Assembly: GCA_973895155.1 (NCBI GenBank)
Contig: OZ316896.1
Coordinates: 22,959,722-23,023,721 of the forward strand
Direction of reading: 5' to 3'
Length of the DNA stretch: 64,000 nt
Source: Marsupella aquatica
Lineage: Eukaryota; Plantae; Marchantiophyta
A program made the position numbers and the translations under genes. Positions 1 to 64,000 of the stretch are shown one piece after another (position 1 is the first letter of the stretch; each line of letters starts with the position of its first letter). A model generated the notes under the pieces. It ran no database searches and had not been told where the DNA came from. It saw nothing but the letters and a program-made list of their open reading frames with translations.

Positions 1-3000
1 CAAACACCAAGCCATGAAGCAGAGGCAATACTGAAAATCTAGGATCCGAAAGAGGAATTACAAGAACTAAAGGGAAAAGAACTACCATTGCATTGATAGT
101 TATAGCGACAGAGACAAGAAACAAGTAAACCAGGAAAAAAAATTCCTGTTTTTAATATGCTGTTACTAGCAAAAAATCACTGTTACCAGCAAAAATGACA
201 ATTTAAAAATATCTCCTAACAGGTCTCATTTTCCAAAAAAAACTAACAATACAACATGTTGGCTAGCTTTGGATGCTAGCAAAAACAAATTGTAAAAAAA
301 ATTAAAAACTTTTTTTCTCAAAAATCAAATTTCAAAAAAACAATTCCAAAAAAATTGTCACCCATTTTCCTGTTACCAATTTTCTTCCTGTTACCATTTT
401 TTTCCTTGTTACCATTTTTTTTCAGTAACCAATCCAATTATTTTCCAATTTAAAAACAAAGCTATTTAATCCCCCTCCCCTTGCCCCCCCACTCTCCCTA
501 GTATCGAACACACGCATTATTTTGTACCCTTCCCCCACTCACATCTACCTCCTTCCTAAAATGAAGAAGAAGCACCCCATTCCCTCTCTCCTTCCAAAAG
601 AACCCGTATCTTATGGCCCTTTTCTTTGCCCCATCTTTGCTTTGCAAATGACCAAACTAAGGGCAAACTGAAACAAAAAATAGTAATCTAAGAGAATGAT
701 GTGACGTTTAGCCAGTTGCACCGGCCATAGGCCCCACAATAGGTTTAAACCACTATTATCCCCAACGCAAAACATGGTGCATTCAGGTTACTACAATTAG
801 CCAATTATGTTCTTAACATAGTAAGAAAGTGCACTAATTTGTTCTTTAGGGGACAGTGGTGGCTAAAACACACCAATGAAACACCCCAACCCCCAACCCC
901 CACCCACACCATAACAAGCCCATGCAACAAGACAACCAAGACACATTTCAAACAGATTTCTCCTATTTAATTTCCCCCGGTATTTTCCTTTAATCTTTCT
1001 AAACAAACTTTAAATGATTTGCTCCTAATCCCTCCTCTCTTGTGTCCAAACAGATTTTAAAAAGATTCCTTCCTTTTTCCCTCCTCGTCTCTATGTAGAC
1101 AAATTGAAAAACATTCTCTCCTATTTCCTCCCCTTTATTATATAAAACATTCCCAAAGAACAAAAGGGCCTAAGTAGCAGGAGACGGGATACCAAAGGGG
1201 GAAAACCCAATAAAGAGAAAGGACCATCATTTATACAGAAAGGAACAAGTTACAAAGTACAATGAAGGCAAAGCAAAAGAGGTCCAAAGAGGACAAACAC
1301 CAAACACTTAAAAAGAGGCAAATGTCCAACCAGTAAGAAACCTAGTTTAATTAATTTTCCTAAATATTTTCCTTTTGATCAACAAGTGAACAAGAAGAAG
1401 AAGAAAGAAAAAAGAAAAAAACAATGAAAAGGAGCTACCACTTCACTAGTGTGATCAACCAATTGTACACAGCTAAGGCAAATATGCAAGACTGAGCTAA
1501 ATAATGGTCCACATCCAGTGTAGTCCCTAAATCTGCAAGTCAGACAGGGATGTCCTGTAAGCCAGGGGGCAAACCTCTGCTGGAGCCAGTGCGGGAGGCA
1601 CACTATCTAGCACCCACCATGAGAGATGGATGTTGGATCGCTTCAACTTGAGTGTATTGTAACGTGACTGATTTGGATGATAAATGGGCATGGTCAAACT
1701 AGATAGCAGAGATCTGCCCATGTCAAAGAAGCCCATCAAAATTATGATGATGAAGCAACTATTTGTCAAAGAAGCCCATCAAAATGATGATGAAGCTGCC
1801 AAAATATCTAAGAGTAAGGGGGATGAAGCTACTAGATAAAGCACATGCAACATATTTTGTCTTTGTTATCTCGTTTGTTATTGCTCCCTGTGAAGCTGCT
1901 GCCCATGCCATTATTGCTGCTATCCCGATGATGTCTTGGCCTAGACTGAGGGTTGGGCACCACAACATCAGCCAAGGTACGTTGGCATGGTATGGACTTA
2001 GATCATCCCATATTAACCGATATGGTGGAGGACCAGGAAAACAAGCATCACTTCCCTCCGCACAATCATGTACCAATCATGCAAAGTCCCAGAGAAAATG
2101 TGACCACACAACATCATGAACAATTATGGTCTCACCACCCAAACTCCATCAAGGGATAGGTACCCGTGTGATGGGAATCAAACCTTGATTCCCACATGCG
2201 TAGGAAGCAGGTAAGCCTAGAAAAAGTCAGTGGGTTACCCATACAAAGATGCATATATGTATTTATATCCTTTAAAGACATCTGCAAGTGAGGAATGGAT
2301 GGGCCTGAAGCCACCCCCTCTCCACCCTTCCCTCCAAAGGAAAGGAACAAACTGGGGAAACCAATGACACAAGCTACCCAAGAGCCACAAAGCCAAGTGT
2401 CAAAGAACAAATTAAAGGCCTAGGGAGCCACAAAAGGAAAAGTCTATGTATGGCTCCTTTGTTCTTTGAAGGGAAGACCTAGGGAGCCACAAATTGAAAA
2501 GTCTGTATGTTCGTTTGTTCTTGGCACTATTTTATATAACTAAGGCCCAAAGTAACCACAAATTGAAAAGCTTGTGGTTCCTTTTGTTCTTGTAGTGTTT
2601 TATATAATTATTCTTATCACTTCTCTACACCTTAGCCTTTCCACCCTCTACTTTCGTACTTTAGTACAGTACTATATATTGTCCTTGAATTATTTTCTAA
2701 AGCGACAACAATCTTTCCAACCAATTATGCTTTTGAGTTAATCTCAAATTTTAGTCCCGATTTTAGTCTGATAAATATACAACATGATCTGAAATGAAAA
2801 GAGACAGCTCTCACCCTTGACTCTCACATGCAAGAAGCCAAATAAACAGTACTTTTATTTCTATGATTGATCCAAAATATCTAAGGGTTTTGAAAAATCT
2901 GATTGGTAATTTTCTGTGATTTTATACATTTCTGAAAGTCTCCAAAACTAGTTAGTTTAAGGCTTTTATTTATTATGCTCTTTGTTCACTGAGACTGTTC

Positions 3001-3394
3001 ACTGAGTGTTTTCCAAACATACAATTTAAATTTTTACTTAATGTTGAACCTATTTGATACAGTGTTTTCTATGGTCATAGTATTAGTAATCATATTAAAT
3101 GTTTTCCCACGCCTGACAATACAAAGAAGCTGAGGTATTTCCTTTACAAGGAATATGGCATCTCCTATGTTTCCCCTCTTATAATAGGTCTACAATTATA
3201 CGGTTGAACATGTGCTTGCAAAGCAACCCTAGCTACCTTAATCCTCTACCTAATAAGTAATAAGCTCAGTGTGTGAAATGCAAAATCATTATTATGAGAT
3301 GCCTTTCATTTGCATAGATGTGATGACCGGGGTCATGACACTAGTTTATAGTCACTCAGTGTGAACCAGTACTGAACGTGCATAATTAAGACTA

Positions 3395-4690
3395 CTGTCT
3401 TCCCCCGAACACAACGCCCGGGGCGCTGTCCGGGGGCGCTGTGTTCGAAAATAGTCAAAACAGGGACTTTAGGCAAAAATGACATTCAAGTGACTATAGG
3501 AGAAAGGTAACCGGCTTGCAACTACTATACGTTACTTTAAAATCGTCCTACACATCCGCTCTTTCAACTTACGAAATCCATCGTCCTTTGAGAAATGTAA
3601 TCTAATTTCAAAATCCTTCATTCTCGAAGAAGTGTGCGCTGTTTCCAAAATGTTAAGCAGTAATCTGGAAGTATCGATATATTGTTCTGTTGTGTGAACT
3701 TTTGACAGACTTTCACATCAACCTCTGACTGATGCCGCGATGTCTCGTCCAAGAAACCCGTAGTACCTACGTGCATAATTAGGTCTGACTACTCACTTTC
3801 TCTATTTTCAATTTTCCATTGCCTTCAAGATCAAGGCACTCCAATAGAAGCAAAGCAGTCTCACGAACATTCCACACTGCATGAAGAAAGATCAAATAAT
3901 TATAGAACTGAGAAAATTGGCCACAGTAAACCAAACAACTGTGAAAAGTGGACAAATATGTTTTACTAACAAAGTGATAATAGTACACTTGGTATGTATG
4001 TTTGTCAGGTTTTGTTTTCTGTTGCAAATTTGATTTCTCCCCTTGTGTAATTTCAGTGGTTCAATTATTTAGCTACACATCCTTTGATTGAGAAAATATT
4101 GTTGGGAAGTCAAAAAACCAAAACTTTCAGAACACACTTCTATGCCTATCATTCCTACTTACACTTTACATGCATCTCACAATGCCAAAATTCAAGCACA
4201 TTTATTACCTTAAATTTGAACATAACCCCACATTTTGAAGACAACGTCACATTTCAAACACAGGCCAAAAAATGAAAACATTGACTTCAAACTTGAACCT
4301 TGGGGGTTTCACTTCCACAAAAATGGCATATCACGTGCGACGAAGGATAGGGTCATTTTATTGGTTCTAAGGGAAGACTTAAGAATTTTTGTAGAAGAAC
4401 AATAGGGTCTTTTTAATTCAATTTTGAGACTTATAAGAACATTAGGGTCTTTTTAATCCAATTTTTAGAAAATTCCAAGAATATTCCAAATTTATAGGGG
4501 TTAATTTTTTTTTAAAAATTCCTACATTTTAGGGGGTCCGAGGCCTAAAAACGTCGCAGGCCATGGGAGGTCCCCATATAGTGAGACCCCTGAGACTTGA
4601 ACACAACGCCCTGGTGCTATATTCGAATAGAGCGCCCCTTGGCTCACTATTCAAATATAGCGCCCAGGCCTTGTGTTTGGGGGAAGATGG
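3395..4690. mobile_element. Non-autonomous Tc1/mariner (pogo-like) element with ~30-bp imperfect TIRs, containing a nested MITE
   Basis: Left end is TA|CTGTCTTCCCCCGAACACAACGCCCGGGGCG. The reverse complement of the right end is TA|CCATCTTCCCCCAAACACAAGGCCTGGGCG. Both ends are flanked by TA. No transposase ORF is recognisable inside. Confidence 0.65.
4299..4594 (+). mobile_element. ~296-bp MITE with 8-bp TSD (hAT-like), subfamily B
   Basis: TIRs CTTGGGGGTTTCAC / GTGAGACCCCTGAG; perfect 8-bp direct repeat ACTTGAAC at 4291-4298 and 4595-4602; AT-rich interior. Confidence 0.85.
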
Positions 4691-6143
4691 TAGTACTCTA
4701 GAGACTGAATGTGGTGACAACATTCAAAAATCTGTTCTTGGACAGCACCAGAAGAAAGCCATCTTCTCCTTTACCCAATCTATTTTTTTTGAGTAGCCAA
4801 ACAAGCACCTTGCGAGAGCCAAAAATGGACCTCATGAGTAAAAATGGACTATATGCAATAGAGGTCACAGTGGACAAACACCAAAGTCAAAACAAGGGGA
4901 CAAACAAGGACAAACCCCAGACACCTAGAAAGAGTAAAAATAACAAGAGATGAAAACTCACCCCTTCAATAATGTGATAAGGTAATAATGTATAGTGTAT
5001 TATTACACTAGATAATACTTGGTGAGGTGATGGTCCATATCTAGACAGTGTAATAATTAATACATGTTGAGGTAATGGCCCCGGGAATGGCCCACATCAA
5101 GTGTTATATTTTATAAAGAACATATTTGTGATTTTAGAATGGGAATATGTTTTTGTCTACTAGACTTCCAATTTTAAGAACAAACCAGAAACAAAAAGCT
5201 AGCCTGGATGGACCAAGTATTGTTCCTGCCCATCCCCGTGCATTGCGTAAAGAGACTGTCGCTTTTACACTGCAAAGAAAAACAAACTTGTCCATCCGGG
5301 CTTTACTTTCAAACAAACCATCTGGGTTTTTTTAAGTTAAGTTCAAAAAATGATGCTCCCATGGACAGAGCTTGTGGACCATGCAATCTGCAAGGACGTG
5401 ACACCTTATACACCTTACTCATTGACATATGCCCTTCTCATTTCCAACAAGTTGCCTAGCCCTCCAGCACTTAGTCACGGAACTCGACTACCTTAACACT
5501 TAGCTCCTGCGTCGCTGACTCCGACGCTGAGCTCCTTAATGGTCCAGGCCCGGATAGGCCATCCAGAGAGGACTTAGCATGGGGAGACTTGTGGGCAATG
5601 GGACGTGGCACTAGCAAAGGCAAGGCGCCAAGCTGGTGTCACGCACTAAGGACTTAGACGAGCTGAGAGCTGGTCGGGTCGAGGGGAAAAGGGCCGGGCT
5701 CAAAGTTGACCGCCCGGACCCCCGGACGGAATTTGAGTTCCGAGGGCTTGAGTGAGAGCTCCTCTTGGGCCCAAGGCCAATGGAGTTGACTCCATGGGCA
5801 ATAGACATTCATTTGGGGCGCGAGTTATGGTCCGATCCGGGTTTGGCCGATCAGGGGCACCAAGTGGCAATGAGATTTGAGGGCCTAGGCATGAGCATTG
5901 GGTCGGCCCGATCACAACGGGCCAAGGCACTCCGCTTGCGGGCGCCTAACTAGGAAGTTATGGGCGTTGCCAGTTGGTGGCATGCCCAGACATGCGGGTT
6001 GGGGTCCAGGTTGGGGGCCAAAACTTTGGGGACCAAAGTTGGTTCGGGGACGGAGGTCTCCAGAAGCACATATGAGGGGAGTGGTGTCTCCCTGGGAGCT
6101 AAGGGCGAGCCAAAATCGTGAGCCACGGCGGTCGCGACACTAA

Positions 6144-6443
6144 CCCGGGGTCCTCACTTATTTTCTTCCGACCATCACGCGCAAATAAGTATAGAGTTTT
6201 TTTATTGGGTTTAGTGAAATACTTTTAAATTTTTGTTGAAGAACATTAGGGTTTACTCCAATCTTGAGAATTATAAGAATCTAGGGTTTTTTTAAATCAA
6301 ATATGGGAATATTCTTGGAATATTCAATTAAGTTAGGGGTAAAAAAATTCCTAAAAAAACTTTATTGACTTAACTTTTAGGGTGTTTATTCCCCCAAAAC
6401 TTAGAGCGTGATATGGGACACCCCTTGGATTGAGGCCCCCGAG
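6144..6443 (+). mobile_element. 300-bp MITE with 8-bp TSD, subfamily A
   Basis: TIRs CCCGGGGTCCTCA / TGAGGCCCCCGAG; flanks GACACTAA / GACATTAA (1 mismatch); near-identical to the copy at 23454-23758. Confidence 0.85.
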
Positions 6444-7956
6444 GACATTAAGGGAAACCGCCAAACAGAAATGGCGAGAACTTCCCAACGAGAAGTTCGT
6501 TGGGGGATTTCTTGGGTGCATTGGAAAGATCTCAAAGAGGGCTAAATCCTCATTAGCTCAGCTGGGTCTGGGGGTGCCATAGGTTCTAGAGGTTTGCGGG
6601 TGCTATCTCGCCCGCTTGCCAAATCCTATCAAAATAGTAGCCAAGCCGTGTTCAGTCTCTCAAGGGAGCTTGCATTGGGGAGGCAAGGCCAAGTAGGCAT
6701 GTAGGTTGATTTTCAAGGGCACTTGGCCCCTAGACCATCAGTGGGGTGAGAACCGGGAGTTGGTTGCTAAAGTCGGGGCCATTCTGGTAGGGACTATAAG
6801 CTTGGGACAAGCTTTAGGACAAGCTACGTTATTTGGGCCCCCTGGGCCCTAAGCGTTACTAATACAGGGAGGATGTGCGAACATCGCAAGGGTATTTTTA
6901 ATGTAATGCAAACTAATTTTTATAATAGTTTTTAAAGTAGGCAACATCCCTGTATATATATTCAGCACAATATTAGTAATAAGGCTCTTATCAAATACAT
7001 GTCACATTAATCTTATGCAAGGGTACCCAAAATGCCAAGTACACGCGTCACTATATGGTTGGCACACATGTCATCACTGTACTTGCGCACATGTTCATAT
7101 AGTAAATCAGACATTTAATTATTTGTCGTCATAAGGCAAATTTGGTTTCGTGGGCTTTAGGAACACTGAGAGGATAGTGCAGCCATGCTTGTCTGTATAC
7201 TACAGGAAGAACTATAACTCTCTGGTACTAATTTTGTTTAACTATATAAAATATGTACCCTAAACAAAGGCGTAACATACAAGTCCCCTATGCAAAATAA
7301 AGTCTTATCTATTTCAGTATGATATTTGCAATTTTAAAAATTCAAGGATGTTTTCAATTCCTTGAAAAACTATATTATAATTTACAAAAGGATAAAATTT
7401 AATAGAAAAAGTTAATATTTTTACATTAACAAGGGGATTTTTTTTGTGAACAAAAATATTAAGAAGGGGTACATGGGGGGTGTCTGTTCTCAGGGGGGTT
7501 CACTTTATATAGTAAGAGTGAGGGCCCAGGGTTTGGGCCATGAGTATATCCTAGGGGAAGAGCGGTCAGTTGGTGATGGATAGATACGAGGGGGAACCCG
7601 GGCTGCGGCCAAGGAAGGAGCTATTCTGGATGAATAGTGGGTGTCGGTTCTGGTTTCGGCTGGCATCGGGAGGACCTATCGCTAAGTAAACCTACTTACC
7701 AATTTCTGTTGAGCTTGAGTTAAGATGCTAGACTTGGGAGATCTAGATCCTGAAGGGTTACTTACTGAGACATTTGGTTGCTTGTGTAGACAGTGAGGAC
7801 CGTTGAGTAGCAATCATGTTGGAGAGCAAGTGCGGCTTTGTATGTGAGGGGCCGCTGGTGGTGCAAGGGCACTAGGTTGCTTGCTCGAGGTATTCAGTGG
7901 AGGTGTTTGGAACCAACCCCAACACCGTGGAGGTTGAGTTCCAATGGCACTTAGGT

Positions 7957-7989
7957 GGCCAAAAGCAAGCTAGAGGGGGTCTAATTTGA
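7957..7989 (+). repeat. Left terminal inverted repeat of the Sola-like element
   Basis: GGCCAAAAGCAAGCTAGAGGGGGTCTAATTTGA, followed by an inverted partial copy AAATAATACCCCTC (~7993-8006). Confidence 0.9.
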
Positions 7990-8740
7990 GCAAAATAATA
8001 CCCCTCCTAATACCACCCCTACCACAAAGCTCATAGTACAGTTAGTACTACAAGTCATGTAATGATGAGGGAGGAGGTTGTTGCAAGTACAATCACGTTG
8101 GAGGGAGGAAGGGCCGAAAAGACATTACTACCGTAACCTCCTATCATTTCAAAATTAGAAAGGTCAGCAAATCCGGACCGTGCCGTGGTGGCAATGAAGA
8201 TCAATGGTGGTGGTTGAGGGAGTAGCATTGTTGGATCTTGACCCTTCCTGCTGAAGGATGATCCAAACCGTAGCATTGCCTGCAATCAAGGGAGACATGG
8301 GCGCAAAGTGCGCACTTCCTTTCTATTTCCTTTTTGTCGCGTTGAATCAACTTTCACGATGCGTACTCCAGTTTGAATGTTGCGCAATGTGCCAGTTGGA
8401 GAAGACCGCAACATTGTGATCCTTGATTAGGTAGCAGGGGAGGGAATGCGGGAGGGAATGACATTGCATTTTGGCGCAGGAAGTTGCTTTTAGTCGAGGG
8501 CTGCAAGCATTTGATTCTCTGGAACTTTTTGCATTCTCGTTTGCGTTGTGGAGATTGAAGAGTTACAGGACCTGAGCTACAATTTTGAAAGTTGAGGACA
8601 TTCGGAAAGTTGCTCTGATTGTTTTCTTCCCCACTTGTTTAATATTGAATGTCTTCTATGATCTAGGCCACGCATTAGGCACACATTCAATCTTTTCAAA
8701 TAAGATGACATTGAACTCACATTCTTGTGTTGTAATTCAG

Positions 8741-11443
8741 GCGCAAGGCACTGGAAGGGACGAGTCAGACTCTGGAGTAACGTGCTTTCAAGGGACTCGG
8801 GCGGAGTCGCATAGCGCAGGTTTGCGCCCAAATAGTTTGTTGCCAACACTTGGAGCGAGCAGCTGGGAGAACTCAAGCTACACAGCAGGTATGTCTTCTG
8901 AAATGCCTGGAAAGTCCACGAGTCACAAGCTACCACCGAAATCACACGGTGAGAGTCTTGTAAAGGTCCCCTCATCAGAAGAGTGGACAGTTGATGAGTT
9001 TGTGAAGGACATCGATCATTTCCACGATGTCCTTGGCTTGCCCAATGTGGGAAGCATTCCGAAGGAGCTCACAAGTGAAGACGTGTCTGCTGAGGTGTTG
9101 GAGGAGTATTTTGGGAACAAGTCTGGGAAGAACGGCTACAAGAAGGATGGCGTTAAGGGGATTCCTGCCGACGACATCGCCATGCTTACCTGTGCGTTGG
9201 ACCGAATCGGAAAGTTTCAACCATACACTGTGGAGGTTGCCAAAGGTTTGTACTATATGAGCGGATCTTAAAAAGACCTGTGAATTGGGCAACTTGTGGT
9301 GCAGACAAGCATAGAGGGCAGCTTCGGTTGAGGTTTGTAAGGAAGTCTCCAATCGATAGAAACTCGCCACCGTGGAAGAGGATTGAGACAAAGTATATCC
9401 CTCCTCTAGACCTCTTCAATAGAATACAGTCCGTTGCGAGTGGAGCACATTGTGAATCACCTGGGGAGGAGAAACCGGCAAACCTAGAGCTCAAGTCACC
9501 CGAAGCCTCGGGTCCTCATTCGAGTAGTCAAAACTTCCCGCAAAACATGAACCAATTGCAGCAAGATACAATATCTCCAGGTAAGGTGTTAGGACTAGAG
9601 GCAAATGAGCAAGAGCAAGGTGAGTCCCTTTCTCAGGTAGGTGGTCCGAATCATGAAATGTCACCAAAAAATAGTTTCATAGGTTTTCCAGAAGCTCAAA
9701 CCAAAAATCTTTGCACTGGAGTCACTACTGGCACGCCAGTTCCACACCATAAGAATACACTTCTTGAAACAATGTTGGAGGTAGTGGAGGCTAGTCTTGC
9801 AGAGCTTGGCCCTGAAATGCAGAAGTCTACACAAGATGCCATTCAATTCACAGCAGCTCAGAATGAGGCTACTGATTGAATCAACTCAATTCAAACGACA
9901 TTGTCAAGGTTGAAAGTGCAAAAGAATGAACTCACTAATATCATCCACGACGTACAGCGACGCATCCATGCTCAGGTCAAAGAGCAAGCTCAAGTATCTG
10001 AGGATCTTGAACTGCTGCAAGATCCTGACGAAGAGCATTCTGAAGACGAGGTAAATGATCTCATTTTGTTTAAAGCTACATTTGTTTTCATATTATCTTT
10101 GTTGAATGTGATTTTCAGTTGCTTATAACAATCCTGTTGTGTTGGCCGGGACTTGTGTAGGCACTTTGCAAAGGGTTGCGAGAAAAATATGTCTCGTGTT
10201 GCAATGAAACAAATATACTGCAAGCAAACTTGGCTGCTTCAAAGCAGAAGCGCATTGATGTAGTCGCAGATGCTCAAGTTCTTATGAAAGAGTTGAATAA
10301 GTTGGATGAGGAACAGGAGTATGGGAAACAGACCTTGCACAAGCTAGATCATACAGCATACAAATTGACAAAGTCCTATGATGCTCTCAATCTAGAGTGC
10401 GCAAGACTAAAGGAGCACTTGAATACCTCTCATGCAATTTGTGTATGCCCTATTAGTATCATTTGTCCTGCGCAGACAGAGGAGGCTTATTTTCCCATAA
10501 GCGAATGCCCTGTTTGCTCTCTTGGCTTCTTTTGTAACAATTGGATTCCCACATCATGTGGACATTGCTATCATCCAAGTTGTTTGTTCCCGTTGCTTCG
10601 AAACGGTGACAGTAAACCTCCTAAGTGTTTAGCCTGTGCTGAAGTGTTTCATCCAGCCTGGCTGAAGTGCTGGGGTTCATCCCGAGTGGACCATCCAGAT
10701 GTAGTGAAGCTAGCAGATGATTGGGGTTTGGAAGAACAATCTATCTCTTTTCAAAAGAGCCTTAGTGATCTGTATTGCAAGAATGCCTTGAATTTAAAGG
10801 GAAGGAGGGAGAATCAAGCCTTGAAGCATAAGAAAGTGACCAAGTTATATTCAAAGGTATATCACTAAACCTGGTCACTCGAGTTGTTGGCATATAGTAT
10901 GATCTGGCTTTGTCGTACATTGGTATTAGCGGGGATATTGGTCAATTGCTAATTGTGGGATATTGTTTTGCGCTGCAGGAAAGTGTGAAGAAGTCTATCG
11001 AATATCATGAGGCTGTTGGTAAAGCTGCACATGTACACCATGAGTTGTTGAGGGTCTCAAAAGTTGACATCAAGTCAGTTCCTACTCTAGTTCAAATGCA
11101 GACTTCAGCCCCGGAGTCCAAGGGTGAGGTGAATCTCTCAATTGTGAAGGTTGAAAAGGGTGCTGCTCCAGAACCTGGTTCGGTCACTCAGGTGGAGAAT
11201 GTCTCTAATGACTCTGAGCCTGGCTCTGAGTCTTGTAAGGGGAGTAGCAAAAAGCGAAAGGCCGAGGAGAAGAATGGCACAAGCTCCTCTCAAGCTAAGG
11301 GGAAGTTAAGGGGTGCTGCTATCAGTCTAGGATTGGATCCTGCTCATGACAAGGGTGGTAATGTTGCCTTAAAGTCAGTTGAAAAGGTTAAACCACCTGT
11401 CAAAGGACGAGGAAGAGGTCGTGGATCAGCTAGGAAATTGTAA
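8741..11443 (+). pseudogene. Transposon passenger gene 1: TE-associated N-terminal domain, coiled coil, RING-H2 finger and basic tail (disrupted)
   Basis: The ORFs can be joined by removing 2 nt in TACTATATGAG (~9255, giving GLYYERILKRPVNWA), reading through an in-frame TGA at 9877-9879, and splicing phase-0 GT-AG introns at 10051-10160 and 10857-10978. RING-H2 is CPVC-x13-CGHCYHPSC-x14-CLAC (~10506-10637). The tail has KKRK and GRGRGRG. The 5' start is uncertain (acceptor at 8740, ATG at 8891). Confidence 0.75.
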
Positions 11444-11759
11444 TAGGTGAGGCTGGGTAATTTAAATAGGACTACTATGTTGACATTGTCGTCTGCCTCT
11501 GAGCATTCATGAACCCTAGATGTCTGTCTAGATACCCAATGTGGATGCATCGATGGTAAATTTTCTTACTCTCCTATTGCTCATCCTTTGTACCAGTCAA
11601 TTTCTATGTATTGTCACAGGTTTATTTGGTTTAGGGTTCACTCACTTCATACATGCATATTATGTAGATTTGAATACTCACTTTACATGCACTACCAGAC
11701 TCAGGTAATTTCTCTGGCTGTGCTTTCATGTCACAGAGTATTTACCTGGTACCTGTGAT

Positions 11760-12240
11760 TGTTACTCTAATACTAAGTATTAGTTTAGTACCTTCGGGTA
11801 TTAGTCTAATACAATAAGGTATTACTGTAAGAGTTTCAGGTGTTAGTCAATTCCTGGTATTTTCATAATACCTCAAGTACTATTATCTCAATACCGTTGA
11901 GTTTTATCTCAATACCATTGAGTATTATCATAATACCATTGAGTATTATCACAATACCGTGTATTATTATCATAATACCTTGTAGTATTGTCACAATACC
12001 GTGTAGTATTATGTAAATACCTTGTAGTATTATGTAAATACCTTGTAGTATTATGTAAATACCTTTGAGTATTATGTACAAGTTACGCGTTTGAGTATTG
12101 TTTCAAATTCCTGCGAGTATTAGTTCAATACCTTTGAGTAGTAGTGTAATCCCTTGAGGATTGTGTCATGTTGTGGTAGTGCAAGCAAGGTTTTGTCATT
12201 GAATATCCATCGGGAATCCTTGAGTATTGATTTGAGTATT
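11760..12240. repeat. Degenerate 21-bp tandem array inside the transposon
   Basis: Units such as ACCTTGTAGTATTATGTAAAT, best preserved at ~11880-12080; explains the spurious (IILxG)n ORF at 11863-12081. Confidence 0.8.
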
Positions 12241-12278
12241 GGACTTGTAGTTTTGCAGGATCTTGTTGACGCAGAAGA

Positions 12279-12902
12279 ATGGGGACTCCTGTAACAGAAG
12301 TTGAGCAGGTCGTGGAAGCAGGGCAGTCTGCTTCATTTTGAGATGTCGTGGTTCATATTGTGAACTTTCATTCAACCTTCCCCCATCCTCGGCGCTTTAT
12401 TTATAAAGCATGCTCACATCGGCTAGGACATGGAGGCATTTGTGGCACATCAAAGGAGCTCGGCCGGCAGGTGTGTGGCCATGCAGGGGAGGGTGTTGAT
12501 ACATATGGTTTTGAAGTTGTGATTGTTGATGCGGTGTTTAAGCAGGCAACCCCCATTCGTGCTGAGATTCGGGATAGCGCTTCAGTCTGGTTGGGGCTAG
12601 GAGCTTCAGACCTACGAGCTTGCACCGAACAGGAGCAGATGGACTACATCCGGGCTGTTGCCTTGCAGTGTCGAAGGTGCTCAGTGGCCTTGGCTGCAAA
12701 AGATGGGGTACTATCAGTGGAAATTTTGTCTCTCCTTGGGGTTCCTACCCATAGTTGGGTCCCCTGGCCTCTCACTGTGACAGTTTCTAGATCCCACCCA
12801 AGGTCCACCAATGTGGAACGATCCCTCGTACCAAGAGGATCTCTCCTTTTGGACCAATTGGAGGGTATTTTAGTCGCACTTCGCCATCAAGGTTTAGATT
12901 AG
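12279..12902 (+). pseudogene. Transposon passenger gene 2: RPA70 C-terminal-like (zinc-ribbon OB-fold) protein with one premature stop
   Basis: ATG at 12279, just after a TTTTGCAG acceptor, is in frame with ORF 12348-12902 except for TGA at 12339-12341. The sequence FIYKACSHRLGHGGICG...VCGH...DTYGFEVVIVD...WLGLGASDL resembles the RPA1 DBD-C pattern (Y.AC....C..K...C..C...Y.l.v.i.D...mG..A..L). Confidence 0.55.
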
Positions 12903-14329
12903 GAATGAGGTGATCTGAGGAGAATGTTTTGGGAATTGTAGAGACATATATAGAGCTGCAATTTTTGCAGTAGTGTTTTTGCATACGGATTTTGTGGCAA
13001 GGATTTTCTACAGGCCCCAACAGTTTAGTGTGGTTCTTTCTATCTCTGCTTGGATTAGTTACAATCAATCAATCTTGTATCCTGTGAGTACTTGATTTAC
13101 TGTACAAAGCTAAAGTCTAGCTTGCATAAATAAATTGAGTGACTACAAGATGTCTCATTTTGTACAAATCTTGATGTATTGGAAACTATAGAGAAATAGA
13201 GTTGCCTACTTGACAATTGCTAGAGTAGTTTTTTTAATCGCGGAAAAGTGAACTGAATTCTACAGGCCAAACAGTTCAATGGATTACATGGATTTGTTAC
13301 AGTCAATTTTGTAATCCGCATGGTATTGCATTTACTATTGAAAGCAACAGGACTTGCACTGTAAATAAACTGAGCAAGTGTTTGTGACTCGTGTTTATGA
13401 AGAAACAATGAATGAGTTTAATTTTTGTTTATAGTCCAAAATGTTGGCCCTTCAACAATGCCAAGCTTTCGACCTATATCCAGGTTGTTGTTTGGATCAT
13501 AATGTAGATGTTAGCGCAATTAGTTATTGTGAGAAACCTTAGAAATTAAGTGAACCCTTCATAGCAATCATTTGCCTTGGAATAGAAAATGCCATTGATG
13601 CTCATAGTGATCTCAGTATGTACACTCATGAAAAAACTGAATGAGTGTACATACTGGTACTGTGAAACAATCATGCTCCTCCTTTGATGATTGAAATAAA
13701 GAAATCAAACTAAGGCAGATCTCAAAAGTATGCTATAACATGCATGGGGGTAAAATAAGATTTGGATGGAGGTTGAGAGCTAAAATTTGCTTCCCTTTGC
13801 AAAGTTCTGGGAACTAAGGCACTACACCGAACAGGAGGAACAGACTAAGGTGATCACCGAATTGAGATAATTAAAGTTGCACCAGAGGTCCAGGAAGGCA
13901 ACAGAGAAGAATATGGACATCCATTGGCATTTGATGAGAACTTTTATAGATTTGATAGACAAGGTTCAAATTGCGTTTCAAGCTTATTCTGAAACAGAAG
14001 CATGATCACAAAATGCTGCTGAACGAAGACACAATGGTCCTGTGGCCACTACTCAACTAGCTAATTCGCTAGCCACAACTCACATGACTAAAATTTATGA
14101 TAAATTATATCCATATCTAGCCAAACAAGGGTAGTGATTGTCGTGCCTCTAGGCAACAAAGAGAGACTCATTATATCACCTGCATGAAAAAAGAGACAGG
14201 TCCAGCAGTTAAAATGTATCAGTGGCTTGCTTTTGCAATATAGCTACTAGTCTCACAACACCCACTACATCAAACACTCAACTGTATAAAACTATTAGCC
14301 TAGGCTATAGTATTGAGTATTGGGTCGGA

Positions 14330-14780
14330 CTGCAAGTACTGAGTACTAAAGCCAGGTCTTGAGTACCAGGTACTCAACGTATTGAGCTCGGTATTAAGTA
14401 CTAGGTACTCAAGGTACTAAGTACTTGATACTCAGGGTACTGAGTACTAGGTACTTAAGGTACTGAGTACTGGGTACTTAAGGTACTGAGTACTGGGTAC
14501 TTATTGGTACTTGGTACTATGTACTCAAGGTACTATGTACTTAAGGTACTGAGTACTAGGTACTTACTTAGGTACTTGGTATTATGTATTGAGTACTAGG
14601 TACTCAAAGTACTGAGTATTTGGTACTTAAGGTACTTACGTTGGTACTGCGTACTTATGGTACTGAGTACTTGGTACATACATAACCAGTACTGGTACTT
14701 AAGGTATTTAATACTTGACTAAGTATTATGTACTAGGTACTATGAGTATTTATTATCAAGTAGGTACTAGAAAAGGCATT
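14330..14780. repeat. GTAC/AGTACT-rich ~23-bp degenerate tandem array inside the transposon
   Basis: Repeated GGTACTGAGTACTAGGTACTTAA-like units. Confidence 0.8.
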
Positions 14781-15251
14781 AAGTATTAGCAAATAAATAT
14801 TACAAGTATTAGCAATAGGTATTACAAAGAAGAACTAGTATTCGGTAAGGAGGAGTTGCAAGCTTACTTGCCACTGAGAATCATGGGCCATGTGCATTGC
14901 GCAGTCATCAAATTGAACACCTGCACACAATAAACTAGATTGGTCAAAGACATGAATCAGTGTACAAGAATGTCACAAAGTGCCTTTTCACAGAGTTTTG
15001 AGATTGAGGGACCAACATCAAGTGAGGACGACCACCTCATAAAACATTAGCATCTGCGCTTTTAATTTGCTTACCTAGAACTTTAGGAGTACAGGTTCAA
15101 TTCAACCACACTCGGATTTCCTCTGCAGTCAATAAAGTTGCAATTAGAATTAAACCAGCACAACCAACAATCTACCCAATGTAACTATTCTCTTCCAATG
15201 AGTGTCTTTAGTGTCTTCAATAAACAGATAAATATTGGCAGTGAAAGAAAA

Positions 15252-18200
15252 TTACCTGTCCGCTGAATCCAAAATTGCTTGATAAGTGTTAGGGGCAAGC
15301 TTGAACCCTGGTGATCCCCTCAGTATTTTTGTTGGCACAAGTCCAAATTTTATGTGAATCACGGATGCCACATCGGCATAGCTAATGCTAGATTTGTCGT
15401 TACGAACAAAGCAAGTCGGATGCCTGCCATATTGCTGAAACCAAGTGCCTGCCAAAACTCGATCGCCCTTATAAAATTCAGCGGAATAGTCGTCTATGAA
15501 ATCATTTTCAACAACATGAGCCTTTTTTGTACACAAAAGAACGTAGAATTCTGCTTTCCAAATGTTGTCTTCTTCAGCCTTCACAGCAAAATAGTCACCC
15601 ACTTCAACTAGATCACCAATGTAGCCCTCGTAATCACAGGTCTCACTATCCAACCCGCCACCCATGTCTTCAATAATGGATGCAATCTCTCCAGCATTTG
15701 GGGTACACATAATCTACCTCCCACGGTAGAACATGAGCCTGATTTTCACAGAGTTCTTGACTTTCTGGATGAAGTGCACAGTTGATGCAGAAGCAAGCCA
15801 ATTCTCTACATTTCAGCATCATGGGATTGTCAGGGCTATATCCCAAAAAGCAATGCTTTTGTCTCACACCTTTGATAGGCAAACATTATAGGCCTGAACT
15901 CCGCTCCACCTCTTGCACACCGACCTCCCAGAAAAAATGCCTCACACCCTGCTTCTTGTCATACTCCATTTGCTTTCCTAGGCAAAACCGTTCCTTAAGA
16001 AACTCGACCACATCCTTGGCACCCTCCATTGGATGCCCTCCTTCTTTCCGCAACTGCTCCGTTCGAAGAGCTTGCTTCACCCCACCTCCTAGTCCATCCT
16101 GTGGAAGCAAGCATACAACAAAAATGCATCAAATCCTGCACGCTAAAAACTTCAAAGCTATCGCATAAATCAGCACGTAAAAATGTAACACTATTACATA
16201 CTATAGACAATGAAGCAAAAAAAGGGTCTGGCAAGTAATTACTTGTACACCTTTCCCATGCCCCGAGGCATGGAAACACCACATTAGTGGGACCCCATAG
16301 TCATGATTGTATTTTGCCACATAGGAAAAAGGGCGGCAAGCTTTAAACTGTGCTGCACACCCGTCTGACCACATAATGTGATTGTCTACAAAAATCTCTT
16401 TCTCTTTCATCCACTTCCAATGGAAATCCAAGCTGTGTTGCACAAAGAAGGTATCATGGCTATTGTCATCTGAAATAAAGAAGTGGTAATCAGCCTCAAT
16501 AAATCTGGTGATCCTCTGGCCCATTTTGTTGTACACCACAGGATCCTCCTCCTCCTTGTCATACTGGTGCCGGTAGGTGATCAGAACAAGAATAGTGACC
16601 TGTCTATTATCCCAGTGAAGGGATTGTACCTCATCTTGCGTTGCAAACGTGTAGTTCTCTGCAAAGTCAATCGAACTCACTATGGTGCCTTTAGGAAAGG
16701 ACTTGAGACAATTCTGGTACTGCTCAGCTTGCCATCTAGCATAGAAGTCATGTTTTATAAACGTTTCTATAGTAGCTGTTACTTTTTCCATAAACACCAC
16801 CATTGAGGTGACTTTAGTTACTAATCTAAGCCTCTTTCTAACCTTGGAAATCTCTGCATCATCACGATTCTGGACTTTCTTCTTTTTGGCACTCTTTGGC
16901 TTTGGTAAATCATCCAGGTTAACATACTCATATGTTTGCCACACCACAAACTCATCCTCTTCATCCACTCTTTCCTCCCACGGACACAACTCTAACAATC
17001 CTGGCCCACAGATCTCACAACTACCTAGTAAACAGTCCCTCTTGTGCCAAAGATCATCCTCTCCTTTCTTACATAAGGTCTGTGCGCACCACTCTCTCAC
17101 AGAGCATTGTGTATACTTGTGAGCTTTGCAAGGTTCATCATAACTATTCAGACTCACATGAGTAGTGGTACTGCAAGTACCGTCGACAACACTACCATCA
17201 ATACTATGACTCACTCCAGCAACAATTATAGGGGAACAAACTACACATTGACATGTGCAACCCACAGGATGTTGAGCTTGTCGTTGCTTGGCAAAGGCTT
17301 TGCAAAGTAGGTGCATCTCAACATGTTGCTTACAACAGCAGACATCCCTATCTTTCATTGTACGTATGAAGTAAGGTTTGAGGGCTTGAAAAGATCGCAA
17401 ACCGATAGTGTAAGCTTTATGTTCTTTCTTCAGCCATTCCTGGAACTTGGAAAAATACTCTGCCTGTCACCATGTGCAACATAAGTGAACAAAATGAGTA
17501 GTGCACAAAATAAACCAATATTGATTACAGACTTGCACTACTACACTTGCAAACTTACTACACGATTAGAAATGAGATGCACTACTACATAATTAGCAAT
17601 TACCTCAGTATCCTCAAGGCGGTGAGTCCTGTGCTCCACATATTCATTCTTTGCAATCCTTTTTCGTACAAAATCCTTCTTGCCTGGATCAGGCCTGGTA
17701 AGCGCCTCCCAGAACCACGCAACATCACCTCGAATCTCCAGAGAAAGGCGATCACTCCTTTCCTTTCGCTGACCCATTGGAAAACGCAGTGTTGCATCAC
17801 CATCTAGCAGAATTCTTTTCTTACTAGCAGCATACACAGATGCCCTTTTGATACACAATGCTCGAGCAAGAGAAGATTGGTATCTTGCATCCACAATCTT
17901 GGGACCTATAAAAGAAGATAGTAGAATATCTTTGGCTGCTTTATGATCTTTACGCCTTGCATACTTGACTATTTTCAAAGTGTTCTTTATATCATCGATA
18001 GCTGTACTCCATGACAGATCCGCTTTAGGGCAGCCTAGTGAAGTGGGGTGCAATTGAACCATTCCCTTATGAGTCCAGAAACGCTCCATGATGATCTTCT
18101 TAGCAGCAAAATTATGTCGTCTTGTTAATTCGGAAAAGTGCTTTACCATCCCAGTGACAACTTGGGTCTGGCTACGGACACTTCTGTTTGGGATATCAGA

Positions 18201-18812
18201 GGCATCATAATTCTCGATTACCTCACCAAGTAGACACCGCTTCCTCAAACGAGACTTCTGTTGTCTCCTTCTAGCTGATGCACGCATAGCCTCTTGAGTT
18301 GCCACCCCTGTTGCATCTCCAAAAGACTGATCATTTGCACTGCACTCCTCCGCTGATCTCAACCTGGACTCCAAATCAATAGTTTGATTCTGCAAGTCAT
18401 GAATTTGGTATTCCAAAGTTGCAAACTCCCCAGCCAATTGTAGCCGAATTTCATCCTTGAAGTTGTCAGCCTGCTCTCTTGCATTAGCAAGCAGCTTCTC
18501 TGCCTCTATTGCAGCCTCTCGTCCAGCCTGAACAAGCAGCTTCTCCGCCTCTATGGTAGCCTTGTGTCTAGCTTGAGCAATCAACTGCTCTACCTCTATT
18601 GCAGCCTTGTGTCTAGCCTTAGCAAGCAACTTCTCGGCCTCTATGGCAGCCTCCTGAATCACCAGCTTCTCTGCCTGCCCCTGAGCATCTTGTAAAGTTT
18701 CTTTGGCATGTGTTCTTACTGCATTCACTGCTTGCCCTGCCCTACGCTCTCTTCTCTTAAAATTTTGTCGGTCTCTTTTGGCTTTCGCTGCTTCATCCCA
18801 AACACTACTCAT
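15252..18812 (-). pseudogene. Sola2-like DDD transposase (spliced; one nonsense codon, one frameshift)
   Basis: Exons are 18812-17604, 17463-16243 and 16098-15252, joined by phase-0 GT-AG introns (RLEDTE|AEYF and GHGKGVQ|DGLGGGVK). Motifs: RDVCCCKQH, IDFAENYTF..QDEVQSLHW, ISDD.SHD, WSDGCAAQFK, GHGKG.QDG.GG.VK, CFCINC. There is an in-frame TAA at 15888-15886 and a frameshift near 15700. The N-terminus has four 15-aa coiled-coil repeats. Confidence 0.85.
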
Positions 18813-19109
18813 GATGTTGGGTTAACACCATGAGATCATGTGTGAGGGTAGAGATTCACCCTACTTCAACCGCCCTTGAGCTACAATGTTTGTTCTCCTA
18901 AACATAGAGTAATGCCACAGAGTAATGAAGGTCTAAACGTAGAGTAATGCCGCAGCTTCCTGTCGCAGAGTAAGGAACATTCACTACGAGGTCAGATGTT
19001 TACAGTCCTTATCCCTTAGACCACAATGCATGGCAATGCGACGCAAAACGCAACATTGAAGCTCCAAACAGGAGCAAAAGAAGGTGAATGTCGAACACGA
19101 AAAGGACAA

Positions 19110-19395
19110 GGTAACACAAAAGTTCTGCAACGCGATGTCCGCGCTTGTTTCTCTCAATGTCTGGGCTTGTTTCTTGCAAGAAAAACTTACAAGTATAGTG
19201 CGTCTGTGAGTACCACTAAATTTCTGCAACATACGCAATGTTTGGGCTTGTTTCTCGCAAGAAAAACTTACTTGGTATAGTGCATCCGTGAGTACCACCA
19301 AATTTCTGCATCGCAATGTCGGGGCAGCTTGTTTCCCTCAAGAAAAAACTTACTCAAGATTAAGAAAAACTTACAGGTGTAGTGCGTCCACGAGT
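19110..19395. repeat. Subterminal direct repeats upstream of the transposase
   Basis: About three degenerate copies of GCTTGTTTCTYGCAAGAAAAACTTAC...TAGTGCRTCYGTGAGTACCAC. Confidence 0.6.
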
Positions 19396-19743
19396 ATATG
19401 ACACGTAACGATGTTTGTAGAAGGACTCACGACCTAACGCGCCATGTACAATGGACTTGGGAACTTGCATAGAGTTCAAACCATAGGGTCAACACGAGTT
19501 ACGAGGTATTTGAATTCCAAGAAAGTACTACTTAAGCTTAGTACCTTAAGTGACAATGTCGGCTGTGGGTAGTGAAGGGCAACACCAAGGAAATCATCAC
19601 CTTTACTTCTTGGGCTACACAGTAATGCTTGTCTAATCTTGGCCACCCATTCAGATACATCTGAGCCCTTCCATGGTCCTTTTTGGTCCTTGTACATTTC
19701 AAGTACCATCCTCTATGGTATTTGAAATGTGACATTTGTGACA

Positions 19744-19776
19744 TCAAATAATACCCCCTCTAGCTTGCTTTTGGCC
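19744..19776 (-). repeat. Right terminal inverted repeat of the Sola-like element
   Basis: Reverse complement reads GGCCAAAAGCAAGCTAGAGGGGGTATTATTTGA. Confidence 0.9.
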
Positions 19777-21749
19777 AGGTACGGGTGTTGGGATTGGTGA
19801 GGGCGCTGGGTGGCAAGGTCCACCATTCACTTTAAGTAAATTTTCAGTAATCTTGGCAAAAGTTTATATTTTAGTTTTAAATGAAAGCCAAAAGAGGAGC
19901 AAACCTTGGTTTTATGGCAAGATATTGAATGTCAAATAGTTTCAAAACAGATTTGGTTTTTTGGTGCTCATTAGAAATTGCTTGGAATTTGTCCAATAAG
20001 CCCAATTTCACTAGGAAATGAGATCTACAAATTTTCAAAGACATAGTATATCATTTTTAACTTAGCATGGATAAGATATACATAGTCCGAGAAAAATGGA
20101 GGATTTCACTCAAATCCAAATCCATCCAGGTTGGAAAAGTCTCATTTTTCCCATATCTCACTGATTGGTGTAATATGTCCCATCAAGAACTATATTACAT
20201 AGTTGCGCCACTTTTTAGAGTGGACGCCATTCAAATTTGCAGCCCGGCAAAAAAATTAAAAACTCTGGTCAAAGGTAAGCAATGAAGCCAAAGTGTGAAT
20301 TGAGTTTAGTGTGACTCACAAAAAGTTGCACCAGTGCCCAAGACAAGCAAGAATAATCACACGAGACAAAAAAAAGAAGCGAAAGACTTTAACACAATGC
20401 AAAAGAGTCAATGCACGAGGATCAAGGAGGATACATCCATATATACAAGTAAGTATTGTAATACTCACATGCAAGTTTGTATTGTACATATTCATTTCTA
20501 CATATTCAATATTGTGTGTGTCACCTGCTTATCAAACAATTTACACGACAAATACATATTTCCTTCTACTAAAATTGTTTGTTATCGTATGATGGGAACA
20601 TGGAGGGACGCTTATTCAGATTCTATTGCACGTAGGATGAGTATGTTTATTTCCGCTCCCGAAAATGTAAGTTTTGATCAAGTCTACCGACTAACCTCTC
20701 AAGTCCCATGGACTACACCACACACACTCCTGCTGGTCGCTGGTGGAGTGTTGTCACCACCCCTCCTACTCGCATGGTTGACCAATCCGTGCAAGGATTC
20801 CTTAGACACTTCTTGGGGAAAGAACACAATCGTGACACAGAAAGATAACGCCACACCAAAACTTCAGGAATCAAACCAAATCCATATCTTTTGGTAAAAA
20901 CAAATCATAACACATTGCAAGGACAACCCTGCCTCCTGTTGTCTGCCTAACTCCTGCCTCACTCGGACAAGTGCTACGCCTCTACCTCACTACTCTGGCT
21001 CGATTCTTCTGGCTATGAGATAACTTCCCTAAACAAACACTAGACTAAGTTCCCCACTTTGCTCACTATGGGGCTCCCCCTAAATACCAAAAAATTACAC
21101 CAAAGCACCCCTCACGGGGTCACAACGATGGCGGCTACCCAAGCGGTGCCGCTAAAACCTTACACAAGAAATCCCTAACCTAAAACATGCAGCACACACA
21201 TGCTCCTAAAACCCTAATCTAACTACGGGACCGACAGTGCCTTTGACGGTGCCAACCAACAAACCGCAATCTGTAGTCTCGGGGAAGTGAGGAGGCCTCC
21301 CATGGTCGAAACCTCAAATATTTCAAACTACTCCCTTGAGGGGAGCCCTGGATAGCCTTGCTCCTCTTGATCACGGTTCCGTAAATGGCATTCAAAACGT
21401 ATCCCGAACGGCCGAGTTACGGGATTCTCAATCCGTAAATCGCAAAAACTCCTAGACTCATAACGTAACTAGCCATCTTGGCTCTGTTTGGGGAGCGCTG
21501 CACCTTGCCAAAATCAGCTTCCCGAGCTCCTTCCAACAAGCCCATGAGTTGACCCTTCCTAGTTATGTCAAAAATCAAAATCTGTACGGCTAACATCCGT
21601 ACAGCCAACTAATCCTCAGTCCTCGGAATCACTAACGGTGTCAAGACTCCATCCCCGGGAATCATTGCTTGCCTCACTATCTCCTTGGGTGGTTGCAGCA
21701 CTTCCTCCCCTCTTCTTCACCTGTGTGGTCCATCTAGACGTTTGGCTCG

Positions 21750-23374
21750 GGGTTCCCTGCTTCCGCATTGTCGCCAACTAAGGCTTGCCAAGCCTTGATG
21801 TACCCGTGACCGATGGTGTCCTTCCACAACGTTGCCTCCTCACCACCCCGTAATTACAAAAGCAAGACTTGGCCCGTGGCCATAGGAGTTCCCAGGGTCA
21901 TAGATCTGGGTGGCATCCCTGGTATTCCTGTGGCGTCGTGACTTGGTTGCACCTCCCGTAATGACTTACGGGCCTCCCTCAACTTCTTTTCCAGGCTCTT
22001 ACACTTCTCCATGTTCTTCCTTGCTGCCTCCAACATGGGCCGTACTTCTCCGTCACTTCCTTCACTACCATCTCAATAGCCTTGGAAACCAAGTTGGGGG
22101 AGAGAGTGGGACTAGGTGGGCAGGGGCTCTTCCTCTTCCCCATCCTCAAGGTATCGCTTCTCTTTGCCCTAGCATCAAAAATCCCCACTTGGCTTTGTAG
22201 CTCCGTAGCTCCGTAACGTGTTTCCTCAATTTTTCCATCTCCCCAGAGATCTGCTTCTGCTTAGCCAACTCCTCCCTCAAGGTTCCCACCTCCAGTGCTT
22301 CTTTGGCCTTGGTGGACAACGCTCCGTGCAATTGAGAAATCTGTACTTGGGGCTTCCTTTAGTACTCTATTCCTCTTTAGCCTTGATAATATCCTTCAAT
22401 GCTTGGTTACTCAGTCCCTACCTTGGCATTTGCTTGGTTGAGGGCCTCTCTCAAGGTCTGGCATAGCTTCAGCCCCTCATGCACTCCGTCACGAAAATCC
22501 CGTAACTCAACCAAGTACACGTCCGGCAAATCAGATGGTGGCTCCTTAGTTAAGTCTCCCAATTAAGATGGTCATGGTTATCTTACGGATCTCCGTGGTG
22601 AATGGTGGCACGGCCTCCCCCTCTGATGGGAGGATGAGTCCCTCTGCTCTAGCCAAGAGAAAGGCTCCCATCAAATGGATACTCCCCCCGGGTTTCACAC
22701 TCTCGGGATCCAGGGCCAACGCTTTCTTTAATCCAAAGTACCACCATCCGTAGGCATGCTTTGGGTGGTTTTTGATGTCGTTGGCAATAGCCAACTGATC
22801 TCCACTTACCACTCCGGATTGGCCACGGCAAAGCACCCGTTGGTGTATCTTGGCCACAAATCCCTTATACCCTGGTTCCCTGAAGGATGAGAGGAGAATG
22901 TTGGTTACGGAGGTGGGATCCTTCACCACCTCCACAAGCTTCTCCAATGAGAGTACCCATGTGGTTCCATTAGTTGAAATGAGAAGTCCTGGTTATCAAG
23001 AAACAACAATTGGGCTAGTTCGGTGTTGGGGATCAAATGTTGTGTGCATTGAAAGTGGATTCCCTCCGTCCGCAACTCATACCTACCCAAATGTCCCAAC
23101 TCCTACCCGGGGGGATTCTGATCTCCAACCTCATGAAATCCGTCAGACCGGTGGCCTGAAATATCTCCTTGCACTCCTCCATCACTTTGGCAGAAGTCCG
23201 GGGGTATACTCTCCAATAAACTTTCTTTGCAACGGATGCGTTACAGTTGTCCGGTACGATACTCATGGCTGCTAGTCTTCTCTCTTTCTCCTCTACAATT
23301 TGTGACGCAATGTAGTTCCGGTAAGCGGCCTTGTATCTATGGATACGGGCTGCACTGAACTCTGGTTTCTCCAA
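21750..23374 (-). pseudogene. Decayed TE-associated (retrotransposon accessory-type) coiled-coil ORF
   Basis: Co-oriented broken ORFs at 23374-23033, 22947-22546, 22331-22146, 22188-21979 and 22036-21854 have protein-like composition ending in a K/E-rich coiled coil. They sit in GC-rich TE-like DNA. No gag, RT or integrase motifs were seen. Confidence 0.4.
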
Positions 23375-23453
23375 CGATGATCATTCACATTCAGCTCAGA
23401 GAAATCATCCCGTCACCCATAAGTAAACCCAATGCAATCCTTGGCCCGACAAG

Positions 23454-23758
23454 CCCGGGGTCCTCACTTCTTTTCTTCCGACCCATCACGCGCGAATAAG
23501 TATAGGGTTTTTTATTGGGTTTAGTGAAATACTTTTAAATTTTTGTTGAAGAACATTAGGGTTATTTTAATACAATTTTGAGAATTATAAGAATCATAGG
23601 GTTTTTTATTATCAAATATGGAAATATTCTTGGAATATTCCATTAAGTTAGGGGTAAAAAAATTCCTAAAAAAACTTTATTGACTTAACTTTTAGGGTGT
23701 TTATTCCCCCAAAACTTTGAGCGTGATACGGGACACCCCTTGGATTGAGGCCCCCGAG
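23454..23758 (+). mobile_element. 305-bp MITE with 8-bp TSD, subfamily A
   Basis: TIRs CCCGGGGTCCTCA / TGAGGCCCCCGAG; perfect TSD CCGACAAG at 23446-23453 and 23759-23766. Confidence 0.9.
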
Positions 23759-24491
23759 CCGACAAGCCCCTGTAACACGTTTGGATGTCCACCTCTAGAC
23801 CCCAGAGAAACTGTCACTAAGAGTAGCACGGACCCGGCAACAATCTCTCAACCCCCCGTTTCCCTTGGCCCGAACAGCCCCCCAACACGTTACCGGAGTG
23901 GCTCTACCTCTCCCACAAGTGTGCCCAATTGCCGCCCGACACACAGATCTCAACCACAATGAACACTTAAGTCCTCCCAAAGAGCTTTTGAAATCAAAAG
24001 GAACGAGAAGTTTTGGAAGTGAGGAGAGAAGCAAAAAGAAGCTTTCGGCCGTGGGAGGGGAAAGGAAAAAAACCACTTTAGGAAAGGGGTACAATAACCC
24101 TGCGCTCCCTCTCCCAGCTCTTATACACGGCCAGGATTGCCTCCCCATCGCACCTGCTCCCCCCTCTCCAAGAATCAAGGGATTTTTAATTCCTCCCGAT
24201 CCTTCCAACTCCTTTGGGGCCTCCCCCGGGTGCGGGGAGCACCTTAAAAAATGGGGCAGCCCTTTATTATCCCTCCCCAACGCCTGCTCCTCCTGAGGTC
24301 CCAGTACCTGCCTCCAAGGGTCGGGGAGCATTTACTCCCCTCCTCCCCATGTGACACCTGCCTCCCTGGCCTCCTTGCTATTGGCTCACGGCTGCCCCAG
24401 CATGCAACCCTATGGGCCTACTTAATTTATGGCTGGTCTGACTCGCTCCCTGGTCCCGGGAGCTTCTAATGGCCCCCCTAAGGCGTCCCTG

Positions 24492-24813
24492 CTGGGGGGT
24501 CACTATATGGAGGGCCATACATCACATGCGATGTTTTAGGGTTTGACCCCCTAACTTATAAGTGAATTGTTTTTGTTACAAAACCCTTCTTTCTTTAAAT
24601 TTTGTCATTTTTTATTAAAAAACCCCTAAAAACTTTAAAGAAAGTATTTTTTACAATTAAATAGGTCTATGTGTTCTTTAAAGTAGACCAATCATTAAAA
24701 CATGCCCTATGTGTTTTTCCACCAAACTTTGGAAGTCTTCCGCCACACCCATTTAAATGGGCCTATACTTTGTCGCACGTGATGTGCCACTTCCATGGAA
24801 GTGACCCCCCGCG
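24492..24813 (-). mobile_element. ~320-bp MITE, subfamily B, inverted relative to 4299-4594
   Basis: TIRs CTGGGGGGTCAC / GTGACCCCCCGCG; flanks CGTCCCTG / CCTCCCTG (1 mismatch); ends match the 4299 copy in reverse (GGCAYATCACGTGCGAC). Confidence 0.7.
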
Positions 24814-26049
24814 CCTCCCTGGTATCGGGGGATTGACTCTCCTTCGTACCTGTCCCCAAAATCTAGGGCTTTAAGCCCCCGTCGCGGCTCCCTCCTTCTC
24901 GCTCCCTGCTCCTCCTGTGCCCAGCTCGCAGCTGCCTCGACACGCAGCCCTATGGGCTGCCGGGGTCGTCTCCCTCCGGCTCACCCCCCTTATTTAGGGC
25001 TCCGCCTTGGTCTTGTTGCGCCCCCCAGCTCCCGACTTCCTCTTGCCACTCCCGATAGTCTACTGCCGCAGCTGGGGTCGCCTTCAGGCCGGCTCTCCTC
25101 TAGGCCGGCTTGCTGCCGGCCGCCCCTGACTTGCCCTCCACTCCGCTTGCTGCCGCTGCCGGGTCCGTCTCGCCCAGGCCGGCTCCCCTAGGCCGTCTTG
25201 CCGCCAGGCCGTCCTGCTGCTGGGGTGGGGTTCCCTTATTATACTTGGGGTTTTAAACCACCCTAATTTTTTTTTAAAAAGTCCTCCCTCACACAGGAGT
25301 TAGATTGTCGGGGTTAAGGAAACTATGTTTGGGGTACCCCCTGGCTCCTCGTGACGCCCTCCCCCTGCACTATGGGCACATGGTCGCGTCTTATTTACGT
25401 AGTCATGAAGAAAAATAAAAATAAGTTGGACACAGGGTATTTACATGAGCATTATTTACATTACAGACACTCCGTAACCCCTTAAGGTTGGTCTTTGGGG
25501 ACGGGAACCCCGTCACAGTGTGCATCATAATTTTGTGTAATACTGGTAAGAGTAGTTTAATTGATAATAATATTTAGTCACTAGATCAATAAAAACTATT
25601 CTCCCAATATTTGTGGTGATTTTTACAGTCATTTACAGTGTCATTTTCAATGCCAAAAAACACAAATAATAAGACCCAAAGACATAGTGAAGCGCATGGC
25701 ACGGGTGTTGATGACAAGGTGTCGGGCGAGGGGCACACTCGCAATGTAGGGTAGCCCCTTGATCCACATGGGTGGGGAAGGGGGGGGGGGGGGCGGCGGC
25801 GAATGAGTGGGGTGATGGTGAATGTGAAATAGAGGAAACCAAAAATAGGAAAAAGGGGAAAAGGGGGAGGTTAAGGTTTAAAAGGAACATAAGAAAAAAA
25901 GAGGGAAAAAAACCTCTCATTTTGCTATACTTTTGTGGTTGTCATATAGCTAGTCTTTTGTGCAATGACATCTTTTATTCAAGAATTTTTTTGTGCAAGG
26001 AGAAAAAAGAAAAAAAGAAAAGGAAACTTTTGTGGCTACCGTAGCCACT

Positions 26050-26770
26050 ATTTTGCACAATGATATCTTTCACGCAACAAAAGTTTTTTTGCAATAATAT
26101 ATGTTTAGCATTTTTTTTATTCGACTATATCTTTTGCACCACAATCTATTTCTCAACAACATCTTAACCAAACAACATCTTTTATGCAACGCACGGGGAT
26201 TGAAAGGATACCGACATAATGGTCATCTTTGCTAAACACTAAACCTGAAACCGATAATATAACGTTGTGCCAATTTATAGAGTGGTTGTCATTCAAATGC
26301 AGGGGCATTTTGAGTAAAAAAAGAAAAACAATGAAAAAGACTCTGACTCTTTCTCTCCTTGACTTTTTATTTCAAAACATCTTTCACATAACGACAACTT
26401 GGATGAAACAACACCTTCGTTCTTATAACATCTTTTACTTCACGATATCTTTGGCAAAATGACACCTTTTTCTTAACAACATATTTCATATAATGGCATC
26501 TTTGGCAAAATGATTTCTTTTTTCTTAATGACATCTTTTTACTTCATGACATCTTTCACATAACAACATCTTGAGCAACACGACATCTTTTGTGCAACGC
26601 ACGGGTATTTTCCCTCAACAATATCTTGGCCGACACAACATCTTTTGTCTCCACAACTTCTTGGCCGACACGACATATTTTCTCTCAACGACCTCTTGGC
26701 CGACACAACATCTTTTTTTCTCAACGGCATCTTGGCCAACATGACTTGTTTTGTGCAATGCACGGGTATT
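26050..26770. repeat. Low-complexity degenerate repeat (ACAACATCTT motif)
   Basis: Many ACRACATCTTT(T/GG) units. Confidence 0.6.
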
Positions 26771-27884
26771 GAGTTAGTATGAGCAGAATGGAAGGTTTGT
26801 GATCAATGCAATCGACCATCCAAATGCAGAAGTATATTTAAGCATTTTGACAAACATGCAGCTAAATTGCCTGGGTTTTTGCAATTATCAAAAAGTGGGC
26901 TTTTGCAATTCTCAAAAAGTGCAAATCCCCATGTACGTACTCATCGAGAGGTGACTGTAAAGGTTCCCTGGTAGACATGTATTCCAATTGCACTTTAACT
27001 CAATTGCACTCCAACTGCACTTTAACTTAAGTGCACCTCAGAATGTTGTCATCCTTAGTTTGAATTCTTAGTTTTAGAAGTGAAACGCCCCAAGCACCAT
27101 TGTTGTCAGAAGTTTGCTTTGGCAGGAAATGTTTTTTTCCGGGGTGGTGTTTGCATCCTAACAATTGCACATAAAAAACTAAATGACAAATAGAATAACA
27201 TGTAGTGATATAAACAAAAAAATTAGGTTTATCATGGTGGTTTTTGCATCTAACAATTGCACATCAAAAACTAACTGACAAATAGAATAACATATACACT
27301 GTTTATTGTAATTAGTTTCATAACTTATATAATCTCAGTGCATAAATAGTATCACACACACTAATAAGAATGTGACTACAAATCTCAAAAAATATAAATA
27401 ATAGTACAAGTAGAGAGTTCAGTCTATTGTCATTCATTCTAGGTAGATTTAGATTGTATTTATAACCTGGTTTCCAGTTATCATACTTTAATAAAATAGG
27501 ACTAGGAATTGACATTCATTTTTAATTTTATATGCCATTGCAAGTATATCTTACTACTAGAAAAATGTGTACTTTTCATAAGCTATAAACTAAGATTAAT
27601 TATGTGTTCGTCACACTATTTGAGTGTCACCAAAAATAATCTCAGTTACTCTACTTTAGAATAACATGTATTTCGTTTCACTTTTTAATTTAGAATAACA
27701 TGTATTTTGTCTGATTTTTATATAATCTCACACAGATGAAATTATGATGACATATTTCAAAAACCTTTGATTTTGAAATACTGTGTCTTAGACTAAACCT
27801 AATTGTTTTATTTATACCACTAACCGGTAATCAGTGTAGTGGTTTAAACAAAACAATTAGGTTCATCATGGTATGGAGTGGGAT

Positions 27885-28405
27885 TATAGCATGCTCATTC
27901 TGGAACATGTTTGATTTGTTTGTCTTGTAGTGATCTAAAAGTAAATAAAATATGAGAGCATAAAAGTGTTGTTATATAAATAAAGTGTCTGTCAAGAAAA
28001 GCACAGTGACCAAGAAAAAATATTGTTACGATGTGTGCACTTAACTCAGGGTGCCTTATGAATGACACTCCTTTCAATAAAAACCATAAACCTAAGAAAG
28101 AAAAACATGAGGAGAACTTAAGAAATTATGCATTCATGTTCTTTAGTATCATTTCTTTCATTTTTCTCACTCGTGATGGTGAAGCCTTTGGTTTCATCTC
28201 TAAAAAAACACATATTATGAAAAGGGGTTGCCAAAATAAGTTCAAAACACTCTAGAATATTTAAAACTAAAAGGGTCTATAAATTAATTAAAAATGTATA
28301 GAATACAAAGACTACCCCTTGATAGAGCATATTGAAATAAAAATATACACAAAAATCTAAATAAAACAAAATCTGAAATGTGCATTCACCATATATAGCA
28401 GCTCC
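27885..28405 (+). repeat. Dispersed ~550-bp AT-rich repeat, copy 1
   Basis: Begins TATAGCATG..TTGTCTTGTAGTGAT and ends TTCACCAT.TATAGCAGCT, like the copy at 35397-35998; bracketed by the 22-bp direct repeat TTCATCATGGTATGGAGTGGGA. Confidence 0.55.
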
Positions 28406-28911
28406 AAAAATTCATCATGGTATGGAGTGGGACATAGTTCATAGAATAAGATTAGGTTTATCATGGTCAGGATGAGGGTATGGAGTGACATAGCTCACAA
28501 TATATGTATATTGCCACATTTTGATACGCAATTATTGTCAAGTTTGATATACAATTTCTGAGGTGTGTACATATTTACACTCTCTCGCATAGCCATAGGA
28601 AGAACTTTTGTACATTTGATTAGTACAAAAGAGGCTGGTCAATGGTTTATTATTTATTTAACAATAGGTATCACGCAGGGGGTATCACACAGGGTCCACA
28701 TGTCTCAAAAAACATAGAAGCAGACAAGCCATAGTCTTTAATGTCACCGATATGTTGAATGGTACTGGATGAAGATTTCAGAACCTTGCCAAGAGGCCCC
28801 ATTGCAACTGTGGATGAAGATTTCAGAACCTCACCAAGTAGACCCATTCAACTGCACATTCCACATATACATTTGGAGGGTCATCTATTAGGAGGGTCAT
28901 AGTAACTTGCA

Positions 28912-29259
28912 AGGAAACAGTAAATTTTCTCCTCACATGACCCCTCATTTTTCTACAATTATCCAACTCCCTCACAGTTAAAAGGAACAGTAAATTTTCT
29001 CCTCACATGACCCCTCATTTTTCTACAATTACCAAACTCCCTCACAGTTAAAAGGAACAGTAAATTTTCTCCTCACATGACCCCTCATTTTTCTACAATT
29101 ATCCAACTCCCTCACAGTTAAAAAGAACAGTAGATTTTCTCCTCACATGACCTCTCATTTTTCTACAATTATCCAACTCCCTCACAGTTAAAATAAACAG
29201 TAAATTTTCTCCTCACATGAGCCCTCATTTTTCTACAATTATCCAACTCCATCACAGTT
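28912..29259. repeat. 70-bp tandem repeat x5, downstream of the alpha-kinase gene
   Basis: AACAGTAAATTTTCTCCTCACATGA recurs at 28916, 28986, 29056, 29126 and 29196. Confidence 0.95.
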
Positions 29260-29413
29260 TTTCTAGGGAACTCGCTAGCCATATGGAGTCATAAAAAAAC
29301 ACAAAAATATATAAAAAGCAGCAAAAAGCAATACCTCATTATACAATATTGGGACTGGATGGAATATAGATAGCTAGTGCTTTTGAAGCCATGACAAATG
29401 TCCGGCCATAGGC

Positions 29414-32400
29414 CTAGGCCTTCGGTTTTGTCGGAGTTAGACGAAGAACCGAGCAAATGTAGTTGCAGTGATGGGCTTCCAAAAATCGCTTCATCCCCGG
29501 TTCACTCCAGTTCGTACTTGTCTTTTCGTAACGTAATGCATCCTTGCAATGAATAGCAGGATCACACAACCAGAACTCCTTGGACCCGTTCGTGCCGTCT
29601 ATTTCTACACCCTGTAAGTCGGTGACGAGGAGCAAGCCTTTGGAACGATGATATGTCCAATGTGAGAAGGCATGCAGTGTGTCTGCATATTCCTTTGTGT
29701 TCACATAGTTCAAATTGTTGGAGTATCTGATCCACTTACCCTGTAGATATCTTTCTAAGTTGTAGAATTTGCTACCAACTCTCAATGTAGAGACCATCGT
29801 GAATTGGACAGTCTTGTAATCTTCAATAAGGTGTCTGTAGATATACAACAGCATTGGTTAATCTACTCCGTTTGAGAGGTGACAGGTTTCGCGGTACTGT
29901 ACATATAAACCAAGTAAACAAACGCTAGGGAGTAATCCCTCACATTCTAGCAGAAGAAACTATTAACATGACCTCACTCAATATACAGCAATGCAAAATC
30001 TCCGACATTTATTGCAGTTGTGACATCTCAACTTAATTATTTGAACAGAAATAGCGCAAATCCTCGACTTAATTTGCTACTTAATGCGTCTTTCTAGTTT
30101 GAGCAACAGGAGAGAGTGGAGCGATACTAACTAGAGAAGACTTGTGTGCGAATGGCTTTTCTTATATCGTTATCCACCACAAGGGTAGTCCGAAATTTAC
30201 CTCTCAAGCGCTTTGTTGAATTCCTCTGCCATTTTGGCTGCCACGGTCTGGACCTCCATCTGCTCAAAATAGGCCTCTTTTGAGTGGATCGAGTTTATAT
30301 CTTGCCCAAGAATATCCTTGAATCGCTTCACCACCATGTGCCTGGATGAAAGAAATCCAAATTGGACAAATTAAAAGTTGTTTCCAGGAGGAGCATCTAG
30401 ATTAAGCGGTACTCTTACCGGTAACTTCCGTCATCACAGGAATCATACCTGAGGAGCTCTATTAATGATTGGAAGGACAGACGATTCAGTCACTCACCTA
30501 GGTTCATATGGGGGCTGGTGCACCAGTGCATGATAAGGCCACCTTAGGCTTCCCTCGCCGGAGAATGGGAAAAGTGCTTTCTGCACTGTCGAATCTGGCA
30601 TGTCTTTCATCTCTAGCTTGCCATTTGTGGCCAGCGCGTGAAATAGATCATCCAAAGTGTCTGGTAACCTGCAAGTCCAAGTAGTCCATGACCTCAAAGA
30701 TACTAATCTAAAAGTATTACATTGTAAGTGTTACGTACAAGACAAGAAAATGCGGTGCACAAAGATTCGAAGGGTCTGATCGAGTAGCGATCCTGGCTAT
30801 GTCAACACTATTCCAATTTGTGCACTGAAGAAATTAATTGATGAGAAAACTTCACAACAGATACTTTTGTTGATCCGACTCGGTTGTCTGTGAATCCTAA
30901 TTTATGTGACAGGGGGGTTTAGAACACATACTTGTATCTGATCTGAGTCGCTGGTTCCGGTGGAACTTTATGCCACAGGGGCATCTCAGGTTTCACAAGC
31001 AAATTTACATACTTGGGGACGACACGTTTACTGTCACCAACTTGCATGGACCGTGAGATGCTAGCGGTAGAAACATTGACCACTATATCTACTAGTTTGT
31101 TGATGTTGTTCAGTTTCTCCTCCTGGATCCAGTTTGCATCATCGCATTTCTTCTTGAAAACACTTAACATCTTCTTAGTGCTCTTGTCCACATGACAAAA
31201 GAGATAGCAAATGATCTGACGGTCGTCTCGAAGGGTTTTGAGGAGCGTGCTAATATTGCGGCCTTTCAAGTCCCCTTCTGGGCATCTGTCATGATCAACG
31301 GAAGTAAAATCATGGAATTCGGCGCCATGGCATGGTGCATCAGCAATGTGCACAAGAACACGAGTCCTCGATTTCCAGCTAAGACTATCAACACGCTGGA
31401 GGCCAGAAAAGACGTCCTCAGCCCGATCACCACCGCCCTCTGGAACCTCGCACCCACGATGATTTGAAGTCAGCGAGACTTGTAATCAGCATTCTAAAAC
31501 AATTGCCTTGTTGAGTACATCTAGAAACACTACCGTAAGTTCATCTGCTCCGATCGCGAAAGCGGTCTACGCTCATATATATGTACCATTTGCACATAGT
31601 TTCCAATAATGAAAAGTAGGCAATTTATCACATTGTTAACTTGACACCAGGAAGAATATGGTACTACACCTGCTCGCACTCTTGAAAGAGCGTTCACAAA
31701 AACGCTGTCTCGACTCGAATAATCATCGGTGAAGTCACACATCTCCGAATTGTCTCTAGCAATGTCTTCATAATCTCTGTATGGCGCAAAGGCGACTCGC
31801 AATTTGAGCTCCGGCCATGCCTTCTTGACCTTAGCTGCAATGCTCGGAGCTTTCTCCTTTACCGAGTCGATGAATGGCTGCGCAACAAATAAATTTCATT
31901 TGAAACGGGTGTAACGTAATGAACCCGAATTTCAGCCTGTAGATGTATATTGACATGTCAAACATACCAAAACTTCTACGGAAGTGCGAACTTTCTTCAC
32001 GCAAATCTATGACTGGGCGGGATGACTTTCCTCGGGAAGCCACCCAATTAGACCTGCATTGATATGAGTATTGAAGTCATGCACATGGTCAAATGAGAAT
32101 GTATGAGAGGGACCTGCATACTGCCTGTGACGTCAACAAGGAAGGCCAGATCCAGCTGCTGGGATGCAGTTATCAATTTCTTCAACTGAATTATTCGCTG
32201 ATTTACTTTTGCCTGCCTGGTTGCACTTAAGGTGCTCCTGTCTGCAAGCAGCCCTTCAAACTTCCGCTCAAGCTCTTCGTTTTTCTTCATGACGGCTACT
32301 GATTCAGAGCTCATGACTCGTCCACTGCTTGTCATATTCCTCTCGAACACCGCTAGCTTCATCTCAAGCTCTCGGTTTTTGTTGTGGGCTGCTACAGAAG

Positions 32401-32794
32401 CAGGGCTCATGGTCTTCGGCTTGCCCCTCTCCATCTCCGCCAGCTTCCGCTCAAGCTCTTGGTTTCTCAGCTGGATAGCAGCAGAAGAAGAACTCATACT
32501 TCGGGAGCCACCTCCCCTCTCCATCTCCACCAGCTTCCGCTCAAGCTCTTGGTTTCTGAGCTGGATAGCAGCAGAAGAAGAACTCATACTTCGGGAGCCA
32601 CCCCCCCTCTCCATCTCCGCGAGCTTCCGCTCAAGCTCATCGTTTCTCAGCCTGATCGCAGCAGAAGAAGAACTCATATTTCGGGAGCCACCTCCCGTCT
32701 CCATCTCCACCAGCTTCCGCTCAAGCTCTTGGTTTCTGAGCTGGATAGCAGCAGAAGAAGAACTCATACTTCGGGAGCCACCCCCCCTCTCCAT
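29414..32794 (-). CDS. Tandem-repeat coiled-coil + von Willebrand A + alpha-kinase (eEF2K/MHCK family, VwkA-like) protein, ~709 aa, 6 exons
   Basis: Exons 32794-32114, 31877-31670, 31439-30932, 30668-30498, 30341-30201 and 29834-29414 total 2130 nt with consistent phases and GT-AG introns. vWA motifs: LDLAFLVDVTGSM, YRDY, GGGD.AEDV, HIADAPCHG. Alpha-kinase motifs: FSGEGSLR, VVK, ERYL.G..Y.NN, AFSHWTY, LLVTDLQG, DPAIH, HHCNYIC. Confidence 0.9.
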
Positions 32795-32842
32795 CTCCGC
32801 GAGCTTCCGCTCGAGCTCTTCGTTTCTTAGCCTGATCGCAGC
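32435..32842 (-). repeat. In-frame 90-bp (30-aa) tandem repeat with a 180-bp higher-order period
   Basis: MERGGGSRSMSSSSAAIQLRNQELERKLVE x4 plus a partial upstream unit; 32521-32632 is identical to 32701-32812. Confidence 0.95.
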
Positions 32843-33619
32843 TCAAGCTCTTCTATGCTTTACTCCAATCAACTTTGCTGTCCTGCTCGATGCCCACACC
32901 GGTCTTCGAAAGAGCGAGACAGAGATCGAGAGACACGCAGAGCGAGCTACCCAACCCGACCTTGCCTGGAATTGGATCGCTCCGCCACAGGGCACAAATT
33001 CGCATTCCCCACCGATCGACGATCAACATGTAGACCTCTGAAGCGACCGGTTTCCTCGTCACCAAATCAGCAAGCGGGTGCAAAATTGGTTGCTGCTCTC
33101 TGTAATTTTATACCTTACTCGAACGGACCAATCCTTCGAAACGCACGGCCTTCCCGGAACAAACAACAGCAAAATCCTCACCAATGTCTCAGACGGTCTC
33201 CTGCGCATCCGAGTTTCTGAGTGAGGTTTCCACGAAAGTCGAATCCACGAGACTACATGGTTCAATTAGTCAATTTCTGTGGGTCCGTGATGAATGATGA
33301 CACGAATTTCTCTGTCAACTAATGTTAATGAGGCCTGCGTCCTTAGTAGTTGTCTACCAATAAAATAGTAGTTGACAGAAATAAGTCTCTTTTTTGTCCT
33401 TTTGAAGGCCAAAAGCAGATCCATCTAAAAGAAAAGGATAGATGTTCTACTTTGGAGCATGCACCACTCTAGGGCAGTCCACAAGGGTCACAATACTAGG
33501 GATCCGGGAGAGACCCTGGTAGGGCAGTCCACAAGGGTCACAATACTAGGGATCCGGGAGAGACCCATTGATACCAGGAAGGAGAGAGGGCTGGACCACA
33601 CTGCCACCAGCTCGAGGCC

Positions 33620-33875
33620 GAGGAGAAACTGTTACTTGTACCACTACATGACACACACACACACACAGTCACACCCTCCACACTTGGAACCTGGATGCTC
33701 TTGGTTCTAGGCTAACCCCTTGGTCAAGTGAGGAGAAACTGTTACTTGTACCACTACATGACACACACACACACACACACACAGTCACACCCTCCACACT
33801 TGGAACCTGGATGCTCTTGGTTCTAGGCTAACCCCTTGGTCAAGTGAGGAGAAATTGTTACTTGTACCACTACAT

Positions 33876-33907
<32 letters not shown>

Positions 33908-33960
33908 CCACACTTGGAACCTGGATGCTCTTGGTTCTAGGCTAACCCCTTGGTCAAGTG
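33620..33960. repeat. ~112-bp tandem repeat x3, each unit with a (CA)n microsatellite
   Basis: GAGGAGAAACTGTTACTTGTACCACTACAT(CA)n...CCCCTTGGTCAAGT repeated; a 49-bp x2 repeat precedes it at ~33470-33565. Confidence 0.9.
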
Positions 33961-35396
33961 ACTGAAACCAGTTGCTTGAGGGAAATAAGTCTTTTGATGG
34001 AAAGTTTAAGCCCAGATGAGGTTGTCCATTGAGATCCCAGTGGACTCTGATAAGGGGACTCACCATTTCACACCCAATCTTGATTCTGCCATTTTGTACC
34101 CAATAGTGTGACGAGGAGGCTCACCATTTTACACCCAACAATGAAAAACAACAAATGAATTTGTGTGTAACAAGGTGTTGAAATTGAGTAACAAGGTGTT
34201 GTGAGTAACAAGTGCCACTGAATTTTGCCGTGGTGCCTTTGAATCTCATTTCACTCACCATTGCTTATTAAAAAATTAAAAAACAAGTGAAGTGCTCACT
34301 CTAGACCTCAATAAACCAAAATTTGCAGTCACTTCCAAGTTACTCTTGGACTGAGCTGTAAACAACAGTATCAGAACAAATTTGTGTAATATATGGCTCC
34401 TGTCCATTTGGGTTTCACACACAATGTGTCAGTCTATTTGGGCTTAATTTTCCTTTAATTTGTTGGAGAGAAAATATAGCACAAGTCACCCATGCTCAAG
34501 TCTGCAAATAAGTGTAGAGATATTACTGACTCTGGAAAGAAATCAACATCAACAATGTCAAGAGATTGACTCAGCCTAGTCTTTAGACTGAAAATCTAAA
34601 GTTATGAGAGTTTGCTCAAATTTTTACAAGCCATATCCCAGAGTAATCAAGGAATAAGGCATAGTTCCCTATGAAGGAGAAACTAAGACAATCCACAAGG
34701 AGGTGGCTGGGAAAATGAAAAGATGCCTGGCGGTAATTGCACATATTAAGCAAGGAACATCATAATTATAATGGGATACTTTGTTAAGTGGCAAGTGCCT
34801 ATATATACCTTAATAAACCCAATTGATTGATCCGTTTGTATCAATGAGGTTGTTGCTCTTTTTTGCCATGAGAAAAACCAAATGAATTTCATTCAAATAG
34901 TCAGCATACAAAGAAAAGGGGAGCCACAACCAGAGAGCATCACCCTATAGTAGCGAAGGTAGGGGGTGCTAAAAAGTCGTACATGGAGCTGGTACCAGGG
35001 AAAAAGCTGGGTCTACGAAGGAAGCAACTAAAACAAGGAATTCTGAAACTACAGAGGGAGAGGCACAAGGCTAAAGAGTAAAGACTGGCTAGTGATCAAG
35101 TCCTGGCAGGGTTCCTTCCAATGGGTCGGTGAAAGTAAGTCAGTCTGCTTGTAGTGCAACAAGTGGGACCTACAGGGTCTTCCCATGAAGCTTCCATAGT
35201 CTTGTCTAGGTACCATAGTCCAAAAGACATATCCTTCAGTTGAGTGCCTCTCCCTGTCCACATTTGAAATTTGTGGAACCTACAGTGTCTAGTTCTCATG
35301 AAGCTTCCAAGTCTTGCCCTGGTACCATAGTCAAAAGATTCTCCAAAAGTGTATTTTGGGTCCAATTTTTAGATCTGTGACGGGTCCATCCCACCA

Positions 35397-35998
35397 ATAT
35401 AGCATGTTCATCTCATCTTATCTTGGAAGATGCTTTGTTTTTTGTCTTGTAGTGATATGTAATTTTATGATAAAAGAAGTAGGTAACTAGGTACATGTAA
35501 AGTATATGCCAAGAAATTAATATTTCTTAATTAAGAGTGAGTGACATAACACACAGAACTACACATACAAAAACAAAACACATTATGACCAAAACAGTAC
35601 AAAGGCACTAAATAGTTATGCACATAAGTACAGATTTTCACTTGCTTCTAGGCAATGAAAGTAAACTCATAAAAACCATAAATTTTGTAAAAGGAACCAC
35701 TTGGGGAACTTAGTACACCAAATGTGCACATTGTTCAAATTCATTTCTTTCACTCTCATGATGAAAAAGAGAATTCACCAAGGAGTGAATAAAGGATTAA
35801 ACATTTAAGAGGGGAGCCAAATACATTCAAAATACAATAAGTTCACTAGAATTAAAAGGGGTACAAAAGTTAATTCACAATCAAATTAATACAAATGATT
35901 CACCTTGTTAAGGCACATTAAATCAAAATAATAGACACAAAATTTGAATAAGATAAAATGTGAAAGGTGGATTCACCATTATAGCAGCTTCAAAATTC
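35397..35998 (+). repeat. Dispersed AT-rich repeat, copy 2
   Basis: Shares termini and internal blocks with 27885-28405. Confidence 0.5.
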
Positions 35999-36182
35999 AA
36001 AAGTCCATAGCCCAGATGGACTTTTTTTGTGGCCCTCAAAGTATTTAGACTGCCATAGCCCCATGCCAAGGCCCCTTGTTTAGCATGCCTCCCGGTTCGG
36101 CAGGGCAATAAAGCAAAATAGAAGCAAAATAGTTACTCCACGTCATTTGGAAGCACTAATGAAGTAGAATGATGTAGCTAAA

Positions 36183-36720
36183 TAGCTATATGGTGAATCT
36201 AACTTTCATGTTTTGTCTTATTGATATTTTTGTATCATGTATTTTTATTTGAATGTACCTTAACAAGGGGCATCCTTCGTATCATATAGACTTTTAATTA
36301 ATTCATTTTTGGACCCCTTCAATTTTTGGTATCCTATAGTATTTTGAGTTTATTTTGGCAGCCCTTTTAATTTTTAAACTTTGTTATCTCCTAGAGAGAA
36401 ACCAAGGGCTTCATTTTCTAATGCTTTTAAGTACTCTCATGAGTGAGAGGAATGATTCCAAGTAATGTAAACACATTGTGTCTTAAGTTCCCCTCATGGC
36501 TTTCTTTCCTAAGTTTATGCTTTTTATTGAAATGAGTGTCATTAAGTAAGGCACATTGAAGTAAAGTGCACAACTTGTAGCATCTGTGTGTCATAAAATT
36601 TAATTATACTTTTCATTGGTCATTATGTGTTTTTATTTGCATGTTCTTTACTTATATTTATTTTATCCCATTCACATTTAATATGTATTCTAGTTTTACT
36701 CTCTAATTTTATTCACTTAC
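36183..36720 (-). repeat. Dispersed AT-rich repeat, copy 3 (inverted)
   Basis: Starts AGCTATATGGTGAA, the reverse complement of the TTCACCATATATAGC end; internal blocks match copy 1 in reverse. Confidence 0.5.
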
Positions 36721-39336
36721 ATATGGGCTTGAGGATTTGGTGGAGTATATTCAATGGAGTGTGACACTCCTCTCAAGGGAGCCCATTCGATGGCTACTAA
36801 AACACCAAATACAAAGACCACCCATGCTAATGATAAAAATTCAAGAATATTCTTCTATCCTTCCAGATATACCAGGAAACAATTTCTCTGAGTGAGTGGT
36901 TTATAGCAATGAGTGTTGTATGCAATGAAAAGCAACATATTTCAGTTGATGCTTTTGATTGCATTTACTACGGACCCTGAAAAGATGTCTCAAAAAGGAG
37001 GGGGACAAATAGTGTTCGGAGTGACTAACTGCAGAGGGAAAGCCCTTGTGACTACGAGCCGAGGAGGGCAAGCTGAGTGTTATTTTGTTGATTCACACTG
37101 ACGATGACCCTTCAGTCACTGACCTGGGTTGGCTGACTAGAGAGCTGATAGAGCATGTCAAAACAATGTCATAAATGAGATACTGCCAAGGCCATAAATT
37201 AAAGTGTTTTATGACCAAGACCTTAAACAAAATGACACAAGGTGTACATTTGGTGTGCACTGAGTTTGTTTTAGAAATCAGTTCTTTCTCACTCATTACA
37301 AGAAGTGCTGGAAATTCCATGAGATTTGTTTGAAAGGTTGGATGCACAATATGGGAATTTGAAATTAGTGAGAAAAGACGAGCTCTGTTGAAAGGTTGGG
37401 TGCACAATACTGGAATCTGAAATTAGTAAGGCAGTCAGAAGAGCTCTGACTGGAATAGCAAAGATCTGGGATAGCAAATATTAAAAATATCAAGGGAGGT
37501 GTCAATATAAATTTTTAAGACACATTGAAATAAAAATAAGCAACAACAACAAAAAAACATTGAAATAAAAATAAGCAACAACAACAAAAAATAGTAGTAA
37601 GACAAAATAATGGAAGGTCAAAAAATAGTAATAAGACAAAATAATGGAAGATGCCATATATTAAGGTGAAGCTTGCTTTTGTCTAAAGCGTCATCAAGAT
37701 CGGGACTTCGGTACTTCGGTACTTTTGCTATGTTATGAGCTGCCGTAGCTGCATGGCGGCGAAATAATTGCAGACGAGTTATGAGTACTTTGTGACTTAA
37801 AAAGCTCCTACTGTACTGCCAATTCTAGAAGGAAAGCACATACGGGATGCAAACAATTCCAATAATTCCACTTCGTTTTCTCCCCACACGCGTTACAACT
37901 TCCTAGGCCCCACTGCCCATGCTACATCAGGCACGGAATCTATGAGCTCAAGGCTCGCAATTGGATCTCTCAGCAATGTCATGGCCCAATGGCACACTCC
38001 TGGCTCCTGCATTGCTTCAGTTTACGCGTACTAGCGTGGACATTAGTCTTCGATCCCCGCTTGATAGTGTAGCTGACCAGTGATCAAAATAGAAGCTTCA
38101 TTGGAAGCGGGATTGGAAGCTAGCTAGTGCAATTCGAAAGGTCAGCTTTCACAATCCCAATGGTTTCTATCGCTCATATATACTAGTTGTGGTGACTTTC
38201 TGATTCTAAGCCCGACTGTAACAGATCTGTCATCGTCCATGGACCTTAGATAGAAATATGCCGTCAGGAGTGCACTCTCACCCGGGCTTCATCATGGGCT
38301 GTCCGTGGACGTACGTCGAAGAGTTTGGTTAAAAGCAGGAATCAGAGGTTTAGTAATTAAGTTTCCCAAACTTCCCCAGACCTTAGCTCACTTCATGATC
38401 ATATCCAGTTGATGAGATGTTAAGTGACAATCTGAATCCCGTTACCGATGACCCCGCCGATGACTGAATTTCAACCGAGTACGTAGAGTATTTGCATGCG
38501 AAGCTCGGTGTCCAGTTAGGAGGTGCCTCGGTTTCCGATCCGTGTTATGTACTTGTACCAGTGAACGGCATTACTTCTCGTTCAATCAAACATATTTAGT
38601 GTTCTCACAAAGCATTCACGAAGCTTGCAACTCCTATATAAGCTCCTTGGCAATTCTCAATTGGTTGTGGATCAATCTGTTCTTTCTCGTTGAGTCCGGA
38701 AAGAGTCCAAAAACTTAGTGCCCACCTGCGTCCTCGTGTGTGAATTTACCCCTTTCGAATGAATCCCCACGGGTTCGCGAGCTTTTGCCAGGTCAACTTC
38801 AGCGTTCGATGCATGATTAATTCTACAGCGGCCCGAAACCGTCTGGATTTGAAGGACGATTAATACAGCTCCATAAATTTGAGTCGGACATCGGTTGGTG
38901 GCTCACATCTCTTACAGTTCGACAATCCCACGGATCTGCAGCTCAGTCTCCGGAGTCTAAGTACCAGAATGACAACCGTAAGTCGAGAAACGTTCCAGAA
39001 TGTCACGTGGAGAATCGCAGAACAAAAGTTCAACAGTGTGGCCCGAAGGTAAGTTTCTTTATGACAGGAAACTTCATCGATTTCAAAGTGCGCTTATCTA
39101 ATGTTTCAACATATCGTTGATTAGCTCATCTCGTCGCAAAGCTCCCGCAGATTTCGAAGCAGCGGCTCAATTCCCTACGCGTAGAAATGCACAGGACAAG
39201 AAATGGGAGAGAGCTCTGCTCCTAGCTTGGTTCCGAATGTGGATGGCCAAAAGTCAACTTAAAAGGACCTGCGTGCCTGGATCGTGCTCAGGAAATAAGT
39301 GAGTCAGGTCGCTTAACACGATACTCAAAACGGGAT

Positions 39337-39780
39337 GAAATTGAGAATGCAAGACGACGGCAAGGCTGATGGCAGTGAGGCCCAATAAAGAAGCTCAGGA
39401 AATAAGGGATTCAGAGCGCTCAACAAAATACTCGAGACGATATGAAATTGAGAATGCAAGAATGACCGCAGTGAGGCCCAATAAAGAAGCTCAGGAAATA
39501 AGGGATTCAGAGCGCTCAACAAAAATACTCGAGACGATATGAAATTGAGAATGCAAGACTGACCGCAATGAGGCCCAATAAAGAAGCTCAGGAAATAAGG
39601 GATTCAGAGCGCTCAACAAAATACTCGAGACGATATGAAATTGAGAATGCAAGACTGACCGCAGTGAGGCCCAATAAAGAAGCTCAGGAAATAAGGGATT
39701 CAGAGCGCTCAGCAAAATACTCGAAACGATATGAAATTGATAATGCAAGACTTATGGCAGTGAGGGTCCATAAAGAAGCC
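39337..39780 (+). repeat. 96-bp tandem repeat x~4.5 (32-codon unit)
   Basis: GAAATTGAGAATGCAAGA recurs at ~39337, 39444, 39541, 39637 and 39733; one unit has an extra A (39521-39525). Confidence 0.9.
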
Positions 39781-41125
39781 TCTGCGAAGGAAAACACTAT
39801 CAGACAACGAGCTACACTGTTCGCTTGTCGTAATTGGTCTTCTCTTAGAATTAGCATTTGTCCCTCATTAATCTTGGTGACCCTACTGTAAGAGTGCTCC
39901 CAGCTTCAGAAAAAATAACACCAAACGCACAGGTTTTTCGTACTAACCTTATTTTGGATTGCAATTCCATGACACAGTAATTCCTGATTGCCAAGTCCTA
40001 AAATTGTTGTGCTATCGCAATTTATCTTTGTTCGTGTTCTCTATCTCTTACTCAAAATCTTGCTCATGATGCATGCAAATGTGCTCAATCTGTCTGGTCG
40101 TGATTGAAAAGTGTAACCCTTGATTGTTTCGATTGATTTCGCTCATGGCCATGTTGCGATCCAAATAGTGTTGTGCGTAAGAAATACATGGTTTACCACT
40201 TGTGACCTAAGTTAAAAAGACATAGGTACTTTCGGGCCCGAATCTTTTTGCAGCGTTTGAAATGCCATGTTGAATATGAATATGATCAAATGACCCTTTA
40301 TCTTGATGAAACTGGAACCATCGACTCTGGTGCAGTTAGTATCAAATGCTGATGAAGTGCCCTCTTGAGTTTGTGTCTTTTTCTTTTTTTTTACTCCAAA
40401 AAATCCCAAAGGAAGGGACGGAAACCCCAACAACAACCAACCGGGTACAAAAGCCGCCCAGGAAGGGGCACGGCCCAACACAACGAAACACACATTAAGA
40501 TTGCATAGAAGGCCTCACAGAAACATCGCCAGAAGTTGCCTAAAGGCATCTCAGCAGATGAGTACATTCCGTTGTAAAGAACAGTCCACTGAAGGGTGGG
40601 AATTCTGATCAAATTGGGAGGGAAGAAAACGATCATATACATTGGAAAGGAGTGATACAAGGTTAGCAAATGACTCCTAATACTAGCAACTGCTGTCACT
40701 AGAGCCAGACTTAGTTCTTCACCCGCTGAATATTCTTCAAGAGCCAAAGTTGGTTTAGTTTCATTGGCAACCGCGCTTACGTTAAAAATTCTTAAAACTC
40801 TTGCTTCACCGACAATTCTTCAAGAGCCAAAGTTGGTTTAGTTTCGTTGGCAACCGCGCTTCCGTTGAAAATTCTAAAAATTCTTACATGTTGATTGTCA
40901 AAAGGAGACATTTCTAAAGGCCAACCTACAAACTGATACTGTTGGAGACCAGTAGGATAGACAAATATGTACTTCTCCTCCGAGTTGCTTTGCCAATCCT
41001 GTTTCCCGTCCGTCAATCTTCCCTTGTTGAGATCACTAAATACATAGCCCTAATGTGAAGTCATGCACAGCTGAGATCCATTTATCCTTATTTGGTCTAT
41101 TTTCCACTTCGCCAACAAGTCTGCA

Positions 41126-41282
41126 TTTACACTCACGAGCATGCAAACTAGGGAGCACTTATACTCACGAGCATGCAAACTAGGGAGCACTCATACTCAC
41201 GAGCATGCAAACTAGGGAGCACTTATACTCAAGAGCATGCACACCAGGGAGCACTTACACTCACGAGCATGCAAACTAGGGA
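41126..41282. repeat. 32-bp tandem repeat x5
   Basis: CACTTATACTCACGAGCATGCAAACTAGGGAG units. Confidence 0.9.
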
Positions 41283-42006
41283 AGCATCGCAATCCAGCTG
41301 CCTCAAAGTGCAACAACCTCGGCGTCACCGTGTTCTCACAGAACACCTAATGATGTCCCCATATATCTGACTCTTGTTGAACTTGATCTGGGCCGAGAAG
41401 GCCACCGTTCCTATCTTCCGCTGCAGACATGGTCTCACTGGATTTCTTCGAACAAACGGAACAGGTCCTTCTCCTGATCCGCCTTGAACCCGAATTCTTG
41501 GAAAGGTGTGTAGTCGGCCCTACGGAGGAATGACCTTTAGTTGAACGTCATCAGGACAAAAAATTCATACCCTGCCAAATGTCCACCTCCGAGGCACAAC
41601 TTTGAAACCCCACGAGGTATGACTCCTCTTTACTCGAGGACCCGCCATTGTCGACACTGTCGCGAAAATACTGTGCTTAAATCACTCGAAGTCAAAATAC
41701 TTCACTCCCAGAGGAAATCAATAACTCAGATCAACTGACAGAAATTCCAATCGATGCAATGAAGCCCAACAGAACCAGTCACGATTTGTAAATTGAGCAC
41801 ATCAGACGGATAGCTTACCAAGTCGCTTGTTTCAAGTCTAGCCATTCTGCAACCAATTCCAAGGAATGTCCTCCTTTCTTTCACAAGCAACCGACTGCAA
41901 TTCACCAGAATTGTAAAGGTTGTAACAGATAACAGAGGACTGCAGGCAAGGGCTTAGGGTTTAGAACCAACTACTGTACAGCTAACAATTGCACCCGTGC
42001 CACTAC

Positions 42007-44517
42007 TCATTCCGGCTTTAGAATCGCTTCCCCTTCCTTAGGACTAGCTCCAAATTTCAAAGGATTCTCCCCCTTGATGAACCAACCCAGGCCATAGAAG
42101 GTCAGACCGGCCAGAATCGCCGTTCCCCACGCATGCGCGTACCACATGCTGTACATCCGGGTCGCATACCTCCACTGCTCCTGAAGCGTCACCGGATCGG
42201 GATTAGTAGCGTCCGGAGGATTGATGCTTTGATGATGATGAGGGACGGAAGGAGGAGTTTTAGTAGCCGGTGGTGGTGGTGGTGGTGAAGATGAAGAAGA
42301 TGAAGCCGATGAAGAGGAAGAGAAGCGAGGATGGCCAACGGGATTCCGAATCCCGCCATACGAGAGAAAGTGCTCCTGACGCTGCTGCCGCCATCGCTGA
42401 AATCCGAAAATCCATTCAGTTCTCTCTACACAAAGAATTCGTGAATGCGTTGCTGAATTATAAACAATAATTTCACATATGTTGGCCTTCCACAGACCTT
42501 ATCCGTCTCAATTTGAGCAATGACTTCATCAGTCTGCACAGAATCACCCTCCGCTGCCATCCCGAGGCACAATTACAGTCAGGAAGTATTAGTACGAACC
42601 CAAAGCGGGACCAGAACTTATTTCAGCATTGGGAAGCGACTGAGAGCACTCACAAGCAAGGAAGGAGGTCTCAAGCCAGTTAATATGCTCACTCTTCAAG
42701 ATTTTAGCAATATTTCCATCTGGAACCGAGTCTCCCATAAACGGGACCACCACTTCTCCAGGAGCAGTATGTCAAGGCCATGAGAAGAGAGCCATTCTAA
42801 TAAAAGTCAATTTGACACTTCCGAATCAACTAGGGCCTGACTCAAATGAGATGTGCAGGAGGGAGCCACAATAGTCCCGCATAACTGTAAGAATGAGTGA
42901 TTAAGGACGCTCCACCATCGTTGCCAACGTGGCATGGAAGGAAGCCTCCACCTAGTCAATATGATACTACTACTAAGAATTACATTTCCCACAAAGCATT
43001 TAAGAAATATCACGACTTGTGGTCTGGTGGGCAAAGAAGCACCGCAGAGAGGGGCAGGAATCACAAAGAAACTAAATACCTGCCTGTCACTCCAGGATAA
43101 CGCAAAATTCCTTTATTATGAGCACAGCGCTCTATCGCACTGACTTTGCGCAGTGAAAACCTAAAATTTTCAAAATGCGTGTATTTCATGAGTTCGTCAG
43201 ATGTCACCACAAGCCTGCGGCAGAGTATGTACCTGCTTCGGATACAAATCCTCTGCTTTTGCATTGCTCCCAAATCACTCGCTTGAGATATGGACGACCA
43301 CTGCAAGATTTAAACAATGAGTCAAGACTACTGTCTGATCCATATTCCTGAAAATATTTTGTCAACGGCTATACTCCCCAACTAATGAAGGTTACTAAAC
43401 TAAACGAGAGACCATTCTTCTCCCAGAGTACACCACCCATTTGTAGTGCAATATCACTCTCTGTAGATATCCATAACCTAGCTGAATACAGCTGCCCTAG
43501 TTGTTCCTCAGGTCCTACAGCTAAAATTGAGGACAGTCCAAAAAGACAGAATCAATTGTAGTGTAAACATAAAAGAACACTGACATGCCTGGCAAATCAA
43601 CGACATGACATGCCCACGGCGACCACTAGAGTTCCTTCTTCAAAACTACCAATATACAAAGAAGGTTGTGGGTAACAAACCTCGGCTGCACATTCCGAGA
43701 GATATGATCTGCCACACCCACCGCGACGAATAAAGCAGATTGAGATGAGACACGAAAGTCACAAAATTCGTCATTTAACCGAAAGAAGAGATTGCTAAAA
43801 ACTTATTACTTTTAATTCCCTCAACTTCACATACCTACTGCGGCGACGAAATGTCGCTGATTTTGAGGTCTACGTCGGAGCTCGACCGGCTGCACGACGA
43901 CATGGAACAACAAGAAGATCAAAAGTCATTGGTTACCATTGAGGTGGTGGCAACCATGCTCATGGCATGAGGCAATTTAAATCATAACATCCACATGCTA
44001 CAAAAAGAAAGACAGGATCTCCCGATCTGCCAAATTCTCGACTAGAGTGAAATAGTTTAGGTCTCCAAGACATGTACAGAGAGTCATTCAGAAGCTCCGA
44101 CGGACCGCAAAAATCTACTACACTAACCCGACGAGACTTTCTCCCCTTTTCGAGGAGGAAATAAAAAGTGAAGTTAAAAGGCGTCCACTCTAAATTCGAA
44201 AAAGATCAGATTTGAAAGTGAGAGCCTGATTTTCATTATCGTCATGCACAGACATACGGTTAGGGAGTTCTTGCTCAAGATATGATTCAGTGTGATGTAA
44301 TCGAATGAAGAAATGAATGACAGACAGGAAGCTGACTTGGCTTAATCAAAGACGCCTTGGAAATGAAATGATTGAAGCACATGACATGCGAGACAATCAA
44401 CAAAGATTTTGCTAGAATCTCATCACTCACCTCGAGGACGCGGCCAGATGATGCGCGAGCGGAGGCACCACGGAAGGTCCTCGAGGCACGCAGCAAGCGC
44501 AGTCCAGCGCGGTCCAT
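42007..44517 (-). CDS. Small plant single-pass membrane protein with a probable mitochondrial presequence (2 exons predicted)
   Basis: Exon 1 at 44517-44431 (MDRAGLRLLRASRTFRGASARASSGRVLE|gtgagt) joins in phase 0 to a tttcag acceptor at exon 2 (42396-42007). Exon 2 ends NPPD..TLQEQWRYATRMYSMWYAHAWGTAILAGLTFYGLGWFIKGENPL, a pattern I recognise from uncharacterised land-plant proteins. The exon join is inferred. Confidence 0.65.
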
Positions 44518-46419
44518 CACGACGCCGTGCTCACGCTCACATCAAATCACAGGAACATACGATTTCTTCTCCTCACTCAATCTTCAATTCTTCACTCTCG
44601 TAGACCACTCAAACGAGACAAAGGTCTTGAAAATAGGAATCAGTGCCCCCCAACGCCAGAGAAGAGTATCCCCACTCCTCTGTTCTCTTTTCACCTCGTC
44701 TCTTCTCGTGAATCCTCTTCTTCCCAATCCGATCCAATCCAAGGTCCTTCACAAATGTCAGCCTACGGTAGTCTATATGATGAACTATCTTTGTCACATT
44801 GGCAGACGAAGAAAACCATTCAATATTAAGCATTCACTTGAACCAAAGCAATCCAAGTATATATCACATTACCAAAAAAACAGGAACGCCAAACCCAAAG
44901 GGCAAAAGAACCCAATAAGGGGGGGAAGGAAAGACCCCAAGAAGACCAAAGGACATCCCACAAAAACAAAACAAAACTAAGAAGCAAGCAACAAACAGGG
45001 CCCCCTATCCTGGGCCCCTTGCAAGGGGTCGAGGGTGATGGGGGCAGATAATTTTGACCATGCTTACTTGGTGGGGTCTGGGGTGATGGGAGCATGGAAG
45101 CATGGGACACCGTCTGAGAGAGAGTGACGGGGATAGAGGGAGGGAGCAAAGGAGACGAGGGAGCTGCCGTTTGGGTCCTGTTCCACTGACCAGTTTTTTT
45201 AATTTAGTGGCCAAAAATCACTAGAATCCACCTCTCTAGAAACTTTTGGCCACTTTCGATTGAAATCTGTTTTCCACTGATTTACCAATCAGGTAAATTG
45301 CAATGAGAACCTATAGTTGGGGTTTAGGTTTTTAGAATGAAGCCTCTAGACAGCAACTTACTCGAGGCCCCCACCAAAATTCATGTGGATGAAAAGAACC
45401 ATGGGATCATTGATGTGTAGTCAAAATGATATCATGGTGATTTTTGTTATCATGTCTGTTTAACATTTAAAGAATTGGCATTCGAGCTCCTCTATATAAC
45501 TAATTTAACATTTAAAGAATTGGCATTCGAGCTCCTCTATATAACTAATTACAGTGAGAAGTTAGAGTTGGCGTCTAGGCTCCTAGAAAGAACCTCTCTA
45601 GGACACCACCAAAGTTTAGGTGGATACCAGGACCCTAAGATGTTAAATATATTAAAATGATGATTATACATCATGCTTATTGTCATCGTTGAATGGGCAT
45701 TCAGGTTAGTCCTTGTGAAATATAGGAGACTGCATGGTTGGCCTACACTTAGCCATGTTGCACTTACACACATTTCATTGTACAGGTCACATTTAAGTGT
45801 AAACGCTGCTGTCTGAGCTAACATAAACATTCTGAGCAATGTCATCCGAGCTTTGCGAGTCGGGCTTGTCTTTGTGAAAATAGTGGACAGCATAGTTGGC
45901 CTGCACTAATCCACAGAATGCATTTCTCCACACTCCACTTACATCGCCACTAAACATATTTGAATTTACAATATTGTCATTATTTTTTTTGTATTTACAA
46001 AAATACCAGGCCTTATATAGTTCCCTTGGTAAATTAGTCATCCATATACTAAACCATGATAATTTTGTAAATACCAAAAATAAACAGTGGTTAGAACATC
46101 TTTAGTGGCAAAGTGCTTAAAAGGGTAAGTGTACAAGCTACTATCTGAGCGAATTTAAACGTTCTGAGCACGGTCATCCGAGCTTTGCGAGTCCATCTTG
46201 GTCTACCAGACAACGTCTCAGTCCATACCAGCTTTTTCCAAGTTTAGGGCACCCAGACAATCCGATGGACTTCTCGAGTCGTTCCAGAATCGATTTCTGT
46301 GTGCAACGAAGCTTTTTTTGCATTCGAGTAGCAGGACGGTTCATTAGCTCCGCTCTCTACTCTGAATTCTCGTGACAAATTCAATAGTGATTTAAATTGA
46401 GTCCATTGTTACTCTTGTG

Positions 46420-46489
46420 ATTGAATTGAATCGAATTGAATCGAATTGGATTGAATTGGACTGAATTGAATTGAATTGAATTGAATTGA
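46420..46489. repeat. (ATTGA)n pentanucleotide microsatellite
   Basis: TTGAATTGAATCGAATTGAA... run upstream of the FBL11-like gene. Confidence 0.85.
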
Positions 46490-46711
46490 TAGCAGCTCCG
46501 ATATGTAACTGTGATGAGGGCTAGAGTGAAAACCCAATTTGTTCGTATGCCTCCTTTTGAGCAAACTTGAAACAGAGTAATGAGAGCGGACTAGCGAGCT
46601 GAACTGGAGACTGGACAGAAGTAGATCAGTCTGTGGAGGATTCGGGAATGGCGGTCTCGGAGAAGAATCTTTGTTGATATCAGGCAAACGAGCTTCAACA
46701 CGTTCTCCACC

Positions 46712-49700
46712 ATGGACAATGTCATATTAGAGCTCCATTGGGACCACCATTCCACGCCAAGCGGCCCTGGCCCCAGCACGAGTACCAGTTTCTCGGTGAT
46801 TGAAGCATTGACCTTAACAAGAGAAGAGTGGGCTGCACTGACTGATAACGTTGGAGACCGGCATTTGGAAATTTCGGCTCCACGAAAAGTGTGAGTAGAG
46901 TGTGAGCTGGTCTCTTCTCGCCTATCGTAGGTGCCACTGGCACATTGTGTTACCGATTGGGGAATTCCTTACGTATTGCCACCTGAATTATCAATAGCAA
47001 TTATCCTCTATTGAAGGTTGCTCTAGCCTAGATCCCGAGGACTAGTCTCCATGTTAGATTCTGGTCGTTAATTTCAGCTTGAAGGGATTCCTAGACGGTA
47101 TGAAAGTATGCAGGAAGCAAGAGGATTCTCAGTGGCATTGCAAATAAGTTGAAAGACCGGTCAAGCGGAGATCATATGACCTTGGAGTGTCAAAAGAGTA
47201 GGGAGAATTAATTTTGGTCTCATCAGTCACCTGAACTTTATGTGCAACGCACCAAATGTGCAATAAGCAAACTTATGCATGGGGGCGTGTGCTGTGCTGT
47301 ACTGGCAGGTTGACCATGAATTCGACCTATTACCGAGCACTGTTTGGCGAATTCAGGTTCGTTGTGGGTTTGAACCAAGCCCAGCCTATCCTATCAGCTA
47401 ATGCCACCATCCTTGGAAGTCTTGGAAATCTCAGTAGCACATCAAATCCTATCTACTATGGTGTTGTTAGGAAGCCTCCTAATTCGTATCGAGGTGCTGT
47501 TTAATGACCAAAAAAATCGTGGTGTGTCGATTGCATTCGCAGAGAAGCAAGTCTGGGCCGAATATCCGTAAACTGGGATACCGTGACTTTCTTGAATCTC
47601 ATGCAATTTATGTTTACTGGTCACTACAACATGTCTTCTGCAACTGTTGCCAAATTCCTGGAGGTGCCGTGAAATGTATCTGTCCCTATTTTTAATGTCA
47701 TTTTGAGCAGGAAATTTTTGGTATACTGAAGCGAACCTTTAGTCAATACGGAGGTTAGGTTGTGTACGAATCACTGAGCCGTGACTGGTGGTCCAAGTTG
47801 CATGCACTGAAATGTTAGATGGGCACGTTCTAGAATCTAATTCTTTTCTCTCGTTCATAGATTCAATTTTGGTTATTTCATTGGTTTTGTGGAATCATAT
47901 TTGCCGTCTGTAAGTGGAACGTATGCGGTCCTCTCCAGGCTGCTACTTTCTTCGGAGTTGACGCAGCTATTGCGGCGGTGGAGGATTGGGCAAGCTCTGC
48001 CACGTTATCTAGAGACCCCCAAACGGTCAAGGACATACTGCAATATTTACCATCCATCTGGAACACAAGTAGTCTATTAGGTCAGTGTTGTGGGCATCAA
48101 GGCACTCTGTTCTTTCGATGTGCAAGTGCTTCGTAATAATTTGTCATTGCCTAGCTAACTTGGCATGGAAAAGAACGTCCAACATTATGACTTCGTTGCA
48201 ACTCGATGAAATTCATTATTGTTGGCAACTTGCAGGATATCACTCCTTGTCAAAATTTTGTCCAGAGTTTCTGGCAGTCAACTTTGTAGGCACTTCTCTA
48301 CCCAGGAATCCTGCCCTATACGAAAGCTTCCTATTGCTCTGTTTGAATTCATTTTGCTGGCTAGTTAGTATACGTAAATTAGTTGTTGCAAAGACTTGTT
48401 GCCACTGCGGGTTGCCTTATAGAACATTATTCATTAGATTGTTTTGTATCAGGTGGCCGTCATGGGTCTGAGGTCTTTTTTGGATTTGCCGTGCACCCTT
48501 TTGAGAGCCTGCATCGCGCACCCGCAGCTGACCGTCCACAGGTGAATTGCTAGCGTTTTCCAAAACATCACATGGTTGAATGTAAGATGATGCGGTCTTA
48601 TGGTCGGTCGTATTTCACAATCCTTAGATCTTTCCTTCATAAAGTCAGTAATTCTGTTGCAAGCGTTGATCAAGGACAGAAGCGTATGTCTTTGTATTCT
48701 TCGTGGACCTAAATATTTCCACATACGAAGTTATCTCAGGTTTATTGGAAATATTATCTTAATTGTTGAGGTTTGTTCATATCTGTGATAGACATAGCTG
48801 ACCCATATATGGAATCTGACGAACAGTGAAAGGCAATTATGTGAAGCTCTTTTAAGATGGCTTGAGAACCGAGATCAAGGGTCACAATCTGGAGAGCTGA
48901 AGACAGACCAGTCCACAAACATTTTATCTGAGGTCCTATAAAAAATACCCTAATTCTACCTATACCGAAAATTGCGTCTGTTTCTCTTAAAATAGTATAC
49001 CCTTAGAAATGAGGAGCTTATAGTTGTTTAGAGCCTGTACATGTACTCTCAGTTTCTGAAGGCTGTGGGTTGGGACCTAAGTATCAAAAGGCAAACATGA
49101 GAAGATTAGGATATGGCACCTCATCTCATCTCATCCTTGCAATCATGTAACGAGTCACTGAGTGCGCTGATTTTATGCCACTGTATTGTCTCAGACGTGC
49201 ATTGAGACAATACACGTCTCAATGCACGTCTGAGACAATACGATTTGTATGTAGTGTCTCAATATCCGTAATTTTAGGTTTTTCTTTTCCCTCGTAGCAG
49301 TCGTTACGATGTCAGCAATGATCTGCGCTCTTGCTTGTTTCCCAGCAAGACTGATTGCTGTCTGTCCAATGTAGAACTGGAGCTTGTATACAGCAATAAT
49401 CTTCATTGTCTGTATGGTCCAGGTTCAGAGGGCTCTTTTACCTAAAGCTTTTCTCCTTGGTAAGTGTTCCTCATCTAATAATGATGCTATGCATAGCCAA
49501 AGAATGAGTTATGCTGGATGACATACACCGTTTGGAATTCCATCCTTTTTTGTCAACATGATGGGAGTTGCAATTTTAGTCTCTAAAAAAAACGTAACCG
49601 TAGACCATGGTTATTGGATGACTTGCAGGACGTTTGAAAGACGAAAGTCATATAGATGCTTCGAACTCTATAATTCGTATCACAGACTATCTAGAGGTAT

Positions 49701-52700
49701 GTCAAAATTGCTCTTCAGCAGAATGCTCTTCGATCAGGTGGTGTTGTAAGCACTGCGATGAACAACTTGCAGAAATTCCTGCTTGATTTACAGTCTTCAT
49801 GAGAATGTTATGCCTATACCTGAGTGTCAATGCCTCTTCGGTGAAGGGCATTAATGCTTTGGACATTTTCTGACACCCGTAGATGAAAAATATAGTGTCC
49901 GGCCCATCAAGTTTCTAGTCTTAAGTCTTCTGAATGATAGCATTGAATGTCCTTGAGGCTGCTAATCATTGATTGTTTCAGTTGGCTGAGGATTGTTTCA
50001 CTCTTTTCGTAATACCCATGGGCTAAGCGGATGACCTCCATAACCCTGCAAGTTTACTCAAGTTCTTAAGAATCTAAAAACCCGCAATATCTTAAAAATT
50101 CCTCTCATCCAGGAAGTTGATGAAGTTCAACAAGTGAATGGATGAGGGTCCTTGAATGTGAAGATTTTATATGTCCAAGTTGGTTGTAGAGGACAATAAG
50201 AGAGAATTTCTCTCATCTTCATATGGAAAGCGGATCACTGCTCTCTATCTAACAGCGCTTTTGCAGTACTTGGACTTGTCAGGTTGCTGTGAAGTCACGG
50301 CCCTTATCTTGTTCAAGTCGTCTGCTCGTGCTCCCGTACTAGATCCTAGTTTGAGTGCATCAAAGACAGAATCGCGGAGCGCGCCATCACTATTGCAATC
50401 TTTCTACAATACCCCTGCTCGTAACACAAGATGGCCACAAATTCCATCATTTGAAAACTTGAAACGGCTCAATTTGACGCAATGCTGGAGGATACCTCAA
50501 GACTCATTGGTTCTATGGCTGGGAGAAGCCTGCCCACATCTGTTAGAACTGATTCTCACAAATTGTCCTCAGATTACCTTCAGTATTCTCCAAGCTCTAC
50601 CTGAAGTTTGTCCTCAGCTTCAACTGGTGGATATCTCTCTTGATATAACCCATGTATGTAAAGAAGTACAGATGTATAGTACCGAAGAGAATTCCTCTTG
50701 GGTCCATGGTGATGCTTCTGGACTATGGCGATGTTCCTTTGCCGGCTTGACCCAGCTTTCTCTCCGAGGACATACAGAAATATCAGGTGTCTTTCTGTGA
50801 GCAGAATGAATTTTTTGACATCGGATCTCATCTTAAATCTAGACATTTGTTCTTCATATCTCGCTGATAATGTGAATTTACACAGCTTTGCATTCTCACT
50901 GTCAACCATGCTTTAAGGTTAGGCCGATACTTCCATTGCATGGATTATGCCCACTCCTTACTGGCTGCATCTTGTTGCTCTATGCAGACCTCGAACTGAT
51001 AGCCTTAGCTGTGTGTTCTCCGCCACTTCTTGAAATTGATCTTAGCATGTGCACGACTTTGACGGATGGTGGAATTTGGAGGTTTCTGAAACAATATCCA
51101 AGCCGGTTAAGGTCCTTTAAAGCAAAACAGACAGCATTTGGGTCTATGTCTTGTACGGCGTTGACGTCCGCAATGTCCAGCGACCGAGATTCCACCAAAG
51201 GTCCAGCTGAGGGCCACTCTTCTTCAACGTCTTGCCAGGAAAGGCTTTCCCTGGCCACTCTTGATATCGAGAGCTGCATTGGTAAGAGACGTCAATGCTC
51301 TCACCAACTGTGTATTTGCACAATCACTAGCGCCGTTGTACTTTAATCAAGTCTGACTATTGTGGTATAGGTACTGTACAAATATTTACTCACGGAATTC
51401 TCAGCTAAGCTCTTACACCACCCAGCTGAGGGTCATTGCTTAACCGTTCGACACTTTGGAATAATCCCATGACTCGTTTGGCAATTACATTTAGGTGTAA
51501 AGGAGGACGATTTGGCTAACCTCCTTCGATCTCAATCAGCTCTTATACATTTGAGCTTAGGAGAAACGAATCTCACCGACGCAGCTCTTTCATGTTTCGG
51601 CGGAAAATTGTTGCAGCAGTTGAACGTGAGAGAAACTCAGGTCAGTCCCCTGGTGCTTGAGGATATTTCACTTTCACGGGATTTATGCATGGCAGTTGAA
51701 TTTAGAGCGTTTCAGATGGACCTACTACACCTTACTGCAATGGTTTTAACATTCAGAACAATGTCCTAAGCTTTCAAATTTGAGAAGTCAAGCAAACGTT
51801 GTCAAATATTGAGGTCGCAGGTCTGACAGCTGTGTCAAACGTTGTCAAATATTGACAGAATTTTTTCAGATATCCTTTTGTCCAATATTAGCTCGCAGGT
51901 CTGACACCAAATATGAACGCTCAACAAATGTCTTGCATTGTCCTCAACAGGTGTCTGGAAAGGCGTTAGCATCTGTCATTAGATCAAATCCAGAATTGAA
52001 GATTCTAGACATACGAGGATGTAAAAGAGCATGCATCGATGAATACGACCTTCTTGTGACAGAAAGAGACAATGATACAGCACCAAGTCTTGGTGGGGAA
52101 GTCTCTGTTCCCCTCGTTTTCCAAGAGCTTGGAAGTCTTGAGACTAGGGTGGAAGATTTGAAAGTAGGTTGGAGATTCAGTGACTCTGCACAGCTAGCTC
52201 TTCAATCTGCTTTGCTTGAACTCAAAAAGTTCAGTGTTGGCATGGGAGGAACAATAACTGATGCAGCTCTCCGGAACATTTCTGAACATAGCACATCCTT
52301 GGAACAGCTCAGTTTAGCGTTTCAGGTGAGGACGGTTAAAGGTTTTTGGCTGTGTTTTTTCCTTGAGTTTGGAAGTCAATCCAATACCGATCTGACATTT
52401 GTTCGATGAAGTGAGACCAGCATTCATACCTAGTGAGTCTTCTTTTCAGTAGAGAAGTTTCGGTCACTTGCTCAGTCGAATCATTTACCGAAGAACTTCA
52501 AGTACCAGGCTATCTAGGATAAGTGATGAGGATTCTTTGATACCCTACAGTCCTTATTGAATTATCAGCACCTGATAGGAGCGTGAGATGAAGTAATCCC
52601 AGCAGAGGGTCAATTGTTGTACGGTAATTATTTGATGTGACTTTTGTCAAGTTATCACCGAAGACGGGCTGATCAGATTTGTAGACAAGATCAATTGTCT

Positions 52701-54433
52701 CCGCAAGCTAGAGCTCCAGTAGGGCTCAATTGTTGTGCATTAATTATTTGATCTGACCGGTCAGGTTATCACCGAAGACGGGCTGGTTAGATTCCTAGAC
52801 AAGACCAATTGCCTCCGCACGCTGGAGCTCCAGTATTGCCTTACTCAACTCTCTTCACGGGGAATAGATTCACTCAGTACCAGATGTTGTTCCAGTCTCC
52901 ACACTTTGAAGCTCGAGAGGGTTGCACCTTGGATACTGGACAGCGACATCAGTGTTCTGAGTGAGAGATGTACCCGGCTATCCCGTTTGTCTCTCGTGGG
53001 CTGCAGAGCACTAACAGAAGGTAGGAATTTCTCTGACGCCTTCTCTCAAATTCATTGGTGAAGCTTAGATTCTTGAGTTCTGATTATGCTGGATATTTCT
53101 TCCTGGCAGAATCTCTGAAGATCATTGCAAAGAATTGGCGTGGTTTGACAGAACTCAAACTTGAGGTCTGTTGTCTTCTCGCATTCTCCTCTGGAGGGTC
53201 CCAATTCATCTTTAAAGAATTTTCTTGAATGAAGCTACCCCCCAAAACGTTGTGCAATCCATTCGATATTGTCGCGAAGCTCTCTGAAGAACGAGACTTT
53301 CTCTGTTGCTCCATCATCTGTCACTTGCAAACTGTTCATAACGACGCGTCTTGTTACAGGAGTGCAATAGATTAACGTCAAAGGGAGCTGATTGCCTACT
53401 CCTATCGTGTGTGGCCCTTGAGATGCTGACTTTGCGGCACAATGTAAGATTTGTTTGCTTAATGTGTTCAAAAAGGATTGAATTCACTTTGTTGCAAGCG
53501 TTTCCCTTAGCAGCGCAATGCAGAAGTGCTCCCAACCGTGGCATCAATTATCCGAACTTACCCTGAGTTACATGACATCACCTTCCGCAGGGTAAAGGAA
53601 TAGCGAAGGACTTTATCATGGATGCCCTTTTTCAAGTATGTTTCTTGGGCCGCAGTATAGAAGTTTTCTAAAGTGTACTGTTGTATTAGTGCAGAACGAT
53701 TAGAATACCCTCAATGTTCTTGAAATGAAGTCTCAAATATGAGGAAACTGAATACAAGTTTGTTTGGCGTATTGGTGGCGCCATGTTTATTGTTGGCAGT
53801 TTCCTCTTTTGCGACATTTGTCGCTGGATATGTGTGACTCTGTTGCAAATGGATTCCAGACACCAAATCAGGTATGGTTCGTCCCAGCTATATTTAATCT
53901 TCCATTTATTGGTGACAAACCCAGCGGAGTAGATTCTCGGTTCACAGTACGTGAGTGCCATATCGACTTTGTGGCCAGAGTATCTTACCATTGTGCTGTT
54001 GAATAGTTCCTCTTCTCTGCCCAAGGCCAGCCACTCATGCTCTAGGTATTAAATCAAGTGCCAAAGAGATAAGCTCTTATTGCAGCAGATATTGAGCTTC
54101 AATCCTCTCTACGCTGTTTGTGATCATGCTGCTAAAAAACTTCAGTTCTTAAAGAGGATGGGAGTTCCCTCCTGGCAAATGGGATGCGGAGGCTCTCTCG
54201 ATACTTCAATCCTCTGAAAGCATTGAACGGATTGGGCGTCTTTGGTACAGGTGAAAGCAGTTCTGAATACATTACTTATCGCCAGGTGCAAGCCCCATCA
54301 TCCAAGCTTACCCGGACCAACAGCTGCTCTCGATTCTTCTGTTCAGAGTACTGTGCAATGCCATAAAGACACGATTGTGACTCAGTGGAATGTAGATGAA
54401 ACAAAATTGTACATGGTGAAGGACAGGCTATAA
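46712..54433 (+). CDS. FBL11: BTB/POZ domain + leucine-rich repeat protein, FBL11-like (multi-exon)
   Basis: BTB exons read LTMNSTYYRALFGEF, ISVNWDTVTFLNL and AATFFGVD. These are followed by IRITDYLE|YLDLSGC and many cysteine-containing LRRs (LNLTQCWRI, IDLSMCTTLTD, LDIRGCK, LSLDMCD). The last exon (54251-54433) ends HKDTIVTQWN...VKDRL*. Internal exon boundaries are not all resolved. Confidence 0.85.
52607..52835 (+). repeat. Tandem duplication (~115 bp) of an intron 3' end plus exon start within FBL11
   Basis: TCAATTGTTGT...AATTATTTGAT...GTTATCACCGAAGACGGGCTG...GAGCTCCAGTA occurs twice; the first copy ends in TAG. Confidence 0.85.
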
Positions 54434-56056
54434 AACATTTGACCGATTCTGGAAAGGATATTTTACCATGCATCATATATGCGACATATCAGCGGAAAGC
54501 TTTCAACAAAAGTTTACTCAGGAAATCCCACCACTTGAAATTTAGTGCACTGTGGCGGAGCGTATACGTTCTCTTGTCCAAGTGAGGGCCGGAACCGGTA
54601 CATTGCTGACGTAGTGCCGCAGGCATTTCACATAGATGCATATGGCGGCTTAGTAGTAACTTGTTCGCGCCATTAACAGATTGAAGCAAGAGGCATCAAG
54701 GCTTATGGAGGAAATGGGAAGACCACCGTGGGAAACAGAGGGCTGAATGAGCTTGAGGTCTGAATGAGCTTGCTTGCACAAACAAGGCGTCTTTTTGTAA
54801 AATGGAGGTCAGCAGGTCAAGCACATTGATATGTGAGGAAGCTTTTGCAGAAGACATGAAAGGAATTTTGTTGAGGACAAAGGAGTTTAAGGGTAGAAGG
54901 AGGGCATCCCCATATTGAAGGGTACAGCCCTGCGGGTGCCTCTCCCAAATGTATGTTCGCACGATTTGATCCTTTGGCCAATTATGTTGGAACTGCTTTA
55001 CGCTTTGAATTTTATGGATTTATACCACCACTGGAACTATACAAGAGAGAACTGCCCAAAATCTCTTCCTGTTTTCCAGATTTCAGTCCCTGGTCGTCTC
55101 TAAGATGACAGTGCTCCACAATTTCAGGAAAATGGTGCTTTGAGCTGTGGTAATACCAGAACTTGCTGGTCACAGCGGCTGTTTAAGGACTCCTTTGTTT
55201 ACAGAAAGGAAGTTGCCCTCTGGGTGGTCCTCGAAATATACTGGTATCTAATGATACTTTTTGTATCAGGCAAACATCTGGATTCGGTTGCTCAAGAAAA
55301 AAGCATACAATCCAGAACAATAATCCAGTTCTTACTTCAATGTGATGGTACCAGTCAGAGTCTTCCATGATTTCGACAGTTCCATGGTGCCAGATAACAA
55401 TTACGGATGGCTAGCTAACTGTTATCAACGTTCCACGTATAATAGGGATAATATTAGTACTTTTGAAAGTTCAATGCCAAGTGAATGAGCACAACCAATC
55501 AAAGATTCTGTACCAGTGCGACAGTTTTGATCTGCCCAAATGACGGAGTTACTGACTCAAAGTTGCATTCCGTTTATGACAAATGGACAACCAAAACAGA
55601 ATCCTAACTTTAAACTACTCAGGAGCAAATTATACTGCTAGTCAAAACTTGCACTACAGGAATATGACGAACAACATCAAAGATGGCCCCGGGTCCAGTT
55701 GAATTCCGTGCTACGTGTTGTTTCGGTGATAATCATGTCTCTACCCTAAATTTCTCCGTTTCCTTAATTTTCTTGTTTTGGGGAAACAACATGATCCAAT
55801 TTGCTGAAAGGAAACACGATGCAAAGAGAGGCTAGAAAAACCTAAAGAACACAAAATGAGCCATCTCGCCTACTATTTGAACATATTCGGCAGGACCAGA
55901 ATGCAGCTCGATTTGGTCAACAATCTGAACTATGTTCTCCAGCGACTGAAGTGAAAATGGTTCACGATCAAGGTATAGACATGATGAGTCGGCTCAAGCA
56001 CCATCAAGTGAACTGGCTTACCCTACTATATGATGAGAATATCTAGGCTACCCTGA

Positions 56057-58305
56057 CTACTTCTTCTTCGAAGCTTTGCCAGATGGTTTGGAGAAAAGTG
56101 ATTTGTCTAGTTTTTCTACTGGGGTGGTTTTAAGTAAAAACAGCCTAGCTGCACGTTCTGAAAGACTGCCTCCGCATTTTAACCCCCTGTTCTGCAACTC
56201 TGTCTTCAGCCTCTCCAAACCAAGAACCTGTGACACACAACGAAAGGTTGTCACTTCAGGCAACCAAAGTACAGTAGGTAGGCACGTATGGGCTACTCTC
56301 GCTTTGGACAAGCAGTCTTGAGGAGATTGTACACTAGTACAGCGACAGTAGATGCAAATGTCTACTCTGTGAAAGATACTCTGTGAAAGAAGTAGACTGA
56401 GATAGAACAGCTATACAAAATGAGTTATCTGATTCAAGAGTTTATAACCTACCTCCAAATGTTTCGATGTGTTGTAGTTCTCAAAGTCCACAGCTCTTGC
56501 GACATCGTTCTCCACTCTCGAACTAGGAACACCAACAGGGGAGGCCTCAACAGTCCCGTCGGAAACGCTAGGGATTTGACACTCAGTGTCCATCCTGGTG
56601 AAGGTTGACTGCTCAATAACCTCATTGCCAGTGCTCGAGTCTGGGGAACCTCTGGACGGTTCTGGATACTCGAGAGTAATCTCTACAGCTTCCGATGAAC
56701 GAGTTTGGACAAGGGTCTCCACGCTGCTTTCTTGCTCGTGAACCCTTTTAGAGAGATCTGCAACTTCATCAGAGCTGGAAGACCCAGCCTCATCTTTTGT
56801 GGAGCACGATGCACTAGCCTCACCTTTATCGGAGCTACTGGAGCCCGGCTCATCATTGTTAAAAGAGGAAGGACCAGCACCGTCTTCTTCATCAGAATCC
56901 TCTTCCTCGTCCTCCTCCAATTCCGGACTCCTGAATATAACATGACCGGAAATAAGGATTGGGTTCGAATTTCAATGCCAAAATATGAATGAACTAAACC
57001 TGTGACCCTAGAAGGTAAAAGGAAGATCCCACCCGACCGAAGTACGCCATTTAGTTCTTTCACTGTAGAGAAACATCCCCGACAACGATAGGTTGTCAAG
57101 GAAGAAACCTAAACCAATAAGACCCCTAATATCAAGCAGTCAAATCCAGGTCGGCAAAGACTATCAATAGCGACAAATTTAGAATCAGAATGTCTGCATA
57201 AAATGGATGAAATGAAATGAAGGAATGAAATCGTTGAAATAAACGAATGACTATATGATTGAAGAAAATGGTTAAAATGACTGAACGAATAACTAAAATG
57301 GTTGCATGAATTACTAAACCCCATAAAACATGCGAGACTTAATAATTCAACTTGTTAAGGTCAAGCTTCGGCTGACAGGACCTTCTGTGGGTTTTTGATC
57401 TCCAATTCCATTATGTCAATTTTAGCACTTCAACTTAATAGAAAGCTGCTTATTTAGAATTCTGTCAGGGATGGAGGTGCATTCTCTCTAGACCCGGCAG
57501 TACAGCGGAACTTAGCCTGCGGACACTAAACTCTGTAATCTACAGTGGGATTTGAATCCCTGACCAGAGAAAGCAAACAGTAGAATCAACTTCTCAGGCT
57601 GGGAGCAGATCCAAAGAGAGGGGATAAGTAACAAGGCGAGCTGCAAGAGTAAATGGAGAGGATAGAGGCGGCTTACCATCTACGATGCCTCTTCACCTCG
57701 TTTTCCACAGCCAAAACCTTCTTCCTCTTTAAGCTCACTGCCAATTTCGCACCTTCGGCAAGGCCATCCTGCACCGCTGAGCCGATCTCTTCCCTCACTA
57801 CTAAGCTCTCCTCCCTGAACTTCTGCAGCTCTTTTTCCATCCCTTTGTCCTCTTCCTCCACCTTCCTCTGCTTCTTCAGGAAATCTTCCGCCGTCTTCTC
57901 CAATTCTCTCTCCTTGGCATCCGACTTCCAATCTTTGAGCTTCTTCTCCGCATTAACGTGGCGGAGCCTCCTCCCACTCATGTCGCGACAGGCATCGAAA
58001 TTGCTGGTTTTCTTCTGTCCCGCTTTGGTCGCCGCACCTCTCAGAAGAGATCCGAAACCTCCCTTTCCGCCTCGCAATCGCAGCAACAAAGTGCACGACG
58101 GGAAAAACCCGTCGGCTCCAGCAACCAGACAGCTCCCGCTGCCCAGCTCTCGTGTTCCTGACACCAACCGTTGCAGATCTCCAGGAACGCCCTCGCTGGC
58201 AGCCAACTTCGACTTCACATCCTCACAAGAAACCTGCCTCGATGTAAAACGCAAGCATCGAGTCTTCCCATCCAAATTCCTCACCAGCATCTGAAACATC
58301 GCCAT
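56057..58305 (-). CDS. SDE2: Replication stress response / splicing regulator SDE2 (Ubl-SDE2-SAP), 3 exons
   Basis: Ubiquitin-like N-terminus with LRGG|[10 protein letters not shown] cleavage site, [17 protein letters not shown], and C-terminal SAP domain [29 protein letters not shown]; exons 58305-57677, 56930-56453 and 56227-56057. Confidence 0.95.
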
Positions 58306-58414
58306 CTTCTTTGCTCTCCTCCGCGACCTCCGCCACACCCAGCAGCGATTGCAGAAATTGTCTCTGCTCTTCAAATCCTAGATTCTAGCTCGTGAGAAAG
58401 CCGTAGTCAGAAGT

Positions 58415-58423
58415 AAACCCTAA
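58415..58423. promoter_or_regulatory. Telo-box (AAACCCTAA) upstream of SDE2
   Basis: Exact AAACCCTAA ~110 bp upstream of the ATG; a partial second copy lies at ~58539. Confidence 0.4.
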
Positions 58424-59149
58424 AAACGCACGAAACGCTTTCCCAATCTAGAAATGCGAATAATCATCGGTAACAACCGACTACGGGATCGACACGGAGC
58501 AAAATTGAACAAACCAGTGCTCTTTAGCAAAGTTGCAGAACCCTAACTCCGTCAGAATCTCATCAGAACTTCGATCGAGAGTGAAAATGCACACAATTCA
58601 ACCAATTGAATGGTATTCCTGTTCAAGTATCGAAGAGAGATGCAATTGGCCTCAAACTTGACAACAAAACAACCCAAACACGGAGGCACGAGGATTGAAA
58701 GGCACGAATGCTTACCAGAAACAACAATCCGGCTCCTCAAAACGTGCTTGACAGCTTGAAACGCGTTCGTCGTTGGTCAGGAGCGCCCCTTTCTTTCTCG
58801 TCCTTCGAGCCTAAATGGCGATGAGGCTTCGCACCATGGGAATGATGATCGACGGAGAGTGTGGAGTGTCGAGCGCTCCTCTAGTCAAGAGCTGCAATCA
58901 GGAGAAATTGCTGTCGTTGGCGTTGGGTGTTTCGTATCTTGAAAAGCTACACCCCATAACTTATCGAGCTTTTATCTCCCTTGGCATTCGGTTTCCTGTC
59001 CACGTGGAGAGGAATAAGTACAGTAGTTTTCTCTCTCTGTGTGATGGTTTTCATTCCTTTTAGTCACTTCTTCCTGGTGTGAAGGTTTTAATTCCTTTTA
59101 GACGCTTGTTCCTCTCCGTGTGAAGGTTTTAATTCCTTTTAGTCACTTA

Positions 59150-59820
59150 TTCCCATGACCCCTACCTTGAAAAGTAAATGAAAAAGATTTGCATAATAAA
59201 ATTTATATGTTATTTTGGTTTAGTCTTTGTCCCATCCTTGTTTTTTGTCCATACTCATTTCAGTTTTGTCTTTATTAAAGTTGATGTCCCTTTTGTTCAT
59301 ACTCATTTTAAAATTTTGACTTGTTGAGTCTCATTATCAGTTTTGTCTCTATTGGGAGTTATGGTCTAAAGGTTTCACTCTAGATCTATGCACTTAACTT
59401 ACTTAAGAGTAGAATTAAGTTGGCGCTTTTACAATAGGATTCCTCTTGTGTGAATTTTAATTTCTGACTAGCCCCATGACCCCTTCTTTTGAACATAAAT
59501 AGATATGAGAAAAAAATTTGAACAATAAAATTTATATGCTATTTGTTAGTCTTTGCCCCATCCTTATTTTTTCTTTTTTGTCTTTATCTAAACTCAATGT
59601 CACTTTTGTCCATCTTTATTTAATGTCAATGTCACTTTTATCCATCTTGATTTAAAATTTTGATTTTAATGAACCTCATTACTAGTTTTGTCTGTATTGG
59701 GGGTTACGGTCTAGAGGCTTCAGTCTAGACCTATGCCCTTAAAAGTAGACTTTAGTTGGCGCTTTTATAGTAAGATTGCAATTACTAGCCTGAGTACACC
59801 TTCTTTGAACATGAATAGAC
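59150..59820. repeat. Diverged ~320-350-bp tandem duplication
   Basis: CCCATGACCCC...AATAAAATTTATATG...AGTTTTGTCT.TATTGGG.GTTA.GGTCTA...AGTTGGCGCTTTTA occurs twice. Confidence 0.7.
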
Positions 59821-60795
59821 ATTAGGATACAAAAGGAGTCCCAGTAGCACATTAAAATATGACATATATGATGTACGATATTGTTTGATACCATGATAAA
59901 CCTCATTGTTGTTTTTAAATCAGTGAGTGCACATTGTATATATATTACCACATTTTGATTTTGACTACCGGCAGGGATAGAAAAGTGTATACCCTTGATG
60001 ACAACAACTGGCCTCTTGACAGTAACTAACCTCTTTACAGGCAGCATCGGTAATCCATCGACTCTCCTCACATGTGGCCCCTACTCCACCAACTCTCTTC
60101 ACAGGTGGCTTTATTGTTGACTGCAGTGCACTACTCCTGGCACTACTCCACCCTCATATTCACCCCCACTACTAATAAATTATGGCCCCCTAAGTCTTGA
60201 ATATAAATAGAGACCAAAATAATAACTATATTGAGGATTACTAGATTGTAGCAGCTGTTCTAAAGCACAAATAGTACTTTGACATCTTTTCTAATTTCTT
60301 TACTACTTTGCGACTTTTTCTGAGCACTGGTTAAGTTAACTCATGTGCGATTAACTCAACTCACCCGAAGGTCTAAAACACACAATTGGGCAGACTACAT
60401 TGCTCTATATCTAACCTGGCTCAACATGAGTCCAGCCCAAGATCAAACCCCTTCAAAAAAAAGTATGAGTTGAGCCTCCCACTCTGGTCGCCAAAGGAGT
60501 TTAGTCCCAATGGCATCTTGCTAGACTGTTCAGACAGTCCAAACCATGAGAGAGGGGCCCTGTTAAATCCAAACTTGTGCAAGAATTTGATATCTTCAGT
60601 TGTGTTTCTCTAAACGCTAAATGCTAGCTCTCTGGTCTTCCTCAGGTTTTTTTTATGTCTTCTCCCCTCTATTGGCTTCGGGTTGTTGGCCTTTGGGATC
60701 CTGTCTGTAGGTATGGCCTTTTTGTTCTCTAACAGTGTTTTATATATGCGTGCTCAAGTTTCTTGTGTTGTTCTTCCCCAGGCCTTGCAGTTAGA

Positions 60796-61105
60796 CAGTG
60801 CACATCCATAAGTGCAAACCCTGGATAATTGCAAGGCATATGGATTGTCCCATTTTCTCCCAACCAATTTGCACATTAGTGCAAGAGGCTCCACTGAATG
60901 ACAAATATGTAATTGCAAACCCTTCTTTATAAGTGTACATGTACAATTATGGACACAAAATCCGACATAACACTCTCATGGATAAGTGCATACCAGGTTT
61001 ATATGCATGCAAAGTTTGACAATGTGTGCTCATCATGTAGTCAAAACTGCATTTAGTCCAAGATCATTGTCTTCCCACAAGTGTGCACTTACGAAGAGTA
61101 CACTG
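60796..61105. mobile_element. Possible ~310-bp Tc1/mariner-type MITE
   Basis: Left end CAGTGCACATCCATAAGTGCAAAC vs reverse complement of right end CAGTGTACTCTTCGTAAGTGCACAC; TA on the right flank, GA on the left. Confidence 0.4.
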
Positions 61106-61651
61106 TACTGACAGCATGAGCAAGGCTCTGCCTTCATTTCAGAGGTGAGAGGTAGTCGAATTCCACTTCACTGGAAAGTCTTTGCCACCCTGGGCAAAAA
61201 TTAGCCAGGCTTTTGCTTCCACTAGCCAGTTTCCCACCTACAAGTTTTGCACCTAACCATAGACAAAACTAGCCAGAATTTGACTGCAGTAGTGACCTGG
61301 AGTGGTAGTTGTTATAGTCAACAAATGTCTGAAGGGTTTGTGACTATCATTGAGCACCAGTGAATAATTAAATGACACTGCATGCACAATAACCCGCGCT
61401 GGTCATCTGCATGTTAGGGGGGACTGTCCAAGACTTCCCCCTTTTTCCACATTCCACTCACTCATCTACTCTACCGTGCCAGTCTTCAGGAAAAAATAAT
61501 TCTTTTAATGGTGGCACATGATGGTCGATCCAGGTTTTGTCATGGCTAGTGGGGGTGTAACAAAGGACACCTTTTGTTTTTGCAGTATTTCATATACTTA
61601 CAAAACTAGCTAGGGAGACATAAATCGGAAGACATGAATCCAGGAAATTTG

Positions 61652-61845
61652 AATAATAAAGACTATTCTTTGCATCTTCTCGGTTCATGCACAAGTAAGA
61701 AACTAATATAAGAGAGTTTAATAATAAGGACTATTCTTTGCATATTTTCTGTTCATGTAAAGTAAGAAATTAATATAAGAGAGTTTAATAATAATGACTA
61801 TTCTTTGCACCTTCTCCGTTCATGAACAAGTTAGAAATTAATGAA
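61652..61845. repeat. ~68-bp tandem repeat x3
   Basis: AATAATAA.GACTATTCTTTGCA...GTTCATG...AGAAA units. Confidence 0.85.
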
Positions 61846-62544
61846 GTGTCGGCTAGGTGATAGCACAGAGGGAAATATTATTTTGCCTTTTACTAAAGAA
61901 TACCATGTGCAGCTCACAAACGCGTGACATACTCCAATATTTGGGTTGCTCCTCATGGAGTGCTAAAAAGAAGTCAACTGGCTTACGTGAGTTGGGTAGA
62001 GGATTAGTTTGGAACTGAAAGGTCCCAGGTTCAATCCCCCTTCCACACACATGGGGTGTGGAAGATATATGTGTGTGGGTGTGATGGGTTTTGTGGGTTT
62101 AAGGTTTAGGGTTGTGGATGGGAGTTCTCAATATATATCCCCTGGCTTATATCCCCTGGCTCTCGGCCCCTGGTTGTCCATTTGTGACCCTGATTTAATC
62201 TTCTCCCCCTCCTAGTCGGATCTTGAGGGCTCACCCTGAAATGGGATCCCTACAATGAATGTATGTCACTATTGGAGTGAAGAGAGACTACTACACTAAG
62301 TGTTCTTCCTCAGTTCTTCAATATCCAAACTAAATAAATAGATCTAGTAAAAAGGACTATTCCTTGAATTTTCTCCCTTCTCTGTTCATGCACTTGAAGG
62401 TGACATTCTCAACCACGGCAAAATAGAAACCCTCTTCCTTTGTTATGATTGGTCTTACTTTTCTTTCCCTTGTTTAGTGTTTGTACTCTTTGGACCTCTT
62501 TTTCTTTCCTTTCATTCTACTTTGTTTTCTTCCTCATTTATCAA

Positions 62545-62793
62545 TTTTGTTGGAAGTTTTTTCTTCTAAAAAATGATTAAAAACAACTACTTTAGTCTGG
62601 CATGGGTAAAAACTAATTTTTCCTGATTTATAAATTTTGGTGGAAGTTGCTCTTCTTAAAAATGATTAAAAAAACTACTTTAGTCTGGCATGGGTAAAAA
62701 CTACTTTTTCCTGATTTTTATAAATTTTGGTGTAAGTGGCTCTTCTTAAAAATGATTAAAAACGACTACTTTATTCTGGCATGGGTAAAAACC
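62545..62793. repeat. ~90-bp tandem repeat x~3, upstream of the elongase
   Basis: AAAATGATTAAAAA...ACTACTTTAGTCTGGCATGGGTAAAAAC three times. Confidence 0.85.
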
Positions 62794-63439
62794 TCCTCTG
62801 GCACGGGTGATGGAAATCGGACGGGTAGCCGAGGAGGAGGGAGAGCCGGTGAGCCGTGACCGAGGAGGAGGGAGAACCAAGGAAAAAGATGCATTTATTT
62901 AGTCTTCTTGTGGCGGTGCAATTAATAGTGTCTCTTATTGTATCCACACCTTCCCTCAGCAGCAGCAGCGAGCTTCTCAGTTCTCAGCCTCCTCTCACCG
63001 AGCACAATCAGACTCCATTAGCAAGGCGTGCATGGCATGGCTTGGTAATGTAATGTAGCCAAGGATTCTCTCACGAGAAAGATGGTCTGTCATTAGCTTT
63101 GATCCCTCTCTAGACGTAGAGAACTCGTCTCATGAGCTGAAGAGTGGCATGTCTCAGTAGAAAGCTTGCATGATAAGTAGGGCCGTCCATAGCTGCTCGG
63201 GTAATGTGACTTCGTTCGTGAGAGGAAGCAGAGGAGGATCGAGGAGCATCAGGTTTTAGTAGCTCTGTGCAGTTTGTGGTTGATGGACAAATGCTCCTTT
63301 GAGACGAGCTGCAGGGGATCGAGGTTGGAGCTTTGGCAGGAGTGTCTTCTTGCTTTTGTTCATCAGATCCGACTGGATTAAGGTAATGCGATTTTGAGAA
63401 CGAAAGGGGCAGAGGATCGAGTGGGGAGGCGGGGGGAAA

Positions 63440-64000
63440 ATGGGGCTGTTCGAGGCGGTGGACGGGGTGATCTCCAATGTGATCTTCACTGGGTTTGAAA
63501 AGGTACTCGGAAGGAAGCTGAGCGAGTCGAATGTCACAAAGGGGCTCCCCTTCGTGGACAGCCCAACTCCCATTGTGCTTGGCTTATCCTGTTACCTTGC
63601 GTTCGTCATCACGGGACTACTCGTGATCAAGGCTCAGAATCTGAAGCCCAGAGCCAAGGAGCCGCTTACTCTGAAAGTCTTCGTCATCTTCCACAATACC
63701 TGTTGCTTTCTTCTCAGCCTCTACATGTGCTTGGGCATCATTCGGCAGGCCATCTTGAACCGGTACTCGTTCTGGGGCAACGCATATAACCCTAAGCAGA
63801 TTGAAATGGCTCACCTGATCTACATTTTCTACATGTCGAAGTACATTGAGTTCTTGGACACGGTCATCATGATTCTCAAGTCCAGTACCCGACAAATCAC
63901 AGTGCTGCATGTTTACCATCATGCCTCTATTTCTTTTATTTGGTGGGTAATTGCTTACCATGCTCCAGGTGGGGAAGCCTATTTCTCAGCTGCCTTGAAC
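63440..64000 (+). CDS. ELO/GNS1-family delta-6 polyunsaturated fatty acid elongase (partial; runs off the window)
   Basis: 187 uninterrupted codons MGLFEAVDGV...TKGLPFVDSPTP...FYMSKYIEFLDTVIMIL...LHVYHHAS...HAPGGEAYFSAALN, with KxxEFxDT and HxxHH boxes; closely resembles bryophyte delta-6 elongases (MpELO1/PSE1 type). It is missing from the ORF track because there is no stop codon in the window. Confidence 0.95.
   Translation, partial: MGLFEAVDGVISNVIFTGFEKVLGRKLSESNVTKGLPFVDSPTPIVLGLSCYLAFVITGLLVIKAQNLKPRAKEPLTLKVFVIFHNTCCFLLSLYMCLGIIRQAILNRYSFWGNAYNPKQIEMAHLIYIFYMSKYIEFLDTVIMILKSSTRQITVLHVYHHASISFIWWVIAYHAPGGEAYFSAALN

Follow-up and report, generated by a model that had tools for sequence, protein, structure and literature searches.

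A disabled Sola2-type transposon in the liverwort Marsupella aquatica and the RING-H2-type gene that is likely its ancient helper

We interpret an 11.8-kb segment (11,820 bp from terminal inverted repeat [TIR] to TIR) of the 64,000-nucleotide stretch of the Marsupella aquatica genome analysed here (herein referred to as the window) as a disabled Sola2-type transposon, inserted into a high-copy repeat with a 4-bp duplication, whose transposase is faced by a gene (gene A) that is likely an ancient, element-encoded helper; we give this reading a probability of roughly 0.7. The element is real, complete in outline and recently inserted, but broken. A third gene (gene B) lies between the other two (table 1). 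Few transposon superfamilies have been studied as little as Sola, whose 10–12-kb plant members far exceed the needs of a transposase gene, a size for which a conserved facing gene would account. Gene A would further give a new accessory protein family, in which an unnamed domain is joined to a RING-H2 finger and for which anti-silencing and transpososome functions are candidate roles, and a young family with possibly intact sister copies might be developed for gene tagging in plants that lack seeds.

Table 1. Coordinates of the element's features, numbered from the first letter of the window
Feature	Position	Strand	Details
Left target site duplication	7953..7956	+	AGGT; sequence; held once in paralogous empty repeats
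Left TIR	7957..7989	+	33 bp, starts GGCC; sequence
Gene A	8891..11443	+	Predicted ~773 aa; exons 8891-10050, 10161-10856, 10979-11443
RING-H2-spaced zinc finger (C3H2C3) of gene A	10503..10640	+	Sequence; Pfam zf-RING_2 E 0.023, below cut-off
Internal tandem array, between genes A and B	11877..12140		21 bp, ~12 copies; sequence
Gene B	12279..12902	+	207 codons; predicted OB-fold with zinc ribbon (RPA70C-like, weak); open homologue P0158, Atlas lead
Internal tandem array, downstream of transposase	14390..14710		23 bp, GGTACT-rich; sequence
Sola2-type DDD transposase	15255..18812	-	~1,100 aa; exons 18812-17604, 17463-16243, 16098-15256, probably a short further exon
Catalytic D codons of transposase	16668, 16470, 16365	-	Motif positions
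Tandem repeat, upstream of transposase	19155..19354		81 bp, 2.5 copies; sequence
Right TIR	19744..19776	-	Sequence
Right target site duplication	19777..19780	+	AGGT; sequence

Element ends, target site and transposase

The two TIRs match at 31 of 33 bases, the first 24 of them perfectly, and AGGT abuts the element on both sides, as had originally been predicted; any given 4-mer match of this kind has a 1/256 chance. Both the 4-bp target site duplication (TSD) and the TIR length agree with the Sola superfamily, for which a TIR range of 11–1124 bp is given in the available text of one source (PMC10741241). Both flanks consist of a very high-copy repeat, with a depth in the thousands there versus 110–250 inside the element (sequencing run X1), and empty sites, in which the left flank is joined to the right flank across ~11.9 kb, occur in contigs of three runs. 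A loose-end consensus at 19783 (44 contigs in run X2, 26 in run X6) has the length of the site rebuilt with one AGGT. Because copies of the host repeat carry AGGT once, at this rebuilt empty-site length, the 4-bp duplication is supported; the empty site for which a search had been proposed was thus found in paralogous copies and not as an orthologous allele. Within the ends, the 21-bp and 23-bp arrays have an AGTA(C/T)T core in common, and tandem arrays also lie downstream of the transposase in three related loci (L002, L003 and L006).

The transposase gene is spliced, its introns (GT-AG, at 17603/17464 and 16242/16099) joining the exons in frame to give 810 codons without a stop and then ~281 more from a further exon, and its minus-strand orientation towards two plus-strand genes is as originally described. 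The catalytic residues D669, D735 and D770 lie in DFAENY, SD and SDG motifs, followed by HGKG..DG, and the entire series (F..LKP, CCC..H, DFAENY, QDEVQS.HW, SD...HD, SDG.A.QFK, HGKG..DG.GG.VK) agrees in order and spacing with the published Sola2 alignment when compared by eye (PMC3627910, Additional file 10). Judged by these motifs, the element belongs to the Sola superfamily and has a Sola2-type transposase with the DDD triad that the original prediction named. The transposase has no match among the Pfam transposase families, as expected since Sola transposases have been reported to lack one (PMC5751038, in the text available).

Relatives of the transposase are numerous, with 3,125 matching representatives at an E value of 0.001 or less, the nearest named ones belonging to Calypogeia fissa (46% and 41%) and Klebsormidium nitens (38%), and viral contigs hold no relatives of either the transposase or gene B. 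In a quick tree, built from 63 of the ~190 available rows, the window transposase groups with that of metagenome locus L001 (100) and with the Calypogeia pair (SH-aLRT 98), inside a larger group (92) that also takes in Klebsormidium and most of the metagenome loci; since this tree holds no named Sola reference, membership in Sola2 rests on the motifs.

Lesions of this copy and its sister copies

All three genes are interrupted in this copy. The transposase contains an in-frame TAA (15886-15888) and is frameshifted near 15696; gene A is frameshifted near 9255 and contains a TGA (9877-9879); gene B contains a TGA (12339-12341). The description of the element as complete therefore holds for its ends and for three genes in outline, and not for their integrity. 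At position 15696, two extra bases that open the transposase frame are present in most contigs (all of the depth in runs X1 and X2 and 1657/2207 in run X4), and because of this the frameshift looks private to this copy. With both a stop and a frameshift in its transposase, this copy, as read from its frames, cannot be autonomous.

Sister copies were sought in four of six sequencing runs (X1, X2, X4 and X6). Between 75% and 80% of the sequence words are present in four runs, which carry two organism labels and come from two studies. Near-identical contigs cover gene A, the spacer and the transposase at a depth of 110–124 (X1) and 159–198 (X2), and the bin over gene B has a similar depth (152 and 238, respectively), while diverged relatives lie at 20–24 and a locus-specific flank contig without differences lies at 20.4. 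These values hint at 5–10 young, near-identical copies that carry all three genes, although depth is no copy number. Coverage is also irregular in X4, the element is not bridged by any single contig, and one of the runs may be the window's own source. In run X6, gene A and the transposase are represented by diverged pieces only and gene B is almost uncovered, which is no proof of absence.

Genes A and B and their occurrence beside related transposases

The predicted product of gene A begins with an N-terminal domain that bears an "NGY..NW" motif. A linker joins this domain to a coiled coil, behind which come a RING-H2-type finger, an HxxW motif and a basic tail rich in RG; an upstream exon from an acceptor at 8740 is possible. 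RING fingers usually end in CPxCR. The finger of gene A (C-x2-C-x13-C-x-H-x2-H-x2-C-x14-C-x2-C) lacks this end; its spacing is that of C3H2C3 fingers, and its homologues keep CxHxYHxxC. The RING-H2 passenger originally predicted is hence borne out by the spacing and falls below the Pfam cut-off (15.4 bits vs 27.3), as do two related loci (L006, 16.5; L017, 24.0), and a ubiquitin ligase activity of gene A is a prediction from sequence. The RING exon has no homologue among longer proteins. The N-terminal domain corresponds to no Pfam family and has no PDB sequence match, and its structure model was poor (pLDDT 51), with no Foldseek match and a best Z of 3.0.

A metagenome scan yielded 104 transposase relatives, from which 80 loci in 41 clusters were kept. 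Searches by tblastn found neither gene A nor gene B in these 80 loci. Reading of the frames, however, revealed facing genes with the build of gene A in three of them (L006, L007 and L015), and profiles seeded on these genes detected gene A domains where tblastn had not. Of the 18 clusters that have 4 kb or more of downstream flank, 7 carry one or both of the finger and the N-terminal domain, in every case on the facing strand; of the 15 that have 4 kb or more of upstream flank, none does so there (0 in 127 kb), a bias with a Fisher p of 0.009, or 0.043 when the two seed clusters are left out. The transposases concerned are only 29–38% identical to that of the window. Against a profile built without it, the window's own N-terminal domain scores 20.0 bits versus at most 6.4 in 2,000 shuffles, over a match that spans only 42 residues. 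For a single pair (L007 vs L015), dN/dS is 0.26 in the N-terminal domain, 0.36 in the coiled coil and 0.64 in the linker, with 0.11 in the transposase.

Since gene A recurs downstream and facing, and since one pair bears the mark of purifying selection, it is likely, as far as these comparisons of sequence go, a lineage-wide accessory gene, an ancient helper of transposition and not a captured passenger. The association is variable in its details. Its distance from the transposase ranges from 2.5 to 8.6 kb; 11 of the 18 clusters with enough downstream flank, many of them decayed, have no detected gene A domain; L005 carries a NIF phosphatase at the gene A position and L017 a RING gene on the same strand as the transposase; and no RING was detected in L007 or L015. 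The 36 long related loci gave no convincing TIR–TSD pair, with pairs at chance level only, and in the relatives gene A is on this account linked to the transposase and is not placed inside element ends.

Gene B has a far narrower distribution. A combined search by tblastn and reading of frames found it beside 0 of the 80 transposase relatives, and it has a single homologue cluster (P0158, 71%), which stays open through the window's stop, for which reason we regard gene B as a real gene. The three-gene combination is thus, on the loci compared, specific to this family. The multi-gene plant Sola lineage that was originally proposed is supported as regards the RING gene, whose recurrence speaks against a one-off capture, and not as regards a general presence of gene B. 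An RPA-like identity of gene B (an OB fold of the RPA70C type) is plausible, and its binding of single-stranded DNA is predicted. The Atlas features for P0158 place it with OB-fold clusters (0.77–0.81), with Rep_fac-A_C second at 0.80, values that are below the reliable range, and the Atlas returned nothing for the gene B piece of the window. Neither gene B nor P0158 has a Pfam or PDB sequence match, and the structure model of gene B is poor (pLDDT 35). P0158 has a YKAC..C..CxH pattern; at two conserved positions close by, the window carries S and I.

Candidate roles and relation to known elements

DDE/D transposases act by cut-and-paste with staggered insertion. On the strength of that biology and of the ends described above, the transposase of intact copies would bind the TIRs, excise the element and insert it at a 4-nt staggered cut, and the present copy would be movable only with transposase supplied in trans. 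For gene A, we favour a role as an anti-silencing helper over one as a transpososome cofactor, and the latter over cargo. As a helper, the gene A product would act in the nucleus: the N-terminal domain would bind the internal tandem arrays of the element itself, the coiled coil would mediate oligomerisation, and the RING-H2 finger would bring in either an E2 or a chromatin partner. The element would thereby escape host silencing, as VANDAL does through VANC. This preference is tentative, falls short of even odds and is drawn by analogy: VANDAL with VANC and MuDR with MURB are likewise plant TIR elements that have several genes, encode accessory proteins and contain tandem arrays, and the sequences targeted by VANC are often tandemly repeated (PMC5735166), but these elements belong to the Mutator superfamily (PMC5735166 and PMC12973397, in the portions available), and the likeness is one of function only. 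We found no link in sequence or fold between gene A and proteins of the VANC or MURB type.

A somewhat less probable role is that of a direct transpososome cofactor, comparable to MURB or the TnpA of CACTA elements. The coiled coil of gene A would here bind the coiled-coil repeats at the N-terminus of the transposase, and the RING would be structural or would control transposase turnover. The conserved facing position of gene A is consistent with this role, as are the 15-aa helical repeat with which the transposase N-terminus opens (18486-18653) and the precedent of MURA, whose variable N-terminus is stated to bind MURB (PMC12973397, in part); however, related elements have other genes or none detectable at that position, which argues that the lineage as a whole can do without gene A. 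That genes A and B are both hitch-hiking cargo of the Pack type, kept only through recent amplification, we consider improbable. Gene B, with its 0 of 80 loci and its one homologue cluster, would fit such a capture, and passenger swapping is documented for Sola2 elements (PMC3627910, in the text available), whereas gene A keeps its domain order and orientation beside transposases as distant as those described above and has a dN/dS well below 1. Its variable distance, and the relatives in which no TIRs were found, might suggest that gene A belongs to some other mobile element or family of repeats, which lies near Sola2 transposases by chance in repeat-rich regions, but this is very improbable given that all matches are downstream and facing, with none upstream, and that one TIR pair encloses both genes in the window.

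Gene B is perhaps best read as an OB fold of the RPA70C type that this family alone captured at a later stage, though we hold this with slightly less confidence than the anti-silencing role of gene A; its product would bind single-stranded DNA in the gap that excision or insertion opens. A bolder synthesis, which we regard as unlikely, would see in streptophyte Sola2 an old, undescribed two-gene branch. Its conserved second gene would encode a RING E3 ligase that carries a novel DNA-binding domain, reads the element's own tandem arrays and removes silencing factors; the present family would have added an OB fold that binds single-stranded DNA and would still be active. If true, the RING E3 reading would amount to a ubiquitin-based anti-silencing system, testable in moss or liverwort models.

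The Sola2 group of the Sola superfamily reportedly goes back to Bao et al. in 2009 and is said to have GRG termini. The element shares with this group the DF(A/S)ENY, QDEVQS.HW, SD...HD, SDG.A.Q(Y/F)K and HGK...DG.GG.VK motifs, the upstream cysteine clusters, the 4-bp TSD and the G...C ends, and differs from it in its termini (GGC vs GRG), its target (AGGT vs AWWT in amoebozoan Sola2), its spliced gene with a helical-repeat N-terminus and its two further genes. The termini and the target were read at one site, and as amoebozoan Sola2 ends vary (GAA, GAG and GTT; PMC3627910, in part), they may not define the group. The original view of Sola2 as mainly a single-gene element with long TIRs is not supported by the same source, in which the Sola2-Fanzor1 elements DFa-1/2/3 and PPa-1/4/5 have TIRs of 12–21 bp and a Fanzor1 passenger. 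These elements resemble ours in their short TIRs, 4-bp TSD and combination of a Sola2 transposase with an exchangeable second gene; unlike ours, they are amoebozoan, and their passenger is TnpB-like instead of a RING or OB-fold protein.

Nor are short TIRs, occurrence in land plants and large size new for Sola, as had been supposed. For two mosses and a fern, the recently active Sola clusters 4006-4009 (two from Ceratodon purpureus, one each from Rhytidiadelphus loreus and Cibotium barometz) are tabulated with lengths of 9.9–11.2 kb, TIRs of 26–32 bp, a 4-bp TSD and 2–19 copies (PMC12973397, Table S2); within that table Sola is named in these four rows only, two of which give a Sola2 domain. 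They have in common with the element the size class, short TIRs, 4-bp TSD, GG termini and non-seed land plant hosts, but their termini are GGGTG, and the comparison is with a table entry that names the Sola domain alone. Plant lineage, size and short TIRs are thus already in print, which does not seem to hold for the conserved RING gene that faces the transposase: an accessory RING gene of Sola is not described in the literature searched, outside which lay Bao 2009 and Repbase, which may already hold such elements. Plant Helitrons, which are also DNA transposons with an RPA-like gene, are rolling-circle elements without TIR–TSD ends (PMC5148889, in part), whereas the present element is of the cut-and-paste type and its RPA likeness is weak. 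More broadly, Sola elements are given as 2–9 kb long, some exceeding 15 kb, and as present in Physcomitrella (PMC10741241, in the text available), where they are entered as Sola1 (PMC9033089), and Sola is also mentioned in ferns (PMC6786969).

Insertion site and flanking repeats

The high-copy host repeat into which the Sola2-type element inserted has a sharp end at 19825, where it terminates in CA (loose ends, 34-114 contigs per run); this end is possibly that of an LTR. The empty target site of the element lies within an imperfect hairpin. The same host repeat also harbors a MITE-like, hAT-like insert, which is skipped by contigs of the sequencing runs. Because the 93% direct repeat and the 75% inverted repeat together flank the entire region, they suggest additional nesting.

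Features of the window surrounding the element
Feature	Position	Strand	Details
High-copy host repeat	about 6800-7956 + 19777-19825		
MITE-like insert	6840-7531		692 bp; 11-bp TIRs; 8-bp TSD 6832-6839 / 7532-7539
Direct repeat	6144-6443 + 23454-23758		93%
Inverted repeat	4303-4417 + 24694-24810		75%
Imperfect long inverted repeat	28034-28395 + 36187-36572		72%; encloses minus-strand gene
SDE2	57676-58377	-	ordinary host gene
ELO elongase	63398-64000	+	ordinary host gene

An alpha-kinase gene between inverted repeats

The gene enclosed by the imperfect long inverted repeat encodes an alpha-kinase domain (Pfam E 9e-35) and contains coding repeats of 90 bp and a VWA-like motif (read by eye). Together, repeat and gene are possibly an old foldback element with the kinase as cargo.

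Relatives of the transposase in metagenomes

In five very diverged transposase relatives (L002, L005, L006, L007 and L018), the first intron appears, from ORF ends, to fall at the same codon as in the window (17603). Two distant relatives of ~6.3 kb (L064 and L076) carry 18-20-bp inverted repeats close to their contig ends, preceded by GGCTAA, which is similar to the GGCCAA start of the element.

In L005, a NIF/FCP1-like phosphatase gene (5322-6104, minus strand; Pfam E 4e-6) faces a Sola2-type transposase and occupies the place of gene A, the RING-H2-type gene of the element; in L017, a gene encoding a coiled coil and a RING (3658-4917, plus strand; Pfam E 5e-5) lies downstream of the transposase on the same strand.
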